The notes beneath the pieces are model-generated. The model was not told the origin of the DNA and did no database searches. It saw only the letters and a program-made list of their open reading frames with translations. From positions 15,500 through 79,499 of the IMG/VR virus record IMGVR_UViG_3300046010_009647: 64,000 bases of DNA; one strand, 5' to 3'. A program made the position numbers and the translations under genes. Origin of the DNA: a virus. This document shows, in pieces, positions 1 through 64,000 of this stretch (positions within the stretch are counted from its first letter, which is position 1; the number at the start of each line of letters is the position of its first letter).

Positions 1-80
1 CCACAAAAATACCTTCCTCTTTACGGAATGGACATTACTACGTCCACTAATGCGACAATGGAGGATATTGCGGAAGTCAT

Positions 81-437
81 GTGAGCAATGGCCGGCACCT
101 GATCCTGGATCTTTACGACTGTGATCAAGAAATCCTGAATGATTATGAGGAGCTTCAACGATTGCTTGAGGCTTCTCTCGTCATGGCAAAAGCAAATGTC
201 CTACGGATCTTTGGGGAAAAGTTCCAGCCACAGGGTGTAACGCTCTTGGCATTACTGTCTGAATCACATGCATCAATCCATACATGGCCAGAGATTGGCT
301 ATTGTGCTATCGATCTTTATACATGTGGTAATACGACACAGACGCATCGAGCGGCTGAGTTTTTGAAAACAAAACTTAAGGCAAAAACATCAGAAGAAAA
401 AGAGTTGGTAAGGTCAATAACACCTACAGCTGTCTGA
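81..437 (+). CDS. speD: S-adenosylmethionine decarboxylase proenzyme (polyamine synthesis)
   Basis: GRHLILDLYDC N-terminus, LLSESHASIHTWPE pyruvoyl self-cleavage motif, DLYTCG; GTG start. Confidence 0.95.
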   Translation: MSNGRHLILDLYDCDQEILNDYEELQRLLEASLVMAKANVLRIFGEKFQPQGVTLLALLSESHASIHTWPEIGYCAIDLYTCGNTTQTHRAAEFLKTKLKAKTSEEKELVRSITPTAV

Positions 438-497
438 GTAATAGTGTTAACAGGGCTGAGCAATTTATAATAAAGAAATCAAAGTAGTTGTAAAAAG

Positions 498-2069
498 ATG
501 GCGGGCACTCTACGGCTCAGCAACACTGGTACTGGTAACGGTCAAAGTACAATCACCACTGCAGCATCAGGTGATACCACGTACACCTTACCCAGTGGTG
601 GTGGTACCTTTGTAACAACTTCTTCTACACAAGCATTAACCGTACCTTTTGCTTCTGGTACTGTTAGTGCACCTTCTGTTACATTTCTTGGGGATAGTAA
701 TACTGGTATTTATTCCCCAGCTGCAGATACAATTGCATTCACAGAAGGTGGTGTTGAATCCTTAAGGATTGACTCCTCAGGCCGAGTAGGGATTGGCACT
801 ACTAGCCCTTTGGCTCCGCTTCACATAAATAGCGCTGGCGCTGACAACATTGCAGTTCGCATGTCGAACTCGCTGAACACTTGTGTAGTAGGGCCGATCG
901 CCGACGGCACTCTAAATGTTTTTAGCAACTCTGCGCTTCCAATTGTCTTTTCTACAAGCGCAATCGAACGCGCCCGCATCGACAGCTCGGGACGCCTGTT
1001 AGTTGGCACGTCTACAAGCATTACCTCGGCCGGCACAAGCGGTGGTGGTGCTGGATCTACCCCAGCTTTGCAAGTAGTTCACCCTTATCAAAACATTAAT
1101 CTTGCTGGTATTAGTCTTTCTCGCTTCCAAGCGTCCAACCCGTACGGAGCCGTTTTTACCATACAAAAAAGCAAAAATGATACTATTGGTAGCCATGCAG
1201 TAGTTGCTAGCGGTGATGAGCTAGGTGTCATTTCCTTTGATGGAAGCAACGGCACAGCTTTTAATACGGCAGCCACTATTAGCGCTGTTGTAGACGGCAC
1301 CCCCGGCGCCAACGACATGCCGGGCAGGTTAGTGTTCTCCACTACCGCCGACGGAGCGAGCAGCCCGACGGAGCGGATGAGGATTGATAAAGATGGAAAC
1401 GCAGTTTTTAAGACGGACAACTTTAGTAGGACTCGTTTTGACAATATTAGCGGGAATGTTTACGGTATTCTGCTCGGAGCGTCCACTAGTGGTATTATTC
1501 AGGCCGCAAAGAATGACGGCCCTGTTATCTCATTAAACCGCACAAATTCAGACGGAAGTGTTGTAGACATCATCCAAGACGGCACAGTTGAAGGCACAAT
1601 CTCTGTATCCGGCACCACCGTCAGCTACAACGGTGCTCACCTCTCCCGCTGGTCACAACTCCCCGGTGGCACAGAGCGCACTGAAATCATGCGCGGCACT
1701 GTACTAAGCAACATCGACGAGATGTGCGAGTGGGGCGAGGAAAACAACGAACAGCTCAACCGCATGAAGGTGAGTGACGTTGAAGGTGATCCCAACGTGT
1801 CCGGTGTGTTCCAAGTCTGGGACGATGACGGCGACACTTACACCGACGACTTCTACTGCGCGATGACGGGTGACTTCATCATCCGCATTGCCGAAGGTGT
1901 CACCGTGCAGCGTGGACAGCTTCTTATGTCAGCGGGTGACGGAACTGCAAAGCCACAAGGTGATGGCTTTGTTCAAGACAAAACAATAGCCAAAGTCACA
2001 TCAACTCATGTCACATGTACCTACGATGATGGCAGCTACTGCGTGCCTTGCGTGCTGATGGCTTGCTAA
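498..2069 (+). CDS. Tail fibre / receptor-binding protein with putative C-terminal chaperone-like domain
   Basis: Repeated RIDSSGR(V/L) and ERMRI fibre modules, GDSNTGIYSP module, Cys-rich C-terminus (YCVPCVLMAC). Confidence 0.8.
   Translation: MAGTLRLSNTGTGNGQSTITTAASGDTTYTLPSGGGTFVTTSSTQALTVPFASGTVSAPSVTFLGDSNTGIYSPAADTIAFTEGGVESLRIDSSGRVGIGTTSPLAPLHINSAGADNIAVRMSNSLNTCVVGPIADGTLNVFSNSALPIVFSTSAIERARIDSSGRLLVGTSTSITSAGTSGGGAGSTPALQVVHPYQNINLAGISLSRFQASNPYGAVFTIQKSKNDTIGSHAVVASGDELGVISFDGSNGTAFNTAATISAVVDGTPGANDMPGRLVFSTTADGASSPTERMRIDKDGNAVFKTDNFSRTRFDNISGNVYGILLGASTSGIIQAAKNDGPVISLNRTNSDGSVVDIIQDGTVEGTISVSGTTVSYNGAHLSRWSQLPGGTERTEIMRGTVLSNIDEMCEWGEENNEQLNRMKVSDVEGDPNVSGVFQVWDDDGDTYTDDFYCAMTGDFIIRIAEGVTVQRGQLLMSAGDGTAKPQGDGFVQDKTIAKVTSTHVTCTYDDGSYCVPCVLMAC
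971..1014 (+). repeat. 44-bp perfect inverted repeat, partner 9167-9210
   Basis: cgcccgcatcgacagctcgggacgcctgttagttggcacgtcta equals the reverse complement of 9167-9210. Confidence 0.95.
1344..1385 (+). repeat. 42-bp perfect inverted repeat, partner 8811-8852
   Basis: accgccgacggagcgagcagcccgacggagcggatgaggatt equals the reverse complement of 8811-8852; extends further with synonymous mismatches. Confidence 0.95.
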
Positions 2070-2114
2070 GCCGCGTAGTCCTACTCACTAAAAACTGTCA
2101 TATAAACTCTCGAT

Positions 2115-3425
2115 TTGTGTATAGTAAATCGAGAGTATTTTATTACCTTGAAAAAGAAGACTAAGGTGTTGTGGTGTGGTGATATCGTCGCCATGACCGG
2201 TTTTGCTCGTGTAACTGAAAATGTCATCTACCGTCTAAAAGACGACTTTGATATCGTCGTACTTGCTCACAACTGGTGGGGTGATCCATGTGAGCAGCAG
2301 AAGGACTTCAAGATGTATCCTTCTTCTAATCGTTTTCAAACCGCACCATTTGGTGAACAACGCATTCGTGAGATCGTTGAGCGTGAACAACCCGACATCG
2401 TCTTCACGATCAATGACATGTGGATCATTAACGCACAGTACCAGCAGATCCAAGACCTTCATAAACAAGGTAAATTCAAGTTCGTGGGTTATGCACCCAT
2501 GGATTCGTATGGTTGGATTGGTTGTTTAGCAGATACAGCCAACGAGTGGGATGCCATCATTTCTTACACGGAATTTGGTGCGCACGAATTTGTGAAAGGT
2601 GGTATCCGTAAACCAATCGCCGTCATCCCCCATGGTGTAACACCAGGGCAGTTCTATCCCATGGATAGGGATGAGTGCCGCCGCAAGCTTGGGTTGGATG
2701 AAGACCTGTTTATTGTGTTCAACGGGAATAGGAATCAGTTTCGGAAACGACAGGACATTACGATCCAGGCCTTTGCCAAATTTGCAGTTGGTAAACCAGA
2801 AGCACGGTTGTACCTCCATATGGGACTGAAGGATCAAGGTTGGGATGTGATGGGTGTTTTCGGTAGGGAGATGTCAAAGGTGGGGCTCGATCCCAATGGA
2901 CGCATCATCATGACCACGCAGACGGATGGTCCGCCAAACGTATCGGTGGAAATGCTCAATATCATCTACAACGCATGTGATGTGGGCGTTAATACCTGCA
3001 AGGGTGAGGGATGGGGGCTTGTCAACTTTGAACACGCCGCATGTGGTGTGCCGCAAGTGGTGCCCGACCACACGTCTTGCAAGGAGATCTTCGAGGGCTA
3101 TGGCGAACTGATCCGTTGCGACCACGTTGATGTGGACACCAACTACGCAAGGGAGATGCCATGCCCATCCTCCGAGCACCTTACCGAGATCTTGGAGTAC
3201 CTGTACCAAGACAAGGGTATTCGTGAATGGGTTGGCACACGCTGCCGGGAACGCGTGATGGATCCACAGTTCTCATGGGACACTGTTGCGTCTCAATTTG
3301 GTGGCATCTTTGAGGACGTGATGAACGAAGTGGATCATTCGGTCCCAACTGAGATCAGTGAGAAGCCACGAAAGCAGAAGAAAAGCAAAAGTCTGCGGAA
3401 GGAAAAGGCAAGTGCGATAGCCTGA
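2115..3425 (+). CDS. Glycosyltransferase family 4 (GT-B); true start may be TTG 2148
   Basis: TGFARV N-terminal motif, IPHGV, RNQFRK, GEGWGLVNFEHAACGVP (EX7E). Confidence 0.9.
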   Translation: MCIVNREYFITLKKKTKVLWCGDIVAMTGFARVTENVIYRLKDDFDIVVLAHNWWGDPCEQQKDFKMYPSSNRFQTAPFGEQRIREIVEREQPDIVFTINDMWIINAQYQQIQDLHKQGKFKFVGYAPMDSYGWIGCLADTANEWDAIISYTEFGAHEFVKGGIRKPIAVIPHGVTPGQFYPMDRDECRRKLGLDEDLFIVFNGNRNQFRKRQDITIQAFAKFAVGKPEARLYLHMGLKDQGWDVMGVFGREMSKVGLDPNGRIIMTTQTDGPPNVSVEMLNIIYNACDVGVNTCKGEGWGLVNFEHAACGVPQVVPDHTSCKEIFEGYGELIRCDHVDVDTNYAREMPCPSSEHLTEILEYLYQDKGIREWVGTRCRERVMDPQFSWDTVASQFGGIFEDVMNEVDHSVPTEISEKPRKQKKSKSLRKEKASAIA

Positions 3426-3446
3426 TCAAGCGTCAAGGGGAACCAG

Positions 3447-3472
3447 GCCTCTGCTTCGGCAGGGGCTTTTTT
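3447..3472 (+). terminator. Rho-independent terminator
   Basis: GCCTCTGC-TTCG-GCAGGGGC followed by T6. Confidence 0.85.
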
Positions 3473-3601
3473 GTGCCCATAAGTAGGTATGTGCAGCCAG
3501 TAGATGCGACAACCGTCTTCTAGACCCTTTTAACAGGTGCTACTACGTCCGTATTTATCTTACGTAAGCCGTGCGCGGTTTTTGATCAAAAGTGTCATTG
3601 T

Positions 3602-3630
3602 TGAGAACAGTTCTCAGTCTTATGTAAGAC
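3602..3630. promoter_or_regulatory. Adjacent palindromes (7-1-7 and 6-2-6) in an AT-rich intergenic region
   Basis: TGAGAAC-A-GTTCTCA immediately followed by GTCTTA-TG-TAAGAC. Confidence 0.5.
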
Positions 3631-3769
3631 AAAAATAAGACAATCAAGAGAGTGAGACACTTTTAAACAAAACATGCTCATGACTTAGATATAGTAAATA
3701 AGTATGTAGTAGCACCTATCTCAAGGTGATTTGACCGTGCATACCTTGCATATATGTGCTTGATGGTCT

Positions 3770-4222
3770 ATGCTGCCCTGGTACGCCCTGGTCCCAATGG
3801 CCCGCACATATCAAGAGATGCCACCCCTGTGGTGGGTCCAGGAAAATTTGGAGCTTGGCTCTGATCATCCTTGTGGTCTCAAGTGGAAAACGTCTGACCG
3901 CTACCACGATGCCGGTGATGCTGCGGGAAAAACCACTAGCCACGGCAGGTTTTACACCGTATCCATGCTTGGTATTCGGTATCCAGCGCACCGTGTGGTG
4001 TATTACTTGCGTACTGGTGACGACCCAAAGGATGCGGATGTTCTTCACGACAAAGACAACATTGCTCGTGACAACCGTTTAAACCTGACGTTGTATAAAC
4101 GACGTACACGCCCAGCGCCTAAGTACAGGCGTCGTGTCCGGGACGAAGAAGGTAATCTTGTCTTCAGAGATCCCCATACCAATTACCGCTTTATTGACAA
4201 AGGAGATTTCTCAAATGGCTGA
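3770..4222 (+). CDS. HNH_3-like endonuclease
   Basis: GLKWK...YPAHRVVYYLRTG...VLHDKDNIARDNRLNL resembles HNH homing endonucleases. Confidence 0.6.
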   Translation: MLPWYALVPMARTYQEMPPLWWVQENLELGSDHPCGLKWKTSDRYHDAGDAAGKTTSHGRFYTVSMLGIRYPAHRVVYYLRTGDDPKDADVLHDKDNIARDNRLNLTLYKRRTRPAPKYRRRVRDEEGNLVFRDPHTNYRFIDKGDFSNG

Positions 4223-4955
4223 TATCACCAAGCAACTTCTTAATGCAGCAAAATCAATTTCCATTATTCCTTTTATTCCCAACATCAATGAACTATCTGA
4301 TGGTGAACTCGCCCTTCACGGTTTATATCGTGGGTATTACTGTGCTCATGGACACCGCATCCGTGATCAAGACAAGCATTGGTGCTATGAATGCGTCCGT
4401 AAAATCCAAAACAACAACTGTGGATTTGACATCAACTACCTCAACAAAAACTACAAGTCCAGATTGTTTATGCTCTGGAATCAAATTTCTGTTGGTGAGT
4501 GGGATGACTGCTGGGAAGTACCTTGGCTTGCTACAAAACGTACGAGGTTTCCTTCTTACCGCACATTAAACAACTCAAAGACCAATGACAATGTCAATAT
4601 CCACAAGGTGATCTACCAATGTGCCTGGGGAGACGTTGGCAAGATGTTTGTCACACGCACGTGCAAAAACAAGAACTGTCTCAATCCTCTTCATTTAGTT
4701 TCAAGTTGGAATCGCACATTCCCTCCTAAGACTATCCATCCATTCTGTGTTGAGTTTGATCCAGCAAAGGCAATGCAACATGCGCAGAATCAACTGAGAA
4801 ATAAACCCATCCCTATTATTGAGCAGCAATACAAAAACACAATACAACATCCGTTGGTACACAAAAATACCCCGGATTATGATGATATACAGGAGTTGTA
4901 TTACGGTTCATATGTCCAGGAGTTCGGTAAGTCAGCCACAAAGAACTCAGAATAA
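4215..4955 (+). CDS. Zn-binding protein with degenerate His-Me endonuclease-like domain
   Basis: AGGAG before ATG 4215; CxxGH...CxxC, DDCWE, IHKVIY...RTCKNKNCLNPLHL. Confidence 0.55.
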   Translation: MADITKQLLNAAKSISIIPFIPNINELSDGELALHGLYRGYYCAHGHRIRDQDKHWCYECVRKIQNNNCGFDINYLNKNYKSRLFMLWNQISVGEWDDCWEVPWLATKRTRFPSYRTLNNSKTNDNVNIHKVIYQCAWGDVGKMFVTRTCKNKNCLNPLHLVSSWNRTFPPKTIHPFCVEFDPAKAMQHAQNQLRNKPIPIIEQQYKNTIQHPLVHKNTPDYDDIQELYYGSYVQEFGKSATKNSE

Positions 4956-5850
4956 TCCTTTAAATCTCGGTACGTTTAGTCAAACGTCACTGCGTTATCT
5001 CAAAGGAACTCTTGGACCTCAGTGGAAAGTCATTGGTCGCGCTGATACCAGCCAAACATCTAATGGTGGTATTGGCGGAGGGACCTTCAATCATTGGTTC
5101 CTGATCAATATCACGAGCCCTGCTTGGATTATCTTGACAAAAGGACCGCCGCGTCCTCAGTACATTCAAGTATCTGCTTATGACCTAAATAAATCACCTA
5201 TCCAAGGTGATTCAATTTTTGATGCGGATTCGGTCCAGGTTGTTTCTGGTAATGAAATCTACATCCCGTATTTAGATACGGTGATGAATACACAATCAGA
5301 TCTATACAATACATTTTCACGTTATCGTTTAGATCGAGGAGATGATCGTTACTATCCTTTATCTGCAGGTAGCTATCTCATTTGTGTTTCATCTACACGT
5401 AATGAAACGCTTAACTACGAACTTGGTGTTGTCATTGAGTTTCCTTCCAACGAAGTTTTTATTGCACTAGAAGATTTTGACGGCAGTGTCTTTTTAACCG
5501 AGACACAACCTGACCCAGATAAAGAAATTTTAATTAAATCTCCTATTACAACAAATACAACAATTAGTACAGATCCAGAGCGCCCCAATGCTTATAGCCC
5601 ATCACTTGCATCAATCGATGCAGGCGTTATTGTCACCGTCCTCAATGGATCAACCTGGTTTGTAGGCGTGCCTATTCCAGATGACATTGCCCAAGACGAC
5701 TCAAAAATTATTGCAGAACCAGGAAATGACGTTTATTATGATACATTCCATGATCATTCATTATCAGAATGGCGTACTGCATGGGAGCGTGAACACCAAG
5801 ATACCGATAAATTCCCCGATGTATTTGTTCCTTTAGTTAATAGACCATGA
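4912..5850 (+). CDS. Hypothetical, probably virion beta-rich protein
   Basis: Long ORF, NPLNLG and LSAGSYLICV beta-sandwich-like segments. Confidence 0.5.
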   Translation: MSRSSVSQPQRTQNNPLNLGTFSQTSLRYLKGTLGPQWKVIGRADTSQTSNGGIGGGTFNHWFLINITSPAWIILTKGPPRPQYIQVSAYDLNKSPIQGDSIFDADSVQVVSGNEIYIPYLDTVMNTQSDLYNTFSRYRLDRGDDRYYPLSAGSYLICVSSTRNETLNYELGVVIEFPSNEVFIALEDFDGSVFLTETQPDPDKEILIKSPITTNTTISTDPERPNAYSPSLASIDAGVIVTVLNGSTWFVGVPIPDDIAQDDSKIIAEPGNDVYYDTFHDHSLSEWRTAWEREHQDTDKFPDVFVPLVNRP

Positions 5851-5969
5851 TTAAACAACTCCTTGCTTTGTTTCGTAAAACTCCACCCAAGCATTCCCCG
5901 CAAGTTGCTTGGTTGCGTTATTGTATAGAAAATCCTGAAGCCCCAGGATGCCGCATTTATGACGTATGA
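5847..5969 (+). CDS. CP12-like peptide (C-terminal Cys loop only), 40 aa
   Basis: Hand translation MIKQLLALFRKTPPKHSPQVAWLRYCIENPEAPGCRIYDV; ATGA overlap with the upstream stop. Confidence 0.75.
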   Translation: MIKQLLALFRKTPPKHSPQVAWLRYCIENPEAPGCRIYDV

Positions 5970-6106
5970 CAAAAACAAACGACAAGCCTGAAGAAAAAAA
6001 GAAAAAATGTCAGGAAAATAACACACGGATTTACGCTGCTACCGAGAAAGATTGGGAAGACTTCTTTGCTGCACAAGAAGATCTAGATTATTTATTTGAT
6101 CGTTGA
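5966..6106 (+). CDS. Small hypothetical protein, 46 aa
   Basis: ATGA-coupled ORF MTKTNDKPEEKKK...DWEDFFAAQEDLDYLFDR. Confidence 0.5.
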   Translation: MTKTNDKPEEKKKKCQENNTRIYAATEKDWEDFFAAQEDLDYLFDR

Positions 6107-6142
6107 TATCCCGTTTTACAATAAAAGAAACGGGAGATACCC

Positions 6143-6307
6143 ATGTCTAAACTTAACGAATACATTGAAGTGGCTCTTGCCATTCACGCAGCTGCGTCTG
6201 CTATCTGTGCATTGACTCCTACACCAAAGGATGATGACATCCTGCGTAAAGCCTATAAAGTCCTGGAGTTCCTGGCACTGAACATTGGTCGTGCCAAAGA
6301 GCGTTGA
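6143..6307 (+). CDS. Small membrane protein, possible holin, 54 aa
   Basis: GGAG RBS; hydrophobic helix then TPTPKDDD; next to the endolysin. Confidence 0.55.
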   Translation: MSKLNEYIEVALAIHAAASAICALTPTPKDDDILRKAYKVLEFLALNIGRAKER

Positions 6308-6469
6308 TTAATCAGGCAATGCCTGAAACCAGAACACGCACCCGCCTTGTTCTTCTACCCAATCTCTGGTTTCATATGCGTGCTCCTTTGGTAGGGTCAC
6401 GCATTTTTTCTCATCTCCAATTTGCCAGCACATATTGACGCGGATGCGCGGCTCTTTGTATTTTTTCAC
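6308..6469 (-). CDS. Hypothetical protein
   Basis: ORF just after the endolysin; GTG start assumed. Confidence 0.45.
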   Translation of the reverse strand: MKKYKEPRIRVNMCWQIGDEKKCVTLPKEHAYETRDWVEEQGGCVFWFQALPD

Positions 6470-6470
6470 G

Positions 6471-7481
6471 TCAGTAATCCCAGCGCACGCGTGGCTTGCC
6501 TTCTCTGATGCCAAGATGGATGAATCCTTTTGGTGCACCATAGCCTAGCGAGTAAGGCCAATTTTTGTCACACCAGTCTTGCACAGTGTAGACATCGACT
6601 CCATCCACGTAAAAGTCAACGGCACCTTTAGATGGGGCGTTGTAAGTGTGCTCACTGTTCTTAGCACCTCCTACTTGCGTATTGATGGGTTCCGGACGAG
6701 CAGCACTAGTGATAATCAATGGTTTATTGCCAAACTGTTTACGTACTTTCTCAAGGAATAAACACAGTTCTTTTGCTGTGTCGCATTGGTATTGTTTTGT
6801 AAAACGACGTGCTTCCTGATTTAAAGTTAATTCACCGTACGTGATGTTAGGTGTGATCTTGTACGTGAATGGGCTCCAAGGATTGAAGTTGTTGTTGTGT
6901 GGGTTTTGATCTTCTTTCTCTCCAATGTTTTGGAGCTGTCGATCCATGATTTGAATTAATTTGGTGCTGTAGTCAGGATCTGTGGCGTATCCTTCCTTTA
7001 CCAATAGACGAGCACATTCATTCCTACTAGTAGCACGATTCACACCTTTAAAACGACCGAAGTCTTTGTACCAGCGATCAACGAGGTAACAAACACAGGT
7101 TTGTATGTTGGGAAAATCAATAAAGCCAGCCTTGATTGTGACCCATTGACCATTAATGAATTCTTGAGTACTGACATTAGAGCCAGATCCCTTTAAACCA
7201 AAGTAATTATTGACACCTGATGTGTGCTTGCCCCAGCCTGACTCGAGTGCCCACTGTGCAGCGACACATTCAGGCCATTTAGCGCCAGCTTGTTTTGCGG
7301 CCGCAAGAACACCGTCCCAAGTATTGGAGGTTTCTGGTTGTGGTTTTGGCTTATTGCGATATTTAACGGCAAAAGACTCCAGTGTCTCAGGTGTTAACTG
7401 AGACTGGAGCCATTCCCATGCGTCAATTTGATGCAGCTCTTTCGTAAAGAACTCAGCAGCATCCGTTAGTTTGATTGACAT
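6471..7481 (-). CDS. Endolysin: glucosaminidase (GH73) plus peptidase M15 domains
   Basis: AQWALESGWG, NNYFGLKG, GYATDPDY; then IITSAAR...SEH...AVD...FIHLG. Confidence 0.9.
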   Translation of the reverse strand: MSIKLTDAAEFFTKELHQIDAWEWLQSQLTPETLESFAVKYRNKPKPQPETSNTWDGVLAAAKQAGAKWPECVAAQWALESGWGKHTSGVNNYFGLKGSGSNVSTQEFINGQWVTIKAGFIDFPNIQTCVCYLVDRWYKDFGRFKGVNRATSRNECARLLVKEGYATDPDYSTKLIQIMDRQLQNIGEKEDQNPHNNNFNPWSPFTYKITPNITYGELTLNQEARRFTKQYQCDTAKELCLFLEKVRKQFGNKPLIITSAARPEPINTQVGGAKNSEHTYNAPSKGAVDFYVDGVDVYTVQDWCDKNWPYSLGYGAPKGFIHLGIREGKPRVRWDY

Positions 7482-7522
7482 ATCGACCTAGAGCTTTTTA
7501 TTACTCTAGGTCAGGTCAATAA

Positions 7523-7708
7523 TCAAGCAGGTACGGCTTCTTTTACTTCAGTTTCTTCCACTGCTTCTTCCTCTGGAGCAAACTCAAGAGTATCGATCAG
7601 TTGACCAATGAGGTTAGCAGAGAAGGCAATGAGGTTGCCGTCACCAGTGGCACGTGCAGAACCAAAGGAATTAATGGCCGAAACTAGCTGAGACTTTGTG
7701 CAAGCCAT
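7523..7708 (-). CDS. Hypothetical protein
   Basis: ORF with acidic tail in the tail-fibre operon. Confidence 0.55.
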   Translation of the reverse strand: MACTKSQLVSAINSFGSARATGDGNLIAFSANLIGQLIDTLEFAPEEEAVEETEVKEAVPA

Positions 7709-7742
7709 AAAGAACAGATAACTTCAAAAAGTATAACAAAAA

Positions 7743-8066
7743 TCACCAGGGAACGCCAGATTCAGAAGTTGGGTGCAGCTTTGCTTGGATCTGATTGTGT
7801 AGTGCTTCTTCAATTGAAACAACTTGATCAACACCAAGTGCAGCCAAGGTCCACTCAACAACTTGTTCCTTGGTTAAAGAGCTGAAAGGTGTGAAAGAAT
7901 TTGGATTCGGTTTACCAAGACCTACGCTGCCATAACAACCGGCAGTTTTACCGTCTTCTTCTAAAGATGCAGTCCAGTGGACAGTGTACACCGCACCATC
8001 AGGATAGGTATCACCATCGGGAAGATGGCGCTCAAGCTGAGCAATATCCCAAATTGCGTTAGCCAT
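7743..8066 (-). CDS. Tail-fibre-associated / assembly protein
   Basis: VYTVHW...PFSSLTKEQVVEW...GVPW type that typically follows fibre genes. Confidence 0.6.
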   Translation of the reverse strand: MANAIWDIAQLERHLPDGDTYPDGAVYTVHWTASLEEDGKTAGCYGSVGLGKPNPNSFTPFSSLTKEQVVEWTLAALGVDQVVSIEEALHNQIQAKLHPTSESGVPW

Positions 8067-8184
8067 AACAGATGTTTTTTCTTATTCTAGATGCAGTCCA
8101 CTTTGTACCATCCCAGACGTAGTTAACATTACCACTTGAGAAGGTTTGGTTTAATGTTGGTGATGCGGGAAAATTAATAGCCAT
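8059..8184 (-). pseudogene. Truncated N-terminus of a fibre-like gene, 41 aa
   Basis: MAINFPASPTLNQTFSSGNVNYVWDGTKW, then runs into the next gene's promoter and stops. Confidence 0.5.
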
Positions 8185-9638
8185 TAGTTGGTTCCTCCTT
8201 CAAGGGCGGTGAGTCGGTCTGCCAAAGCAGAGATTTGATAGTGCTGCTCATCAATCGTCATGTTGTTGACGGCCACCATGCCTTGTAGGGTTTCGATGCG
8301 CTCCATTGCTTCCTGCAGCGCAGCCGTCAGCAGGGGCACCAGCTTGGATTGGTCGATGCCTTGGTAGACGGGATTGCCGTCAGCATCTACTTCATCCTTG
8401 GTGCCAGTGACACACTCAGGGACTATCGCCTGTACCTCATGGGCCAAAAAGCCGTCAACCGTGGCATCAGACCCGATGAAATTGAATCGATGGACTGGGA
8501 TCTGCGACAGCCGCTCAGTTGCTCCAGCTAATAGCTCGACGTTTTCTTTCAGCCGATAGTCGGACGTTGTGTTGTAGGAGGTAGAAGACGCATTGGTTGT
8601 AATGCTTCCCCGTGCCGTGCCGCCGCCATCCATGAAGAGGATCTGGTTTATTGTCCCACTTGCTGCGGTGTTCCAACAACGGATTGGCCACTGGCTTGCT
8701 CCTCCAGTGACATTAAACATTGAAAGCGTGCCGTTGCTCCCTTGAAAACTGAACAGCTCATTCTCGGCCGATGGGGCTGTAGCGCCAAAAAGTACACGAC
8801 CTGCATTCGTAATCCTCATCCGCTCCGTCGGGCTGCTCGCTCCGTCGGCGGTGGTAGAGAATACTAGTCTTGTCGGAACGTCATTAGCCGATGTCGCCGC
8901 ATCGGCTACAGCTTCTATCCGAGCGCCTTCAACAAACTCAGTTCCATCCGAACCTTGAAAAGAAACAGCGCCTAAGCTGTCCCCATTGGTAACAGCTTGG
9001 TTACCGCCGATAGATCCATTAATTTGGCGGGCCAGCAATAAATACGCGCCATTACCCGCTGCACTTGTATCGCTTGAAATAATTGCGACTCTTCGAGTGT
9101 CGCTACTCGTTCCTTCTACTTGAAACGCTGCTGATACGGATCCGTTAAAGAAGTTGCTACGCGCACTAGACGTGCCAACTAACAGGCGTCCCGAGCTGTC
9201 GATGCGGGCGGATTCTGAAGGAGATCCACCAGCAACCGTAAAAGCGATTGCCGACTCTGACAGGATTCGGAGATTTCCTGAATCACTGTAAATTGCACCT
9301 ACAGACGATCCGTTTTTATACCAACGAATACGGCTTTCAGTAGAACTATCGGATGAATCAACAATGACCTGTGGGTTGGTACTTTTGACGTGTAGAGGTG
9401 CGCTAGGGCTACTAGTCCCCAGACCTAAGCGGCCACTGGAGTCGATGAACAACCGCCCCGTGCCGTTAGTCGAGATGGCTACTTGGTCTGCGCCGGGGGA
9501 GTAGATGCCGGTGTTGCTATCACCTGTAAAACTAAATGCAGGAGCAGATGCGCTGCCCACAGGAACACCACTAATACCTGGAGCACTAATAGAAGTAAGG
9601 CCAGTAATAGAGCCAGTGCCGTTAAGATTAATTGCCAT
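8184..9638 (-). CDS. Tail fibre with peptidase S74 intramolecular chaperone
   Basis: SDYRLKENV, GFLAHEVQ, LVPLLTAALQE coiled coil; RIDSSGR modules. Confidence 0.9.
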   Translation of the reverse strand: MAINLNGTGSITGLTSISAPGISGVPVGSASAPAFSFTGDSNTGIYSPGADQVAISTNGTGRLFIDSSGRLGLGTSSPSAPLHVKSTNPQVIVDSSDSSTESRIRWYKNGSSVGAIYSDSGNLRILSESAIAFTVAGGSPSESARIDSSGRLLVGTSSARSNFFNGSVSAAFQVEGTSSDTRRVAIISSDTSAAGNGAYLLLARQINGSIGGNQAVTNGDSLGAVSFQGSDGTEFVEGARIEAVADAATSANDVPTRLVFSTTADGASSPTERMRITNAGRVLFGATAPSAENELFSFQGSNGTLSMFNVTGGASQWPIRCWNTAASGTINQILFMDGGGTARGSITTNASSTSYNTTSDYRLKENVELLAGATERLSQIPVHRFNFIGSDATVDGFLAHEVQAIVPECVTGTKDEVDADGNPVYQGIDQSKLVPLLTAALQEAMERIETLQGMVAVNNMTIDEQHYQISALADRLTALEGGTN

Positions 9639-9649
9639 TTGTCAGTACC

Positions 9650-10558
9650 TCAAACAATTGCCCAGTTTTGGTCATCACCCACGATGACTTCAACGCCATC
9701 ATTAATTGTGATAGGTCCACAACTTGTGGCGTTATTGCCACTCGGAAGTGTATAACTTGTTGTTACTACTTGTTCATTTAACACAAAAACCTGATCCCCA
9801 CCTGAGCCGGTTGCGCCACCACCTCCGCCAATCTCGGACCAATCGCCGTCTTTATACCCTTCATATCTAATGAGGGTTGTGTTAAAACGCAACATGCCTG
9901 TTAAGGCAGTTGTTGGTCGAGCTGCCGTTGTACCTGTAGGAACTTGAACTGCTCCAGATCCATATGTATATATAGATCCATCTCCACTAACGCGCCAACG
10001 TTCCGTACCCGAAACAGTAATAGATAAGGTATTGGCTGCTCCAGTAAATAAACCAGTATCTGGATCAACGACAAACGTAATGCTTGGATTAGCAGCTGTA
10101 CCGGATGCAAAAATACCTGTTGCAGTGGTGATACTTGCACCGCTAATTGCGTTTCCAGTAATTGAAGCTCCGCTAATTACTTGCCCTGTAATTGTATTCG
10201 CACTTACATTGGCACCGGTAATCGTTGTTCCGCTAACTGTTTGACCGGTGACAAATAAAGCATTAACAGAGTTTCCGGTAATAGAAGCACCACTGACGGT
10301 CTGTCCAGTTACGTAAAACGCGCTAACACCATTCCCTGTGATTGTTGCTCCGCTTACCGTTTGACCTGTAATATATACTGCATTTACGGATGTACCGGTA
10401 ATAGTGGCGCCAGATAGGGTGCCAGTGACCGTTACATTCCCGCTAAAAGTGGGCGATATAACCAGGCCCGAAACAGGGACAGTTACATTAGCTTCACTTG
10501 GGGCAACGCCTGTTGTGAAGGTAATAAAATCTAAGCGAACTTCGCCAAATTGGGCCAT
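9650..10558 (-). CDS. Tail fibre-like structural protein with GxT(V/I)SGxxITG repeats
   Basis: Repeats of about 20 aa; GTTAARP..GMLRFNT motif. Confidence 0.75.
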   Translation of the reverse strand: MAQFGEVRLDFITFTTGVAPSEANVTVPVSGLVISPTFSGNVTVTGTLSGATITGTSVNAVYITGQTVSGATITGNGVSAFYVTGQTVSGASITGNSVNALFVTGQTVSGTTITGANVSANTITGQVISGASITGNAISGASITTATGIFASGTAANPSITFVVDPDTGLFTGAANTLSITVSGTERWRVSGDGSIYTYGSGAVQVPTGTTAARPTTALTGMLRFNTTLIRYEGYKDGDWSEIGGGGGATGSGGDQVFVLNEQVVTTSYTLPSGNNATSCGPITINDGVEVIVGDDQNWAIV

Positions 10559-10599
10559 GCGTTTTTAATTTCACCCGCTAGCGTTATTAGTATTTTAAC

Positions 10600-12003
10600 T
10601 CACGATCCCCAAATAGTGAGTATCATACCATTTACACCTGAGGAAATGGTTACTCCACGAGAGCCGCCAATGGCAACACTAAAAGTATCAGTTGTATCAG
10701 AGTAAGCACCTGTATTTAAATCAGCAACAAAAACAACCGAGGGATTGCTTACGGTTCCCGATGCAAACACACCAGTAGCTGTCCTTAAAGAAGCGCCACT
10801 AATTACACCTGTAACATTAATTCCCGAACTAAAGTACCCGGAGCCAGAAACAATTAAATTGCCATCGTAAATAACAAAATCACCACCGGCATATCCTCCG
10901 CCACCACTGTTTGCTACCCAAGTAGTCGTACCATCCCCATTAGTACTTAAAATACGGCCTGATACGCCAACAATAGTGGGAAAAGAAAACAGACCATAAG
11001 GACGGACATCTCCCGATCCACTAACAAAAGTAACTCCGCCTGCACGATAAGTATTACCTGAAACAGTTCCAAACGTACCGCTGGTTGCTTGTATCGTTAC
11101 ACCAGAAATATCGCTTGTAAAAACGCCGCTAACTCCAGTGATGGTTGTTGCTTGTACCGTGGTACCTGTTATTGTTGCTCCGCTAAGAAAACTAGTAAAT
11201 ACACCTGATACTCCTGTAACAGAAGTAAAAATACCTCTTTCTCCAGTGATTGTCTGCCCAGATAATTGGCTTGTAAAAACACCTGTAATTCCTGTAACAG
11301 TACCAAAGCTGCCGGTATTTCCTGTTATGGTACCTCCGCTAAGAGATGTAAAAGCACCAGAGACAAAAGAGCCGCTTGTGCCTGTGATTGTTTGTCCGCT
11401 TACCGTGCCAGTAACACTAATACCAGATGCAAAGAACCCTGAACCACTAACGTAAAGATTTCCTGAAACAGTGTGATTCCCTGCTATTAATGTTGCAAAC
11501 GTACCTGTTGTAAAACTGGCATTAGTACCGGTTACTGTAGTGCCAGACACCTGGCCAGTGAAAACGCCTGAAACACCAGTAATTGTTGCTGCTTGAACGC
11601 TGTTCCCAGTAATTGTCTGCCCACTTAAAGAGGATGTAAAAACCCCTGTTGCACTGGTTACAGAAGAAAAGGTTCCTGCGTTACCACTGATAGATCCACT
11701 CGTGGTTAAGTTGTTTTGTATAACAACACCACTGAAGGTCGCAAGACCAGAACTGGTTACAGTATTAAAGCTACTGGAACCTAAAACAGTGAGATTGCCA
11801 TTGATCGTTACGTTACCAGTGATTGTTTCACCGGTCACATTTGCGTAATATTGATCTAAATAATTGCGAAATTCTGTAAACGTAATTTTTTTGTTACGCA
11901 GAACAGGGTCCACTTCAAAGACGTGAACCAGGGTCAGTAGATCCTGTTCATCAATCTCGTTCCCATTAATCGCAGGGAACTCACTGATTCTCCTGTTTGC
12001 CAC
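10600..12003 (-). CDS. Tail fibre-like structural protein
   Basis: N-terminal RRISEFP...DLL...KKIT domain, (T/S)GVFT-SGxTITG repeats. Confidence 0.75.
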   Translation of the reverse strand: MANRRISEFPAINGNEIDEQDLLTLVHVFEVDPVLRNKKITFTEFRNYLDQYYANVTGETITGNVTINGNLTVLGSSSFNTVTSSGLATFSGVVIQNNLTTSGSISGNAGTFSSVTSATGVFTSSLSGQTITGNSVQAATITGVSGVFTGQVSGTTVTGTNASFTTGTFATLIAGNHTVSGNLYVSGSGFFASGISVTGTVSGQTITGTSGSFVSGAFTSLSGGTITGNTGSFGTVTGITGVFTSQLSGQTITGERGIFTSVTGVSGVFTSFLSGATITGTTVQATTITGVSGVFTSDISGVTIQATSGTFGTVSGNTYRAGGVTFVSGSGDVRPYGLFSFPTIVGVSGRILSTNGDGTTTWVANSGGGGYAGGDFVIYDGNLIVSGSGYFSSGINVTGVISGASLRTATGVFASGTVSNPSVVFVADLNTGAYSDTTDTFSVAIGGSRGVTISSGVNGMILTIWGS

Positions 12004-12048
12004 CTACGTTTATGCTCAATTCTTTCTCTTAATTATAAATCGGCTTAT

Positions 12049-12369
12049 TTAGCGCACCTTAATCTCGACACGAGGCAAAATATTGGTTACAATATTCCAA
12101 GTCCATTGGACTCCGGTGACAATTCCGCAGGAAAGCAAGATAACCAGCAGTACTTCAGCAACCGTAAGATTACGCCTTACGTAAACAACTTGAGGTTGTT
12201 GCTGTGGCATTGCTGCTTGCTGAGCAATGGCTTGTTGAACGGCAAGCTCACGTGCCCTAGCTTTCATCTGAGCCAAAAGCTCAGGCGTAATTTGGCCTTC
12301 AGGAGCCTGAGGCATGGGTTGTTGGCTAGGGGGAATCTGCTCTTCCATGGTCGCAAATTGTTTTCCCAA
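12049..12369 (-). CDS. Hypothetical membrane protein
   Basis: Gln-rich N-part, one C-terminal hydrophobic helix. Confidence 0.6.
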   Translation of the reverse strand: MGKQFATMEEQIPPSQQPMPQAPEGQITPELLAQMKARARELAVQQAIAQQAAMPQQQPQVVYVRRNLTVAEVLLVILLSCGIVTGVQWTWNIVTNILPRVEIKVR

Positions 12370-12400
12370 AGACTAACATACAAGCAAAGGATGTGCAGGT

Positions 12401-12811
12401 ATGCGGTACGGATTACGCAAAAGCTTAGAGGATATTGCGTACGAGCTTAAAGGGATCAAGAATATCCTTGGTTCCATGTGGCACAGTCGTTACTCAAACG
12501 GAGAAACGGACGCACTAAATCCAGAAGCTTTTGCCGATGAGTACATCTCGACAGAAGAATGCGGTAAACGCCTGGGGGTCTCGGACCAAACCATCCGCAA
12601 TTGGATTGCTATTGGTAGGAAGACCCCAGATAAAGGCTGGGTAGAGGGCATTCATTATGTCAACATCTCCCCTGACGTGCACCGTAAAGCAGTATTACGC
12701 ATCCCCTGGAACCGACTGATCCAGTCCTTTGCCAAAAACGAAAACATTGATTTAAAAAATCTACGCGGAAATTATGACCAATATCGCAATAAACAGGAGT
12801 TCCTGGCGTAA
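12401..12811 (+). CDS. HTH DNA-binding protein (excisionase/MerR-like)
   Basis: ISTEECGKRLGVSDQTIRNWI and EGIHY wing. Confidence 0.75.
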   Translation: MRYGLRKSLEDIAYELKGIKNILGSMWHSRYSNGETDALNPEAFADEYISTEECGKRLGVSDQTIRNWIAIGRKTPDKGWVEGIHYVNISPDVHRKAVLRIPWNRLIQSFAKNENIDLKNLRGNYDQYRNKQEFLA

Positions 12812-13278
12812 TGGCGCATCGTTTCCAGGGGATTGATATTGGTTCTATAACAGTTGAGAACCATGAGGAGCTGTTGCCTGAATCGTTGATCAGGCAAGTA
12901 GAAATGTTCTTGCCTCCTAGTGGATCATTCGATGACGGGTGTCTTCGTCGGTACCTTGAAAATCTAAGGAACTACGAAGAAGAAGACGCTAACTCCGGCA
13001 TGACACTTGCTAATCGGTTGCGTCTTGCGTTCCATGATCTGAGTGCGGATACAATCTGCGGTAAATTCCCACAGGCAGAGTTGCCTTTGAAACGAAGGTT
13101 ACGTTGCGTAGCCGAATACCTTATCCGGTCCGGAGAATTTGATAAGGTAAGGGATGAAAACGGAAAACTTGTCAAAAAACGCGGAGTGCTGGGCAAGTTA
13201 GTTGTACTGTATCAACCAACGCCTAAGCTTCTGGAATCACTACACCGCCAAGGATTATTAAAAGATGGATCGACGTGA
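12811..13278 (+). CDS. Hypothetical protein (possible winged helix)
   Basis: Coupled ORF in operon. Confidence 0.6.
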   Translation: MAHRFQGIDIGSITVENHEELLPESLIRQVEMFLPPSGSFDDGCLRRYLENLRNYEEEDANSGMTLANRLRLAFHDLSADTICGKFPQAELPLKRRLRCVAEYLIRSGEFDKVRDENGKLVKKRGVLGKLVVLYQPTPKLLESLHRQGLLKDGST

Positions 13279-13648
13279 AAAACTAATTGCTTCTGTTATT
13301 GGTCCTGAGCTGGATCAAACGAAAGCACGGATGCTTGATGCCACAATCAAGTTAATCCTTGGTGATATGGGCGAGCAGTACTGCAAGATGTGGGAGTTAG
13401 AAGGCCCAGGTGTTATGGTGTTCCAACCACGGAACAAAGAACGTTCTATGTTCTTCTGGACTTTAAAAGAAATCCACGCTGCACAAGAAGATTGCGAGCG
13501 CAGCAACTCTGGAGATCTTGCTGAGACTTTTAGGCGCATCCTTGGTGCAGCACAAAAGATTGATCCAACGGAAAAGGCTGGTTACATCATCAATGATGAT
13601 GAGGGAATGCGTTATCTCGAGATTGATTACAATAAGGCGGCTGCGTAA
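13265..13648 (+). CDS. Hypothetical protein
   Basis: Coupled ORF in operon. Confidence 0.6.
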   Translation: MDRREKLIASVIGPELDQTKARMLDATIKLILGDMGEQYCKMWELEGPGVMVFQPRNKERSMFFWTLKEIHAAQEDCERSNSGDLAETFRRILGAAQKIDPTEKAGYIINDDEGMRYLEIDYNKAAA

Positions 13649-14244
13649 TGGCTGAGAAAGGACTGCGTGGTGTTGCATCACGTAATGAAGGCGCTGAGCT
13701 AATCACAAATCAAGACTTGGTTCATGCGGCCAACGAGCTTTTGGGCGGCATTACTCTTGACGTGGCTAGTTCCAGGATTGCAAATGAGTACGTACAAGCA
13801 GAAAACTATTACACACCAACGGATGATGGACTAAATGCACAACAGTGGTACGGAAGCTGTTACCTGTTTCCACCAGCGGGCTCCTACTTTTGGGATCAAA
13901 AGCATGAAAAATGGAAAATGACAAGGGCTTCTTCACTGACCCTTTCGTCATCCCATGCTGTATGGTTCCGGCGAATGTACCATGCATGGCTTGCAAAAGA
14001 AATAAAGGAAGGTCTTTATTTCAGCAACTGCCCTGACATGATTCGTTATGAGCCAAAAATCTTCAAGTTCCCAATGTGCATTTTGAGAACTGCACCTTTT
14101 CTCATGTGCCATAAAGATGGTGAGGTAAATAAAAAGCAGACGTGCACTTCGTTTGTTGTGTACCTGCCGCCCCAGGATTCCTCGATTGATGCCGTGGATT
14201 CTTTCGTAAAGATCTACGGTGAGCGCGGGCATCTTCTTGTGTAA
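13648..14244 (+). CDS. Phage Dam-like N6-adenine methyltransferase homologue with altered motif IV
   Basis: LDVASS..AN..V.A..YYT..DDGL..QWYG matches the family, but NPPY is FPPA. Confidence 0.7.
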   Translation: MAEKGLRGVASRNEGAELITNQDLVHAANELLGGITLDVASSRIANEYVQAENYYTPTDDGLNAQQWYGSCYLFPPAGSYFWDQKHEKWKMTRASSLTLSSSHAVWFRRMYHAWLAKEIKEGLYFSNCPDMIRYEPKIFKFPMCILRTAPFLMCHKDGEVNKKQTCTSFVVYLPPQDSSIDAVDSFVKIYGERGHLLV

Positions 14245-14277
14245 TCTCTGTATACTGGAGGACGATTACGGGGATTT

Positions 14278-14865
14278 ATGAGCGTCCTGGCCGATTGGGA
14301 GATCAAGCAACTGGCAGAAGAAGAGCAGATGATCGAACCCTTTGTGGATCATCTGATTAGCAAGGAAGATGGCCGCAAGCTTCTGAGCTATGGACTCAGT
14401 TCTTACGGATATGACATCCGTTTGTCTCCTGCCCAATGCTTGATTTTTGGCAAGGTACAAGCTGGGGATTGTGACCCAAAGAACTTTGATCCTGACATCT
14501 TGAAACCTGCTGACCTCTTGGAGGACGAACGCGGTCAGTACTTCTTGCTTCCTCCATATGGCTATTGCCTGGGCGTTGCACAAGAACGTCTGAAGCTTCC
14601 TCGTGATGTCACTGTTGTGGCTGTAGGTAAATCTACTTACGCACGTTCAGGCATTCTGGTCAACATCACGCCAGCTGAAAGTGGTTGGGAAGGTTACCTG
14701 ACGCTTGAGATCAGTAATTGCACTGGCCTTTTCAATCGCATCTATGCGAATGAGGGGATTACGCAATTGCTGTTCTATCGTGGTAATCCCTGTCATACCA
14801 CGTATCAAGATCGGAAAGGTAAGTACCAAGACCAACCAAACAACGTTGTGTTCTCGCAGGTCTAG
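14278..14865 (+). CDS. dcd: dCTP deaminase
   Basis: SYGLSSYGYDIRL, GKSTYARSG, TPAESGWEGYLTLEI, YANEGITQ, GKYQDQ. Confidence 0.95.
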   Translation: MSVLADWEIKQLAEEEQMIEPFVDHLISKEDGRKLLSYGLSSYGYDIRLSPAQCLIFGKVQAGDCDPKNFDPDILKPADLLEDERGQYFLLPPYGYCLGVAQERLKLPRDVTVVAVGKSTYARSGILVNITPAESGWEGYLTLEISNCTGLFNRIYANEGITQLLFYRGNPCHTTYQDRKGKYQDQPNNVVFSQV

Positions 14866-15260
14866 AAACCTTTACCAAACTGAGCAGCCGGTTTACGGGC
14901 GTATCCAATGGCACCGGTACGCCCACCGGAATCACCTGTACTTGGCAGCTCAACCCCAGCAATCTCTGCTCTAGTACGTGGAACTTCACCTCGCACTAAT
15001 GGTTCATCAATGCTTGCCCTTTGTCTGTATGCACCAGCGGTCTTTGCTGCACGCATGAACTTGGCAACACGATCTTGATCGTTATTGACGGACTCTGCAG
15101 AAGGACGTGCAGTTTCATCAACACGTCGCATGTCAGTGTCATAAGCCTGTTCAGGCCTTAGGTCCGATACCTCGGCTCCTGAGGTACCAGAGCTGACACC
15201 CTGGTTGTAAGTAGCATTAAATCTATTGGCCATAATACAATTGTAGAAGCAGTAAATCAA
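14862..15260 (-). CDS. Hypothetical protein (likely start ATG 15233)
   Basis: ORF MANRFNATY... Confidence 0.55.
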   Translation of the reverse strand: MIYCFYNCIMANRFNATYNQGVSSGTSGAEVSDLRPEQAYDTDMRRVDETARPSAESVNNDQDRVAKFMRAAKTAGAYRQRASIDEPLVRGEVPRTRAEIAGVELPSTGDSGGRTGAIGYARKPAAQFGKGF

Positions 15261-15268
15261 TTATTCCC

Positions 15269-15613
15269 GTGATGCACTCCGCTGCAGGCTTCTTAGATGC
15301 CTTTGTTCAAGACGAGGTTAAGTCCCGCTGCATTGATGAAGGAGATTTCGGTGCTCCTCTCGATAATGAAGAAAATGATGTACCCTTATATGATATGTAC
15401 AACCGAGGTTTGGTCGCATGCGAGCAGGGGCTAGAAAGGAATCCGTTGAATCTCGAGGGAGCACGGCCTGGAATGACGGGCTATATCCCCTCAATGGAGC
15501 AGGGTTTGGCGATGGGAGCGTCTCCGAAACCAAGGACTCTGGTGTTGGAACTGGAGGGACCGGAGGAAAAGGAGCAGATGCTGTCAGCAAAACGTCGTGG
15601 TTTGCTCCGGTAG
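15269..15613 (+). CDS. Hypothetical protein
   Basis: ORF track. Confidence 0.55.
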   Translation: MMHSAAGFLDAFVQDEVKSRCIDEGDFGAPLDNEENDVPLYDMYNRGLVACEQGLERNPLNLEGARPGMTGYIPSMEQGLAMGASPKPRTLVLELEGPEEKEQMLSAKRRGLLR

Positions 15614-15909
15614 ACGAAGTGAGTGACTGCCCTGGAGGTGTCTGCCCAGTCCCCTGGGCCACCAAAGAAGAGCCTCCTGTGGTCCAAGAGGATGTGGTTA
15701 ATCACCCATCTCACTACACAGATGGCGGCATTGAGTGTATTGAAGCCATTGAAGCAGCTTTGACCGCCGAAGAATTCCGTGGTTACTGTAAAGGCAACAA
15801 TTTAAAGTACACCTGGCGTGAACGCCACAAAGGCGGTACAGAATCACTGAAGAAAGCTCAGTGGTATCTGGACCGCCTCATTCAACTTGACGAAGCTCAG
15901 AAGGGCTGA
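15418..15909 (+). CDS. DUF3310 (SaV-like) protein; start uncertain, maybe GTG near 15619
   Basis: DVVNHPSHY..GGIECIEAI..GYCKGNNLKYTWR..K.G..SLKKAQWYL. Confidence 0.85.
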   Translation: MRAGARKESVESRGSTAWNDGLYPLNGAGFGDGSVSETKDSGVGTGGTGGKGADAVSKTSWFAPVDEVSDCPGGVCPVPWATKEEPPVVQEDVVNHPSHYTDGGIECIEAIEAALTAEEFRGYCKGNNLKYTWRERHKGGTESLKKAQWYLDRLIQLDEAQKG

Positions 15910-16202
15910 AGTTCATCGTCATCATCATCGTCGTCGTCTCGATATCCACAGGCGGCGGCGAGTTCTGCTAACTCGAGATCGGTTGGATGATCCCAGTCGA
16001 TCTCAATATTTTCTGACGCCATGATATCTTTGATAGCATGCCACTCCATCAAACGTTGGTGATAGAGACTTAGCAGAGCAAAACGGAGTTCTTCCCAAGT
16101 CATCTCCTCGGACTGGAGTTCAGCTTTGCGCATGGCAAATTGAAGCTCAAGAGGAAGTTCAAACTCCCGTGGCTCGACCGAACGCTCCATTCCACTCTGC
16201 AT
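15897..16202 (-). CDS. Hypothetical acidic protein
   Basis: LPLELQF..RK helix, poly-Asp tail. Confidence 0.6.
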   Translation of the reverse strand: MQSGMERSVEPREFELPLELQFAMRKAELQSEEMTWEELRFALLSLYHQRLMEWHAIKDIMASENIEIDWDHPTDLELAELAAACGYRDDDDDDDDELQPF

Positions 16203-16226
16203 TTGCTAGCTGCAATTATTCTAATG

Positions 16227-16910
16227 CTAGCCGTTGAATATCAGATCGATGGACTCATCGGCAAAGTCCTGCCATAGATCGTCATCGATACGAAAACTAT
16301 TGGCAAATTCGGAAAGGATATAAGGATTGATGCGCTCTTCCAGGGCACGGATTGCGCGTACTTCATGGGGAGCAGCGCTGTAGTTACGGAATGCAGTCAA
16401 CAAGACTTCTGTTGATGCCCAAGGGCTGGTGTCTACATCACGGAGGAAAAGACCCATCTCTTCCCGCCTGCGTTCCAGGAGACCACCAACGACCTTATGG
16501 TTTTGATCAAAGATCCAACGGCTCATCTCCGTGGTGGCACTAGCAAAATCCTCTGCCTCCACATGATCAATGATGTGGCTGTACAAGAAGGACTCCCAAC
16601 CAACGGAATGAATGAACGATACTAGAGCCTGGCGCATGTTGTCGTCAAGCCCAAGGTTCTGCCGCTGGAGCTGGGACTCAATGACGCTGACCTCATGGAA
16701 GAGGTACTCAAGAGCTTTCTCCTGGCTGCAACGCTGACCTTGCTTGACGGGAGAACCATCGGGATAGAATTGGGTTCCAAACCCGATGGTGTATGGCTCT
16801 GCACCAGTGTGTGGATCTGCGTATGCCTTTTCGTTAAACCCTTCGTATTTACGAATTAAGTTAATGGCACGCGAAAGATCCGACATGGAGATAACTATTG
16901 TTATCCCCAA
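16227..16910 (-). CDS. Lysozyme GH24 with C-terminal accessory domain
   Basis: YEG...AYAD....PYTIGFG catalytic E/D/T, ALVSF, GLLERRREE. Confidence 0.9.
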   Translation of the reverse strand: MGITIVISMSDLSRAINLIRKYEGFNEKAYADPHTGAEPYTIGFGTQFYPDGSPVKQGQRCSQEKALEYLFHEVSVIESQLQRQNLGLDDNMRQALVSFIHSVGWESFLYSHIIDHVEAEDFASATTEMSRWIFDQNHKVVGGLLERRREEMGLFLRDVDTSPWASTEVLLTAFRNYSAAPHEVRAIRALEERINPYILSEFANSFRIDDDLWQDFADESIDLIFNG

Positions 16911-16922
16911 TATACATAATTT

Positions 16923-17045
16923 TTATTTACCTTGGCCCCTCATCTTTTTACGGCCGTGGCTAGGCAAGGAGTTTCTGCCCTGCCCTTGTCTGGTGCGCTT
17001 CGGTTTGGACTCAAGTCGGACTGTGGTTGATTTGGGTTTGGCCAT
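16923..17045 (-). CDS. Small basic peptide (KRTRQG...RGQGK type), 40 aa
   Basis: Hand translation MAKPKSTTVRLESKPKRTRQGQGRNSLPSHGRKKMRGQGK. Confidence 0.65.
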   Translation of the reverse strand: MAKPKSTTVRLESKPKRTRQGQGRNSLPSHGRKKMRGQGK

Positions 17046-17081
17046 GGTGTTGTGAAAGCAACGTCAAAAGCTTAGCCCGAA

Positions 17082-17354
17082 TTACCAGGCTTTGCACGAC
17101 CAGTAGCCGGCTGTCAGCTTGCTCTTGGGTTCGTCGCAGTTATGTCTAGCGCGAAAATTTTTACGTCGTTCTGGATTGTCTCGTTTGATTTCCATATTGG
17201 CATCACCAAAGCGTACGATTTTTTCTTCACCATTTTCACACGCTTTTACGACAGACTTTTTACCGCCTTGGATATCACGGCGCGGCTTATTGCACTCCAT
17301 CTTATCCTTAGCAATTTTAGACGCTTTTACAGCTTTCTTATGTTGTTCAGACAT
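17082..17354 (-). CDS. Basic DUF6321-like protein
   Basis: KIVRFGD...RRKNFRARHNC...AGYWSCKAW. Confidence 0.7.
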   Translation of the reverse strand: MSEQHKKAVKASKIAKDKMECNKPRRDIQGGKKSVVKACENGEEKIVRFGDANMEIKRDNPERRKNFRARHNCDEPKSKLTAGYWSCKAW

Positions 17355-20176
17355 TAACTAAATCCTTTAAAGAGAGATGTAAATTCACCAAGAATCTTTT
17401 GACCAGACTTAGATTTGTAATCTTCGTCTTTTGTTTCATCTTCAAATAGTTTAAAATAACTAGGCGCAGGTTTTTCTTTTGTTCCAGTAGTACTGGTTTT
17501 TTCTGTATCAAGAAGATTTTGAATGGACAGTAAAGATTCAAAAGGATCCTTACTTGTTAATCCGGCATAACCACCACCCAACTCCAATCCTTTACCACTC
17601 TTACTGAGAAGCTCCATCTCACCTCTATCTATGTCGGGCATAAACTCGGTATAAAAATTATCTTCACTACCTTGGTACCCAGCGCCTTTAAATATCTTGT
17701 AAAGATCTGTCTCATATTTTGAACTTGCTTCTTTTTTGTCTTCCGGACGTTCAATGTATTCAACACCCAGCTCTTCTTGGCTAGGTGTAACTTTCTTTTC
17801 GTTCAAATACTTGATTGATTCACGTATTTGTTTGGCAGCTCCTGTCCTAAAAAATTCAATGATGTACTCCTTGACTTGATCAATCCCCATGTCTTTACTA
17901 CTTAAACCTAATGTTTCAAGCAGCTTGTCCCACTCTTCTTTGTGCTGTTCTGGATCAATTCCTTCAAGTAAACGATCTGCAAATTCTTCTGGTGTGACAA
18001 AGTTTAAAAATGTAACGTCACCAATATTCAATTTTTCATTTGTAATTTCTGGAAGGATTTTGTTTTGGATGTAATCATCGGCATCTTTTAAAGTGATTAA
18101 ATCTTTTGCCGGATCAAACCCATTGGCTGCTCCCTTAACTTGATAGTGGAGTTTTGCGAATTGATTTTTGTCATTGATGTTGAGACCATAATGGTACGCC
18201 CATTGATTCCACGTCCAGTTGGTACCAGGTACCAGGCTGGTAGCACCTTTGTTTCTTGCTTCTTCCCAGTCTTTATTTATTTGTTCTTTTTGCGTTGTAT
18301 ATTTTGTTAACTTTGGGTCATCTTTTTCAAAATTACCTGTGGGATTCCAGTAAAAATCAGCATTGAAGTTCAAAGGCGCAGTACTACGGACGCCATCTAG
18401 GTAAGCCTTGGCCCTTACATCAGCAATGTCTCTTAAAGAATCAAGGGCACTTTGTGTTTGGAAAACGTTTTGTTCATTTTGCTTTACATCCATGTAGCTA
18501 ATGAATTCACTCATTGAACGTGAAGTATCAAACCTTGGTTTCAAGTAGCGATCAATATAGTCTTTTGCAAATTCTGCGTCGACAGTATACGTTTTACTTG
18601 GATCTAATGGATCAGTAACGGTCATGCCTCCTTCATAACCTTTTGTTAGTTCACCATCAAACCATTTTTGCCAGTTATAGACTGCCGTGCTTCTGCTTGG
18701 TATCCCTGTTGCTCTTTCTAGACTCTTTTCTAAACCTTCTTGAATATCTTCTGGATCTCCCATCCAGCCCAATACGCCACCGATACCAGTGTCACCAAGT
18801 AAAGAATTTGCTAAAGACTCATTAACGGCAACGACTTCTTTTAGTCCAGGCAAATTTGTATACATATCAAACGCCTGTTCTTTTTGTTTTGCAATCCTTA
18901 GTTGATTGGCAGCTTTCTTCAGAGAATCGCTTGTTAAAGAACCAAATACTTGCTGTTGTTGTTGTTCCTTTTCCCCTAAAACGCCGGAGAGTCTTCCTTC
19001 TAAATAGGTTGTTCCTTTGTTGACTTTTATCTTGTCACGTAAACGATCAGGAATATAGTCAAGTGTTGGAACAGCTAATGTTCCATTGTCATATTCTTTC
19101 TTTTGATCGCTGGGCAAAGAGCTGTACCATTCTTTTAAAACAGCAGGGTCTTGCGCTTTAGCCCAGTCTTTTATGTTGTCAAACCTATCTGCTAAGCCAA
19201 GAACTTGATCACGATATTGTTGATAATCAGCATCTGTTAGATACTCTTTATAGTTCTCAGTTATGTTTGGACGTTCTGCAGCATTACCGCGATCTCCTGC
19301 AGCCTTTCCTTGTGTTGTGTAGTACCAGTGCAGGTAAGAATCCCTGTTGAATCTACCAACAACATCTAAATCCGGAATGTATTGACCTGCGACGTATAGC
19401 GACGTTTGAGCCTGGTCCCATTGACGTTGCGCTTCTTGTCCACCGTTTGTATTTAGACGATAGTAAGAGGCATCAAAACCACCCGTAGGTGGTTGAGCAC
19501 CTTGTGATCTGCCGTCCCAAGGCGTTACTTTCTTTTGGTAAGAAGCTGATAAGACATTAATTCCATTGTTCTGTACAAGATCAGCAAATTTAACATCTCC
19601 AAGGGAGGATCCAACTCCTTCCATCAGGGACTTGTAATTCCCTGGTTTAGCATTATTAAACTTTGCTACTACATTGTTATAGCTTGAAAGGGCTCCTTGG
19701 CCGATTAAAGAAGAATTAGCAATGAATACATTACCATTACCATCAACGCTTAGTTTTGCACCAGGGAGTACGCGGTCTTCGTTGGAACCTCCCCTTTTGG
19801 TCCAGTGATCTGACCCGTACGCATCGGAAGCGCTTTCATTACTTGCAGGATAACCATTGCGATCCTGGTAGACCATGACAGTGGTATATGAACCACGGCC
19901 ATTTACGCCTGGTTGATCAGGAAAACCATTTGTATTTACAACTTTGGGAGTCGCTCTTCCCTCTCGTGTGCCATAGTCTTGGTAATGCTTGTAACCCCAA
20001 TCCCATTTAGCTACACCTGTTTTTGCGTTTTCGGCTTGCCATGCCGCACTTAAGTCAGGATTTACATCAACATATTGCGCCCAATGAATATTATTTCTAT
20101 CGTTTAACCAGCTATTGTATCCATTCCTAAGATCGCCATAAGTAGATACGTATTCACTAAATAAGCCCATTAGCAC
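17354..20176 (-). CDS. Large putative virion protein, 940 aa
   Basis: Repeated Y..NPDL...HY..YG..EGR-like motifs; late operon context. Confidence 0.6.
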   Translation of the reverse strand: MLMGLFSEYVSTYGDLRNGYNSWLNDRNNIHWAQYVDVNPDLSAAWQAENAKTGVAKWDWGYKHYQDYGTREGRATPKVVNTNGFPDQPGVNGRGSYTTVMVYQDRNGYPASNESASDAYGSDHWTKRGGSNEDRVLPGAKLSVDGNGNVFIANSSLIGQGALSSYNNVVAKFNNAKPGNYKSLMEGVGSSLGDVKFADLVQNNGINVLSASYQKKVTPWDGRSQGAQPPTGGFDASYYRLNTNGGQEAQRQWDQAQTSLYVAGQYIPDLDVVGRFNRDSYLHWYYTTQGKAAGDRGNAAERPNITENYKEYLTDADYQQYRDQVLGLADRFDNIKDWAKAQDPAVLKEWYSSLPSDQKKEYDNGTLAVPTLDYIPDRLRDKIKVNKGTTYLEGRLSGVLGEKEQQQQQVFGSLTSDSLKKAANQLRIAKQKEQAFDMYTNLPGLKEVVAVNESLANSLLGDTGIGGVLGWMGDPEDIQEGLEKSLERATGIPSRSTAVYNWQKWFDGELTKGYEGGMTVTDPLDPSKTYTVDAEFAKDYIDRYLKPRFDTSRSMSEFISYMDVKQNEQNVFQTQSALDSLRDIADVRAKAYLDGVRSTAPLNFNADFYWNPTGNFEKDDPKLTKYTTQKEQINKDWEEARNKGATSLVPGTNWTWNQWAYHYGLNINDKNQFAKLHYQVKGAANGFDPAKDLITLKDADDYIQNKILPEITNEKLNIGDVTFLNFVTPEEFADRLLEGIDPEQHKEEWDKLLETLGLSSKDMGIDQVKEYIIEFFRTGAAKQIRESIKYLNEKKVTPSQEELGVEYIERPEDKKEASSKYETDLYKIFKGAGYQGSEDNFYTEFMPDIDRGEMELLSKSGKGLELGGGYAGLTSKDPFESLLSIQNLLDTEKTSTTGTKEKPAPSYFKLFEDETKDEDYKSKSGQKILGEFTSLFKGFS

Positions 20177-20508
20177 TCACCAAAAATAAAAACAGCTTCT
20201 TGTTTGATCCAGGCTTCAATCCTATCAAGGTTTACAGAAGAAAAGAACTCTTGTCTTTCAAACCAATTCTTCATATCTTCTGATCCTTTGTGTGCGTTGC
20301 AGCGACGACAGCAAGGAAGTAAGTTATGTCGGTTAGAAGAGCCGGACTTAAAGCGTGGGATGATGTGATCCAGGCTTGTGGCAGCATCGCCACAATAACC
20401 ACACTTATGATCCCAGGCTTGATATATACTTTCTCTGAAACGTTTCTTGGCAAGTTTGGGTGTTAATTCAACTAGCAGGGCGAGGGGCTCGTGCTCGTTG
20501 CAAAACAT
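20170..20508 (-). CDS. HNH endonuclease
   Basis: CGYCG..SLDHIIPRFKSG..NLLPCCRRCN..KG. Confidence 0.9.
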   Translation of the reverse strand: MFCNEHEPLALLVELTPKLAKKRFRESIYQAWDHKCGYCGDAATSLDHIIPRFKSGSSNRHNLLPCCRRCNAHKGSEDMKNWFERQEFFSSVNLDRIEAWIKQEAVFIFGEC

Positions 20509-20644
20509 GCTCTTCGATTGCCGTTAATTTATTCTAATTTCCCTACACAGTTTCGCGGTCACAACAAAGAGATAAAACTTTTCTTAAGACCGTTGACAGG
20601 GCCTTGACTCGCGATAGGGTATGTAGGTAACGACTGCCACACCA

Positions 20645-20863
20645 ATGGCTAAGCACCCTGGCTGGGTCTCTGCTCAGCAACTTGAAGAACTCCTTGGGGT
20701 TGACCGCAAGACGCTCTTCAAGTACCGCGACGACGGCACCTTGAAGCTTGGTCCACACTACGCGGCATTTCCGGAGACCCGTTCCAGGGACAGCTATCGT
20801 TGGAATGTGACAGCAGTCAGGCGACACCTGCAAAAGCAGGGTATGATGCCGGTAGCCGCTTGA
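20645..20863 (+). CDS. Excisionase-like HTH protein
   Basis: WVSAQQLEELLGVDRKTLFKYRDDG..GPHY..YRWN; TTGACA-N16-TAGGGT upstream (20593-20620). Confidence 0.7.
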   Translation: MAKHPGWVSAQQLEELLGVDRKTLFKYRDDGTLKLGPHYAAFPETRSRDSYRWNVTAVRRHLQKQGMMPVAA

Positions 20864-21239
20864 CCCGCCTATAGTGATTCTTGCGCATTTTGTGAGCAAT
20901 GACTAAGTCAGTAATGTTGAGTTCAACATTCTGAAAAGCCATTGCCTCATACATGGACGAACTGATGGACGGCAAGCAGCTCTGCAAATCGCAGGGCTGT
21001 TTTTCTTTTAGACCAAACAAGAAAACCCACTGTGGATGTAGTGGGCGGACAAGTCGCTTTTTACCGGGGACAGATATGGAAAGATCTGGTCCCCAATCAA
21101 GGTCAATTAGTTCTTCTGGTTTAAGGCCATAGGTTGCAACCATGCCGTAAAGCCAGGCAATCTCTTTTGTTTTTCTGCTGGATGCTAAGCGGAAATATTC
21201 ATCCACAATCCGCTGATCCAGGGGCGGTTGGTGGTTCAT
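20817..21239 (-). CDS. Degenerate tyrosine-recombinase-like protein (catalytic residues missing)
   Basis: WLYGMVATYGLKPEE (cf. GLRxxE), RLVRPLHPQW, DLVIAHKMR (cf. DLRHxxxxR); no Tyr box. Confidence 0.6.
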   Translation of the reverse strand: MNHQPPLDQRIVDEYFRLASSRKTKEIAWLYGMVATYGLKPEELIDLDWGPDLSISVPGKKRLVRPLHPQWVFLFGLKEKQPCDLQSCLPSISSSMYEAMAFQNVELNITDLVIAHKMRKNHYRRVKRLPASYPAFAGVA

Positions 21240-21312
21240 GTGTTGTATGAGCTAAGTACCTGCACCATATCGAACGGTGGGCTTGGCTCGCAAGGGGTAA
21301 AGAAAACCTTAA

Positions 21313-21330
21313 TAAGTCTCGTGAGACTTA
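21313..21330. promoter_or_regulatory. 8-2-8 inverted repeat, candidate operator
   Basis: TAAGTCTC-GT-GAGACTTA. Confidence 0.55.
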
Positions 21331-21351
21331 AATACAAGTATAACGTAAGTG

Positions 21352-22881
21352 TTATGGTTTGTAAGGAAGGCCGTTCTTGTCGAACATCGTGAAACCTTGC
21401 ATCACAATAAATTGAGTTGGGACATTGAATAGTTTTTGCATCATTGGCATCATCATTGGAGATTGGCAGTTATATGGCGGTACATCCATTTGGGATAATG
21501 AAAAACGATTCAAGTCGGATGCCAGTGCTTCTTTCTGCTCATTCTCTGTTTGATCAACAAGTTTTTGTTCCCACGCTGCCATGCTCCCAACACCTACAGG
21601 GAAATCAGAAGGCTCGGGCGGGAATGTATTATCTGCAAACTTAAGTGCGTAGATGTGTTTGCAATAACGTAATTCATCGAGCAGTGGTTCCCAATTATCT
21701 GTTAAAGATGTGACGGTTCCTCTGTCACTACTGTAATCTTGATAGGCAGGCATTCCATCTGACGCAGTACCAGGGATGGCGGGGTTTGGTGTCTTCCTAG
21801 TGTAAGTTGCGCCAAAATCTCTGTATACACCAGGGTTGTCGCGTGTTGCGTTACGATCCACCTTGGATGGGGCAACGTCAAAAGGAAGTGTAAAACCACT
21901 AGGTGCATAGACAGTCATCTGCCTGTTTACGGCTGCAACCGTCATGGCACTGTTGTTTAAGACACCTGCCAGTGTGGTTTCTTCGTAACGACCGGGCTTG
22001 ATTGAAGAAGCACCACTGCGTGGATACAGTTTCTTGATGGGTTTGGTGATGTCACGCATGAAGGCAAAATCACGGTGCGTAAAGTCTTGACACGAACAAC
22101 AAAACCTTGCACCTGTAATGAGATAACGCCCAATCGTAAAGGGCTGTGGAGCAGGGGAAATATACTCTTTGTCTGGTGTAACTTGAACAGATCCCGATTT
22201 GCGTACCGTTAATACACCCGTCGTTGGGTTTGTAGCAACCAAGACGGCCTGGATATAGCCATATCGCTTTTGCGTTTGTGGGTCAATAGTGTCGCGATCA
22301 ATGATTTCTCCGTCAACAGAAATGACACGATCTTCAAGGATCTCACTATTTAACGGTGTCAAACCACCTGGTACCCCTGGAACCGCAACAAAGAATGGCG
22401 GAGGAAGTGGGTTGCCTGCACTCCAGGAACCAGCAAGTTTTACGTACCAGTTATTTGCATCTTCTGTAATTGATTCAACGAATAGCCTTTGATTGGTAAT
22501 GGGATCTTTTAGTTTGTCGCTACGCATGGATCCGGCATAACGCCAGCCAGCCCAGTGCATACCCATCTCTTTGTTCCTAGTCGGGAACCCGACAAAAGTC
22601 CCGGATACAACAGGAGATGGATTAACAACAGAACTTGGCGTGCCAGATGGCACGGGAATTTGATATTGGAATGGGTAATTGTATCCGTTGTCGAAGAAAG
22701 TTGCTGTTGCTAGTTCATAGCCACGGCGCCAACGAGACCACGCAGACTCTCTATTGGCAGAGTAAATAGAATCTGGAACTGAGCCCTTAGAGAATTCAGT
22801 CGTTATCGGTTTAACGGACCGTGGATCAAAAACCTCGGACCGACTGAAATTACCAAAAGAGCTTCCACTCTTTTTGGCCAT
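21352..22881 (-). CDS. Protein with split SWIM-type zinc finger
   Basis: FCCSCQDF and YCKHIYA about 140 aa apart. Confidence 0.65.
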   Translation of the reverse strand: MAKKSGSSFGNFSRSEVFDPRSVKPITTEFSKGSVPDSIYSANRESAWSRWRRGYELATATFFDNGYNYPFQYQIPVPSGTPSSVVNPSPVVSGTFVGFPTRNKEMGMHWAGWRYAGSMRSDKLKDPITNQRLFVESITEDANNWYVKLAGSWSAGNPLPPPFFVAVPGVPGGLTPLNSEILEDRVISVDGEIIDRDTIDPQTQKRYGYIQAVLVATNPTTGVLTVRKSGSVQVTPDKEYISPAPQPFTIGRYLITGARFCCSCQDFTHRDFAFMRDITKPIKKLYPRSGASSIKPGRYEETTLAGVLNNSAMTVAAVNRQMTVYAPSGFTLPFDVAPSKVDRNATRDNPGVYRDFGATYTRKTPNPAIPGTASDGMPAYQDYSSDRGTVTSLTDNWEPLLDELRYCKHIYALKFADNTFPPEPSDFPVGVGSMAAWEQKLVDQTENEQKEALASDLNRFSLSQMDVPPYNCQSPMMMPMMQKLFNVPTQFIVMQGFTMFDKNGLPYKP

Positions 22882-22883
22882 AA

Positions 22884-23663
22884 TCAGAAGAAGCCGCCTT
22901 GGGCAAGGATATGAGCCCCTGGGATGTAGCCGGAAACGTTGGGACCATCAGGGAACACACCAACGTAAATGCGGTCACCTCGCTCCAGGTAAACACCTTT
23001 ATTGCGTAACGGAGCAGTAGGACCTAATCCAGTGGTATTACCAGCTTGTGCAACAGGAGCGGCAAGTTGTGGCATCAGATCTGAGCAGTCAACTGTGCCA
23101 CTGTTGGCAGGGAGAGTCTTGGCGAAGAGTACGCGGTAATCACCTGACGCAGGGATAGGTACGGTCGTACCACGGGTTTGGTAGAACACAAAAGTTACCG
23201 CCGGCTGGTAGCCGTAAGCAACACCATTGAACAGGAAACCGCTCGATGTACCACCAGAGTACACAAGAGACGTATTAACGCCCGTTAGTGTTGCACCACC
23301 AGTATATGTGTAATAGCCGTAACCACTTGCGGCAGGAGTGGTCAAGACCCCAGTGGCAGCAACAAACACAACCTGACCACTGACAAGAGATACAACAGTG
23401 CCAGAAGTCGAAGCGTTAACGGTGTAATCTGGGCCACGATAGAAATCATTGCGGCTGATCGTAATGGAATCAACAATACCGCCGTTGTTATTATCCTCTT
23501 GCAGAGCAGCATCCATATCGACCAAGATCGATGGAGCCTGGCCGCCCTGTACAAAAAGGGTATTGGCAGTAGAACTACCAACTGTCTGTGTCGTTACACG
23601 AACCGAATCGAATAACGGACGATCAATAAGCAATGGTTGCTTGTTGGTGCTAGTCGACGCCAA
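22884..23663 (-). CDS. Putative structural protein
   Basis: TSTNKQPLLIDRP start, G.YLERGD.IYVG end; TTG start. Confidence 0.55.
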   Translation of the reverse strand: MASTSTNKQPLLIDRPLFDSVRVTTQTVGSSTANTLFVQGGQAPSILVDMDAALQEDNNNGGIVDSITISRNDFYRGPDYTVNASTSGTVVSLVSGQVVFVAATGVLTTPAASGYGYYTYTGGATLTGVNTSLVYSGGTSSGFLFNGVAYGYQPAVTFVFYQTRGTTVPIPASGDYRVLFAKTLPANSGTVDCSDLMPQLAAPVAQAGNTTGLGPTAPLRNKGVYLERGDRIYVGVFPDGPNVSGYIPGAHILAQGGFF

Positions 23664-23705
23664 TGTTCTACTGCGCTTTTACTGATTCGTTTATTCTAAC
23701 TTGTT

Positions 23706-24419
23706 TTACTCGTAAAGATTTGTGTTTAAAAACATTTGGAAGGGATCGATTAAAAGATTTGAACGCGGCGGATTAAATGCCTGGCTCATAAGTTCTTGTT
23801 TGAACATATCTTTAACGGAGAGTTCTTTTGGTTGATTAGCAGCCAAGGCTGCCATCAGTCCCTGGAACAAGCCAGATGTTTGTTCGGGTGTACTCTGTGA
23901 AGTAGAAGTGGAAGCAGACGTAGGAGAAGCTTGTGGTGTTTGTCCATAAACTTTCTGCAGCTCGGAAAGCTTTTTAACGGGTTGGCCGTAATAGCTTTGA
24001 CCACTTTCTGTTGGCAGAGAAGCCCACTCAGGTGCTAGGGCAGCAGAAACCTTTGGACTAAAACCTTCCTTTTCTAAAACTGATAAACCACCAATCGGCA
24101 TCAAACGATTGCGCATCAGACGTACTGCAGCAAGATCTTGGCTTTGTTGACCAAAATCAGACAGTCCTAAAGCTTTTGCTTGGGCTTCCCAAGTGAACGG
24201 CATGAGCTGATAAGCGCCTGCTGCAGCGCTTGAATATTTACCGCCTTTAATGACTTTATCTGGATGGCGCTTTAAGTCTGGAGCAAGACCGCCACCAAAC
24301 ATCACGCGATAAGAATCCGGTCCACCACGTTCAGTACCTTCTGCAAAACGAATTACTCGTAAAGCATTCTGAATGGCGGGTTTTGGTACGAAGCTTTGAA
24401 GTAATTCGCGTTCTGTCAT
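23706..24419 (-). CDS. Lambda R-like lytic transglycosylase, probably virion-associated
   Basis: IRFAEGT, SAAAGAYQ, DF...SQDLAA, LAPEWASLP, YYGQP. Confidence 0.88.
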   Translation of the reverse strand: MTERELLQSFVPKPAIQNALRVIRFAEGTERGGPDSYRVMFGGGLAPDLKRHPDKVIKGGKYSSAAAGAYQLMPFTWEAQAKALGLSDFGQQSQDLAAVRLMRNRLMPIGGLSVLEKEGFSPKVSAALAPEWASLPTESGQSYYGQPVKKLSELQKVYGQTPQASPTSASTSTSQSTPEQTSGLFQGLMAALAANQPKELSVKDMFKQELMSQAFNPPRSNLLIDPFQMFLNTNLYE

Positions 24420-24429
24420 TTTTATTGCC

Positions 24430-24546
24430 TCATTCTCCTACCCAATTTGAACTCGCTTTGAGACCAGGAATAAATACAGCTTGTAATGCAACAACGAGGC
24501 TGAGCTTGGTCGCAAGGCGTTTAACAAAATTAGGGCAGAGAATCAT
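24430..24546 (-). CDS. 38-aa signal-peptide-like ORF
   Basis: MILCPNFVKRLATKLSLVVALQAVFIPGLKASSNWVGE. Confidence 0.45.
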   Translation of the reverse strand: MILCPNFVKRLATKLSLVVALQAVFIPGLKASSNWVGE

Positions 24547-24600
24547 GGGTCTAAAGCAACAACACTGGCCCCCGTGAATCAAGGATTCGTGTCCAGTAGG

Positions 24601-24627
24601 TTGGGCTTACATGCTAAGCAATGCCAA
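24601..24627 (-). ncRNA. Bulged-stem RNA motif, family A, only late-strand copy
   Basis: TTGG-CA-T-TGC-TTA-GCA-TG-TAAGC-CCAA on the minus strand. Confidence 0.6.
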
Positions 24628-24632
24628 AGATT

Positions 24633-25583
24633 TTACTTATTGGTAAGAATACGTGCAAGCATTGCCTGTCTGTAGGCTTCTGCAAGATCTTGTGCTTGTG
24701 TCTGAGGAGTTGGCGCTGTCTGCGGCATAGGAGTAACCAAAGACCCGCCACCTGTTACAGCATTAAACATAGACTCTGTTGCAGAACCAAAAGAAGGCAA
24801 CTGCCCGGGCATTGGTGTCACATCGGGACGAACACCAAATTCATTAGCGGGAGCAACGGCATTTAACATTGCTTCTGATTCAGCCGGGAGAGCAGGCACT
24901 GGTGCGCCACCAGGGTACAACGTACGTTGTATAGCTTCATAACCAGATTGACCGGGCTTCACTTGCTTGGCAAGACCGCCATATTTTGCAGCCCAAATCT
25001 CCATGCCTTTATCACGTAGATCATTGCGCAATTGACCAACGTTTTGGAACTCAGGATTTTGTGCGGTTAACTGAGCAATACGACTACGTTCTGCGTTATA
25101 AGCTTGTTCTTCTGGTGAAAGTTTGACGGGAGGTGTTACAGAAGGTGGACGTGTCCCACCAGGTGCTGCTGGTTGGCGTGCAGGTTCTGCAGCAGCAAGT
25201 GCTAGTTGATCAGCGGAAAATAAACTACCGTACTGTCCACCGACGTTCCCGGGAGCACGTTTATAAACAAGATCTTGACCACTTTGTGCAGGATACCAAG
25301 TCTGACCGCCTACGTTAATGGGACCAGTTGCTGCAGTCGTTTGATTCCAACCACCTTTGCCTAGTAAAACTTCTTGACCACCAAGTTTAGCGCCATAGAG
25401 ATTAGGCACTGCTCCGCCGCCAACTCCTGAAAGGTTTTGAAGCATTCCAATAAACGGGTTGGCAGGCTTAGCGCCCGTAATTGCCCCTCCTGAACGAAGC
25501 CTGTTGAGGACGGCTTGTTGCTCCCTTGCACGTTGCTGGGCAGCAGCGCTCGTAGTTGGTTTACGATTCATAATTACCTCCAA
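24633..25583 (-). CDS. Pro/Gly/Gln-rich putative virion protein
   Basis: Late operon; GMEIWAAKY..LAKQVKPGQSGY segment. Confidence 0.55.
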   Translation of the reverse strand: MEVIMNRKPTTSAAAQQRAREQQAVLNRLRSGGAITGAKPANPFIGMLQNLSGVGGGAVPNLYGAKLGGQEVLLGKGGWNQTTAATGPINVGGQTWYPAQSGQDLVYKRAPGNVGGQYGSLFSADQLALAAAEPARQPAAPGGTRPPSVTPPVKLSPEEQAYNAERSRIAQLTAQNPEFQNVGQLRNDLRDKGMEIWAAKYGGLAKQVKPGQSGYEAIQRTLYPGGAPVPALPAESEAMLNAVAPANEFGVRPDVTPMPGQLPSFGSATESMFNAVTGGGSLVTPMPQTAPTPQTQAQDLAEAYRQAMLARILTNK

Positions 25584-26035
25584 ACCTCATGTAAATAAAT
25601 GCGTGATCCCACAGCCGTATCGGCAGGGCCAGGTAAAGCCTGGATAAATTCAGCACCAGAGCGTTCGTAACGATATCTGGCTTGGAACGGATCCTTGTAG
25701 TTGGGAACGTAAAGGATGCCGGCTAAACGGTTGGTTTCGTAGAGATAAATCTCATCCCAAACCTTGAGTGCCTCTTTGGCATTACTGGATCTGATCGTAC
25801 GATCAACGTCACCAACAATACTTTCAAGGCGGGTAGAAGGTGAAGTAGCAACTTCAGTCTTCTTTTCAGCTGTGTCGCAGCGACCAATCTGAATAACGAT
25901 CTTGTCGTAAAAGTACGAATCTGGGACCGTATTCATTGCTTCTTCCAGACGGGCATAGTCACCCGCTGGCACGGAAACCGTGAAGTAGCCCAGATGATAC
26001 CGGACTCTACTTTTATCAAAGTCGCTGAGCTGCAC
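25574..26035 (-). CDS. Putative head completion/adaptor protein
   Basis: LSDFDKSRVRYHLGY helical protein downstream of capsid genes. Confidence 0.5.
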   Translation of the reverse strand: MQLSDFDKSRVRYHLGYFTVSVPAGDYARLEEAMNTVPDSYFYDKIVIQIGRCDTAEKKTEVATSPSTRLESIVGDVDRTIRSSNAKEALKVWDEIYLYETNRLAGILYVPNYKDPFQARYRYERSGAEFIQALPGPADTAVGSRIYLHEVWR

Positions 26036-26074
26036 AGCTTATTTCCGTATGTTCTCAATTATAAATGAACTGAA

Positions 26075-26707
26075 TTAAGCAAGATAAGGATTCAGCTCGG
26101 ACGAAAGAAGAGTATTGAATAAATCTGGTGTAGCACTTGGGCGCAACATTTGCTGAACCATTTCACGTTTAAATTGTGTTTTGGGACTTTCTTTTTGTTG
26201 TCCCATAAGTAGCGAGCCGAGTAAATAACCAACCATCTGATCTTGTTCATTGGATTGATTGGAAACAGAGCCAGGATTCTCTGACGAGACTGCTGCTGTA
26301 CTTGCTGTCGGCATTACATCGGTTAGCTTGCCATCTGGTGCTTTGTAACGACCAGTAGCAAGCCATTCAAGTTGTGGGTCAGTAATGAATTTTTTCCCTG
26401 CTAGTGCCAGGTGTACATGTGTGTCATGACCAGGATCACCGGGGCCGAGGGCTTCGTTAAATAAACCAAGCTGCTTAGCTCGCCAACTTAATTCACCCGT
26501 GCGCTGCTTCCAAGGGATTGCTTTCCCCCCTTCGTAGGCAGGGGCAACATCTGGACGCCAATCGGTAACGTCAATTGCCAAACCCTTGGGATGATAGCCC
26601 GTAGGTGAATGCCCACTTCCTACACCACCAAAGGCAGGGTTTTCACCAACACGTAAACCAAAACGCTGGAGGTATTTACCAATATCGACAATTGATCTTT
26701 CAGCCAT
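26075..26707 (-). CDS. M15-like (LAS) metallopeptidase-domain protein, probably virion-associated
   Basis: YHPKGLAIDV (HxxxxxxD) and HDTHVHLA (HxH). Confidence 0.7.
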   Translation of the reverse strand: MAERSIVDIGKYLQRFGLRVGENPAFGGVGSGHSPTGYHPKGLAIDVTDWRPDVAPAYEGGKAIPWKQRTGELSWRAKQLGLFNEALGPGDPGHDTHVHLALAGKKFITDPQLEWLATGRYKAPDGKLTDVMPTASTAAVSSENPGSVSNQSNEQDQMVGYLLGSLLMGQQKESPKTQFKREMVQQMLRPSATPDLFNTLLSSELNPYLA

Positions 26708-26735
26708 CGTATGTTTTATTTTTAATTGTAAGACT

Positions 26736-26759
26736 AAAAAACCCCTGGTTTCCCAGGGG
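26736..26759 (-). terminator. Rho-independent terminator ending the capsid operon
   Basis: CCCCTGG/CCAGGGG stem with T6 on the minus strand. Confidence 0.85.
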
Positions 26760-26779
26760 CTTTATGGGGAGATGAGTAA

Positions 26780-27208
26780 TCAAACTCTGATCAGGTCGGC
26801 TGCCAGGACTGAGTCCCAGTCAACACGTTTGATTTGTTTTAACTGTTCGAGATTGTTGAACCTTTCACCCGATAAGGACATCTGAAGATCTTTAATCTCT
26901 CGGGCTGTTTTCAATCCAATACCCTTAATATGATCAGCAATCATTTGGGCGGTAGCTGAATTGATATTTAAACGGTTGTCCGGGGGGAAAGTCCGTGGCT
27001 CTTCCTGTGCAGCTTTATCTTTTACTTGAAGCGTTTTTACCGTTTTGGTAGCAGCTTCATCAGGTGTAAGTTCAGTTCTGTAAGCGGTATAAAGGCGACC
27101 GTCTTGGTCTTCGACCATGTACCAATCGCCGTTATCCCATTCGCTTACAATCTTGACTCTTGCACCTGTTTTTTTGTGTTGATAAAGCATTGCTGCAGTG
27201 GTTGACAT
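26780..27208 (-). CDS. Helix-hairpin-helix (ComEA-like) DNA-binding protein
   Basis: LNINSATA..I..IKGIGLKTAREI...F.NLEQL..I. Confidence 0.8.
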   Translation of the reverse strand: MSTTAAMLYQHKKTGARVKIVSEWDNGDWYMVEDQDGRLYTAYRTELTPDEAATKTVKTLQVKDKAAQEEPRTFPPDNRLNINSATAQMIADHIKGIGLKTAREIKDLQMSLSGERFNNLEQLKQIKRVDWDSVLAADLIRV

Positions 27209-27243
27209 AAGACCAGTTTGTTACTGGTCTTAGTTTAACCTAA

Positions 27244-28035
27244 TCAGCTAACAGTGCGGCCCAGGAGGTAGCCATCGATATCTTCGTAGCCGGCAGCGGT
27301 ATCAGGCTGCAGGTAGCACACTTCAACCACGAAGTAACCAGTACGGCCAGCAGATGCATCACCACTGGAGATGTACCAACCACCAGAGGTGGAGGTAGCG
27401 GTCTGCGAACCACGTGCCTGGACGGTATAGGTGGTAGCAGCAGTGATCTGCTTGTACACGTTATTGACGGTCACACCAGCGGCACCGGTAGCAGTCAGGA
27501 AAGGCTGAGTGCTGTAGGCGGCAGCGCCAGCGGTGAAGAAGATTTCACCAGGCTGTGCACCAGAGGTGGTGGAGGTCAGGTTGGCTTGAGCCACGGCTTC
27601 ACCAACGGTGCCGGTGGAAGTAAGGCCAGGACCAAAGGTGATCACGTTGCCAGTGGCAGCGTAGATACCAGAAGCCACACGACCATCACCCCAGCCAGAA
27701 GCCACGGAAGCGGTAGCGCGATACACATAGGCAGGAATGGTGGCATCACCAGAGATCACCATGCCGGTGATGTCGGGACGGGTGTCATCATTCCGATAAG
27801 GGGAAGGAACAATCACACTGCCGGAAGCAACTGCACCACCACCAGAGGTAGCGGTAACAGCCACGTAACCACGCTGCTGGAAATAACGGTAGCCAGGGAC
27901 GGCCAGCACAGAAGTGGGGCCACCCTTGGAACCATCATTAACACCTGCATAGTCGGCATCAATATTCTTGTACCAACCGTTCAGAGGTTCTGCCCAGTTA
28001 CCTGGGAAGATTTTTTTAGCGGACAAATAGGTCAT
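27244..28035 (-). CDS. Abundant structural protein (decoration/minor capsid)
   Basis: Directly after MCP, same strong codon bias, Gly/Ala/Thr-rich. Confidence 0.6.
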   Translation of the reverse strand: MTYLSAKKIFPGNWAEPLNGWYKNIDADYAGVNDGSKGGPTSVLAVPGYRYFQQRGYVAVTATSGGGAVASGSVIVPSPYRNDDTRPDITGMVISGDATIPAYVYRATASVASGWGDGRVASGIYAATGNVITFGPGLTSTGTVGEAVAQANLTSTTSGAQPGEIFFTAGAAAYSTQPFLTATGAAGVTVNNVYKQITAATTYTVQARGSQTATSTSGGWYISSGDASAGRTGYFVVEVCYLQPDTAAGYEDIDGYLLGRTVS

Positions 28036-28068
28036 TTATCTTTTCCTATGTTGTTTATACGTTAGTTA

Positions 28069-29238
28069 TCAGATAGAGCCGTCATCTTGAACGAAGCTGT
28101 AGGCAGTGGTCACGAAGTCCTTGTTCAGGATCTCGAAGCCAGCGTACAGTTGCCAAATCAGGATGATAAAGCGGCTGAAGTCATCGTTGTTGTTGATCAG
28201 CACCTGAGCATTCGGGCCGCCGATGCCAACGCCAACAGACTGAGGACCGAAGAAGAAGCCTTGGGCCACTTCTTTCGAGGAGTAGGTGTTACCGGTACCA
28301 ACATCAAAGGATGCAGTAACGCTCTTGGTCGGGAAGTTGGTCGACTCGAAGAACTTCACACCTTCGAACTGAACACCAGTCGGCATCACAGGCTCACCAG
28401 CCAGGAAGTAACCCTGACCAGCTTGGGGACCCATGTAGAAGCTGGAGTTGTTAGGCATCATGGGGTTACCCATGTACATGCCTTGACCAGGATTGCCGCT
28501 ATAACGGGCGATCTCACGGAAGTCGGGATCACGACGCAGGTGCATCATGAAGGTAGGATCGCAGATGCAGCGATACAGACCATCAGCGAAGGTCGGGGTG
28601 TTACGCTTGCGCAGATCCTTAACAACGGTCAGCAGGTCGGTACGCACCTGGAACTGCTGCACTTCATTGCCGTATTCAGTGGCAGTATAGCCAATACGAC
28701 CAGAAGCATCTTTGGTCTTACCACCAGCGAAGTAGTAACCGCCTTGGGTGGTAGAAGCAGCGCCATTAGCTTCTGCTTTCGACAGTTCGTCAATGAAGAC
28801 GCGGTCACGCCAACGGCGATAGTCGTCAAGCAGCGTCAGGCTACCGATCGACTGGTGGAACATATTCAGGTTACCGGTGTCCAGCAGCAGACGCTGGGCG
28901 GTAATCAGAGTTTCACGAGCGATCTTGAAGGTCGAAGGCTGGGTCGGATCACCCGGATCTGCAGGACCAGTGTATTCCTTAAGCACCACCAGGACTTTCT
29001 CCTTGGTGATGTTACGGCTGTTAGCGGTACCGATGGTTTGGTCGGCAATACGCTCACGGCTGTCCTTAGTACCAGGGGTACCCCAGAACTTATAGCGGTC
29101 TAACTGAACGGTTTGACCAGGCTGACGAGTGAAGTCGTGAACAACCACGGGCTCGACTGCCATTTCTGCGATATACGCAGGGTGGGGACGGTAAAGTTCC
29201 GCACCCAAAATCTTTGGAAAATCGTTATCAATGAACAC
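28069..29238 (-). CDS. Major capsid protein
   Basis: Follows portal and scaffold; GGAGG RBS with GTG start; strongest codon bias; DFTRQPGQTV and DDFSRFIILIW resemble N4-gp56-type MCPs. Confidence 0.85.
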   Translation of the reverse strand: MFIDNDFPKILGAELYRPHPAYIAEMAVEPVVVHDFTRQPGQTVQLDRYKFWGTPGTKDSRERIADQTIGTANSRNITKEKVLVVLKEYTGPADPGDPTQPSTFKIARETLITAQRLLLDTGNLNMFHQSIGSLTLLDDYRRWRDRVFIDELSKAEANGAASTTQGGYYFAGGKTKDASGRIGYTATEYGNEVQQFQVRTDLLTVVKDLRKRNTPTFADGLYRCICDPTFMMHLRRDPDFREIARYSGNPGQGMYMGNPMMPNNSSFYMGPQAGQGYFLAGEPVMPTGVQFEGVKFFESTNFPTKSVTASFDVGTGNTYSSKEVAQGFFFGPQSVGVGIGGPNAQVLINNNDDFSRFIILIWQLYAGFEILNKDFVTTAYSFVQDDGSI

Positions 29239-29342
29239 TTTGTTTTATCCTCCAGTGTCGCAGGAAGTGTTTTATCGGGTGAAAGAGTCAGACATGAGTA
29301 TGTCTTATCTAACACAAATTTTAGCAGTGCGTAATTTATTTA

Positions 29343-30083
29343 TTACACGTACTGCATGGTTGTCATCCCAAGTCCTCGAGGGTTTTGGGAAACGTATGGA
29401 TCCTCAGGGTCAAGTACAGGTTGCTGGACGAAACCTGGGACGCCCGCCATCTGTGCAAGACTAGCCGTACCTCCGCCAACAAGACCACCAAGACCTGCAA
29501 CAACAGGAAGACCTGCCATATACAAACCTTGTTTTACACGATTGCCCTCAACAGCAGATAAAGCCTTTTGCTGGGCAGCCATGATTTGGTTCCCATATTC
29601 AGTGGCTTTATCTAAAGCTGCTCGAGCCGTAGATGTCGCGCCTGCTTCTGCTGCTTTAACTCCACGATTTAAGTAAGGGAGCGCAGCCTCGCCATAACCT
29701 TGGGCAATATCCTGGAAGTTTGCTCTGGCAATATTAGAAGATTGGCCTAAAGCACCAATACGGGATCCTACTAAAGCACCAAGGCCGCCTGCACCTGCTG
29801 CTTCTAGGAGAATACGCCCAGGATCCTTTTCCTCTTCTCCAAGAAGATTCCCGGCTACTGATCCACCGGCACCAATAAGACCATATGCTAAAGGTGCATA
29901 TTGAGTAGTCTTAGTAGGACTCAAATATTCAGGTAACTTACCTAAATACTTGCCAGCAAGGAGGTCTTGCGTTTTATCAAGACCTCCTTCGAGAGCGTTA
30001 AATAAACGCTCTCTTGTGGATCCTTTGGGAACGGCGGCTCGCGCATCACTGAGTAAATTTGCACCGCGCGTTAAAATTCCCAC
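29343..30083 (-). CDS. Gly/Ala-rich putative internal virion protein
   Basis: GxxxG hydrophobic segments; LAGKY motif. Confidence 0.55.
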   Translation of the reverse strand: MGILTRGANLLSDARAAVPKGSTRERLFNALEGGLDKTQDLLAGKYLGKLPEYLSPTKTTQYAPLAYGLIGAGGSVAGNLLGEEEKDPGRILLEAAGAGGLGALVGSRIGALGQSSNIARANFQDIAQGYGEAALPYLNRGVKAAEAGATSTARAALDKATEYGNQIMAAQQKALSAVEGNRVKQGLYMAGLPVVAGLGGLVGGGTASLAQMAGVPGFVQQPVLDPEDPYVSQNPRGLGMTTMQYV

Positions 30084-30087
30084 GACC

Positions 30088-31056
30088 TCACTCCATCACA
30101 AACAGTTTGTTTGCAACAACTTGAGGCTGCGCTTGGTTAAGGAGACGCCAAGCTTGTGCAGGATCCACATCCATTTGTTGCTTGAAGCTGCCCCAGAAGT
30201 TTTCAGGTTGCTGAGGAGCAGAAGCAGAAGGAGGAGCAGGGAACTGGCCCAGCATCGGATTCACTGCTTCAGTGCGATAACCAGGGGTTTCAAGCTCGGT
30301 CTCGCTTTCGTACACAGGGTACGGACCTTCAGGACCAAAGAACTTCAGGGTGTAATCGCTGAGAACATCGGGGTTCGTCAGGATTTCGTTGTAAGCCAGG
30401 TTCTCTTGGTGCTCGTTGACCGCAAACTCAGCATAGTTTTCGATCAGACCTTTGGCTTGAGTGCCCCAGGCAACAGCACTATCCAGCATGCCTTCCAGTT
30501 GAAGGGCGTAGTTGTTGAGAATAGCTGGTGCTTCAACGCCGTACGCGCTTACCACGTGGCGGGTTTCTGGACTCCACTGGAGCAGGTCCGCTACGTCCTC
30601 CAAGGATTGAACCGAGAAGGTTTGGGAAGAGTTGGGCGAGGATGTCGGGTTGGCTTGCCAAGTCTGCGGAGCCGATTGTGGCGTAACTTGGGGCGCTTGC
30701 TGGCCGTAATTGGCCGGGGCGTACTGTGTCGTCGGAGCTGATGGTTGACCCTGGAACGGGGATTGAACTGGTGCGCTCAGCAGGTTCACCACCTTGTTGA
30801 ACGCCGATTCCCATGGGTTGCCCTGACTCTCCGATGGGGATTGGGGGGCGTACTGAGACGGGGCGGATTGGTAATTGGGGGCCGCCTGAGGTACCGCTTG
30901 GGGGTAGCTCGTACCCACCTGATACTGGACCGGAGCTGCCACTGGAGCCTGGGCTGCTGGTGCTGCCTGGTAACTGGGCACCACGTAGCTGCTGGGAGCC
31001 ACCGCTGCCGGAGTCGGGCTCGTCTGTGGGATCGATTGGACGGTAGCGTCCTGCAT
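30088..31056 (-). CDS. Putative capsid scaffolding protein
   Basis: AGGAG RBS, Pro/Gln/Ala-rich N-half, between portal and MCP. Confidence 0.65.
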   Translation of the reverse strand: MQDATVQSIPQTSPTPAAVAPSSYVVPSYQAAPAAQAPVAAPVQYQVGTSYPQAVPQAAPNYQSAPSQYAPQSPSESQGNPWESAFNKVVNLLSAPVQSPFQGQPSAPTTQYAPANYGQQAPQVTPQSAPQTWQANPTSSPNSSQTFSVQSLEDVADLLQWSPETRHVVSAYGVEAPAILNNYALQLEGMLDSAVAWGTQAKGLIENYAEFAVNEHQENLAYNEILTNPDVLSDYTLKFFGPEGPYPVYESETELETPGYRTEAVNPMLGQFPAPPSASAPQQPENFWGSFKQQMDVDPAQAWRLLNQAQPQVVANKLFVME

Positions 31057-32803
31057 AACTCATCTCCTTTTGTAGAGCTTCTAATGTTCGATACAGATAT
31101 GGAGTTAAGTCCAATCTTGGGTCCGCAGCCATCGGAAGATCCGGTGCTTGCGGGTGGGGAGTCTGCATCATTCCCCCCACTAACCTGGCAAATGCAGAGT
31201 ATGCACCCTGTAATTCATTCACCATCCTGAATGGGAACCCAGATAACATCTCGGCCCGCTCCTCATCCGTCTTAGACGGGAAGAGGTACTTCAATGCTTC
31301 AATGCTATCAACACCTAATTCTTGTAGGTTTCTTACAACAATTGAGTTGTTGAGAATATCTTGGGTAGAGTCCTCATAAACAGGGCCTAACCAACGCCAT
31401 AGAACGGTGACATCTCCATCGGGAATAAGACCCATGACTCCTGGCGGAATCATCTGAGTCTCGATACAAGCCATCATAATCTTTTTGAGCTTGTCGTTAT
31501 ACATTTGCATCGCTTGCTTATATGCTTCTTCTTCTTCCGGTGGGGCACCAGGGGCAAGTGACACAGGCTTCTCAAGTCCTGCTGCAGCAGCAAGAGTTGA
31601 CTTAAACAATTGCTCTTCCTGGTAAATAATTAATTCCAGACAACGACAAAGACCATGAGTGTAAATGGCATTTGCTTTTTTCTTCGACGTTGCAGATACA
31701 CGTCCAAACAACGACTTGTACTCTGTTGCTGTTACACCAGCAGAAATAGATAGTTCATCCACGCCGCCAAGGGCAGTACGGATCTCTTCTCGATACTGAC
31801 GAGCAAATGCGTTTTGGTCACCAGTAATTGCATCTGGAACAATATAACCAACACGGTCGTTTGGCTCCAGGTTTGCAATAACGCGTGGAACACGGATCTG
31901 ACCATCAATACCACGGCTGACAGGGTCAGCCTTAAACATCGAACGGCTTAACGGAGAAGGACTTGTAAAGCCTGAGTTAGCAGCAATAGAGGGACGTTGT
32001 ACTGTAACATCGCCTCCAGCCTCCATAAGGTCTGTCTTGGGGCGAGACGACAACAGTGTTGGGTTACCAAAGAAGGTGATGTTTTTGCGCATGGTGCGCA
32101 TCAAATCATCATGCGTACAAATATGATTGGCCATTGCATCGAATTCACCGATGCCTTCTGTCGAAAATCCTTGTGGATTATTAAGAATTTCAACGCAAGG
32201 AATAAAGCCAAGACTATTGGTTAACTGTTTTGTATTTCCTGTCAACGCATAGGTTGGCATATCAAAGTTCATCTCCGAATCGGAGTGAGTTTCTTCAATC
32301 TCAGTTGTTTTGATTGAAAGGCGAATATAGCGCTTAGCTCCAGGGCTATATGTGCTTTGATTCCCGGTCAGGTTTGTTGTATTAATATTCTCGCCAAAGC
32401 CATTACCACGGCGCACCTTATAGCTGTAGATGATTACAACTTCATCCAGCTCGCCATCAACGTTGTAATAAGCACGATATTCGTGCTCACGAAAATAGTA
32501 GAGACGGTAATTATTTTTGGTTGGACGAATGTAAAAAAGACCTTTGCCATCACAGAGGAAATACTCCCAGATTGAATCCAGGCGCGTATCCATCTTGTTG
32601 TACTTCATCACGCGATCAAGGAAATCCTTGCGCTGTGCACCGAAGTTGTCTTGAGATGGAAAGAATTCTACCCCTTGGCGAATGCCAAAGAGTTTCATCT
32701 GAGCAATATGAGACGCAACGATGCCCGTATCAACAACAATATTGCTGTCCTTATCCAGGTAAGCGTTGATGATTTCTTGTAAACGGGCCTTAGCGTCAGC
32801 CAT
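30533..32803 (-). CDS. Portal protein with low-complexity tail overlapping the scaffold gene
   Basis: Position after terminase; NSLGFIPCVEILN..GEF motif typical of portals. Confidence 0.75.
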   Translation of the reverse strand: MADAKARLQEIINAYLDKDSNIVVDTGIVASHIAQMKLFGIRQGVEFFPSQDNFGAQRKDFLDRVMKYNKMDTRLDSIWEYFLCDGKGLFYIRPTKNNYRLYYFREHEYRAYYNVDGELDEVVIIYSYKVRRGNGFGENINTTNLTGNQSTYSPGAKRYIRLSIKTTEIEETHSDSEMNFDMPTYALTGNTKQLTNSLGFIPCVEILNNPQGFSTEGIGEFDAMANHICTHDDLMRTMRKNITFFGNPTLLSSRPKTDLMEAGGDVTVQRPSIAANSGFTSPSPLSRSMFKADPVSRGIDGQIRVPRVIANLEPNDRVGYIVPDAITGDQNAFARQYREEIRTALGGVDELSISAGVTATEYKSLFGRVSATSKKKANAIYTHGLCRCLELIIYQEEQLFKSTLAAAAGLEKPVSLAPGAPPEEEEAYKQAMQMYNDKLKKIMMACIETQMIPPGVMGLIPDGDVTVLWRWLGPVYEDSTQDILNNSIVVRNLQELGVDSIEALKYLFPSKTDEERAEMLSGFPFRMVNELQGAYSAFARLVGGMMQTPHPQAPDLPMAADPRLDLTPYLYRTLEALQKEMSYAGRYRPIDPTDEPDSGSGGSQQLRGAQLPGSTSSPGSSGSSGPVSGGYELPPSGTSGGPQLPIRPVSVRPPIPIGESGQPMGIGVQQGGEPAERTSSIPVPGSTISSDDTVRPGQLRPASAPSYATIGSADLASQPDILAQLFPNLLGSILGGRSGPAPVESRNPPRGKRVRR

Positions 32804-32837
32804 TATTCACCTTGTTCTTTAATTAAATACTAGCAGC

Positions 32838-33197
32838 TCAGGAGACGTACTTAGCATCAAAGCTAGAAGGAACATCAGCCTGTCTACCCAATGGATTTTG
32901 TCTGTTGTAATCACGAATATATTGACGAAAATCACCACGATTTGGGAACATGTTTTTAAAACGTAGCTCCTCTACTTCATTGAGGAATTGTCCTTGTGTC
33001 ATGGGAAGACGAGGGTCTTGTCCCACAGGAATACCCTGGGAGAGCAACTGGACATCCATACCACCACCCTGATAAGGTAACGGCATCATTTGACCAAATC
33101 CGCCACGATAGACGAGATCACTTACTGCACTTCCGTTGCCTGGCATTCCAGGAACTCCATATCCGCCATCTGTTCTAATCATTGCATGCCACCTCAA
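32838..33197 (-). CDS. Hypothetical protein (likely start ATG 33182)
   Basis: ORF with TAGAATAA upstream. Confidence 0.5.
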   Translation of the reverse strand: MRWHAMIRTDGGYGVPGMPGNGSAVSDLVYRGGFGQMMPLPYQGGGMDVQLLSQGIPVGQDPRLPMTQGQFLNEVEELRFKNMFPNRGDFRQYIRDYNRQNPLGRQADVPSSFDAKYVS

Positions 33198-33207
33198 TCC
33201 GTTTATT

Positions 33208-33390
33208 CTACTCTTCTATAACCTCGTAACCAGCAGCGTCATTAACCTTGGAAATGATAATACCAGTACCACGAACATCCCAATTAAGTACGTCACCTTC
33301 TTGCCAGCCCAGCTCTTCCGTCACCTCATCGGGAAGTACAATGTAAGGCTCTCCGTTCTCGTCCTCCTGGACTTCAAGGATGTAGCTCAT
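33208..33390 (-). CDS. AbrB/MazE-like DNA-binding protein
   Basis: IVLPDEVTEELGWQEGDVLNW...IIISK. Confidence 0.8.
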   Translation of the reverse strand: MSYILEVQEDENGEPYIVLPDEVTEELGWQEGDVLNWDVRGTGIIISKVNDAAGYEVIEE

Positions 33391-33689
33391 TTTGACTCAA
33401 GTAATTTCTCAACTAGCTTATCAAGCTTTGCGTTGATCTGATTGAAGTTGTCATGCATCTGCTGGATTTCTCTCAGGAAGTCTACCTTGAGAACGTACTC
33501 CAAAGGCATACGTTTTAAATCGTCTTCCAAGACGTCAATCCTTCGTTTTTGCGAACCAATGTAATTAAAAGCTTGTTGAATCTGGTCGTTTTGCCTGCCA
33601 AGGATTTTACCTGCGACCCAACTGCCACCGGTAATGGCTGATACAACGGCCGTCAAACCGATAGCAATGTACTCAGGTCCCACGACCAA
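33387..33689 (-). CDS. Membrane-anchored coiled-coil protein (possible lysis accessory)
   Basis: N-terminal TM helix, EYVLKVDF, KLDKL coiled coil. Confidence 0.6.
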   Translation of the reverse strand: MVVGPEYIAIGLTAVVSAITGGSWVAGKILGRQNDQIQQAFNYIGSQKRRIDVLEDDLKRMPLEYVLKVDFLREIQQMHDNFNQINAKLDKLVEKLLESK

Positions 33690-33715
33690 ATTTCGCTTTT
33701 TTCTAATTCTAATGT

Positions 33716-35242
33716 TTAGTAATCAAGTTGCAATTTACCTTTGCGCATAAGACCATTAATCATCCAGACAAGGGCATCAACGCAGTCGTCATGGCTACTA
33801 ACGCCAAAGTTAGTCAGCTCTTCAAACATAGCGGTAAAGTTGCGATATCGATTGAAGATGATCTTACGGTCCTCAAAAAGACCCATGCAACCACGGAAGC
33901 GTGCCAATTTATCAGCACGGAATCCTTTGACGGGATGCCAATTTAAGTTGTAAAGACTCTCGTTATTTAGGCATACACGTTTGAAGTCAGCTTCCAGGGA
34001 AGCCTGGTACTGTACAGCTTCTGAATAGATGTCACACGTGGAGTAAGTCGGAAAGTAATTACCGTTTTCATCTCGACCAAGTACCGACCAATCATTAAGC
34101 AGTTCTTTGAGGGCATCTAGTTTTTCTAGGTTGCCCATCACGCGTAAACGACGGTAGTCAATAACGTGAATCTGGTCGCCAATGCGTCCACCAAGAACCA
34201 TCACAGTGTAATCATTCTTCTCTTTGGTACCAGCGGATAAATCAACGCCAATAGCAAGCGTATCAAACTCTGTAGAGATCTCGGCTTTAACAATTAGCTC
34301 AGGCGCAAGCGATAGTTCGTTTTGCCTGATGACTTGATTCATGTACTGGAAAGAGAAAGCAATTGGCGCTTGCCGTTTCTTTTCCTTAAGGTAATCCAGT
34401 GACCACATATCAGGCCAATAAGATCGTTCATCCCCTGTTTTAGGATCGTTAAGGATTGCAGAAAGAACAATTTGTAACCAGTTGTTTTGCGTGTTGAATG
34501 TTGTTGCATGAATGTCATCATGTCGAAAGCGCGTACCAAGGCAGATTGCCCTAGCTCCTTCAAACATGGTGGGTGCGATCACAGCATTCCAGTTATCCTG
34601 CATCTGCTTACGAATGTCAGGGTTAGAAATGTCTGCTGCTGATTTGATGGCGTCATCGATGATGACCAAGTGTGAACGCTTGGAGGTCACTGAGCCCTTA
34701 AGACCTGCTGCACAAAGCGTAAATTGTTCTTCACCTGTGGTGTCGATACCAGCAAACTTGTGATCAATAGACCAGTACTCATTACTGGTGACGTTCTTTA
34801 AAAGACGGACCGTTGGAAAAACTTCTTGGTAGCGTTTGCTTTCAATGATACGTTTGATGGTTGCTGACTTGGAACGCGCAATATCAACCGTGTAAGACAA
34901 ATAGAGGATCTGTAGCGGCTTCTTGGCTTGTGTATGGATACCAATGGCCCAAGCTGTAAACAAACCAAGGACCGTACTCTTGGCTGATCCCCTAGGCGCC
35001 AGGAGATCAACGTTTGGTCCTGCAATCTTTAAGAGGCAACTGCTGTCTTCACCTGTCACAAAGTGACGATGCCATTCTTTGTGATGATGAGCCGGAGGTT
35101 TATCTGCTACATACTCACAGAAAAAACCAAAATCTTCCCTTGCTTTCTCCAGGGATTCAAGATTTCGGGGAACACGAATTTGCTGTCTGCGTGCCGCAGC
35201 TTGTGCATTACGTCGATACGCAAGATGTTGATACGCAGGCAC
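33716..35242 (-). CDS. terL: Terminase large subunit
   Basis: APRGSAKST Walker A, LVIIDD Walker B, GTRF, GVDLS...DYT and HDDCVDA nuclease motifs. Confidence 0.93.
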   Translation of the reverse strand: MPAYQHLAYRRNAQAAARRQQIRVPRNLESLEKAREDFGFFCEYVADKPPAHHHKEWHRHFVTGEDSSCLLKIAGPNVDLLAPRGSAKSTVLGLFTAWAIGIHTQAKKPLQILYLSYTVDIARSKSATIKRIIESKRYQEVFPTVRLLKNVTSNEYWSIDHKFAGIDTTGEEQFTLCAAGLKGSVTSKRSHLVIIDDAIKSAADISNPDIRKQMQDNWNAVIAPTMFEGARAICLGTRFRHDDIHATTFNTQNNWLQIVLSAILNDPKTGDERSYWPDMWSLDYLKEKKRQAPIAFSFQYMNQVIRQNELSLAPELIVKAEISTEFDTLAIGVDLSAGTKEKNDYTVMVLGGRIGDQIHVIDYRRLRVMGNLEKLDALKELLNDWSVLGRDENGNYFPTYSTCDIYSEAVQYQASLEADFKRVCLNNESLYNLNWHPVKGFRADKLARFRGCMGLFEDRKIIFNRYRNFTAMFEELTNFGVSSHDDCVDALVWMINGLMRKGKLQLDY

Positions 35243-35272
35243 AGTAAGTATTGTTCAGTGTATTACTGAATA

Positions 35273-35632
35273 CTACCTCATTTGCCGTCTTCGTTGCTCT
35301 TCTTCTGTTCTTTGTACTTGCGAGCTTTGTCCAGGGCGGCCTTGCGCTTCTCCTTGTCCGACATCTCGCTGCCGTCCTCGTTCTTGGCCTCTTTCTTCTT
35401 GAAATGTTCCAGGAGTTCTGGAGGCATTTTGTTCTTGCTCATTTTGCTTATTATTACGGATAGCGTTTAAAACTTCAGCACCTTCAGATGCAGGGGATTC
35501 ACCACCAACGGGTGCTCCTTGTAAACGACGAATCCCGCCAAAGCGATTTTTCTGAAGCTGCTGAACAACGTTCATTAAACCACCAGCGAGGTTGGCGTCG
35601 GGAGCAGCTTGGGCTTGTGGTGCTGGGTTCAT
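35273..35632 (-). CDS. Hypothetical protein
   Basis: ORF track; 3' half overlaps a second frame. Confidence 0.45.
   Translation of the reverse strand: MNPAPQAQAAPDANLAGGLMNVVQQLQKNRFGGIRRLQGAPVGGESPASEGAEVLNAIRNNKQNEQEQNASRTPGTFQEERGQERGRQRDVGQGEAQGRPGQSSQVQRTEEEQRRRQMR
35278..35442 (-). CDS. Small Lys/Glu-rich protein, 54 aa
   Basis: MSKNKMPPELLEHFKKKEAK...KSNEDGK; good codon usage. Confidence 0.6.
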   Translation of the reverse strand: MSKNKMPPELLEHFKKKEAKNEDGSEMSDKEKRKAALDKARKYKEQKKSNEDGK

Positions 35633-35647
35633 GAGTTTTATTTTAAA

Positions 35648-36274
35648 TCAACTTTCCTCATACTGCATCTTTGCCCAGATGCTCATCGAGGCTTCTTCCA
35701 AGGGAATCTCAATGGGATCATCTTTGAAGATCACCATTAATTCACGAATGGCGCGGTCAGCACCAGCCATCAATAAACCTTTACGATCTCGACTAGAAGT
35801 AAATTGCTCAATCTGAGCAATCGTACCGCGTAATTCTTTTTGCATACCAGCGATGCGTGCAACGCCTGCATCACGTTTTACGACACCATTATCTACGTCG
35901 TCACGTAATTTACGGATATCTTCTTGCATCTCCTCAATTTCATAGAGGAGTTTCCTACGGTGATCCGGTTTAGGGTAGTGGCTTTTAACCCACTGCTCAC
36001 ATGGAACAATACTTCCTTTGTAACCAAGAAACCTGGCGTATAGGTAGCACTCGATTATCGAAAAAGTTTCTTCAGCAAAACTAACGAAAGCGTCTTGTTC
36101 AGCAGAGTCGATATTATCAACCCACTGATCAAACAGCTCAATATCGATAAGCTCGTTGCGCCTGGTTGTAGTCGCGGGTTTCGTCAGCTTGCTTGAACTC
36201 CTGTCCTTGAGAAGCGGAAGTTCGTTGTTCTTCTGCGCCTTTACCGATGGTTTCACGTTCTTGGGTTCCGGCAT
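35648..36274 (-). CDS. Helical protein, candidate terminase small subunit; start uncertain
   Basis: Upstream of terL; coiled-coil core. Confidence 0.5.
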   Translation of the reverse strand: MPEPKNVKPSVKAQKNNELPLLKDRSSSKLTKPATTTRRNELIDIELFDQWVDNIDSAEQDAFVSFAEETFSIIECYLYARFLGYKGSIVPCEQWVKSHYPKPDHRRKLLYEIEEMQEDIRKLRDDVDNGVVKRDAGVARIAGMQKELRGTIAQIEQFTSSRDRKGLLMAGADRAIRELMVIFKDDPIEIPLEEASMSIWAKMQYEES

Positions 36275-36386
36275 CTTCTAATTTCTTCTTAGAGAAACTA
36301 TAAGCCACTTCCGCAGCTTGCTTATATTTATCTAGATCAAACCAGTCATCGGCTTCGGTTTGACCTGCAGGCACGCTACTGGTCAT
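36138..36386 (-). CDS. Small protein, paralogue 2 (MTSSVPAGQ)
   Basis: AAGGAG RBS; DDWFDLDKY. Confidence 0.65.
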   Translation of the reverse strand: MTSSVPAGQTEADDWFDLDKYKQAAEVAYSFSKKKLEDAGTQERETIGKGAEEQRTSASQGQEFKQADETRDYNQAQRAYRY

Positions 36387-36407
36387 GACTCATTTCTCCT
36401 TAAGTGA

Positions 36408-36587
36408 TCAGAAGTTGCTCATCATGCTGGCAAGGCCCTGAGCAAAGATGTTGCGACGACCTTCCGTCGATTCTTGACGCTTTTGACGACCTTTAGAACC
36501 TTCTAGCTTATCAAGAAGTTGTTGAAACTTATCGATATCAAAGTAGTCGTCGGCAGAAGACTGCCCAGCGGGAACAGAAGAAGTCAT
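36408..36587 (-). CDS. Small protein, paralogue 1 (MTSSVPAGQ), 59 aa
   Basis: Hand translation MTSSVPAGQSSADDYFDIDKFQQ...GLASMMSNF. Confidence 0.7.
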   Translation of the reverse strand: MTSSVPAGQSSADDYFDIDKFQQLLDKLEGSKGRQKRQESTEGRRNIFAQGLASMMSNF

Positions 36588-36625
36588 TGTAATAACGCTT
36601 GGTTATGTATCTATTTTAAACAGTA

Positions 36626-37312
36626 TTAACCAAAGACTGAACCAATTAAACCATACATGGAGCCAGCTAACTGCATTTTGCCAATACTTTTATCTGCTGA
36701 TGTCCTTTGCTTCATGGATTCCAGACTGTACTTACCTGTTGTTTCGGCGACATCACGAGAAGCCTGGGCCTCAATACCTGCAACTTTTTCAAGCCCCGCA
36801 TTGATAATTGGCTGTAGATCCAGCTTGCCTTTAACTTCAATGTTGGCAACTGCCTGGCGCCATTCAGATTCTTTATCTGCGCCGTATTTAACACCTTCTA
36901 AACCAAGGCTTGCTGCATATTTCTGTGCATCAGAGTAGGCACGGGCAACTTCTTTATCGGCATCAGCGCGAATACCAGCGGAACTAACTTGTGCGTTAGC
37001 GCCGATCTGCGCAGCGTTTTGAGACCATTGACCTTGGATGTTAGCAAGATTTTCTTGACCTGTTTGAAGGGTTTGAAAAATACCTGCATAGTCAGAAGCA
37101 CTAAGAGGATTTGTTGCAGCAGGATTAAAATCGCTAGGGGTATTGTTACTTTCTCTAGTAGGTTTTCCTATCCATGTATCCCTACCTTGGGAATACGATT
37201 TAATGTCGCCGTAATTAACGTTGTTATACTGCCTTGCAATTTGTTTGGCTTCTTGACGACTTACACCACCATCGGATGATGCAGCTTTTTTAACATCTTG
37301 CTTCCAGCCCAT
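36626..37312 (-). CDS. Putative DNA-pilot/ejection-like protein
   Basis: Ala-rich helical repeats (KYAA, KYGAD). Confidence 0.5.
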   Translation of the reverse strand: MGWKQDVKKAASSDGGVSRQEAKQIARQYNNVNYGDIKSYSQGRDTWIGKPTRESNNTPSDFNPAATNPLSASDYAGIFQTLQTGQENLANIQGQWSQNAAQIGANAQVSSAGIRADADKEVARAYSDAQKYAASLGLEGVKYGADKESEWRQAVANIEVKGKLDLQPIINAGLEKVAGIEAQASRDVAETTGKYSLESMKQRTSADKSIGKMQLAGSMYGLIGSVFG

Positions 37313-37314
37313 TG

Positions 37315-37998
37315 TTACGCTCCGTATTGATAGTTAATCGCCTGTACAGGAGAAGGACCCGCAGCTTTTGCAATAGTAGGATAACGATTGGTTAAACGTC
37401 CAGTTGCATCACGTTCTGGTGTTCCAAAGATGTTAGAAAGCATCTCTTGTTGAGGAGTCATCACTTTGCCAGATGAAATCAGATCTCTTTTCAACATGTC
37501 CGCAAATGCCTGAGGACTGCGGATGCCTAAGCTCTCAGCAGTCTTTCCGAATCCACTATATTCATCAGCGGTGTAACCAATACCCTGCTGACCATAAACA
37601 GATTCTGCAAGATTACGGTAAGAAGGACTTGCATAGTCAACTTCTTTTTTGTAGCTTCTTGCGAGGCTTTTTTCAATAAATTCAGGATTAGAGAAACGAT
37701 CGCGGTAAGCTTCTAAAAAGGCTTCAGCACCTCCTCGATTACCACCTTTTACAAGGCTTTTAAACTGCGATTTAATCGCTCTACGGCGTTGCGGAGAAGC
37801 CCTGACTTGATCAAGACCATAAGCGTTGAGCTTCTCCTGAAGAGGCGTCATTTGATACGCAGCAGGACCGCCTCCACTGACAGCACCACCAATGCCGCCA
37901 AGAAGACCACCAGCAACAGCACCAATCGGTCCAAAAACAGATCCTGCTGCTGCGCCGCTTACCCCTCCTCCAAGTAAACCTCCGATATCAAACGCCAT
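37315..37998 (-). CDS. Glycine-zipper putative ejection protein
   Basis: GAAAGSVFGPIGAVAGGLLGGIGG. Confidence 0.55.
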   Translation of the reverse strand: MAFDIGGLLGGGVSGAAAGSVFGPIGAVAGGLLGGIGGAVSGGGPAAYQMTPLQEKLNAYGLDQVRASPQRRRAIKSQFKSLVKGGNRGGAEAFLEAYRDRFSNPEFIEKSLARSYKKEVDYASPSYRNLAESVYGQQGIGYTADEYSGFGKTAESLGIRSPQAFADMLKRDLISSGKVMTPQQEMLSNIFGTPERDATGRLTNRYPTIAKAAGPSPVQAINYQYGA

Positions 37999-38045
37999 TT
38001 GGGGATACGACCTTATCTAATGACTTTATTTTAACTGTAAGGAAT

Positions 38046-38489
38046 CTAAGCAACAAAGGAAGAGTAACGCCCAGCAAGACCAGGGTTTCTAATGCCTTGA
38101 AGCATTTGAGCCTGACGATAGTTTGGATCATTAACAGAAAATTTAGCTGCCCAACGAGGAGCATCTTTCTGTTCAAAAATATCTTTGTTCTGTGCAAAAA
38201 GATTTGTACCAAAGTCAAGATCACGCATAATGCCGCCAAGCTGCTGCATCTGTTGGAAGGACTGATTGGTATTACTTGTGCCCATCATGCCAAGGCCAAG
38301 GTTGGCCAAGCCAAGAAGACCAGCCGCTTGTCCCATACCACCGCCAGCGCCGCCATAACTAGGAGCGGAACCACCAAAACCACCGACATTTAAAGACGCG
38401 CCACCAAAGGGATTGGAAGCTAACGAATCCCCAATTCCACCGAACGCACCGGCTGAATCAACGCCAAAGACAGGATTTGTAAAAGACAT
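38046..38489 (-). CDS. Gly-rich putative internal virion protein
   Basis: Gly-rich; LAGRY near C-terminus. Confidence 0.5.
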   Translation of the reverse strand: MSFTNPVFGVDSAGAFGGIGDSLASNPFGGASLNVGGFGGSAPSYGGAGGGMGQAAGLLGLANLGLGMMGTSNTNQSFQQMQQLGGIMRDLDFGTNLFAQNKDIFEQKDAPRWAAKFSVNDPNYRQAQMLQGIRNPGLAGRYSSFVA

Positions 38490-38494
38490 TTTAT

Positions 38495-38974
38495 TTAGAG
38501 GTTTCCAATGTACTGCCTTTGGGTAAAGGGATTCGCCGCAGTGCGTTGAGACCCTTGTTTAATCATATCGACCATAGGCCCAGAGAAGCGGTACTTCTCT
38601 GACATAGCCTCCTGCCACTTATTAGGAAGATTAAGCAAGCCAGCAAAGATATTTGATTCCATACCAAGACGCTGCTTTTCGCGTGCAACATCTTTCATGT
38701 AAGGGCCAAGGACTTCGAGTTGTTCACGAAGGCGTTGAGGATCGTTTTCACGTTGACGATTCATTTCACCCCAATAGATCAAGGGGCCATACTCCTCACC
38801 AAAAGCCTCTTTAAACTGTTTTACACCCTCTGGATCGATGTTGTAACGACCAGCTAAATTAGGCTGTGTAGCTTGATTACCAAAGCCCTGTACATTTAAT
38901 TGGCCGCCATAGTTGGTATACAGCGAGGGAGTACTAGCTTGTCCTAGGCCAAAGATATTTGGGGCCATGATCAA
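38495..38974 (-). CDS. Putative internal virion protein
   Basis: LAGRY motif; late operon. Confidence 0.5.
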   Translation of the reverse strand: MIMAPNIFGLGQASTPSLYTNYGGQLNVQGFGNQATQPNLAGRYNIDPEGVKQFKEAFGEEYGPLIYWGEMNRQRENDPQRLREQLEVLGPYMKDVAREKQRLGMESNIFAGLLNLPNKWQEAMSEKYRFSGPMVDMIKQGSQRTAANPFTQRQYIGNL

Positions 38975-39876
38975 CCAAAGCTAATTTGAGGAGCTTGCAG
39001 GGTGGAGCCTGCGTAAGGGTTGGCAGTTAACGCAGTACGTAGGTTGGCACCCGCTTGTTGCTGCGCACCAGTAGCAAGTTGACCAGCAGTTGAAATGGTG
39101 CCAAGCATTGCATAATTCTGACCCTGCGTATTGATCAAAGCTTGTTGACGGGCAAGTTGCTCATTCAAGCGTTGACGAAGAATAGGATCAATCCGCTTTT
39201 CAGATTGAATCATCATATCTACATCGTTTTGACGCAGATCTTGAACGGCTTGCAGAGTGGGCTGGAGATATGCACCACCATACTGCTGTGCAATCTGCGC
39301 CTGAACTTCTGCATCCTTCATCGCTTCTGCGCGTTCTTTCGCACGTTGTCCACGAGAAGCAGAAGAACCACCCTCCCTGCCAGCAATTTCTTCACCGGTT
39401 GCTTCAGCTTTTGCTTTTTCTGCCATGCCACCAAGACCTTGGGCCACAGCAGGAGCAAGTAAGCCGCCAGCTAAACCAATCGCAGCACCGGGGAGGCCGC
39501 CAACGCGAGCACCAAGGGCAGCTGCACCTAAGGCTGTTGGAATACCTACGCCAGCAGTGATGCCTGCTTCCAAGGTGCGTCCTTCTTGTGCTGAACCTAC
39601 GGCGCTAAGAATAGAAGGGGCAGCAGCCAAGGCACCGCCTAGCAGTTGACCACGAGGAAATAATGCACCGGCTTGTTGCATAGCTTGAGCGCCTCTTTGC
39701 CCGCCTACGCCAAACATATTTCCAACATTCTGTGCTTGACGTTGCCCGTAAGCAGCAAACGAAGCTCTTGGATCTCGAGCGTAACCTTGAGCTGCGGTTA
39801 AGAGGTCATAAGGAACAATGGCACCGCCCTGTGCAATACGCTCAGAGGGACCGCCAGTAGAGCTGTAAGTCGCCAT
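38971..39876 (-). CDS. Glycine-zipper/coiled-coil putative ejection protein
   Basis: Hydrophobic Gly/Ala segments, then Gln-rich coil. Confidence 0.55.
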   Translation of the reverse strand: MATYSSTGGPSERIAQGGAIVPYDLLTAAQGYARDPRASFAAYGQRQAQNVGNMFGVGGQRGAQAMQQAGALFPRGQLLGGALAAAPSILSAVGSAQEGRTLEAGITAGVGIPTALGAAALGARVGGLPGAAIGLAGGLLAPAVAQGLGGMAEKAKAEATGEEIAGREGGSSASRGQRAKERAEAMKDAEVQAQIAQQYGGAYLQPTLQAVQDLRQNDVDMMIQSEKRIDPILRQRLNEQLARQQALINTQGQNYAMLGTISTAGQLATGAQQQAGANLRTALTANPYAGSTLQAPQISFG

Positions 39877-39912
39877 TAATTTATTGAATGTCTTTTATTT
39901 AAATAAATTCTA

Positions 39913-40809
39913 TCACTGCACGCCTTGTGTATATGCAGTGTATTCATTAGTTGTAGGAAGCGTTGGCCGATTACCCGCAGCAATTGCCTCATTAACAACA
40001 TTTCCTGTTAGTACACCGCCAAGGGATCCTGCAAGGCCCGCAACCACGGCTTTTGCAGCTCTACCTTTACCTGTAGCGGCACGAGCCGCAGCACCTCCTG
40101 CAATGGCACCACCAGCAATACCAAGGGCAGATGGAATCGTAACTGGGTAGCCCAGAAGACGAGCCTCTGGATAACCCTGTAAATTCTCAGGAGTTGCCTT
40201 AAGCACGCCAAGCATACCTTTGTCTTGGTAGTGACTCCTCAAGAAATTACCGTAACGTTCAGGGGTAAGATCTGGAATATCTTTTTTCGCTTCTTCGTAA
40301 GCAAGGGGTCTCCCTGTACGCCCAAGGAAGAAGCGTTCAAATAACTCAGGAACCGGTTGACTTGTTTGACGGCGATCTTCTGATCCTTCCTCTGCATAGG
40401 ATTGCGCAAAACCCTTGGGCCTGAACAGCTCACCAACATTGGTAATGTCATAGGCGCCAGATACAGCAATAGCAGGTGCAACAGCAGCTGCCATTACAAG
40501 ACCAGTACCAAGTACACCCATTTCCTTAGATGCTTCTTTACCGATTGCAACACGAGCTGCTTTATCAGCTAAAGCGTTGGGATGATTGAATGCCCACCAA
40601 ACAGCCCTGGTGCCATCGGTAACAATATCTGTGAGCAGACGTGCTGAATAAGCGCCAAGAAACTCTTGAGGTTTTTGACGAAGAGTAATACCTTCCTGTT
40701 GTAGTTCTTGTTTAAATTGAGGACCAAAGACTGTTACACGTTGATTTGGGCGTTTATCAATTAAACGCAATCCAGTTTTAGCGCCTGAAACAAAAGGAAT
40801 GTCAGCCAT
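39913..40809 (-). CDS. Putative internal virion/membrane protein
   Basis: Hydrophobic Gly/Ala segments. Confidence 0.5.
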   Translation of the reverse strand: MADIPFVSGAKTGLRLIDKRPNQRVTVFGPQFKQELQQEGITLRQKPQEFLGAYSARLLTDIVTDGTRAVWWAFNHPNALADKAARVAIGKEASKEMGVLGTGLVMAAAVAPAIAVSGAYDITNVGELFRPKGFAQSYAEEGSEDRRQTSQPVPELFERFFLGRTGRPLAYEEAKKDIPDLTPERYGNFLRSHYQDKGMLGVLKATPENLQGYPEARLLGYPVTIPSALGIAGGAIAGGAAARAATGKGRAAKAVVAGLAGSLGGVLTGNVVNEAIAAGNRPTLPTTNEYTAYTQGVQ

Positions 40810-40810
40810 G

Positions 40811-41326
40811 TTACGCCACTCCTGGTTGTGAGAACAGCGCTAATTCTTCTGGTGAAAGGTAATTAGCTATGTTTGGCAGTTCTTTGTCGACGTAATCATT
40901 GAGGAATTCAATGCCAGCAGTTTGAAATTGTGTACCAGGTGCAACTGCTTGTACGTCAAGTTTATTGATTGCCGCACGTTGACCCATTTCCTGCATGATT
41001 TGCTGGGACTGCGACATATCCGTTGGTACCGGACGGTTCCCATACAAAAGATTAGACGCAGCAACGGTTGAACCAAGGGATGCGCCGATATTAGCGACGT
41101 TTTCTACAGTGCCCCGAACCAAGGGATTTTTAACATTACGCGTCAAACCACGAGCTGCCATGGTTGCAGGAAAAGCAGCTGCAAGATCCATCAAACCATA
41201 AGTAGCAGCGGCAGTTGGTCCTTCCAACAAACCGAAGCCGGCCGCTAGTGCGCTGCCAGGTACAACAGATTTTGCGACATCACCTGCGTTGCGTCCTACA
41301 AAACCTAATAAACGTTGGAAGTTCAC
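40811..41326 (-). CDS. Hypothetical Ala/Gly-rich protein
   Basis: ORF in late operon. Confidence 0.5.
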   Translation of the reverse strand: MNFQRLLGFVGRNAGDVAKSVVPGSALAAGFGLLEGPTAAATYGLMDLAAAFPATMAARGLTRNVKNPLVRGTVENVANIGASLGSTVAASNLLYGNRPVPTDMSQSQQIMQEMGQRAAINKLDVQAVAPGTQFQTAGIEFLNDYVDKELPNIANYLSPEELALFSQPGVA

Positions 41327-41357
41327 CTATCTACTCTTTTCTTTTTATTATAAAACG

Positions 41358-41918
41358 TTAGGCTTCTTCAATTTCTTCTGCGCTTGGTTTCTTGGTGTCT
41401 TCACCTTTGAGCAGCTGTGCTACCGAGACATTTCCTTCTGCTTCATTCTCGGCTTTATTTTCAGCTGTTGCCATTAAGTAGCCCTTGGGATCTGGGTTAG
41501 CAGCACGTGGCATTGGATTGCTAATACGATCATCAGGTTTAAGTGTGGGACTTAATGCATACATGTCCCGCCAAATAGGATTAAAGCCTGGTTGATCTTC
41601 TGGACGTTGTTTTGTTAACGCACGTCCCACGTTAAAGTCATAGTCTTCTTTGCGATTAAAACGTCCAATACCAGCAAAGATCTCTAAGTTTTGGGCATCC
41701 TCACCAACAAATTGAAGGCCTGGGTTGAAACGCAGTTTACGTGTCTGAATGCGCCGCAAAAGGTCTGTGTTATCAAACCGGTTTGGGGTCCAGGGTGCAG
41801 TGCCACTATCTGCTTTAGCAGAAAAAAGATCATCAAAATTTAGCTGACGCTTTTTAGCGAATACATCTTTTGTGTAATCAATGTATCTGCCAAGCTCTAA
41901 GCGATGATCTTTTGCCAT
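41358..41918 (-). CDS. Hypothetical protein
   Basis: Coupled ORF. Confidence 0.55.
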   Translation of the reverse strand: MAKDHRLELGRYIDYTKDVFAKKRQLNFDDLFSAKADSGTAPWTPNRFDNTDLLRRIQTRKLRFNPGLQFVGEDAQNLEIFAGIGRFNRKEDYDFNVGRALTKQRPEDQPGFNPIWRDMYALSPTLKPDDRISNPMPRAANPDPKGYLMATAENKAENEAEGNVSVAQLLKGEDTKKPSAEEIEEA

Positions 41919-42151
41919 TAGTCTTCAGATTTACTGGTATCTTTTTTCTTTTTTAACCCTACCAGGGTTTGACGTAACCGTGCTTGCTTTACGGTCTTGT
42001 CATCATATTTATCTGGACTAGCAAGGACATTAGCCTGGAGCTGAGCAGAGGTAATACCCTTCTTCTTAGCCTTGGCAGTGAAGGCGCCTTCCTTCATCTC
42101 CATACCTTGAATCCACTTCTTGTCTTTCTTTTTCTTTTCAGCCATGATCAA
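41918..42151 (-). CDS. Small basic protein (KWIQ...GAFT...KQARL type)
   Basis: Lys-rich, typical small phage virion protein. Confidence 0.6.
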   Translation of the reverse strand: MIMAEKKKKDKKWIQGMEMKEGAFTAKAKKKGITSAQLQANVLASPDKYDDKTVKQARLRQTLVGLKKKKDTSKSED

Positions 42152-45100
42152 CGACTCCGACGTTTACCAGCACGGCGTCCTGCTTGTGCCATAAGTTGTT
42201 GAGTTACAACTTCAAGGCCAGAGGGAAACCTTTGTGGTGAAAAAACAATTTTTTCTGGTTCAACTTTAGCAAGGGCTTGCCTTGTTGATTGCATCTCAGT
42301 GCCAATACGTTGCGGGTCAAGTGCTTGTAATTGTTGGCCGAGGTCACCAAAGCGAAGCGTCATCGGCTTCGAGGGTTGCTGTGTTGTGCCAAGTCGTGTT
42401 CCAACCGAAACTCCTGCTGGATATTGCTGAAGATTGGTTTCAGGTACCAAGTAGAATTCACGTGTGGGTCCAATAATCGGACCGCCGGTGTAAAGAGGTT
42501 TGTTGGCTGGACTGGTGAGCCTACGCTGCTGTTCTGGTGTTTGAGCAGATTTAAGCTCAACAGAACCGTAATAAGCAGACGGCCCTTCCTCTAAGTATGT
42601 ATCTACATCAACGATATCTTCGGAGCCGTAACCAACACGTTCACCCGTAGGTTTACCAGAAAGATCCTTGGGTGAGAACATGACATCCCTTGGAACAGGA
42701 CCCGAAACCCTACGTGTAAGAGAGGGGTCAGCTTGCGAAACACTCCGATAGTTTTTGGGCATTAAGCCTTCTTGTTGTGCAGCGATAAGATCTTCGTTTG
42801 TAATTGGATAAACTTCACCACTCTTGCCAAGGCTTACCAGGTGCCTTTGGGCTGCTGGATTTCCAGGGCGTCCAATAATGCCTTGGACAAATTCGTAAGC
42901 AGTAGGTGACTCAAGAACAGGAAGTTGAATTCCTTTTTCCGAGCGAAGCTCATTTTGAACACGACCCGCAATGCGCACGTTGGCCTGTGGAACCTGGACG
43001 CCTGCTTGGCGGGCAGCTTTAGCAACAGGATTCTCTTTAAGATTTCCACGGCCTGCGGCCATGTTTAAGAAATTATTAATAGACTGAATACTTTCAGTAG
43101 GTACGCCAATCTTGCTGAGGTTTGAAGCTTCACGTTTAGCTTTTGTCAATTCGTCGTTTAATTGACGTTGTGCGCGGATCATGGCATCTTCCATATCAGC
43201 GCGACGAACGCGAGCGGCATAACTGACAGGGTTACCTTCTGTATCTTCAACCTGGAGAGGAGCCTGAACAATTTCATCGGTTGCCTCATAAACATCCGAA
43301 AGGAAGTTATAAGGTTTGCCGTATTGTGAAACGCCTTGTTTCCTGACTTGGCCAACAGGTTGATTAATGGCTGCATTAAGTGCAGTCATTTCTTGTTCAT
43401 AAGCATCGTTAGAAATTAATCCTTGCTTAAGTTGACGCTGTAGATTGCGCTCAGCGCGTTCAACGTTTTTAGATTTAGAAAGCAATCCAGGGATTGCTAC
43501 AGGTTGCGTAGTAATGTAATCAGGATCGTAAGGCTTGCGTCCAATTTTGTATAGATACTCACCGGTTTCCTCACCAGTATCCGATAAACGTGTTAAGTCA
43601 AGATCAGAAACAGTTAAGTTCGTAAGCGTTGGTTCAGACTCTCCGGGGGCAAAAGTAACTCCTTGTGCAATTTTAGTTTGACGACCAGCCTTTGTGGTGT
43701 AAGGGCTGTACTGAATGTTGTACACTTCATCAGGAATTTCTATGTCAGGTGCCCCACCAACTAGGCGCCCTTTCTGAGAACCGCGTCCGGATTGGGGAGT
43801 AATTACCTCACCCGTTGGCGCATCAAAGTACAATCCTTCCTGCAAACCTTCTTGTACATATTTGCTCTGCCCAAGATCACCAACGGTTCTTTCGTATACG
43901 TCGGTTAAAGTACGACCGGTGTCAATGTATTTTTGAGCTTTGACACGAAGTTCCGGCATTTGTTTGCCAAACGCTTCTGCATCTGCAATTGCACGTTCCT
44001 TGTTAACAAGGAAAGGAACTTCAACCTCTACTTTTTCACCTGCTTCAACGCGTCGGATGGTGTCTTCGTCAAGCATTTCGCGGAAGCGCTGTGTTGGATA
44101 CAAGTTACCATCATTGTCGGCTTCAATGCGAGTAGGTATATCTAGGTCATACGCATCAATAGGCCGCACTTCTCGAGAGGGAAAATAAATGCCGGTATCA
44201 GGACCTGCACGATGAAGTGTGTCCCATTCTGTTGCAAATTTATCAATGCCGTATTGATATTGTTCAGAAAGTTTTTCTTGTTTAATTCGACGCGTTTCAA
44301 GGTTTTCTGTCTGACGTGTCAAAAACTCTTGTGGATCAGTTAAAAGAGTTTTTCTAGAGGGGTCGACTGTTTCAACTACCTCAACACCTCCTTCAACGCC
44401 AAACAAATCTTGCAAAGGATCATAGTCGCCCTCTTTAAGTTCAAGAACAGATTCTTTTCCTCCACGGAAAGAACGCCGTACTTCACCTGTGGGATTTACC
44501 AAATCACCTGACACAATACGACCTGTGCGATCAACGTCTGCATTTACAACATTTAGTGCTCTAGCAAAAGCGGTTGGCCCTCCTTCAACAGTTGCAGCAT
44601 TGTAAGAAGGATCCAAGAAGTCGCGGTTACCTGTGTTTGCAAAAGCTTCGATACGAGCATTGATTTCAAACTCAGGCAAGCCGGCTTCACTCAGTTGACT
44701 AAGGGCTGGGCTGACATATTGGGCTTTATCACGACGAGTTAATTGAGCTTCTTTAATATCTCGTTGTTCGTTTTCAACTGTGTTCCTGTAATCTTGTTGA
44801 TCAAAACCTGTGTCATTAGCTTTGTTCTGTTGAGACACAACAGAAGGTGCTTCTTTTTGCTGGAGAGTTGTTAAGTCAACTGTAGCTTGAGGAATTGCAG
44901 CGGGAGGTGCTGCAACTTTTGAAGGGGAAGGAGTCGCACGCAGTGGAGGAGTGGCAGCAACAGTAGAAAGATCAGCTTGCTTAACACCTAACCCTGTTTG
45001 TTTTGTTTGAGAAGGACGACGGCCAGCTAATTTCATAGCGCCATACGTACCAGCGCCCAAAACACCTAAGCCTGCTGCTACAGCACCAAGAATCCCTGGT

Positions 45101-45249
45101 ACATTTGACTCCTCTTGCGGTTGACGAAGCTGATTACGGCGGAATTCAAGTACCTGTGGTGCTAACTCAGCCTTTTCTTCCGGATCTTCGGGGTATGGAG
45201 TCCCAGTGGCACGGCTGTATGCGGCAAAATCGGCAGGTGATAACGCCAT
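42148..45249 (-). CDS. Large putative internal virion protein, 1033 aa
   Basis: MALSPADFAAYSRATG start, one TM-like segment, long hydrophilic body. Confidence 0.6.
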   Translation of the reverse strand: MALSPADFAAYSRATGTPYPEDPEEKAELAPQVLEFRRNQLRQPQEESNVPGILGAVAAGLGVLGAGTYGAMKLAGRRPSQTKQTGLGVKQADLSTVAATPPLRATPSPSKVAAPPAAIPQATVDLTTLQQKEAPSVVSQQNKANDTGFDQQDYRNTVENEQRDIKEAQLTRRDKAQYVSPALSQLSEAGLPEFEINARIEAFANTGNRDFLDPSYNAATVEGGPTAFARALNVVNADVDRTGRIVSGDLVNPTGEVRRSFRGGKESVLELKEGDYDPLQDLFGVEGGVEVVETVDPSRKTLLTDPQEFLTRQTENLETRRIKQEKLSEQYQYGIDKFATEWDTLHRAGPDTGIYFPSREVRPIDAYDLDIPTRIEADNDGNLYPTQRFREMLDEDTIRRVEAGEKVEVEVPFLVNKERAIADAEAFGKQMPELRVKAQKYIDTGRTLTDVYERTVGDLGQSKYVQEGLQEGLYFDAPTGEVITPQSGRGSQKGRLVGGAPDIEIPDEVYNIQYSPYTTKAGRQTKIAQGVTFAPGESEPTLTNLTVSDLDLTRLSDTGEETGEYLYKIGRKPYDPDYITTQPVAIPGLLSKSKNVERAERNLQRQLKQGLISNDAYEQEMTALNAAINQPVGQVRKQGVSQYGKPYNFLSDVYEATDEIVQAPLQVEDTEGNPVSYAARVRRADMEDAMIRAQRQLNDELTKAKREASNLSKIGVPTESIQSINNFLNMAAGRGNLKENPVAKAARQAGVQVPQANVRIAGRVQNELRSEKGIQLPVLESPTAYEFVQGIIGRPGNPAAQRHLVSLGKSGEVYPITNEDLIAAQQEGLMPKNYRSVSQADPSLTRRVSGPVPRDVMFSPKDLSGKPTGERVGYGSEDIVDVDTYLEEGPSAYYGSVELKSAQTPEQQRRLTSPANKPLYTGGPIIGPTREFYLVPETNLQQYPAGVSVGTRLGTTQQPSKPMTLRFGDLGQQLQALDPQRIGTEMQSTRQALAKVEPEKIVFSPQRFPSGLEVVTQQLMAQAGRRAGKRRSR

Positions 45250-45369
45250 TTGGAACTTATGAGCTATAGATTTCTTGTTATCTGTATTTTAACGGGAATA
45301 ATTTAGAAAAAGCTGCGTACGTTAGACTATTACCAAGAGAAAACGCTAAACACCTGGGGAAATACAGAC

Positions 45370-45579
45370 ATGCACCCTAAGAATCGCATGGAAAAAGCAA
45401 TTGCCCTAGAAGCAATTGCTGATGTAGCTGAAAAGATGGAACAATCAGGTGCCAGTGGGATGGATGTTGCAGCATTTACGTCTGGTGCGCGGCAAAAGCT
45501 GACAGAAGAGCGGCCAGATCCGGATAAATACGCAAAAGCTGCGGTGTCTGCGGCCAAGTGGAGTAAAGCAAACGCCTAA
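45370..45579 (+). CDS. Hypothetical protein
   Basis: TAGACT -10 box upstream, terminator downstream. Confidence 0.6.
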   Translation: MHPKNRMEKAIALEAIADVAEKMEQSGASGMDVAAFTSGARQKLTEERPDPDKYAKAAVSAAKWSKANA

Positions 45580-45607
45580 ATAATAACGTCAAGTAGATTA
45601 ATGTACA

Positions 45608-45634
45608 GCCGGGGCTAAATACCCCGGCATTTTT
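45608..45634 (+). terminator. Rho-independent terminator
   Basis: GCCGGGG/CCCCGGC stem plus ATTTTT. Confidence 0.8.
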
Positions 45635-45822
45635 GTCTGTATTCTTGGGCAAAACCTTTGTAACACCTACAAATTTTAGGTGTTATGTACAGTGTGATAC
45701 AAAAAGACCGGCCCTATAGAGGTCAAAAAAGGGAAAAAATTTTACTGGCGCTTCTCCAACACCCCACGCGACGTGAATTGCGTATAGAAAAAAAGAAAGG
45801 GTGGGTGGGTTGAAATAGTTAT

Positions 45823-45849
45823 CGGGGGCTGCGCATCCGTAGAACGCAG
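45823..45849 (+). ncRNA. Divergent H-type pseudoknot (family B-like)
   Basis: CGGG/TCCG stem; loop CTGCG pairs with CGCAG after TAGAA. Confidence 0.4.
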
Positions 45850-45870
45850 AGTTCCATTGTATTCGGTACC

Positions 45871-46137
45871 ATGACGACAGTAATGACGACGATTAGCACA
45901 GATGAGATGACTAGCCGACTTGTCGATGCAGCGTTCGCGCTGCGAGCAGGCAAGAAGGTTGTCATGAAGCCTGGCGTGCTGCGAGCCAGTGGCTGGTCAG
46001 CTAGCCAAGTGATTAAGTTCTTGTTAGAGGAACTGTATGAGTGCGAAGTTTACATGGATAACGACGTGATGTGGAAGGTGTGGATTACACGCCGCCCCGA
46101 AGATCACGGATTAGTTATCGAAGGCAGTTGCCGTTGA
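45871..46137 (+). CDS. Early hypothetical protein
   Basis: ORF track. Confidence 0.55.
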   Translation: MTTVMTTISTDEMTSRLVDAAFALRAGKKVVMKPGVLRASGWSASQVIKFLLEELYECEVYMDNDVMWKVWITRRPEDHGLVIEGSCR

Positions 46138-46351
46138 CGATTGTAATTTACCCTGGTGAGAGCCAGGGTTTACTACAGCCCTCAATCCCTACATTCCCCA
46201 CCTAATTACCGTACAATCCTTGTCAATTCACTAGGTATTTATACCTTTTGATACGAATTCGTATCGCGCGCGACCTCATTTAGGCTACAGCTGGGGGTTG
46301 GTCTTACAGAACAGTTGCAGCATATACCCGACCTACAGACTCGGGATTAAC

Positions 46352-46376
46352 CGTCAAGCTGGACGTTAAACGTAGC
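46352..46376 (+). ncRNA. Divergent H-type pseudoknot (family B)
   Basis: CGTC-AAGCTG-GACG-TTAAAC-GTAGC. Confidence 0.5.
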
Positions 46377-46401
46377 AGACAACTCGGCGGTCGGTCACGA
46401 C

Positions 46402-46435
46402 CTTGGCATCCACACTTCAGTGGTTTAAGTCCAAG
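46402..46435 (+). ncRNA. Family A bulged-stem RNA motif
   Basis: CTTGG-CA-T-CCAC-loop-GTGG-TT-TAAGT-CCAAG. Confidence 0.65.
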
Positions 46436-46454
46436 CTCACCCTACGGAGTAACC

Positions 46455-46652
46455 GTGGACTACACCGTCAACATCATCGAGCGTAACGGTCAGTACTTCC
46501 TCCAAGAAGTCTTTGCAGTTACTGAGTTCCAGTATGTGGAACAAGTGACTGCAGGTCCGTTCCAAGCTCGATGGCAAGCAGACGTGCGACGCTCACAGGA
46601 GTATCCGGCATACCGGGGACTAACTGATGAGTACTGCCGTCTGCAACACTGA
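46455..46652 (+). CDS. Early hypothetical protein
   Basis: GGAG RBS, GTG start. Confidence 0.6.
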   Translation: MDYTVNIIERNGQYFLQEVFAVTEFQYVEQVTAGPFQARWQADVRRSQEYPAYRGLTDEYCRLQH

Positions 46653-46716
46653 TCCGTTAAAGCGGGTTGGGAGGTGCAAACCCTCCCACAGTTATTGCCC
46701 CCAGCGGAGATGGGCA
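46648..46716 (+). ncRNA. Family C T-loop three-way junction plus hairpin
   Basis: ACTG/CAGT, CCG-TTAAAG-CGG, TGGGAGG-TGCAAAC-CCTCCCA, TGCCC/GGGCA. Confidence 0.65.
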
Positions 46717-46736
46717 CCGCACACACGGAGAACACC

Positions 46737-46817
46737 GTGACCTTCACCGTTACCGAAACACTCGCACTCGCCGCCATCTTTGTGGTGGCATGTGTGATCG
46801 GTTACGTTACCGACTGA
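46737..46817 (+). CDS. 26-aa single-TM peptide
   Basis: GGAG plus GTG; MTFTVTETLALAAIFVVACVIGYVTD. Confidence 0.6.
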   Translation: MTFTVTETLALAAIFVVACVIGYVTD

Positions 46818-46878
46818 TCCGTCTAAGCGGGAGGCAGGGTGCAAACCCCTGCCCAGTCATTGCCACAATCCCGTGGCA
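46812..46878 (+). ncRNA. Family C T-loop three-way junction plus hairpin
   Basis: GACTG/CAGTC, CCG-TCTAAG-CGG, GGCAGGG-TGCAAAC-CCCTGCC, TGCCAC/GTGGCA. Confidence 0.7.
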
Positions 46879-46894
46879 TCTACACCAAACGACA

Positions 46895-47074
46895 GTGACT
46901 CAACGCATTGCAACCTACGTGATCATCGCTGCTTCCATCATGGGTATTGGTGGGCAAGCCGTTATCTACTTCACAGATAAGGCAACTGCTCACCAATGCA
47001 TTAACCATGACTGGCCTAAGGAGCATGACACACTCCACCGTAACTGGTGCATCACCAACGGTTACGACATCTGA
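46895..47074 (+). CDS. Small membrane-anchored protein
   Basis: GTG start MTQRIATYVIIAASIMGIGG...; Cys pair. Confidence 0.6.
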   Translation: MTQRIATYVIIAASIMGIGGQAVIYFTDKATAHQCINHDWPKEHDTLHRNWCITNGYDI

Positions 47075-47137
47075 GTCCGTTTAAGCGGCGTTCCAGGGTG
47101 CAATTCCCTGGTTCAGTATTGCCACAACTCAGTGGCA
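47071..47137 (+). ncRNA. Family C T-loop three-way junction plus hairpin
   Basis: CTGA/TCAG, CCG-TTTAAG-CGG, CCAGGG-TGCAATT-CCCTGG, TGCCAC/GTGGCA. Confidence 0.7.
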
Positions 47138-47153
47138 TCTCACGACACTACCT

Positions 47154-47315
47154 ATGACTTACTACGTCATCATCAAGAATCACGACGAATTCTCTCAGGC
47201 TTATCTCCAGGGCTGTGAGCAATCATTTAATACTGAGCAACAAGCTCAGGATTACATTCAAACATTTGAGGATTGGGAGCAAGATCTCCTGGAGATTGAC
47301 TTCAATCCTTTCTGA
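47154..47315 (+). CDS. Small acidic protein, 53 aa
   Basis: MTYYVIIKNHDEF...FNTEQQAQDYI...DFNPF. Confidence 0.6.
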   Translation: MTYYVIIKNHDEFSQAYLQGCEQSFNTEQQAQDYIQTFEDWEQDLLEIDFNPF

Positions 47316-47376
47316 GTAACAGGCGTGATGCCAGGGGATCAAATCCCCTACTCAGTATTGCCACAATCCCGTGGCA
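47312..47376 (+). ncRNA. Family C T-loop three-way junction plus hairpin
   Basis: CTGAGT/ACTCAG, GGCG/TGCC, AGGGG-ATCAAAT-CCCCT, TGCCAC/GTGGCA. Confidence 0.65.
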
Positions 47377-47394
47377 TTTACTCAACTCAACACT

Positions 47395-47643
47395 ATGCTG
47401 TGCTACTACCCATACGAAGGTGCAACCGAGCGCATCACCTGGCATGGAGGAGAATCAACCATGCTTCACTACCAAGTGCAGGTTGATGACTACAAGGGAG
47501 ATCCTGACTGGATCGACCGTTACTCCCAGACACTTGGCGGAGGTATCCCTTGTGGTACTAAGGAGTTATTAGCTGCTATGTCTGATTACTATCAGCACAT
47601 CAGCCAACTCCATCTCGACACAATGGCTGGAACTATCTTCTGA
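47395..47643 (+). CDS. Early hypothetical protein
   Basis: ATG after CTCAACTCAACACT linker. Confidence 0.6.
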   Translation: MLCYYPYEGATERITWHGGESTMLHYQVQVDDYKGDPDWIDRYSQTLGGGIPCGTKELLAAMSDYYQHISQLHLDTMAGTIF

Positions 47644-47644
47644 T

Positions 47645-47692
47645 TCCTGCTCTAAGGGGCTTCGGCCCTTTACTGCAGGATTCAACTCCTGC
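47645..47692 (+). ncRNA. Family D two-state hairpin
   Basis: TCCTGC...GCAGGA...TCCTGC with inner TTCG hairpin. Confidence 0.5.
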
Positions 47693-47711
47693 TCCCATAC
47701 CACACAACACC

Positions 47712-47900
47712 ATGACTAAACTCAACATCCGTAAGAACCTTGCGTCAATCCTTGCCAATACTGCAGCAGCAGTTGAGAATGCCAAGGTACCTACCAAGGC
47801 AGGCATGACAGAGAAGCTGAACGAGTATCGTACTCGGGCGGCGGCACTCATCATGCCGAACGACATGGCATTCATCATCCAACCCAAGCAAGGTAACTGA
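47712..47900 (+). CDS. Early hypothetical protein
   Basis: ORF track. Confidence 0.6.
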   Translation: MTKLNIRKNLASILANTAAAVENAKVPTKAGMTEKLNEYRTRAAALIMPNDMAFIIQPKQGN

Positions 47901-47903
47901 TTC

Positions 47904-48119
47904 ATGCGACGCAACTACCAACGTAACTACTTCTCTGACTCCTGTGTTGCTATTGTTCTCGGCACTGGTCTTGGCTTATTCCTATCTGTTGGAGCACAGA
48001 AAGTTCTCAACAGACACTACAAGGCCACGTGCCACAACCAACCAGGACATAACCTGATCTACACCAAGTCTTTCCTTGGTGACACGTACTTTTGCATCAA
48101 TGCAAAGTACATGAACTGA
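47904..48119 (+). CDS. Small membrane-anchored protein
   Basis: TM helix, Cys pair. Confidence 0.6.
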   Translation: MRRNYQRNYFSDSCVAIVLGTGLGLFLSVGAQKVLNRHYKATCHNQPGHNLIYTKSFLGDTYFCINAKYMN

Positions 48120-48120
48120 T

Positions 48121-48181
48121 CTCTGCACTTAAGCCTTCTCATCCTTGTGATGCGTGGCTTTTCTGCAGGGTTCTCCCTGCA
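48121..48181 (+). ncRNA. Family D two-state hairpin
   Basis: CTCTGCA...TGCAGGG...CCCTGCA with inner AAGCC/GGCTT. Confidence 0.5.
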
Positions 48182-48199
48182 CTACACCAAACAACACCA

Positions 48200-48481
48200 A
48201 TGACAATCACGATCAGCCCCAGAGAAATTACAGATGCTCAACAGATGTTGAACATCGAACCAAACGACTGTTACCTGGAGTTTACGCAAGGTACTGTCTA
48301 TCTTTGTTGGGTTACCGACAAGGAGACAGCTCAGATGTATATCGACAACCTCTTCGAGTGTGTCGATGTCAAGTTGTACGGCAATTGGGTAGACATCTAC
48401 GGACAACACGAACGTGAAGTCCCAGTGTCATTACCCGATGTCAAACTGTTTGACTGCCGTTACATCCTCGCTACTAACTGA
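48200..48481 (+). CDS. Early hypothetical protein
   Basis: ATG after A/C-rich linker. Confidence 0.6.
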   Translation: MTITISPREITDAQQMLNIEPNDCYLEFTQGTVYLCWVTDKETAQMYIDNLFECVDVKLYGNWVDIYGQHEREVPVSLPDVKLFDCRYILATN

Positions 48482-48482
48482 C

Positions 48483-48686
48483 ATGAAGACAATCTACTCA
48501 ATGGGCAAAGGCAAGTATGTGATCCTTGATTCTTATGAGTCTTATCCTGAGAATCGCCTTGGATCTATTGCTATTGCCCTCCTCGCACTCCTCCTTGCCA
48601 CCATCAGTGGCACAGCATTGTTGGGTGTGGATCTTACCAAGATCAATCCACAGCCCGTCAAAGCACAACCTACAATCACTCGCTGA
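48483..48686 (+). CDS. Small membrane protein
   Basis: TM helix IAIALLALLLATI. Confidence 0.55.
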   Translation: MKTIYSMGKGKYVILDSYESYPENRLGSIAIALLALLLATISGTALLGVDLTKINPQPVKAQPTITR

Positions 48687-48687
48687 C

Positions 48688-49044
48688 ATGACCACACAAC
48701 TCAAAGAACACACCGAAGTACTTGAGGCACGCATCCAATGCCTGATCGACAAGCTGCTTGCACATTACGCTAAACAGTACGGAGATGGCGGCATTGCATT
48801 TGACATGGTCAAAGGCGTCAAGTACTACAAGCTCATCCAACGTGACGTCAAACGCTCAACGTTGAATGGCAACACTGGTGCCTGCGTGCATGCATTCATT
48901 CATCGCCAGACTGGCTGTGTCTTTAAACCAGCAAGCTGGAAGGCACCAGCTAAGCACGTACGTTATAACCTCATGGACGAGGTATCGTTTGCCACCTGCA
49001 TCCAAGATGCTGATTGGGCTGGCTCATACCTCTACATGAAGTAA
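48688..49044 (+). CDS. Conserved phage hypothetical protein
   Basis: KYYKL...VHAFI...G.VFKPASWKAPAKHVRYNL. Confidence 0.75.
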   Translation: MTTQLKEHTEVLEARIQCLIDKLLAHYAKQYGDGGIAFDMVKGVKYYKLIQRDVKRSTLNGNTGACVHAFIHRQTGCVFKPASWKAPAKHVRYNLMDEVSFATCIQDADWAGSYLYMK

Positions 49045-49052
49045 CCACAAAT

Positions 49053-49105
49053 CCCTGGGCCTTCGTTGTTGAGAATCTTTCGCAACAAGGATGTAAGTCC
49101 CAGGG
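49053..49105 (+). ncRNA. Family A bulged-stem RNA motif
   Basis: CCCTGGG...long variable stem...TG-TAAGT-CCCAGGG. Confidence 0.65.
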
Positions 49106-49133
49106 CTATCCCAAACACCACAGCAACTAACCA

Positions 49134-49508
49134 ATGCGTACTCGAATTTCAATCGTCAAAGAAGATAGGATCTGGAACCTGAGGTGCCAGGGCTATCGTT
49201 ATGACTCCATTGCACAAATTGTTAATTGCAAACCGGTATCCATTACACAAGTCATTAGACGTGTACGTAACCGTCCTCCGTACGAGCAAGATCCTGTGCG
49301 TCGTGGAAGATTTAATTCTTTCTTGAGCGATGCACAGATAGAAGATATTCGTACCCGTAAAGCGCACGGAGAACACGTCTCCAAACTTGCAGAAGAATAC
49401 TACATCACTATTGCAGCTATCTATCACATCACTTCATACCGCACCTACAAGAACCCTTGTGGTGACAGTGGTTATCAATTCAATTTTAACAATCGTTTAA
49501 TGTCCTGA
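49134..49508 (+). CDS. Tandem HTH DNA-binding protein
   Basis: GYRYDSIAQIVNC and VSKLAEEYYIT..AIYHI HTH-like segments. Confidence 0.65.
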   Translation: MRTRISIVKEDRIWNLRCQGYRYDSIAQIVNCKPVSITQVIRRVRNRPPYEQDPVRRGRFNSFLSDAQIEDIRTRKAHGEHVSKLAEEYYITIAAIYHITSYRTYKNPCGDSGYQFNFNNRLMS

Positions 49509-49510
49509 TC

Positions 49511-49548
49511 ACTGGGCATCCACACGCAATGTGGTGTAAGTCCCAAGT
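49511..49548 (+). ncRNA. Family A bulged-stem RNA motif
   Basis: TGGG-CA-T-CCACA-CGCAA-TGTGG-TG-TAAGT-CCCA. Confidence 0.7.
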
Positions 49549-49572
49549 ACAAACCATTCAACTCACAACACA

Positions 49573-49779
49573 ATGACAGAAGACAACAAGCGGTATCACC
49601 TCATCATCAACGTTGATGAAAAGTATGCCATCGTCAACGCACTAGCCTTCTATCATGCACACCACACCCTGGGTGCATTGATGGATGAAGATGAGTGTGA
49701 ACAATACATGCTCGCATTCCAAGAAGATGGTCCTGCCTTTGTTGATTCCCTAGCAACAAAGGTGGCCAATACCTTCTGA
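49573..49779 (+). CDS. Early hypothetical protein
   Basis: ORF track. Confidence 0.6.
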   Translation: MTEDNKRYHLIINVDEKYAIVNALAFYHAHHTLGALMDEDECEQYMLAFQEDGPAFVDSLATKVANTF

Positions 49780-49780
49780 T

Positions 49781-49823
49781 CCCTGGGCAGCACCGACGTA
49801 AATACGGTGTGTAAGTCCCAGGG
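49781..49823 (+). ncRNA. Family A bulged-stem RNA motif
   Basis: CCCTGGG-CA-G-CACCG-loop-CGGTG-TG-TAAGT-CCCAGGG. Confidence 0.75.
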
Positions 49824-49852
49824 TTTTACTGTCTACCTACTCAATTCAAGCA

Positions 49853-49990
49853 ATGACTGAACTCGATCCCAACTACAACGCTGACTTGCTTGATGCCATG
49901 GCTGACATGGCATATGAACAAGAGCAAGCCATGCGTGAAGAATACGAACTCAACCCACCTGAACTGGAGACTTACGATGACCAAGCCTAA
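49853..49990 (+). CDS. Very acidic 45-aa peptide
   Basis: MTELDPNYNADLLDAMADMAYEQEQAMREEYELNPPELETYDDQA. Confidence 0.55.
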   Translation: MTELDPNYNADLLDAMADMAYEQEQAMREEYELNPPELETYDDQA

Positions 49991-50077
49991 GTACACACTG
50001 CGTCAAGCATGGGATGACGGTGACATCATCATCATCCTGATCGCAATCATTTCAATCATCATCACAGAGTTTGCATC

Positions 50078-50446
50078 ATGTCTTACATCTCAGAACTCAA
50101 GAAGTTCTACCCCAAGTCCTACAAAGCACGCTTCGCAATCAATGCCTACAACGTGCACAAGTACTTCGAGCACAAAGACCCAACGGTCGTCACGGTCCAC
50201 GAAACCTATCTCAGGTACGGCGGAACCGAAGAAGGAGGTTGGTACTACACCCAAGGAGACCCTCTCGTCAGCCACTGCATCTTCTCCAAGAGGCAAGCGG
50301 TCCAGGTCTACGTCAAGTACTTCGAAGAGTACGAGATCGAAGGCCAACCTTCTCTTGGAGATACGACAACTCGATCCAACATCGACATCAGTTTCTCCAA
50401 TGAACTAGCTAAGGCTTACCCTGAATCCCGTCCGTACTACTGCTGA
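50078..50446 (+). CDS. Conserved phage hypothetical protein
   Basis: YGGTEEGGWYY...YPESRPYYC. Confidence 0.7.
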   Translation: MSYISELKKFYPKSYKARFAINAYNVHKYFEHKDPTVVTVHETYLRYGGTEEGGWYYTQGDPLVSHCIFSKRQAVQVYVKYFEEYEIEGQPSLGDTTTRSNIDISFSNELAKAYPESRPYYC

Positions 50447-50449
50447 TCA

Positions 50450-50692
50450 ATGCAAGCAACTGCAACACCTGCACTCAGTATCAACCAACGCAATCTCTAT
50501 GCGTACTACCTTAATCACAAGAAGAAGTATGGGAACACACCCTGCTTCGTACCTAAGCTTCCATCGCAAAACTCAAGGCTTGAGCAATATCTCCAGGCCT
50601 TGGTGAGACTGGAAGAATACGGATTGATACGTGTAGACAGAAGCAGTGCTAACTACACAGCATGGATCATGCTTGCACCTAAGAGCGCATAA
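50450..50692 (+). CDS. Winged-helix-like protein
   Basis: LSINQRNLY...ALVRLEEYGLIRV. Confidence 0.6.
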   Translation: MQATATPALSINQRNLYAYYLNHKKKYGNTPCFVPKLPSQNSRLEQYLQALVRLEEYGLIRVDRSSANYTAWIMLAPKSA

Positions 50693-50769
50693 CGTAGGTA
50701 TTTATACTTAATATTGTTCGCTATTCGCAAATAGCGAATACATGCCAATACTTCAGTCATAGCCTCAAT

Positions 50770-50810
50770 CCTGGGCGTCACCTACGTAAGTATGGTGTGT
50801 AAGTCCCAGG
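50770..50810 (+). ncRNA. Family A bulged-stem RNA motif
   Basis: CCTGGG-CG-T-CACC-loop-GGTG-TG-TAAGT-CCCAGG. Confidence 0.75.
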
Positions 50811-50813
50811 GGT

Positions 50814-51041
50814 TTATCCGACTACATTACGTACATCAGGTGTAAACCGTTGCATCTGATCTAACAACCTAAGCTCTGCTTGTTTGTTCTGCATCGGAAT
50901 GCTTTCATTCCGTACAACAGATGTTAAGAAGTCCATTACTTTATCTTGTGGTGGCATAGAACCATGAGCCTTCATGTATTCTTGTTGCCATCCTTGAAGG
51001 AAAGGACTGTTATTCATTGCATATCTACCAGCTAATAACAT
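50814..51041 (-). CDS. Late-type small protein in opposite orientation
   Basis: MLLAGRYAMNN...; TAGGAT -10 box upstream on the minus strand. Confidence 0.55.
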   Translation of the reverse strand: MLLAGRYAMNNSPFLQGWQQEYMKAHGSMPPQDKVMDFLTSVVRNESIPMQNKQAELRLLDQMQRFTPDVRNVVG

Positions 51042-51070
51042 GGACCTAAGTATGTCCTTAAACTGCTCAG
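51042..51070 (+). ncRNA. Family B H-type pseudoknot
   Basis: GGAC-CTAAGTAT-GTCC-TTAAAC-TGCTCAG. Confidence 0.65.
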
Positions 51071-51097
51071 TCCATCCTACTCACCATCAACTCAACC

Positions 51098-51385
51098 ATG
51101 GAACAAGCTAAGAAGTATCCAGCAATTGACTGGACCAAGAATGAGTATCATCAATTGCAGCTAGTAGTTGATGCACTCAAAGCCATTTGTGCTCGCGAAG
51201 ATAAGCGTCATCAAATGGACGAGCATCTCGATCCACACATGCGTAACGTTGTCGATGAGGTAATCGGCATGTTAGAAGATGAGATCGACTACGATCCAAC
51301 ACCTCACGAACCTGGTGAACCACCCATCACTGCAGCAGAAATGCATGCAGCTGCATGGAAAGAACACCAGGAAATGCATCGATAA
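51098..51385 (+). CDS. Early hypothetical protein
   Basis: DYDPT..GEPPIT..EMH..AW motif. Confidence 0.65.
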   Translation: MEQAKKYPAIDWTKNEYHQLQLVVDALKAICAREDKRHQMDEHLDPHMRNVVDEVIGMLEDEIDYDPTPHEPGEPPITAAEMHAAAWKEHQEMHR

Positions 51386-51558
51386 CATCAGGTAGTACAC
51401 ATGTATTTCCCCCTCACACTCCCCCAAGGAGAACCAGGGGGGAACCTTCTATATACATAAGTACTTCCTATGCATTACATCTTTTAATACACCAATTAAT
51501 CCTTGACAACCCTGGTAGACTAACCAAGTCTTCTAGACCACACATCAATTCAACTCAC

Positions 51559-51768
51559 ATGACAAACTCAAACACTCCTCGCATTCCTGATTCAATTGAC
51601 ATCCAACGTCTTCAAGCTATGCAGCTTGTAGCCAAGATGAAAGAATCAGCTGAGAAACATGGCATTGGTTTTATCGGGGGCTTTATATCCCCCAATGGAG
51701 AGAAATTTGTAATGACAAACATGGATGATGATGATGCCATAGCACTCATGCCGGAGGATCTCAAGTGA
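51559..51768 (+). CDS. Early hypothetical protein
   Basis: ATG after TCAACTCAC. Confidence 0.6.
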   Translation: MTNSNTPRIPDSIDIQRLQAMQLVAKMKESAEKHGIGFIGGFISPNGEKFVMTNMDDDDAIALMPEDLK

Positions 51769-51962
51769 CCAAGAAATCTCCCATTAGTTTTGATCGCACC
51801 ATTCATGGTGTGAACATCACTGAACATGGTATCAAGTCAGTAAGTAAACAGATCAAACTTGGACCATTCCAACTGACTGTCAACGCCAGTCCCAATGGCG
51901 TCAAAGGATCAGTCAGTATTCCTGGCACAGGCTTGAGCATTCCAAACATTAAGTTAATCTAA
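51765..51962 (+). CDS. DUF4236-like protein
   Basis: KQIKLGPFQLTVN.S..G...SVSIPGTGLS. Confidence 0.6.
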   Translation: MTKKSPISFDRTIHGVNITEHGIKSVSKQIKLGPFQLTVNASPNGVKGSVSIPGTGLSIPNIKLI

Positions 51963-51999
51963 AGATCTGGGCATCCTTACGGTGTAAGTCCCAGGTCTT
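51962..51999 (+). ncRNA. Family A bulged-stem RNA motif (minimal)
   Basis: AAGATCTGGG-CA-T-CC-TTAC-GG-TG-TAAGT-CCCAGGTCTT. Confidence 0.75.
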
Positions 52000-52021
52000 G
52001 TCCACCAACTCAACTCAATTC

Positions 52022-52207
52022 ATGTCTGTTTACGTTGACTATCTCAACATGTTTGATCGCATCAATCTTGCTGACTGCGCAAAGCGCAGAGCAAGTGCAA
52101 ATGTTTTAGATGAAACACGATTCAATGGCGAGTACGACACAGCACGTCTGTGGATGAAGTACCGCCTCATCAAGACCACCCACCATTCCTACGTGGAGGA
52201 CAACTGA
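52022..52207 (+). CDS. Early hypothetical protein
   Basis: ATG after CAACTCAACTCAATT. Confidence 0.55.
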   Translation: MSVYVDYLNMFDRINLADCAKRRASANVLDETRFNGEYDTARLWMKYRLIKTTHHSYVEDN

Positions 52208-52458
52208 TGACAGTCCTTGCAATCGAACATACTTCATTCACTGACACTCATGTCACAGTTACAGCAGTTGTTGACGACATGCGCCTGCTCTATCGGGCGA
52301 CTCGCTTTGACCCTGAAGAGTGGGCTCCTGCATTGTGCACAACAACTATTGAGTTGGATCCAGAGGAACCGATTCCTCTTGACGAAGATGGCTTCTGCAG
52401 CTATCTTGATCAACTCGATCCTCTGTGGCAACTACTCGATCTGAGTGACGACGAATGA
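52207..52458 (+). CDS. Acidic hypothetical protein
   Basis: GGAGG RBS; V.AVVDD...AT.FDPEEW.PALC. Confidence 0.65.
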   Translation: MTVLAIEHTSFTDTHVTVTAVVDDMRLLYRATRFDPEEWAPALCTTTIELDPEEPIPLDEDGFCSYLDQLDPLWQLLDLSDDE

Positions 52459-52552
52459 TTGGTTTCTCACTTGAATTCAAACGCTGGTACTTTGTACTGC
52501 GTGGTCCCAAGGGTCGAGTGTACTTGGCAACTGGCTTTATGAAATGATCAAC

Positions 52553-52580
52553 CGTCCTGGGCATGACGTTAAACTGCCTA
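52553..52580 (+). ncRNA. Family B H-type pseudoknot
   Basis: CGTC-CTGGGCAT-GACG-TTAAAC-TGCCTA. Confidence 0.7.
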
Positions 52581-52605
52581 CACTCAACTCAACTCCAACC
52601 TCATC

Positions 52606-54321
52606 ATGTATTTCCAACTCCCCTCCAATCTGCAACAAGAACTCCTGGCTTACGATCCAAAGCTCAAGGCTTTGGTCAAAGAGCAGGAACCTAAGAAGAC
52701 TACGAAGAAAGCTAAGTATCCACTGGGTAATATCCCACATCTTATCCCTGAGAATGTGGTACGTGCTGGTCTACAACAAGATGCGATTGACCGCATCAAT
52801 GCATCAGGTGTACCTGAGCGTTATCACCGCTTTACCAAGGTAGTTGATATCGCTACACCACAAGCACGTACGATTACCATTGCAGTTCTTTATCACTTCG
52901 AGCAATGCTGGTACGCCGCATGGTTACCTGCCAAGGGAGAGGACTATCTCTATGGCTATGCCTATGCATTCAAGAATACTGCTGCTGCAGCTAAAATGTT
53001 GCCTCGCCGTATTTGGGAAAGCAAAGATCAATGCACTGAACACACCATTGGTCGTGGCTCACAGACCTTTACATACTCACGTACTATAACCAAGGAAGAT
53101 GTTATCTCCGGCAATGATGCGCGCAACTGGCGTGCTATGGGTATAGCTAGTTACTACCAGAAGTCACGTGATATGAATGACGCAATCAATAGCTTTGAGA
53201 AAACCTTGATGGAAACAATTCCAACATGGGACGATTGTCGTTCTATGTTTGATCGCATCAAATGTAATAACCTTTTTGATGCACTTGAGTTTCCATTTCC
53301 ACTAACAAACTGTATTGAAGATCGTTCAGCATTCAAGCTAACGGTTGATGGCATGGTTAACCTTGCTAATCGATGGATGGCATCGAATACTTACGCATCT
53401 CTACACTACCTAACCATGCATAGTATTGAACACATTATTACTGCACCTTCTATTAAGAAACAACTTCAACTTATGCTTGACAAATCTGTAGCTGAATACA
53501 ATAACCCTGAGAACAATCAGCGCAAGGCAGTCAAGTATGGCTACAAAGAGTTTGAGCAAACGACAAACTCTATCTACTTCATTAATCATGTGTGGCCTGA
53601 TTGCCCACTTGATTACTACCGTACATACTTTGAAGAGCTACGTGTCGTTAATCTCTATCACCTACGTACCAATGATGCCTTGCTTGCTTGGCTGCGTGAG
53701 CACATGTCTGTTGCATCATTCCTTAATATGATGCGCAAACATGTTGAGAAATCAAATGAAGAGCATTCCAGGATGTCTAAGTTTTCTGATCACGACTTTA
53801 TTATCCATGCATGGTATGAGATGAATGATACGTTCTCAATGATGATGCGTGTCTTTGAGAACGGCAAGACTATCGAAGCACCTAAGCGTTGGCGCATGCC
53901 TGACTTCCATGACTATGTGCAAGCAGAAGCATGGAAGATAGCTAACAAGAAGGAATCGCTGCACCAGGATTTATTCCCTACACCTGTCAAGGTCAGCATG
54001 GGTGACAGTGATTGGACATTCCTTCAACCCATTGACACTCATCAGTTAGCGCAATGGGGACAAGCTGTCCGTAACTGTGTTGGCTCTGCGTCCCAGTATG
54101 CAGAGGACATCAAGAAACGCAATCACTTCATTGTGCTTTGTATGATTGATGGCAAGCCAACCTTCACTATCCAACTGGATGTATCCATGGGTGTGATGAA
54201 TGTCAAGCAGATTGCTGGCGTCGGCAACCAGCGATTGGACGAAGATCAGAAGGAGAAGTACTCCAATGCATTCAAGCTGGCCTTGCAATCTCGGAATGAT
54301 GAGCTAAGCTCTAAGAGCTGA
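52606..54321 (+). CDS. PcfJ-domain protein
   Basis: C-terminal FHD...L..WG..VRNCVGS...Y...FTIQL...Q..G..N. Confidence 0.75.
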   Translation: MYFQLPSNLQQELLAYDPKLKALVKEQEPKKTTKKAKYPLGNIPHLIPENVVRAGLQQDAIDRINASGVPERYHRFTKVVDIATPQARTITIAVLYHFEQCWYAAWLPAKGEDYLYGYAYAFKNTAAAAKMLPRRIWESKDQCTEHTIGRGSQTFTYSRTITKEDVISGNDARNWRAMGIASYYQKSRDMNDAINSFEKTLMETIPTWDDCRSMFDRIKCNNLFDALEFPFPLTNCIEDRSAFKLTVDGMVNLANRWMASNTYASLHYLTMHSIEHIITAPSIKKQLQLMLDKSVAEYNNPENNQRKAVKYGYKEFEQTTNSIYFINHVWPDCPLDYYRTYFEELRVVNLYHLRTNDALLAWLREHMSVASFLNMMRKHVEKSNEEHSRMSKFSDHDFIIHAWYEMNDTFSMMMRVFENGKTIEAPKRWRMPDFHDYVQAEAWKIANKKESLHQDLFPTPVKVSMGDSDWTFLQPIDTHQLAQWGQAVRNCVGSASQYAEDIKKRNHFIVLCMIDGKPTFTIQLDVSMGVMNVKQIAGVGNQRLDEDQKEKYSNAFKLALQSRNDELSSKS

Positions 54322-54370
54322 AGCCACAGCAGGGGCATCCTATCCTCGTAAATGGGATGCCTCTTTACCT

Positions 54371-54580
54371 ATGGACTACACCGATGACCAACTGCTTGCC
54401 ATGGCCATGGCCAACATTGGTGAATACATCACGGACAACTCACCACAGTACATCTTGATTGAAGAAGATCCTCGTAATGAGGATGACTACGATAGCTGGA
54501 CTTACGGAATGGAAGTCCTACCTCAAGACCACACTTGGCAGTCAGATTCAATTGACGTAAGTCCAAGTGAGGCCGACTAG
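54371..54580 (+). CDS. Acidic hypothetical protein
   Basis: ORF; 3' end overlaps an RNA motif and the tRNA 5' end. Confidence 0.55.
   Translation: MDYTDDQLLAMAMANIGEYITDNSPQYILIEEDPRNEDDYDSWTYGMEVLPQDHTWQSDSIDVSPSEAD
54532..54569 (+). ncRNA. Family A bulged-stem RNA motif abutting the tRNA
   Basis: CACTTGG-CA-GTCAG-ATTCAA-TTGAC-G-TAAGT-CCAAGTG. Confidence 0.7.
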
Positions 54581-54646
54581 CCCAACGGCAGAGGCAACGG
54601 ATTTAAGCTCCGTCAAGTCTCGGTTCAAATCCGAGGTCGGCTACCA
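54571..54646 (+). tRNA. trnL: tRNA-Leu(TAA), short variable loop, encoded CCA
   Basis: Acceptor GGCCGAC/GTCGGCT, anticodon stem ACGGA/TCCGT with loop TT-TAA-GC, T-arm CTCGG-TTCAAAT-CCGAG, A73-CCA. Confidence 0.9.
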
Positions 54647-54673
54647 ACCCATTAAACTTTTTACTTAACTAAA

Positions 54674-54871
54674 ATGAATCAAGATCAAGGGATGTTTTTG
54701 CGTGATTGCATTCGTGCTAGCGCTAAAATGATTGCATGCGAACTGGCAGTATTACATGATGTTGCAAGTTCACTTAGCGCTATAACAATTGAACTGAAAG
54801 AGATTAACTCTAATTTATATGACATAGACTCTAAATTATCTAAGCTTGCTGCTCAAACTGAAAAGCCTTAA
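54674..54871 (+). CDS. Coiled-coil hypothetical protein, AT-rich
   Basis: ORF track. Confidence 0.5.
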   Translation: MNQDQGMFLRDCIRASAKMIACELAVLHDVASSLSAITIELKEINSNLYDIDSKLSKLAAQTEKP

Positions 54872-54883
54872 AAATTTGATTAA

Positions 54884-54913
54884 CCTGGGCATCTCTAAAG
54901 TGTAAGTCCCTGG
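54884..54913 (+). ncRNA. Family A bulged-stem RNA motif
   Basis: CCTGGG-CA-T-CT-CTAA-AG-TG-TAAGT-CCCTGG. Confidence 0.7.
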
Positions 54914-54940
54914 CTAACAACTTACCTCCAACTCAACATC

Positions 54941-55303
54941 ATGCAATTCTTTGCTGCTTTCAAGTCCATCATCCCTGAGTTCCATGCTTATGCAGATGAG
55001 GACAAGCGTTACAACATTGGTGCTACCTGGACCGACAACGAAGGTCTGCGTGACTACCACAACCTTGAAATGCGGTACGTCCGTAACTCTGAGAAGCTTG
55101 CGCTCCAGGGTGAGCCACAGCCCGATGGCTCATGGAAATACGTCGAACCCAATGGCAGCGTCCATGTGATCTCAGCAGAACGAGCACGGCACTTCATGGA
55201 GACCACGCAAGCCCATGCCACCATGATGTGTGGAATGCTTGAGCGCCTCAAGGATGCTGGTCTCTATGACAAGTTCATTGACACCGACGCAAATCCTGCC
55301 TAA
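54941..55303 (+). CDS. Hypothetical protein
   Basis: ORF with strong codon bias. Confidence 0.65.
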   Translation: MQFFAAFKSIIPEFHAYADEDKRYNIGATWTDNEGLRDYHNLEMRYVRNSEKLALQGEPQPDGSWKYVEPNGSVHVISAERARHFMETTQAHATMMCGMLERLKDAGLYDKFIDTDANPA

Positions 55304-55306
55304 GGT
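55278..55306 (+). promoter_or_regulatory. Sigma70-type promoter
   Basis: TTGACA-N17-TAAGGT. Confidence 0.55.
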
Positions 55307-55321
55307 ACTAGCGGAATGTTC

Positions 55322-55346
55322 GGCCCCTGCGCAAGCGGGGGTCTTT
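55322..55346 (+). terminator. GC hairpin, probable terminator
   Basis: GGCCCCTGC-GCAA-GCGGGGGTC-TTT. Confidence 0.65.
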
Positions 55347-55350
55347 CTCT

Positions 55351-55671
55351 ATGACACACGACTCCATTGATCTCGACCTTGTCGACAAGACCGTTGCATT
55401 AATACCAGATCATGCTTGGACTCAAGTGAGACAAGCAATTGTTACAGCCTTAGTTGATAACATGCCTGGCTCCGTGATCCAACATCTGACTGGTTCTTAT
55501 GATGACTTTGATCGTGCAGAAAAAATTCTGTACGATTACTACGAACTTCCTGCACTGTCGCATGAACTGATTGCAGATGCATTCAAGATCATGGGCGAAG
55601 TCAATTGTTTTGAACTACTTCATTCATTGAACCTTACCGAAGATGAATTGCAGGCAATGCAACAGCAGTAA
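55351..55671 (+). CDS. Hypothetical protein
   Basis: ORF track. Confidence 0.6.
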   Translation: MTHDSIDLDLVDKTVALIPDHAWTQVRQAIVTALVDNMPGSVIQHLTGSYDDFDRAEKILYDYYELPALSHELIADAFKIMGEVNCFELLHSLNLTEDELQAMQQQ

Positions 55672-55978
55672 CACACGCGTTACTTGTACTGAACATCTGG
55701 GATCTGATGTAACCAAACGTTATTGTCGTTGTCTTGATTGTGGTTGCAAGTTCCGTACTGTTGAACGGTATGAAGTTGCTAAACCAATTCCATTGAAAGC
55801 CTACAAACCTATTGGTACCAGGAATGGAAACTCTTTCTTGACTGACAATGATGTGTTGATGATTCGTCATCTACATCAGAAAGGATTGAGCAACGGTCAA
55901 ATAGCAATACGCTATGACACTGCTCGCAGTACAATCTCACGTATTGTCAACTACAAAACTTACACCAACATCAAATGA
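55643..55978 (+). CDS. Zn-ribbon (NrdR/Ogr-like) plus HTH regulator
   Basis: CRQCNS...RYCRCLDCGCKFRTVE; LSNGQIAIRYDTARSTISRIV. Confidence 0.75.
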   Translation: MNCRQCNSSNTRVTCTEHLGSDVTKRYCRCLDCGCKFRTVERYEVAKPIPLKAYKPIGTRNGNSFLTDNDVLMIRHLHQKGLSNGQIAIRYDTARSTISRIVNYKTYTNIK

Positions 55979-56340
55979 CACAACAACACCCCATCACCCC
56001 ACCGCCAGAGCTGATAAAGCAGTGGTACATGGAGGCTACTGGCCCGGACTACGAGGGAGAGATCGCTCGCCGCGCTGCTCAATGGGGCGCCGACCAGGAG
56101 CTAGAGGCTTGCCGCATGGAGATCATTGATGGAGCAGGACTTTTTTACATCGACGAAACCAGTGACCGTGTTCGTTTAACCGAAGACATCTGGACTGCCC
56201 GCCGCCCCAAGCCGCCGAGCTTGAAGGAGCAGGCGTTACAAGCACTTGCTGAAGCCGACGTTGGTCTAACAGAATTGGAGTGGCCTCAATGTTCCGACAC
56301 CATCCGCCGCGCTCTTGAACAACTTCCCGACAACAACTAA
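55975..56340 (+). CDS. Conserved phage hypothetical protein, GC-richer
   Basis: HPITPPPEL..AAQWGADQELEAC..RPKPPSLKEQAL..IRRALEQLPD. Confidence 0.7.
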   Translation: MTQQHPITPPPELIKQWYMEATGPDYEGEIARRAAQWGADQELEACRMEIIDGAGLFYIDETSDRVRLTEDIWTARRPKPPSLKEQALQALAEADVGLTELEWPQCSDTIRRALEQLPDNN

Positions 56341-56348
56341 TTACTACA

Positions 56349-56648
56349 ATGACAACCAAGCGACAATTTGATTACAAGATTGGTGACCGTGTTGCTGAAC
56401 GTCCCAAACCCCATGGGATCTACACAAACAACCAACAAACAAGAGAACGCATCTCTCAGTACAGGAGCCAGCGGTATGGTGAAGTGGTTGGTATTAATTA
56501 CAAGAACAACTCACGTGGTGCTACCCAAAAGTTCTTGCTTGTTCGTTGGGATCATTTACCTAGCCCAACTGAACATGCCACTGCACGCATCTGTCCTGTG
56601 TCAGCACTAGAACGTCTGACCAAAGAAGTCCTTGTCCCTGGTGAATGA
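56349..56648 (+). CDS. SH3-like hypothetical protein
   Basis: YKIGDRV..GEVV..LVRWD. Confidence 0.6.
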   Translation: MTTKRQFDYKIGDRVAERPKPHGIYTNNQQTRERISQYRSQRYGEVVGINYKNNSRGATQKFLLVRWDHLPSPTEHATARICPVSALERLTKEVLVPGE

Positions 56649-56649
56649 C

Positions 56650-56859
56650 ATGACTGAAAACCAAATTCATTTCATACGTGGTTGCTGTACAACAATCCTT
56701 ATGTTTGCAGGGATTGGTTTATTAGCTGCAATTTTTTTGTCACCTGATGAACCTGTAGACAAAGCGAAGTTTGAAGTCATTGATCAGTACGAAGGTTGTT
56801 CAGTAATCCGTTACACTGATCCCACATCTCGCTGGCATTACTTCCTTAAGTGCTCATGA
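56650..56859 (+). CDS. Small membrane-anchored protein
   Basis: TM helix, FEVIDQYEGC.VIRY..YFLKC. Confidence 0.6.
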   Translation: MTENQIHFIRGCCTTILMFAGIGLLAAIFLSPDEPVDKAKFEVIDQYEGCSVIRYTDPTSRWHYFLKCS

Positions 56860-57509
56860 ACGTACAACTTGTTTGGGCAACGCCCAATGCAGAGGAGATG
56901 ATCACGCGCATGGCACGCGTCTCTGCGCCCAAGAATCAAGACAACATGGATACCGCACCTAAGTTGTTGCGTTATCTGATTAAACATCAGCACTGGTCAC
57001 CTTACGAGATGGCCAACATGTGTGTTGAAATCAACACAACACGTGCAATCTCACCGCAGATCCTTAGGCATCGTTCATTCAGCTTCCAGGAATTCAGTCA
57101 GCGTTATGCTGATGTCTCTGATGTAGGCAGCATCATACTGCCGCATCTACGTAGTCAAGACTACAAGAACAGACAGAACTCCAACGATGATCTAAAGGAA
57201 CGCTTGGGTGGTGAGAAGCTTGCTCACTACTACAGACGGATGTCTACAATCTTGGAAGACTCCAAGCATTTGTACCAAGAGATGATCAGTGAGGGTATCG
57301 CAAAAGAGTCAGCGCGTTTTGTGTTGCCTCTTGCTGCACCAACCCGTTTGTATATGAATGGCACTATCAGATCTTGGATCCATTACCTACAACTGAGGAC
57401 TCATGAATCAACCCAACTCGAACACAGAGAAATTGCAGAAGCAATCAAAGGAATCTTCTGCAAAGAATTCCCAATCATCGGAGAGGCTGTATTCTCAACA
57501 GATCAATGA
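56856..57509 (+). CDS. thyX: FAD-dependent thymidylate synthase
   Basis: HWSPYE, QILRHRSFSFQEFSQRY (RHRX7S), KESARFVLP, TQLEHR. Confidence 0.97.
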   Translation: MNVQLVWATPNAEEMITRMARVSAPKNQDNMDTAPKLLRYLIKHQHWSPYEMANMCVEINTTRAISPQILRHRSFSFQEFSQRYADVSDVGSIILPHLRSQDYKNRQNSNDDLKERLGGEKLAHYYRRMSTILEDSKHLYQEMISEGIAKESARFVLPLAAPTRLYMNGTIRSWIHYLQLRTHESTQLEHREIAEAIKGIFCKEFPIIGEAVFSTDQ

Positions 57510-57621
57510 TCTGATTGAGAGGTATAAAAAACCAGAGCAAGCACGCCAGTTTCTTATGGAAGCTGGCATCATTGATGAGAATGGAGACCTCATGCCTCCA
57601 TATCAAAACACCTCAACCTAA

Positions 57622-57738
57622 TTAAAAGGTTGCAGCACTTTGCTTCTTCAGTTCCGTGACGGCATGCTTGGACTCTATATCTTTGCGTGCCAGTTTTTTC
57701 CGTTTGTCCACCAAGTAAACGATCAGTGCTTTGTTCAT
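57622..57738 (-). CDS. Small basic peptide, 38 aa
   Basis: MNKALIVYLVDKRKKLARKDIESKHAVTELKKQSAATF, ATGA-coupled to the DUF4278 gene. Confidence 0.5.
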   Translation of the reverse strand: MNKALIVYLVDKRKKLARKDIESKHAVTELKKQSAATF

Positions 57739-57887
57739 TTGACTTGTCCTCCAGTGACGTAAGGAAAGTAGCAGATGCTACGGTAGGTCAGGCAAAGCCA
57801 TGGACGGTGTGCTAAGTTCCACCATGCCTTGTCTGCCTTAGCCTGATCCTCTTGGTTGTATTTGCAACCACGATACGTTAACGTCAT
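57735..57887 (-). CDS. DUF4278-like protein, 50 aa
   Basis: MTLTYRGCKY...LTYRSICY (two LTYR units). Confidence 0.75.
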   Translation of the reverse strand: MTLTYRGCKYNQEDQAKADKAWWNLAHRPWLCLTYRSICYFPYVTGGQVK

Positions 57888-57894
57888 GGCTTTG

Positions 57895-57908
57895 GTATCT
57901 ATTGATAC
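57895..57908. promoter_or_regulatory. NtcA-like box between the -10 and the DUF4278 start
   Basis: GTA-TCTATTGA-TAC; TATAGT -10 on the minus strand at 57914-57919. Confidence 0.55.
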
Positions 57909-57961
57909 GGAAACTATATGACGATTGATGTATATGATGTAGTTCACCATGTAACATAACT

Positions 57962-58153
57962 ATGATTTCTATTTCAGAAACCTGCAAAGAGTTCAACAAA
58001 GCAATGGGTATCAAAGGAAGGTTTTTCCTTTTTGTCCTTGGTTTTGTTGGGCTATTGTTTCCTGGTTGGGTAGCCTACGTTGTTCTTTCTGGGCTTGCTA
58101 AATGTACAGAAGATAAAAATATGTATGCACTTTTAAAACAACTTACAGACTAA
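57962..58153 (+). CDS. Small membrane protein
   Basis: Hydrophobic segment. Confidence 0.5.
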   Translation: MISISETCKEFNKAMGIKGRFFLFVLGFVGLLFPGWVAYVVLSGLAKCTEDKNMYALLKQLTD

Positions 58154-58155
58154 CA

Positions 58156-58344
58156 ATGTCTTTTCTTTTGGCTCGTGTCACAGATGAATCTGATCTTCCA
58201 GATGATTACTATTCATTTGTCCAACAGTTTACATACTGGCAAGGAAGCTACGCTTCTCAACTTGATACGGAATCATTGATGATCTTGCTATGGCAAATGG
58301 ACAAACGTATTAAAGAGCTTGAGGCAAATCAAAGTAATCTGTAA
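58156..58344 (+). CDS. Hypothetical protein
   Basis: ORF track. Confidence 0.5.
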   Translation: MSFLLARVTDESDLPDDYYSFVQQFTYWQGSYASQLDTESLMILLWQMDKRIKELEANQSNL

Positions 58345-58640
58345 TGAAAGGATTTAGTTCCACCAAGCAACACACACGTTCATCTAGTTATTGGGTTGCT
58401 TCCTACACCAAAGACAATCAGGATGAGCCGCTTGGCATACACAAGAAAGTCTTGTCCTATAAACCAGGGCAAGATAAAGAAGTCTTGATGACAAACTATT
58501 GCAACTCCATCATGAAGATCAACAGAAACATATGGGAGATCTTGGTGCACCAAGGTCCATCTGAGGTCCCAGACTCAGGTGATCAAATCGTGATTCGTTT
58601 ATCACGCGAACCTTTCAAAGGCTGTAGTCAACTGCAATAA
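58344..58640 (+). CDS. Hypothetical protein
   Basis: ORF track. Confidence 0.55.
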   Translation: MKGFSSTKQHTRSSSYWVASYTKDNQDEPLGIHKKVLSYKPGQDKEVLMTNYCNSIMKINRNIWEILVHQGPSEVPDSGDQIVIRLSREPFKGCSQLQ

Positions 58641-58656
58641 TTCTGAACGGGAAGAT

Positions 58657-58684
58657 GGACCTGAGCATGTCCTAAAACTACTCA
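58657..58684 (+). ncRNA. Family B H-type pseudoknot
   Basis: GGAC-CTGAGCAT-GTCC-TAAAAC-TACTCA. Confidence 0.65.
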
Positions 58685-58719
58685 TCAGTTTTTCTTATCA
58701 TTCAACTCAACTCAACACC

Positions 58720-59496
58720 ATGAAACTCCTCAAATTCTCCACAGGTAACGGCAAGCTCAAGAACCGTCTGATCTTTAACATCCCAGCGGGCTATGCATGT
58801 CCACACGCTGGTGTCTGTAAGACCATGGCTGATCGTGTCACTGGCAAGATCATGGACTTACCTCAGTTCACTGGCACAGAAGCAGATGAGTATCGTTGCT
58901 TTGCTGCCATGGCAGAGACCAGGCCGACCGTACGTGAAGCTCGTTGGCACAACTGGGATCTGTTGCGTGAGACCATGCATATGAATGGGAATCAAGCCAT
59001 GCTTTTGCGTGATCTGATCGACCTATCACTCTCGATGCAGCCATCAAAGAAGCTGCTTCGGATCCATGAGTCAGGCGATTTCTGGACTGAAAACTACATG
59101 CGTGCTTGGATCATGGTCGCACAAGAGCGTCCTAAGCAAACGTTCTACGCGTACACCAAGTCGCTTGGTATGTGGCTGAACCTCAAGGACATCATCCCAT
59201 CTAACTTCTATCTCACTGCATCGCAAGGTGGGACACTCGATTACCTGATCCCCAAGTATCCTGAGGTGTTTCAGCGCATTGCTTATGTGGTCTACACAGA
59301 AGAGGAAGCGCAAGAGCGTGGGCTAGAGATTGATCACTCAGATGAGCTATGCTTAGGCACCAAGCCTTTTGCTCTTTTAGTTCATGGCTCACAGCGAGCA
59401 GGATCAGAAGCAAGTAAAGCACTCAGCAAACGAAAGAAAGAAGGAGGCTTTATCGGATACGGAAAGTCAAATAAAACCTTGCATCAAATGCGGTAG
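58720..59496 (+). CDS. GP88-family protein (radical-SAM-like Cys cluster)
   Basis: GNGKL..FNIPAG.ACP.AG.C...CFA, RIHESGDF, FYAYTKS. Confidence 0.75.
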   Translation: MKLLKFSTGNGKLKNRLIFNIPAGYACPHAGVCKTMADRVTGKIMDLPQFTGTEADEYRCFAAMAETRPTVREARWHNWDLLRETMHMNGNQAMLLRDLIDLSLSMQPSKKLLRIHESGDFWTENYMRAWIMVAQERPKQTFYAYTKSLGMWLNLKDIIPSNFYLTASQGGTLDYLIPKYPEVFQRIAYVVYTEEEAQERGLEIDHSDELCLGTKPFALLVHGSQRAGSEASKALSKRKKEGGFIGYGKSNKTLHQMR

Positions 59497-59899
59497 TATC
59501 CGACGTTATCCGCCACGCCCTGGTACAAAAACTGGGGCGTGTATTGATTGCGCCAATGCAAGGAATAAAAGATGGGAAGACAAAAATAAAGAACGTGTTA
59601 AAGAAGTGCAACTTTCATATAAGATGCGCAATCTTGAAACATGGAAAGAATCTAAACGTAAGTCAGTTGCAAAAGAAAGAAAAAATAATCCAGAAAAAAC
59701 AAACGCACGCAAACAAGTGAGGGACGCCATAAAAAAAGGGATTCTTTTACCTGTATCACAATGTGCTTGTAAAGACTGCGGTACAACAGCCTGTGACTAC
59801 CATCATGAAAATTACCTATTACCTTTAGAAGTTGTTCCTTTGTGTCGTTATTGTCACATTAAAAGACACAAGACTTGCGGATCAAGTGAAATCGGATAG
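59384..59899 (+). CDS. HNH-like endonuclease with Zn fingers; start uncertain
   Basis: CIKC, CIDC, CKDCG...HHENY..PLEV..LCRYCHIKRH; AT-rich. Confidence 0.7.
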   Translation: MAHSEQDQKQVKHSANERKKEALSDTESQIKPCIKCGSIRRYPPRPGTKTGACIDCANARNKRWEDKNKERVKEVQLSYKMRNLETWKESKRKSVAKERKNNPEKTNARKQVRDAIKKGILLPVSQCACKDCGTTACDYHHENYLLPLEVVPLCRYCHIKRHKTCGSSEIG

Positions 59900-59925
59900 T
59901 ATGCATCCGTCTTTCATTTGATCCC

Positions 59926-60159
59926 ATGAGTTACGTCATTGCTTGCTGGCGGTGGGGCACACCACATGCCATCACCGCTAACGGTGAAGCCAATCAATTT
60001 GAACTCATTCCACTAGACTCTGATGTAGCTTTGAACAAGATCTTTTCCCATCCTTATCGGGCAGGGGCACAACAGATCTTGACTTGGATTAACGACAACG
60101 ATGAAGACCTTGCCTGTAAAGAACTCTCAATTCAAGATGAATCCAGGTTCCGTAAATGA
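59926..60159 (+). CDS. Hypothetical protein
   Basis: ORF track. Confidence 0.55.
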   Translation: MSYVIACWRWGTPHAITANGEANQFELIPLDSDVALNKIFSHPYRAGAQQILTWINDNDEDLACKELSIQDESRFRK

Positions 60160-61960
60160 TCGGTACCTTGTCTTTGACCTCGAGAGTGATGGTCTTTATG
60201 ACAAGGTTACCAAGATCCATTGCATTGTGATCTATGACATCACAGCCAACCAAACTTTTAGTTATGGGCCTGATCGCATTACTGATGCTATTGCTCATCT
60301 GGCAACCGCTGATGTTTTGATAGGCCATAACATTTGTTTTTATGACGTACCAGTTCTGCAAAAGCTGCATTCATTTGACTGCAAATCACGCATCATTGAC
60401 ACACTCATTTGCACACGATTGATCTGGCCCAAGGAGAAACTCTATGACCTTGACATCGAACAATATCCGCAGGTTCCACCGAACCAGCGAGGTGCTGCAT
60501 CCCTTAAGGCATGGGGATGGAGACTGGCCGATCACAAGATCAGCTTCAAAGACTTCTCGGAATATTCTGAGGAGATGTTGGAATACTGCAAACAAGACGT
60601 TGCAGTTACAACAAAACTCTGGGCGCACATCGTTAAAGAGAACTATCCAGAACCAGCTCTTAAGCTTGAGCACGACTTTGCTCTCGCCATTAACAAACAA
60701 ATTAGAGCAGGTGTTCCTTTTGATGTGGATGCATGTCTTGATCTTGTGGATGATCTCCGAGCAAAACAAACAGAACTTGAAACACATTTGAAAGAAATCT
60801 TTCCACCACTTGCGCATCGCACTTGGTTTACTCCCAAGGTCAACAATCAGAAACGTGGCTATGTCAAAGGAGTGCCCTTTGAAAAAGTGCGGCATGAAGA
60901 ATTCAATCCTGGATCTCGTGACCAGATTGTTAATCGACTTAAGGCTAAGTACGGATGGGAACCAGAAAAGACAACTGAAAAAGGAAATCCAATCCTTAAT
61001 GATGAAGTGTTAGAGGCGTTGCCTTATCCAGAAGCCAAGCCTCTGGCAGAATACATGCTCATCCAGAAACGTCTTGGTCAAATTGCAGATGGCAACAACG
61101 CTTGGCTCAAGCTGGTTAATAATGACAGCGGTTGTATGCACGGTGACGTTATTACTAACGGCTGCGTCACTGGTCGTTGTGCTCACCGATACCCAAATAT
61201 GGGTCAGGTGCCAGCGGGTTATTCGCCATACGGCAAAGAATGTCGGTCATTATTTCATGCGCCACAAGGATGGGACATGATCGGTATTGATGCCAAAGCA
61301 TTGGAGCTGCGTTGTCTTGCTGGCTATCTTGCCTTGTGGGATGGCGGTGAGTACGCACGTGTTGTAACAGATCCAGAGATTGATATCCACGTTTACAACC
61401 AAGAGCGTTTTGGTGTGGCTACCAGGGACATCAGCAAGCGTTTGCTGTATGCCGTGTTGTATGGCGCTGGTCACCTCAAGGCTGGCAGCATTGTGGATCC
61501 GAATGAAAAAGATGAAGAAGTTCTGCGTGAACTAGGAAGAACTGCAATTAATTCATTCATGACTGGTGTGCCAGCATTGAAGAAACTAAAGCAACAGATC
61601 GACAGTTACATTGCACATCGTGGCTATCTCATTGGATTAGATAAGCGCATCTTGTATTGTCGTTCTGCATTCAAGGGATTGAATGTGTTGTTGCAATCAG
61701 CAGGTGCAATTCTTATGAAGCAAGTTGTTATTAACATTCATAACAACATTGAACAGAACCTTGGCTTGATTCACGGCAAAGACTGGGAGCAAGTCCTGAT
61801 GGTGCACGACGAATGCCAGTTGGTTTGTAAGCCGCAATACACAGGGCGTATCCGTGACCAAGCCATGGCAGCTTTTCCACAGGCACAGAAATTCTTTGGC
61901 TTCTTGTGTCCGCTTGAGGGGGATGCTAGAGTTGGGTCGAATTGGAACGAAACCCATTAA
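60137..61960 (+). CDS. polA: T7-like family A DNA polymerase with 3'-5' exonuclease
   Basis: Exo FDLESD, GHNI..YD, YCKQD; motif A DAKALELR, motif B KRLLYAVLYG (Tyr at the 762-equivalent), motif C VHDE. Confidence 0.97.
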   Translation: MNPGSVNDRYLVFDLESDGLYDKVTKIHCIVIYDITANQTFSYGPDRITDAIAHLATADVLIGHNICFYDVPVLQKLHSFDCKSRIIDTLICTRLIWPKEKLYDLDIEQYPQVPPNQRGAASLKAWGWRLADHKISFKDFSEYSEEMLEYCKQDVAVTTKLWAHIVKENYPEPALKLEHDFALAINKQIRAGVPFDVDACLDLVDDLRAKQTELETHLKEIFPPLAHRTWFTPKVNNQKRGYVKGVPFEKVRHEEFNPGSRDQIVNRLKAKYGWEPEKTTEKGNPILNDEVLEALPYPEAKPLAEYMLIQKRLGQIADGNNAWLKLVNNDSGCMHGDVITNGCVTGRCAHRYPNMGQVPAGYSPYGKECRSLFHAPQGWDMIGIDAKALELRCLAGYLALWDGGEYARVVTDPEIDIHVYNQERFGVATRDISKRLLYAVLYGAGHLKAGSIVDPNEKDEEVLRELGRTAINSFMTGVPALKKLKQQIDSYIAHRGYLIGLDKRILYCRSAFKGLNVLLQSAGAILMKQVVINIHNNIEQNLGLIHGKDWEQVLMVHDECQLVCKPQYTGRIRDQAMAAFPQAQKFFGFLCPLEGDARVGSNWNETH

Positions 61961-62439
61961 TGACAACGGAAGAAGCTCAAGAATTATTTGAGTACAAAAA
62001 CGGATTTTTGTATTGGAAAAAATCTGGCAGTGGAAGAAAATTAAATAAACCAGTTGGCTGTATAGATACTAAAGGTTATGCTGTTTGCAGGGTAAAAAAT
62101 AAACAATGGAAATTGCACCGTCTTATTTGGGTTTGGCATGGAAACGAATTAGATTCTAATAAACAAATTGATCACATTGATCGTAATCCATTAAATAATA
62201 AAATAGAAAATTTGCGTTTAGTAACTCCTTTAGAGAATCGCCAAAACAATGGTGGAAAATTTGTTAAATTAAAAAAGAAAGACAGATGGCAATGGTGGGA
62301 AGCGTATACTCCAAGAACTGGAAACAAGCCTGCAAAAACTATCGGTTGTTATAAAACCAAAAAAGAAGCTGAAGAAGCTGTGAGGCTTTACTTTGAAGGC
62401 GACTCTCGTGTAGGATCCTCATGGGCTGAAACCCACTAA
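61960..62439 (+). mobile_element. HNH(-AP2-like) homing endonuclease fused to a duplicated polA C-terminus
   Basis: LHRLIW..IDHIDRNPLNNKIENLR; ends EGDSRVGSSWAETH, like polA EGDARVGSNWNETH; AT-rich. Confidence 0.9.
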
Positions 62440-62445
62440 GTAAAA

Positions 62446-62473
62446 CGTCCTAAGCATGACGTTAAACTGCTTT
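62446..62473 (+). ncRNA. Family B H-type pseudoknot
   Basis: CGTC-CTAAGCAT-GACG-TTAAAC-TGCTTT. Confidence 0.7.
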
Positions 62474-62493
62474 AACACTTCACATCTGATCTC

Positions 62494-63312
62494 ATGAATT
62501 ACGTTGACGTTTGCGCCATCCTTAACGAGAATCCTCGTGAGGTATACACCAGTGCAACTTCATCTAATCTCTGTGCGGAAGTAATGCTTCCGCCTGTTGG
62601 CAACAAAGCTCCCACACTTCTAACCTTCCATGTTTACGGGAAAGCCTGCGACCGATTTAAAGACTTTTCCAAAGGAAGCCGTATCTACATTCACGGCGCC
62701 AAGTTACGGTTTGATCTGGAATCAAAGGCGTACTCGCTCCATGGAGGAGTTATTGCTCAAGTTACTGAAGCATTCCCTGTCCTCAACGACGTCATCTTGA
62801 CGGGACGTTGCATCAAAGACATTGATCAAACTGATGCACGTGCCTTCAAGACAACAGCAGATGGCTTGATGATTGCCAATCAAACAATCTCTGTTAACAC
62901 TGGTCGTAACCAAGCTGATCTGTTTAACTTCTATGCAATTAACACGGCACAAGATAAGTTAAACCAAGCTGAACTTCTGGTTAATTTCACGCGTAAAGGA
63001 ACAGGCATCACCATCCGTGGTCGTCTGGTTACCGACGCATGGACGGACAAGGACTCCCAGCAGCGTCGTAGCATCACCAAGATTCAGTTGGTGCAGATGA
63101 CACTGGCTCCTAAGAGCGGTGAGTCTCAACCAAAATCTGTGGCATCCCAGACAACCGTGGCATCCACCGATAACGTTGCTAGCCTATGGGGAGGCAAGAC
63201 CGCTGAAGAACCAGTCGATCCTTGGACCCAAGCCTCAGGTGGTGGCCTGCCTGATCTCCCTGGTCAGTATGGCAGCGCACCTAACTTTGACGACAACGAA
63301 CCTCCATTCTGA
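62494..63312 (+). CDS. ssb: Single-stranded DNA-binding protein with two OB folds
   Basis: NDVILTGR..KG..ITIRGRL..WTDKD.Q.RS; N-terminal second OB-like unit; acidic tail DDNEPPF. Confidence 0.85.
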   Translation: MNYVDVCAILNENPREVYTSATSSNLCAEVMLPPVGNKAPTLLTFHVYGKACDRFKDFSKGSRIYIHGAKLRFDLESKAYSLHGGVIAQVTEAFPVLNDVILTGRCIKDIDQTDARAFKTTADGLMIANQTISVNTGRNQADLFNFYAINTAQDKLNQAELLVNFTRKGTGITIRGRLVTDAWTDKDSQQRRSITKIQLVQMTLAPKSGESQPKSVASQTTVASTDNVASLWGGKTAEEPVDPWTQASGGGLPDLPGQYGSAPNFDDNEPPF

Positions 63313-63315
63313 TTC

Positions 63316-63546
63316 ATGCCTCTTCAACTTGATCTTAAAGAACAAGATCTTCTTTCTTTAGAAGACGCTATTGCGTACGAGTTTTTCATGGACAGTGCAT
63401 ACAAAATTATGCACAGTGCCAATGAAAAAGATTTTGACATTGTTGAGCAAGTTGCAAAACTTGCTACAGCCTCCTATCTAATTGCGCACATTTTTTGCGA
63501 AGCACGTTTAGCTAACTCACAACAAACCAATGACACCGACGCATGA
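63316..63546 (+). CDS. Hypothetical protein
   Basis: ORF track. Confidence 0.55.
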   Translation: MPLQLDLKEQDLLSLEDAIAYEFFMDSAYKIMHSANEKDFDIVEQVAKLATASYLIAHIFCEARLANSQQTNDTDA

Positions 63547-63769
63547 TCAGTTTACTCTCCTTTATGAGGATGAGAATACTAAGCTTTTGTATGAATTCAA
63601 AGCTGTTGTTGCTGACGATGTAATCAATCGCCTTGTGGATTTCCTCAAGGGTTGTGGCTACATGGAAAGCAGCATCTTTGAATGCATGAAGGAATCTTCT
63701 GAGATGTACTTCGATTCATTAAGTACTAAGCAATCCTTAATGAATTGGGGCAAGCCTGATCCAGAATAA
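63530..63769 (+). CDS. Hypothetical protein
   Basis: EF....DDVI...DFLKGCGY. Confidence 0.6.
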   Translation: MTPTHDQFTLLYEDENTKLLYEFKAVVADDVINRLVDFLKGCGYMESSIFECMKESSEMYFDSLSTKQSLMNWGKPDPE

Positions 63770-63774
63770 AGATC

Positions 63775-63802
63775 CGTCCTGAGCATGACGTTAAACTGCT
63801 CA
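63775..63802 (+). ncRNA. Family B H-type pseudoknot
   Basis: CGTC-CTGAGCAT-GACG-TTAAAC-TGCTCA. Confidence 0.75.
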
Positions 63803-63822
63803 CTTCTGACTACGAAACAACC

Positions 63823-64000
63823 ATGACTTCTTCCATGACCACCAAGAAAACTTCTGCGCTTGCATCCAGGGGACTTGATTCCTTCAAGCTTTTTCAATCC
63901 AAAGAGTTTGTCTCTGGCTACCAGAATCTTGTAACAATTCAACCACTCAACAAATCAAAGGTACGTGGTTGGTTTGTCCGTAAGTCTGATCTTGATACCT
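63823..64000 (+). CDS. Partial ORF running off the window
   Basis: ATG ACT TCT TCC ATG..., open to the end. Confidence 0.55.
   Translation, partial: MTSSMTTKKTSALASRGLDSFKLFQSKEFVSGYQNLVTIQPLNKSKVRGWFVRKSDLDT

Follow-up and report, generated by a model that had tools for sequence, protein, structure and literature searches.

Our analysis addresses the question of why a 28-base element recurs in this cyanophage, each time in a short gap that separates early genes, and whether it is a site read by a particular partner or a structure that acts by itself. Read from 5' to 3', the element consists of a first helix (S1) of 4 bp, a loop (L1) that is a single C, the 5' strand of a second helix (S2; 6 nt), a junction U, the 3' strand of S1, an A-rich six-nucleotide loop (L3) of the form U(U/A)AAAC and the 3' strand of S2, the length of S2 being 5-6 bp. 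All five main copies announced in a preliminary description of this DNA are present, on the + strand, in the window (by which we mean the whole 64,000-nt stretch that was analysed), and the PcfJ, GP88 and SSB genes indeed lie behind three of them. Copy 1 (51042-51069; covariance model score 44.3 bits) is of the GGAC/GTCC type, with S1 formed by 51042-45 and 51054-57 and S2 by 51047-52 and 51064-69, the latter containing one A-C mismatch and one G-U pair; it precedes a 95-aa ORF starting at ATG 51098. Copy 2 (52553-52580; 44.8 bits) has a CGTC/GACG S1 and a TGGGCA/TGCCTA S2 with one G-U, and is followed by the gene of a 571-aa PcfJ-like protein (ATG 52606). A mini-ORF of two codons, ATG AAA TGA, stops 5 nt 5' of this copy. 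Copy 3 (58657-58684; 41.5 bits) returns to GGAC/GTCC, with a single C-A mismatch in its TGAGCA/TACTCA S2, and lies ahead of a GP88-family gene (ATG 58720). Copy 4 (62446-62473; 48.0 bits) combines CGTC/GACG with AAGCA/TGCTT, 5 of 6 bp, and sits 6 nt past the stop of an HNH ORF and 20 nt short of the SSB start codon (ATG 62494). Copy 5 (63775-63802; 47.7 bits) has the same S1 and a perfect S2 (TGAGCA/TGCTCA), and sits 5 nt past a TAA and 20 nt short of ATG 63823, the start of a gene truncated by the end of the record.

A degenerate pattern of the element finds these five matches in the sequence where 0.32 would be expected by chance, and none of 100 shuffles reached five. The covariance model, run with filters off over the whole 79.5-kb genome, found no further copy. 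The two divergent copies that had also been proposed fared differently: the sequence at 46352-46379 (+ strand) can be kept as a degenerate candidate, CGTC-AAGCTG-GACG-TTAAAC with a 6-nt loop and an S2 of at most 4 bp (GCTG/TAGC), which falls below the reporting limit of the covariance model (not listed at E up to 10), while the sequence at 45823 has neither S1 nor L3 and is not a member.

The compensatory swaps that led to the proposal of an H-type pseudoknot are real in both helices. The change of S1 between GGAC/GTCC and CGTC/GACG flips two of the four base pairs, and the pairing of the loop with the segment 3' of L3 covaries, with double changes at 5/6 S2 pairs. Among 102 distinct copies from relatives, collected with a search model that left S2 out, 94.5% of cells pair in register compared to 19-43% out of register, and double changes are seen at 8 of the 10 pairs; in S1, where every cell pairs, they affect three of the four. 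The covariation score of these 102 copies is 0.404, against 0.172 for shuffled alignments (0/500) and at most 0.094 for slid controls. A second, pattern-defined set gives a similar picture (90.5% of cells pair vs 26-38% in slid controls; score 0.578 vs 0.287), and more than 10 S1 variants occur at unrelated loci, such as AGAC/GTCT, TCTG/CAGA, CAAC/GTTG, ACTC/GAGT and CCTC/GAGG. The loop lengths are sterically compatible with simultaneous formation of both helices, 1 nt spanning a 6-bp S2 and 6 nt a 4-bp S1, and L3 probably lies in the minor groove of S1. Each helix in isolation is weak (-0.7 to -5.4 kcal/mol), and the best conserved positions are unpaired ones, namely the AAA of L3 (2.0 bits), the L1 C and the junction U, a conservation that persists in unrelated phages and bacteria. 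Given the weakness of the single helices, the invariant AAA and C are plausibly needed for tertiary stabilisation. All 129 matches to the model lie on the gene strand, no locus carries copies on opposite strands, and G-U pairs are frequent both in the relatives' copies and in the pattern-defined set, which argues for a structure in RNA. The covariation among relatives' copies thus strongly supports a 28-nt H-type pseudoknot that would form in the sense strand of the mRNA.

The same evidence bears on the idea that the motif acts in DNA, where it could be a promoter read by the RNA polymerase of the host or the phage, or else a signal in single-stranded DNA. The motif is intergenic, conserved in sequence and located about 50 nt upstream of start codons, and the TAAACT spanning L3 and S2 resembles a -10 hexamer. 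However, compensatory changes in two crossing helices and numerous G-U pairs would be unexpected for a duplex DNA site, and TAAAAC variants break the hexamer. Upstream of the knot, we found no conserved -35, -10 or extended -10 element and no information above background, and the motif of some phages comes immediately after a terminator, so that a promoter would not fit in between. We therefore consider a DNA-level role extremely improbable.

The position of the knot follows two spacing rules. The distance from the upstream stop codon is never less than 5 nt and peaks at this value (47/108 copies); in this lineage, the distance to the downstream ATG is never less than 19 nt and peaks at 20. 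The knot begins 5-9 nt past a stop in 37/75 S-EIVl-like, 15/51 other viral and 19/32 bacterial copies, i.e. 29-59% across three independent sets vs 3.8% of random non-coding slots, an 8- to 16-fold enrichment; this placement rule is new. The 19-nt rule is broken outside this lineage, since certain other phages have as little as 8-9 nt between knot and ATG. The leaders that separate the window copies from their genes (51070-51097, 52581-52605, 58685-58719, 62474-62493 and 63803-63822, all + strand) are CA-rich and G-poor, with 0-2 G per 20-35 nt and often ACTCAAC repeats; they are unstructured and lack a terminator, and no Shine-Dalgarno motif was found in them. Leaders in this gene block look alike after other structured families and after tRNAs.

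The proximity to stop codons could mean that the knot acts on the terminating ribosome, where it would adjust how termination, recycling or readthrough proceeds, or how the following cistron is re-initiated and coupled. With the stop codon in the A site, the 5-9 nt spacing of the three sets would put the knot at the mRNA entry, and at the 5-nt minimum pairing begins about +12 from the P site, which is the geometry of frameshift and readthrough stimulators; all three stop codons are in use upstream of the knots. On the other hand, many copies sit tens of nucleotides from any stop, and genome compaction combined with a steric limit would give the same lower bound. Fusion of neighbouring products by frameshifting or readthrough was considered and rejected: inspection by eye of the printed sequences reveals no slippery heptamer just upstream of the stops, and readthrough at copy 5 (also judged by eye) would add about 18 residues and end at a TGA, so that its ORFs stay separate. 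Overall, an action on the terminating ribosome seems to us rather improbable.

Comparison of orthologous positions indicates that the knot can be replaced. It is kept ahead of 34/38 orthologues of the gene after copy 2, 40/42 of that after copy 3 and 36/41 of that after copy 4, while 11 of 14 relatives carry another structured element (Family A) in the slot of copy 1. At orthologous genes the knot gives way to a Family A stem or a tRNA, with no change in the type of leader. The Family A elements in these slots lie less than 5 nt from the stop codon, and the tiling between stop and start is thus not general to everything that fills them.

These exchanges weigh against the earlier suggestion of a regulon sensed by SSB, which our results do not support. 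The SSB encoded here is an OB-fold protein of an unrelated family (PF00436/phrog_44) rather than a gp32, and its 20-nt CA-rich leader is not the long A/U-rich leader of a gp32-type operator. In the window, only one copy in five stands before the SSB gene, and most of those found elsewhere also have other genes behind them. We find the same pseudoknot at phage, prophage and bacterial loci that fall into at least 34 unrelated groups. Its carriers are freshwater cyanophages, gut phages and prophages of Firmicutes, and Saccharibacteria elements, and it lies upstream of scaffold, ThyX, MazG-like, UDG-exonuclease, polymerase-related and kinase genes; three of the associations with scaffold genes are independent. 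All-against-all clustering of 4,929 ORFs from within about 7 kb of the knots revealed no protein family common to more than two of these groups. When two unrelated contigs that carry knots were compared by BLAST with the phages of GenBank, the outcome was either a lone match of 39 nt, to a phage from human faeces, or no match at all.

An SSB operator would be one special case of a broader explanation, in which the knot is an aptamer for a trans-acting factor, be it a small molecule (the knot is of preQ1-I size) or a protein that is widely conserved or has been recruited repeatedly, whose binding would stabilise the fold and alter translation or transcription attenuation of the flanking genes. 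The conservation of unpaired bases in unrelated phages and bacteria speaks for such a role, and the architecture resembles those of preQ1-I and the T4 gene 32 operator. Tandem copies are found at three loci (L142, L270 and L199), and in the last of these an intrinsic terminator directly adjoins two of the three knots, ahead of a Ser/Thr kinase gene. In Saccharibacteria, the knot is followed by an 8-nt complement of its positions 8-15, in which changes keep the pairing through G-U. Several unrelated copies are likewise followed by a terminator or by sequence able to pair with strands of the knot, an arrangement that looks like a switch. By contrast, the window copies have no expression platform, their leaders being unstructured and offering neither a terminator nor a Shine-Dalgarno sequence to hide. 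The downstream genes are too diverse for a metabolite regulon, no protein within about 7 kb is common to more than two locus groups, and a Family A element or a tRNA can take the place of the knot at the same gene. We regard an aptamer as possible, albeit unlikely.

The occurrence of tRNAs and tRNA-like elements in equivalent slots also raises the possibility that the knot is a processing signal, cut by host RNase P, Z or E in the style of tRNA punctuation, or a catalytic RNA that cuts itself. Stacked coaxially, S1 and S2 would resemble an acceptor-arm mimic in topology. A layout similar to that of the knot (a hairpin, UUAAA and a loop pairing) is seen in the first half of the pistol ribozyme, and a hammerhead ribozyme is fused to one knot, at an unrelated locus (L306). 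Yet hammerhead-like cores near 285 knots are otherwise at background level, this association being 1/285, and the sequence 3' of S2 shows neither a conserved CCA-like tail nor any other context for cleavage. Neither the ribozyme nor the xrRNA families of Rfam match the window copies and, to our knowledge, 28 nt is below the size of any natural self-cleaver. A processing role therefore appears very unlikely.

The explanation that we prefer, with a probability of roughly 0.35, is that the knot serves as a self-contained structural boundary, or bumper, between the cistrons of a long early/replication transcript. The knot would be set as near to the upstream stop as possible without being melted by the terminating ribosome (the 5-nt minimum) and, in this lineage, as near to the next AUG as an initiating 30S subunit allows (the 19-20-nt minimum). 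With both limits, the entire intergenic gap would be either folded or covered by ribosomes. The knot would then stop nucleases from entering bare RNA or moving along it (RNase E, the 5'-to-3' enzyme RNase J and 3' exonucleases), so that neighbouring cistrons could decay independently, and would keep the G-poor leader single-stranded for initiation independent of a Shine-Dalgarno sequence. An exonuclease block, the second suggestion of the preliminary description, would fit the positional data. Beyond the observed fold, strand, spacing rules, wide distribution and interchangeability with structured elements, we infer that it is the fold as such that acts, and that its benefit lies in protecting or insulating the mRNA. 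The bumper reading is favoured by exchange with Family A elements or tRNAs, by the great variety of downstream genes with no common protein partner, and by the neighbours of the knot, since the intrinsic terminators that directly adjoin it in several phages and the hammerhead are places where RNA ends arise. A generic role of this kind has no obvious need for identical loops in cyanophages, gut phages and Saccharibacteria elements, and this conservation across carriers could point to a specific partner instead. The switch-like arrangements noted above also speak against it, as do the Family A elements that approach the stop more closely and the knots of other phages that approach the ATG more closely.

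Small covarying pseudoknots with invariant loops across phyla are usually riboswitches, ribozymes or mechanical roadblocks. We tentatively propose, while giving it clearly less than even chances, that the knot represents a new and widespread class of functional RNA in phages and mobile elements, endowed with a specific biochemical property, which might be either the first exonuclease-resistant RNA of prokaryotes, a nuclease-proof cap placed on the cistron next to the terminating ribosome, or a new minimal aptamer sensing a signal common to many hosts. If it blocks nucleases, phages would have their own equivalent of viral xrRNAs, and synthetic operons could be given a compact insulator that is readily transferred; ligand binding would define a new aptamer class. 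The findings also bear on the early operons of cyanophages that lack Shine-Dalgarno sequences, where structured RNA and a CA-rich leader form exchangeable units.

The knot matches no curated RNA family. A search with Rfam 15 of the 19-kb region, a 76-nt piece, 17 bacterial loci and 8 viral loci placed no family on the knot except for GP20-b below threshold, and we found no description of the motif in the literature. GP20-b (RF03003) is a candidate cis-regulatory motif of phages that stands before GP20/scaffold genes (Weinberg et al., 2017, PMC5737381; also noted in PMC10690425). It shares with some knots (the L097 group and the Enterococcus prophages L217 and L219) a niche upstream of PF06810 scaffold genes, and its 5' half is laid out much like the knot, with a UAAAA linker and a short stem whose loop pairs with the 3' side. 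It differs in having a second hairpin and UAAAAA, whereas the window leaders are unstructured and the genes behind them are not GP20/PF06810; such features occur at other loci only (L097, L217). The GP20-b model scores 19.2 bits on an Enterococcus prophage knot, below its gathering score of 36.2, and does not match the window copies at E up to 10. The one true GP20-b among 151 genomes (37.5 bits) is not matched by the knot model, so that the two are analogous rather than members of the same family.

The knot of T4/T2 gene 32 is likewise a compact H-type structure in a phage mRNA leader, with a one-nucleotide L1, a second loop of 6-7 nt and an unstructured stretch downstream, and one window copy does precede an SSB gene; here, however, the element is multi-copy, stands before many non-SSB genes (including scaffold genes elsewhere) and has no sequence similarity to it. 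The preQ1-I riboswitch (RF00522) is similar in being a minimal H-type fold (about 30 nt) in which P1 is followed by an A-rich tail and positions outside the helices are conserved. Its model does not match in the 76-nt search at E up to 10, and in our case P2 contains no Shine-Dalgarno sequence, queuosine genes are absent from the neighbourhood and the many genes downstream are varied; unlike preQ1-I, the single-nucleotide junction leaves no obvious ligand pocket. We also set aside mimicry of CRISPR repeats or ToxI-like antitoxins, given that the copies are scattered and that the sequence paired in S2 is not a repeat. In the standby site of tisB, as here, single-stranded RNA on which the 30S subunit can land lies beyond a 5' pseudoknot, although the tisB knot is unrelated in sequence, occurs singly and serves a ribosome-binding site that is sequestered (PMC7708055). 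The PeSL cassettes of T4-type phages are also modular, exchangeable regulatory units flanking small early genes, but they consist of a promoter and a stem-loop and act at the level of DNA and transcription. Lastly, the compact triplex pseudoknots at luteovirus frameshift sites and the xrRNAs of flaviviruses and plant viruses resemble the knot in their size (~28-45 nt), A-rich loop and probable minor-groove triples. The former differ in that no slippery site is seen by eye at the knots. We know of no xrRNA from phages or bacteria, and the ring-like topology belongs to the xrRNAs; the knot is likened to them by size, by loop and by a placement that would suit a mechanical block against a 5'-to-3' enzyme.

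Our analysis showed that the five copies named in the preliminary description are all present on the + strand of the window, at 51042-51069, 52553-52580, 58657-58684, 62446-62473 and 63775-63802, upstream of a 95-aa ORF, a PcfJ-like gene, a GP88 gene, the SSB gene and a gene cut by the record end, respectively; a degenerate pattern gives five matches versus 0.32 expected. Even an unfiltered covariance-model search found no copies in the whole genome beyond these five. Two divergent copies had also been proposed: the one at 46352 retains helix S1 and loop L3 but has a shorter loop and only a weak helix S2, and the sequence at 45823 is unrelated. The window spans positions 15500-79499 of an IMG/VR virus record of 79.5 kb, which is rated complete and has the Synechococcus phage S-EIVl as its nearest isolate (74% nucleotide identity across the polA-SSB region), and the copies sit in a + strand block of co-directional early and replication genes (about 45.8 to 64 kb) encoding a PcfJ-like protein, ThyX, a GP88-family protein, a family A DNA polymerase, an HNH endonuclease and an OB-fold SSB. 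The knot has a fixed length of 28 nt and consists, from 5' to 3', of the 4-nt 5' strand of S1, L1 (a single C), the 6-nt 5' strand of S2, one junction base (mostly U), the 4-nt 3' strand of S1, L3 with the sequence U(U/A)AAAC, and the 6-nt 3' strand of S2. S-EIVl itself has seven copies, on the gene strand, with U-A, G-C, C-G and A-U as first S1 pairs.

The proposal of an H-type pseudoknot with compensatory changes was borne out. A search of 82 loci around polA relatives, with a covariance model that was built from 12 copies and had S1 as its sole structure, gave 129 matches; every one is on the + strand and, apart from one weak match (locus L081), they all belong to the S-EIVl-like clade. Over the 102 distinct sequences, 94.5% of cells are paired under the two-helix structure, 8 of the 10 pairs show changes on both sides, and the covariation score of 0.404 compares with 0.172 for shuffled alignments (0/500 reach 0.404) and at most 0.094 for slid registers. 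Since S2 was absent from the search model, its covariation (UGAGCA/UGCUCA, UAAGCA/UGCUU, UGGGCA/UGCCYA, UGGACA/UGUCCA and UGGUCA/UGACCA were observed) is an independent result. The strict strand specificity of the copies, their frequent G-U pairs, which would be A-C on the other strand, the lack of any sequence information upstream of the knot and the crossing of the helices all speak for a fold formed by the sense RNA; we give a role of the motif at the DNA level hardly any credence. S1 or S2 by itself is only marginally stable (-0.7 to -5.4 kcal/mol), and the best-conserved positions are unpaired, namely the AAA (2.0 bits), the C of L1 and the junction U, a pattern that would be expected if the loops formed tertiary contacts, as they do in other minimal pseudoknots.

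The knot is much more widespread than the preliminary description implied. A scan of IMG/VR with S1 and L3 fixed and the 3' strand of S2 left free yielded at least 98 matches; among those listed, 67 have six of six S2 pairs and 23 have five of six. In the 97 distinct sequences among them, S2 pairs in 90.5% of cells, versus 26-38% in slid controls, and one pair takes all four Watson-Crick orientations. About half of the IMG/VR loci listed have no tblastx similarity to the window's genome, and several unrelated contigs carry two to four knots on one strand with wholly different S1 sequences. The same pattern was applied to 596 Gb of bacterial genomes, where about 140 chance matches were expected; the 122 matches listed comprise about 76 with a chance-like 0-4 S2 pairs, in agreement with this expectation, and 46 with 5-6 pairs, the latter from Saccharibacteria (many), Enterococcus prophages, Selenomonadaceae, Erysipelotrichaceae, Finegoldia and others. 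Because both scans give only the matches listed, this census is a lower bound. Clustering of 4,929 ORFs from all knot-bearing loci collected defined at least 34 unrelated locus groups, and no protein family in this set was common to more than two of them.

The placement of the knot relative to stops and starts is tightly constrained. In 108 distinct copies of this lineage, the spacing from the stop codon is at least 5 nt, and exactly 5 nt in 47 copies, 6 in 9 and 7 in 4; that to the next ATG, with gene starts called by a simple longest-ORF rule, is at least 19 nt with a sharp mode at 20 (19-22 nt in 54). The leaders between knot and ATG are CA-rich and G-poor and lack a Shine-Dalgarno motif. 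With the stop codon in the A site, a knot set off by 5 nt has its first paired base near +12, just past the ribosomal helicase, and the 5' edge of an initiating 30S subunit lies about 20 nt upstream of the AUG. By these textbook values, which may differ from cyanobacterial ones, and the observed minima, the typical gap of 52-56 nt would be tiled by ribosome, knot and ribosome. A generic knot finder, which gave one false match in 906 kb of shuffled sequence, was used to measure how far each knot start lies from the closest preceding stop that ends an ORF of 80 codons or more. This distance is 5-9 nt in 37/75 S-EIVl-like, 15/51 other viral and 19/32 bacterial copies, but in only 3.8% of 28-nt non-coding slots drawn at random from the same loci. 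The upstream ORF is mostly on the same strand, and bacterial copies often have their downstream gene on the opposite one; the knot is thus a part of the upstream cistron's 3' end no less than of the next leader. We regard an action coupled to termination, which such proximity might also suggest, as unlikely. At 52539-52547 in the window, a mini-ORF of two codons (ATG AAA TGA) stops exactly 5 nt upstream of the 52553 knot. A full-length ORF of about 85 codons stops at this place in relatives, which may mean that the window has a truncated or shifted version of the upstream gene.

Our tentative reading, to which we assign a probability of roughly 0.35, is that the knot is a structural boundary element between cistrons. 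It would stay folded between terminating and initiating ribosomes, leaving no naked RNA in the gap, and would shield or insulate adjacent cistrons against nucleases and against mis-pairing with the leader. In the S-EIVl-like clade, a knot is almost always kept before orthologues of the PcfJ (34/38), GP88 (40/42) and SSB (36/41) genes. The preliminary description had suggested an SSB-sensed regulon. Outside the lineage, however, the knot is followed by scaffold genes (of the PF06810 family in Enterococcus and in a group of gut phages, and of the DUF4355 family in three other loci) and by genes for ThyX, a MazG-like protein, a UDG-exonuclease fusion, a DUF3768 protein and a Ser/Thr kinase, and this variety argues against a replication- or SSB-specific regulon. 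At orthologous genes the knot may also be exchanged for other folds: the 95-aa gene that follows the 51042 knot is preceded in 11/14 relatives by the bulged stem of a second structured element, Family A, with a nearly identical leader; before the gene at 49134 stands Family A in the window and a knot in one relative; and the gene at 54941 has Family A in the window and a tRNA directly upstream in many relatives. These swaps suggest that the slot needs a compact stable fold and not one particular sequence. Family A elements (window 49053-54913, e.g. 49511-49546, 51962-51996 and 54884-54918), with a YTGGG...CCCAR stem and an unpaired TAAGT, fill stop-to-leader slots like those of the knot and swap with it or with a tRNA. 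The window also has a tRNA gene at 54571-54643 (54.1 bits), about 30 nt upstream of an ATG, and terminator-like GC hairpins with a T-rich run at 54330-54370 and 55310-55350, a few bases before the ATGs at 54371 and 55351; the hairpin structure is conserved in relatives with changed stem sequence.

Other contexts could reflect the formation of RNA ends or a switch. An intrinsic terminator precedes the knot by 0-10 nt in several Firmicutes-type phages. In locus L199 (4620-4800), a divergent intergenic region contains three knots at intervals of 75 nt, two of which have an intrinsic terminator directly after them. A 736-aa Ser/Thr protein kinase is encoded downstream of them and a 1248-aa ResIII/DEAD helicase opposite, an arrangement reminiscent of a defence locus that carries small RNA units or tandem attenuators. 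On a bacterial contig (L306, 2259-2336), a knot 6 nt after a TAA is joined at its 3' end by a type III hammerhead whose core is complete; the hammerhead scores 30.2 bits (E 8e-5), short of the Rfam cut-off of 48.5. This is one case among 285 knots, and we consider it quite improbable that the knot is itself a processing signal or ribozyme. In five Saccharibacteria loci (L216, L263, L301, L239 and L267), an 8-nt complement of knot positions 8-15 lies 4 nt after the knot, with pairing maintained via G-U changes, and the two may form a switch or part of a longer non-coding RNA; a 200-nt non-coding stretch and a DUF3768 gene follow. Two knots occur in immediate tandem at L142 (362-420) and L270 (1375-1430), and in one unrelated phage group (L136, L165 and L116) several knots are followed by GGGGCCCC-type palindromes after 10-25 nt and by long non-coding stretches rather than gene starts. 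The strong conservation of loop bases across phyla and the switch-like sequences downstream in some loci are the weak point of the boundary reading, and they make an aptamer for a ligand or protein a serious rival, though a doubtful one, of which an SSB operator survives only as a small part. We favour a boundary element because it is the sole reading that fits the spacing limits, the stop proximity, the 3'-UTR-like contexts in bacteria, the terminators, the variety of downstream genes and the swapping of folds.

Among known pseudoknots, that of T2/T4 gene 32 matches in architecture, with a one-nt L1 and a 6-nt A-rich L3, and the preQ1-I and luteoviral triplex knots match more loosely; where tested, the knot lacked the features that define membership of these families. 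The window copies matched no Rfam 15 family, even when a 76-nt piece was searched with E values up to 10. Rfam offers a single lead, GP20-b (RF03003), described as a candidate cis-regulatory motif that precedes phage GP20/scaffold genes (PMC5737381; PMC10690425); it scores 19.2 bits on an Enterococcus prophage copy versus a gathering score of 36.2. A true GP20-b (37.5 bits) has a knot that differs in detail and is not recognised by our covariance model. As these cross-matches fail or fall below threshold, the knot and GP20-b are best seen as analogous occupants of one niche.
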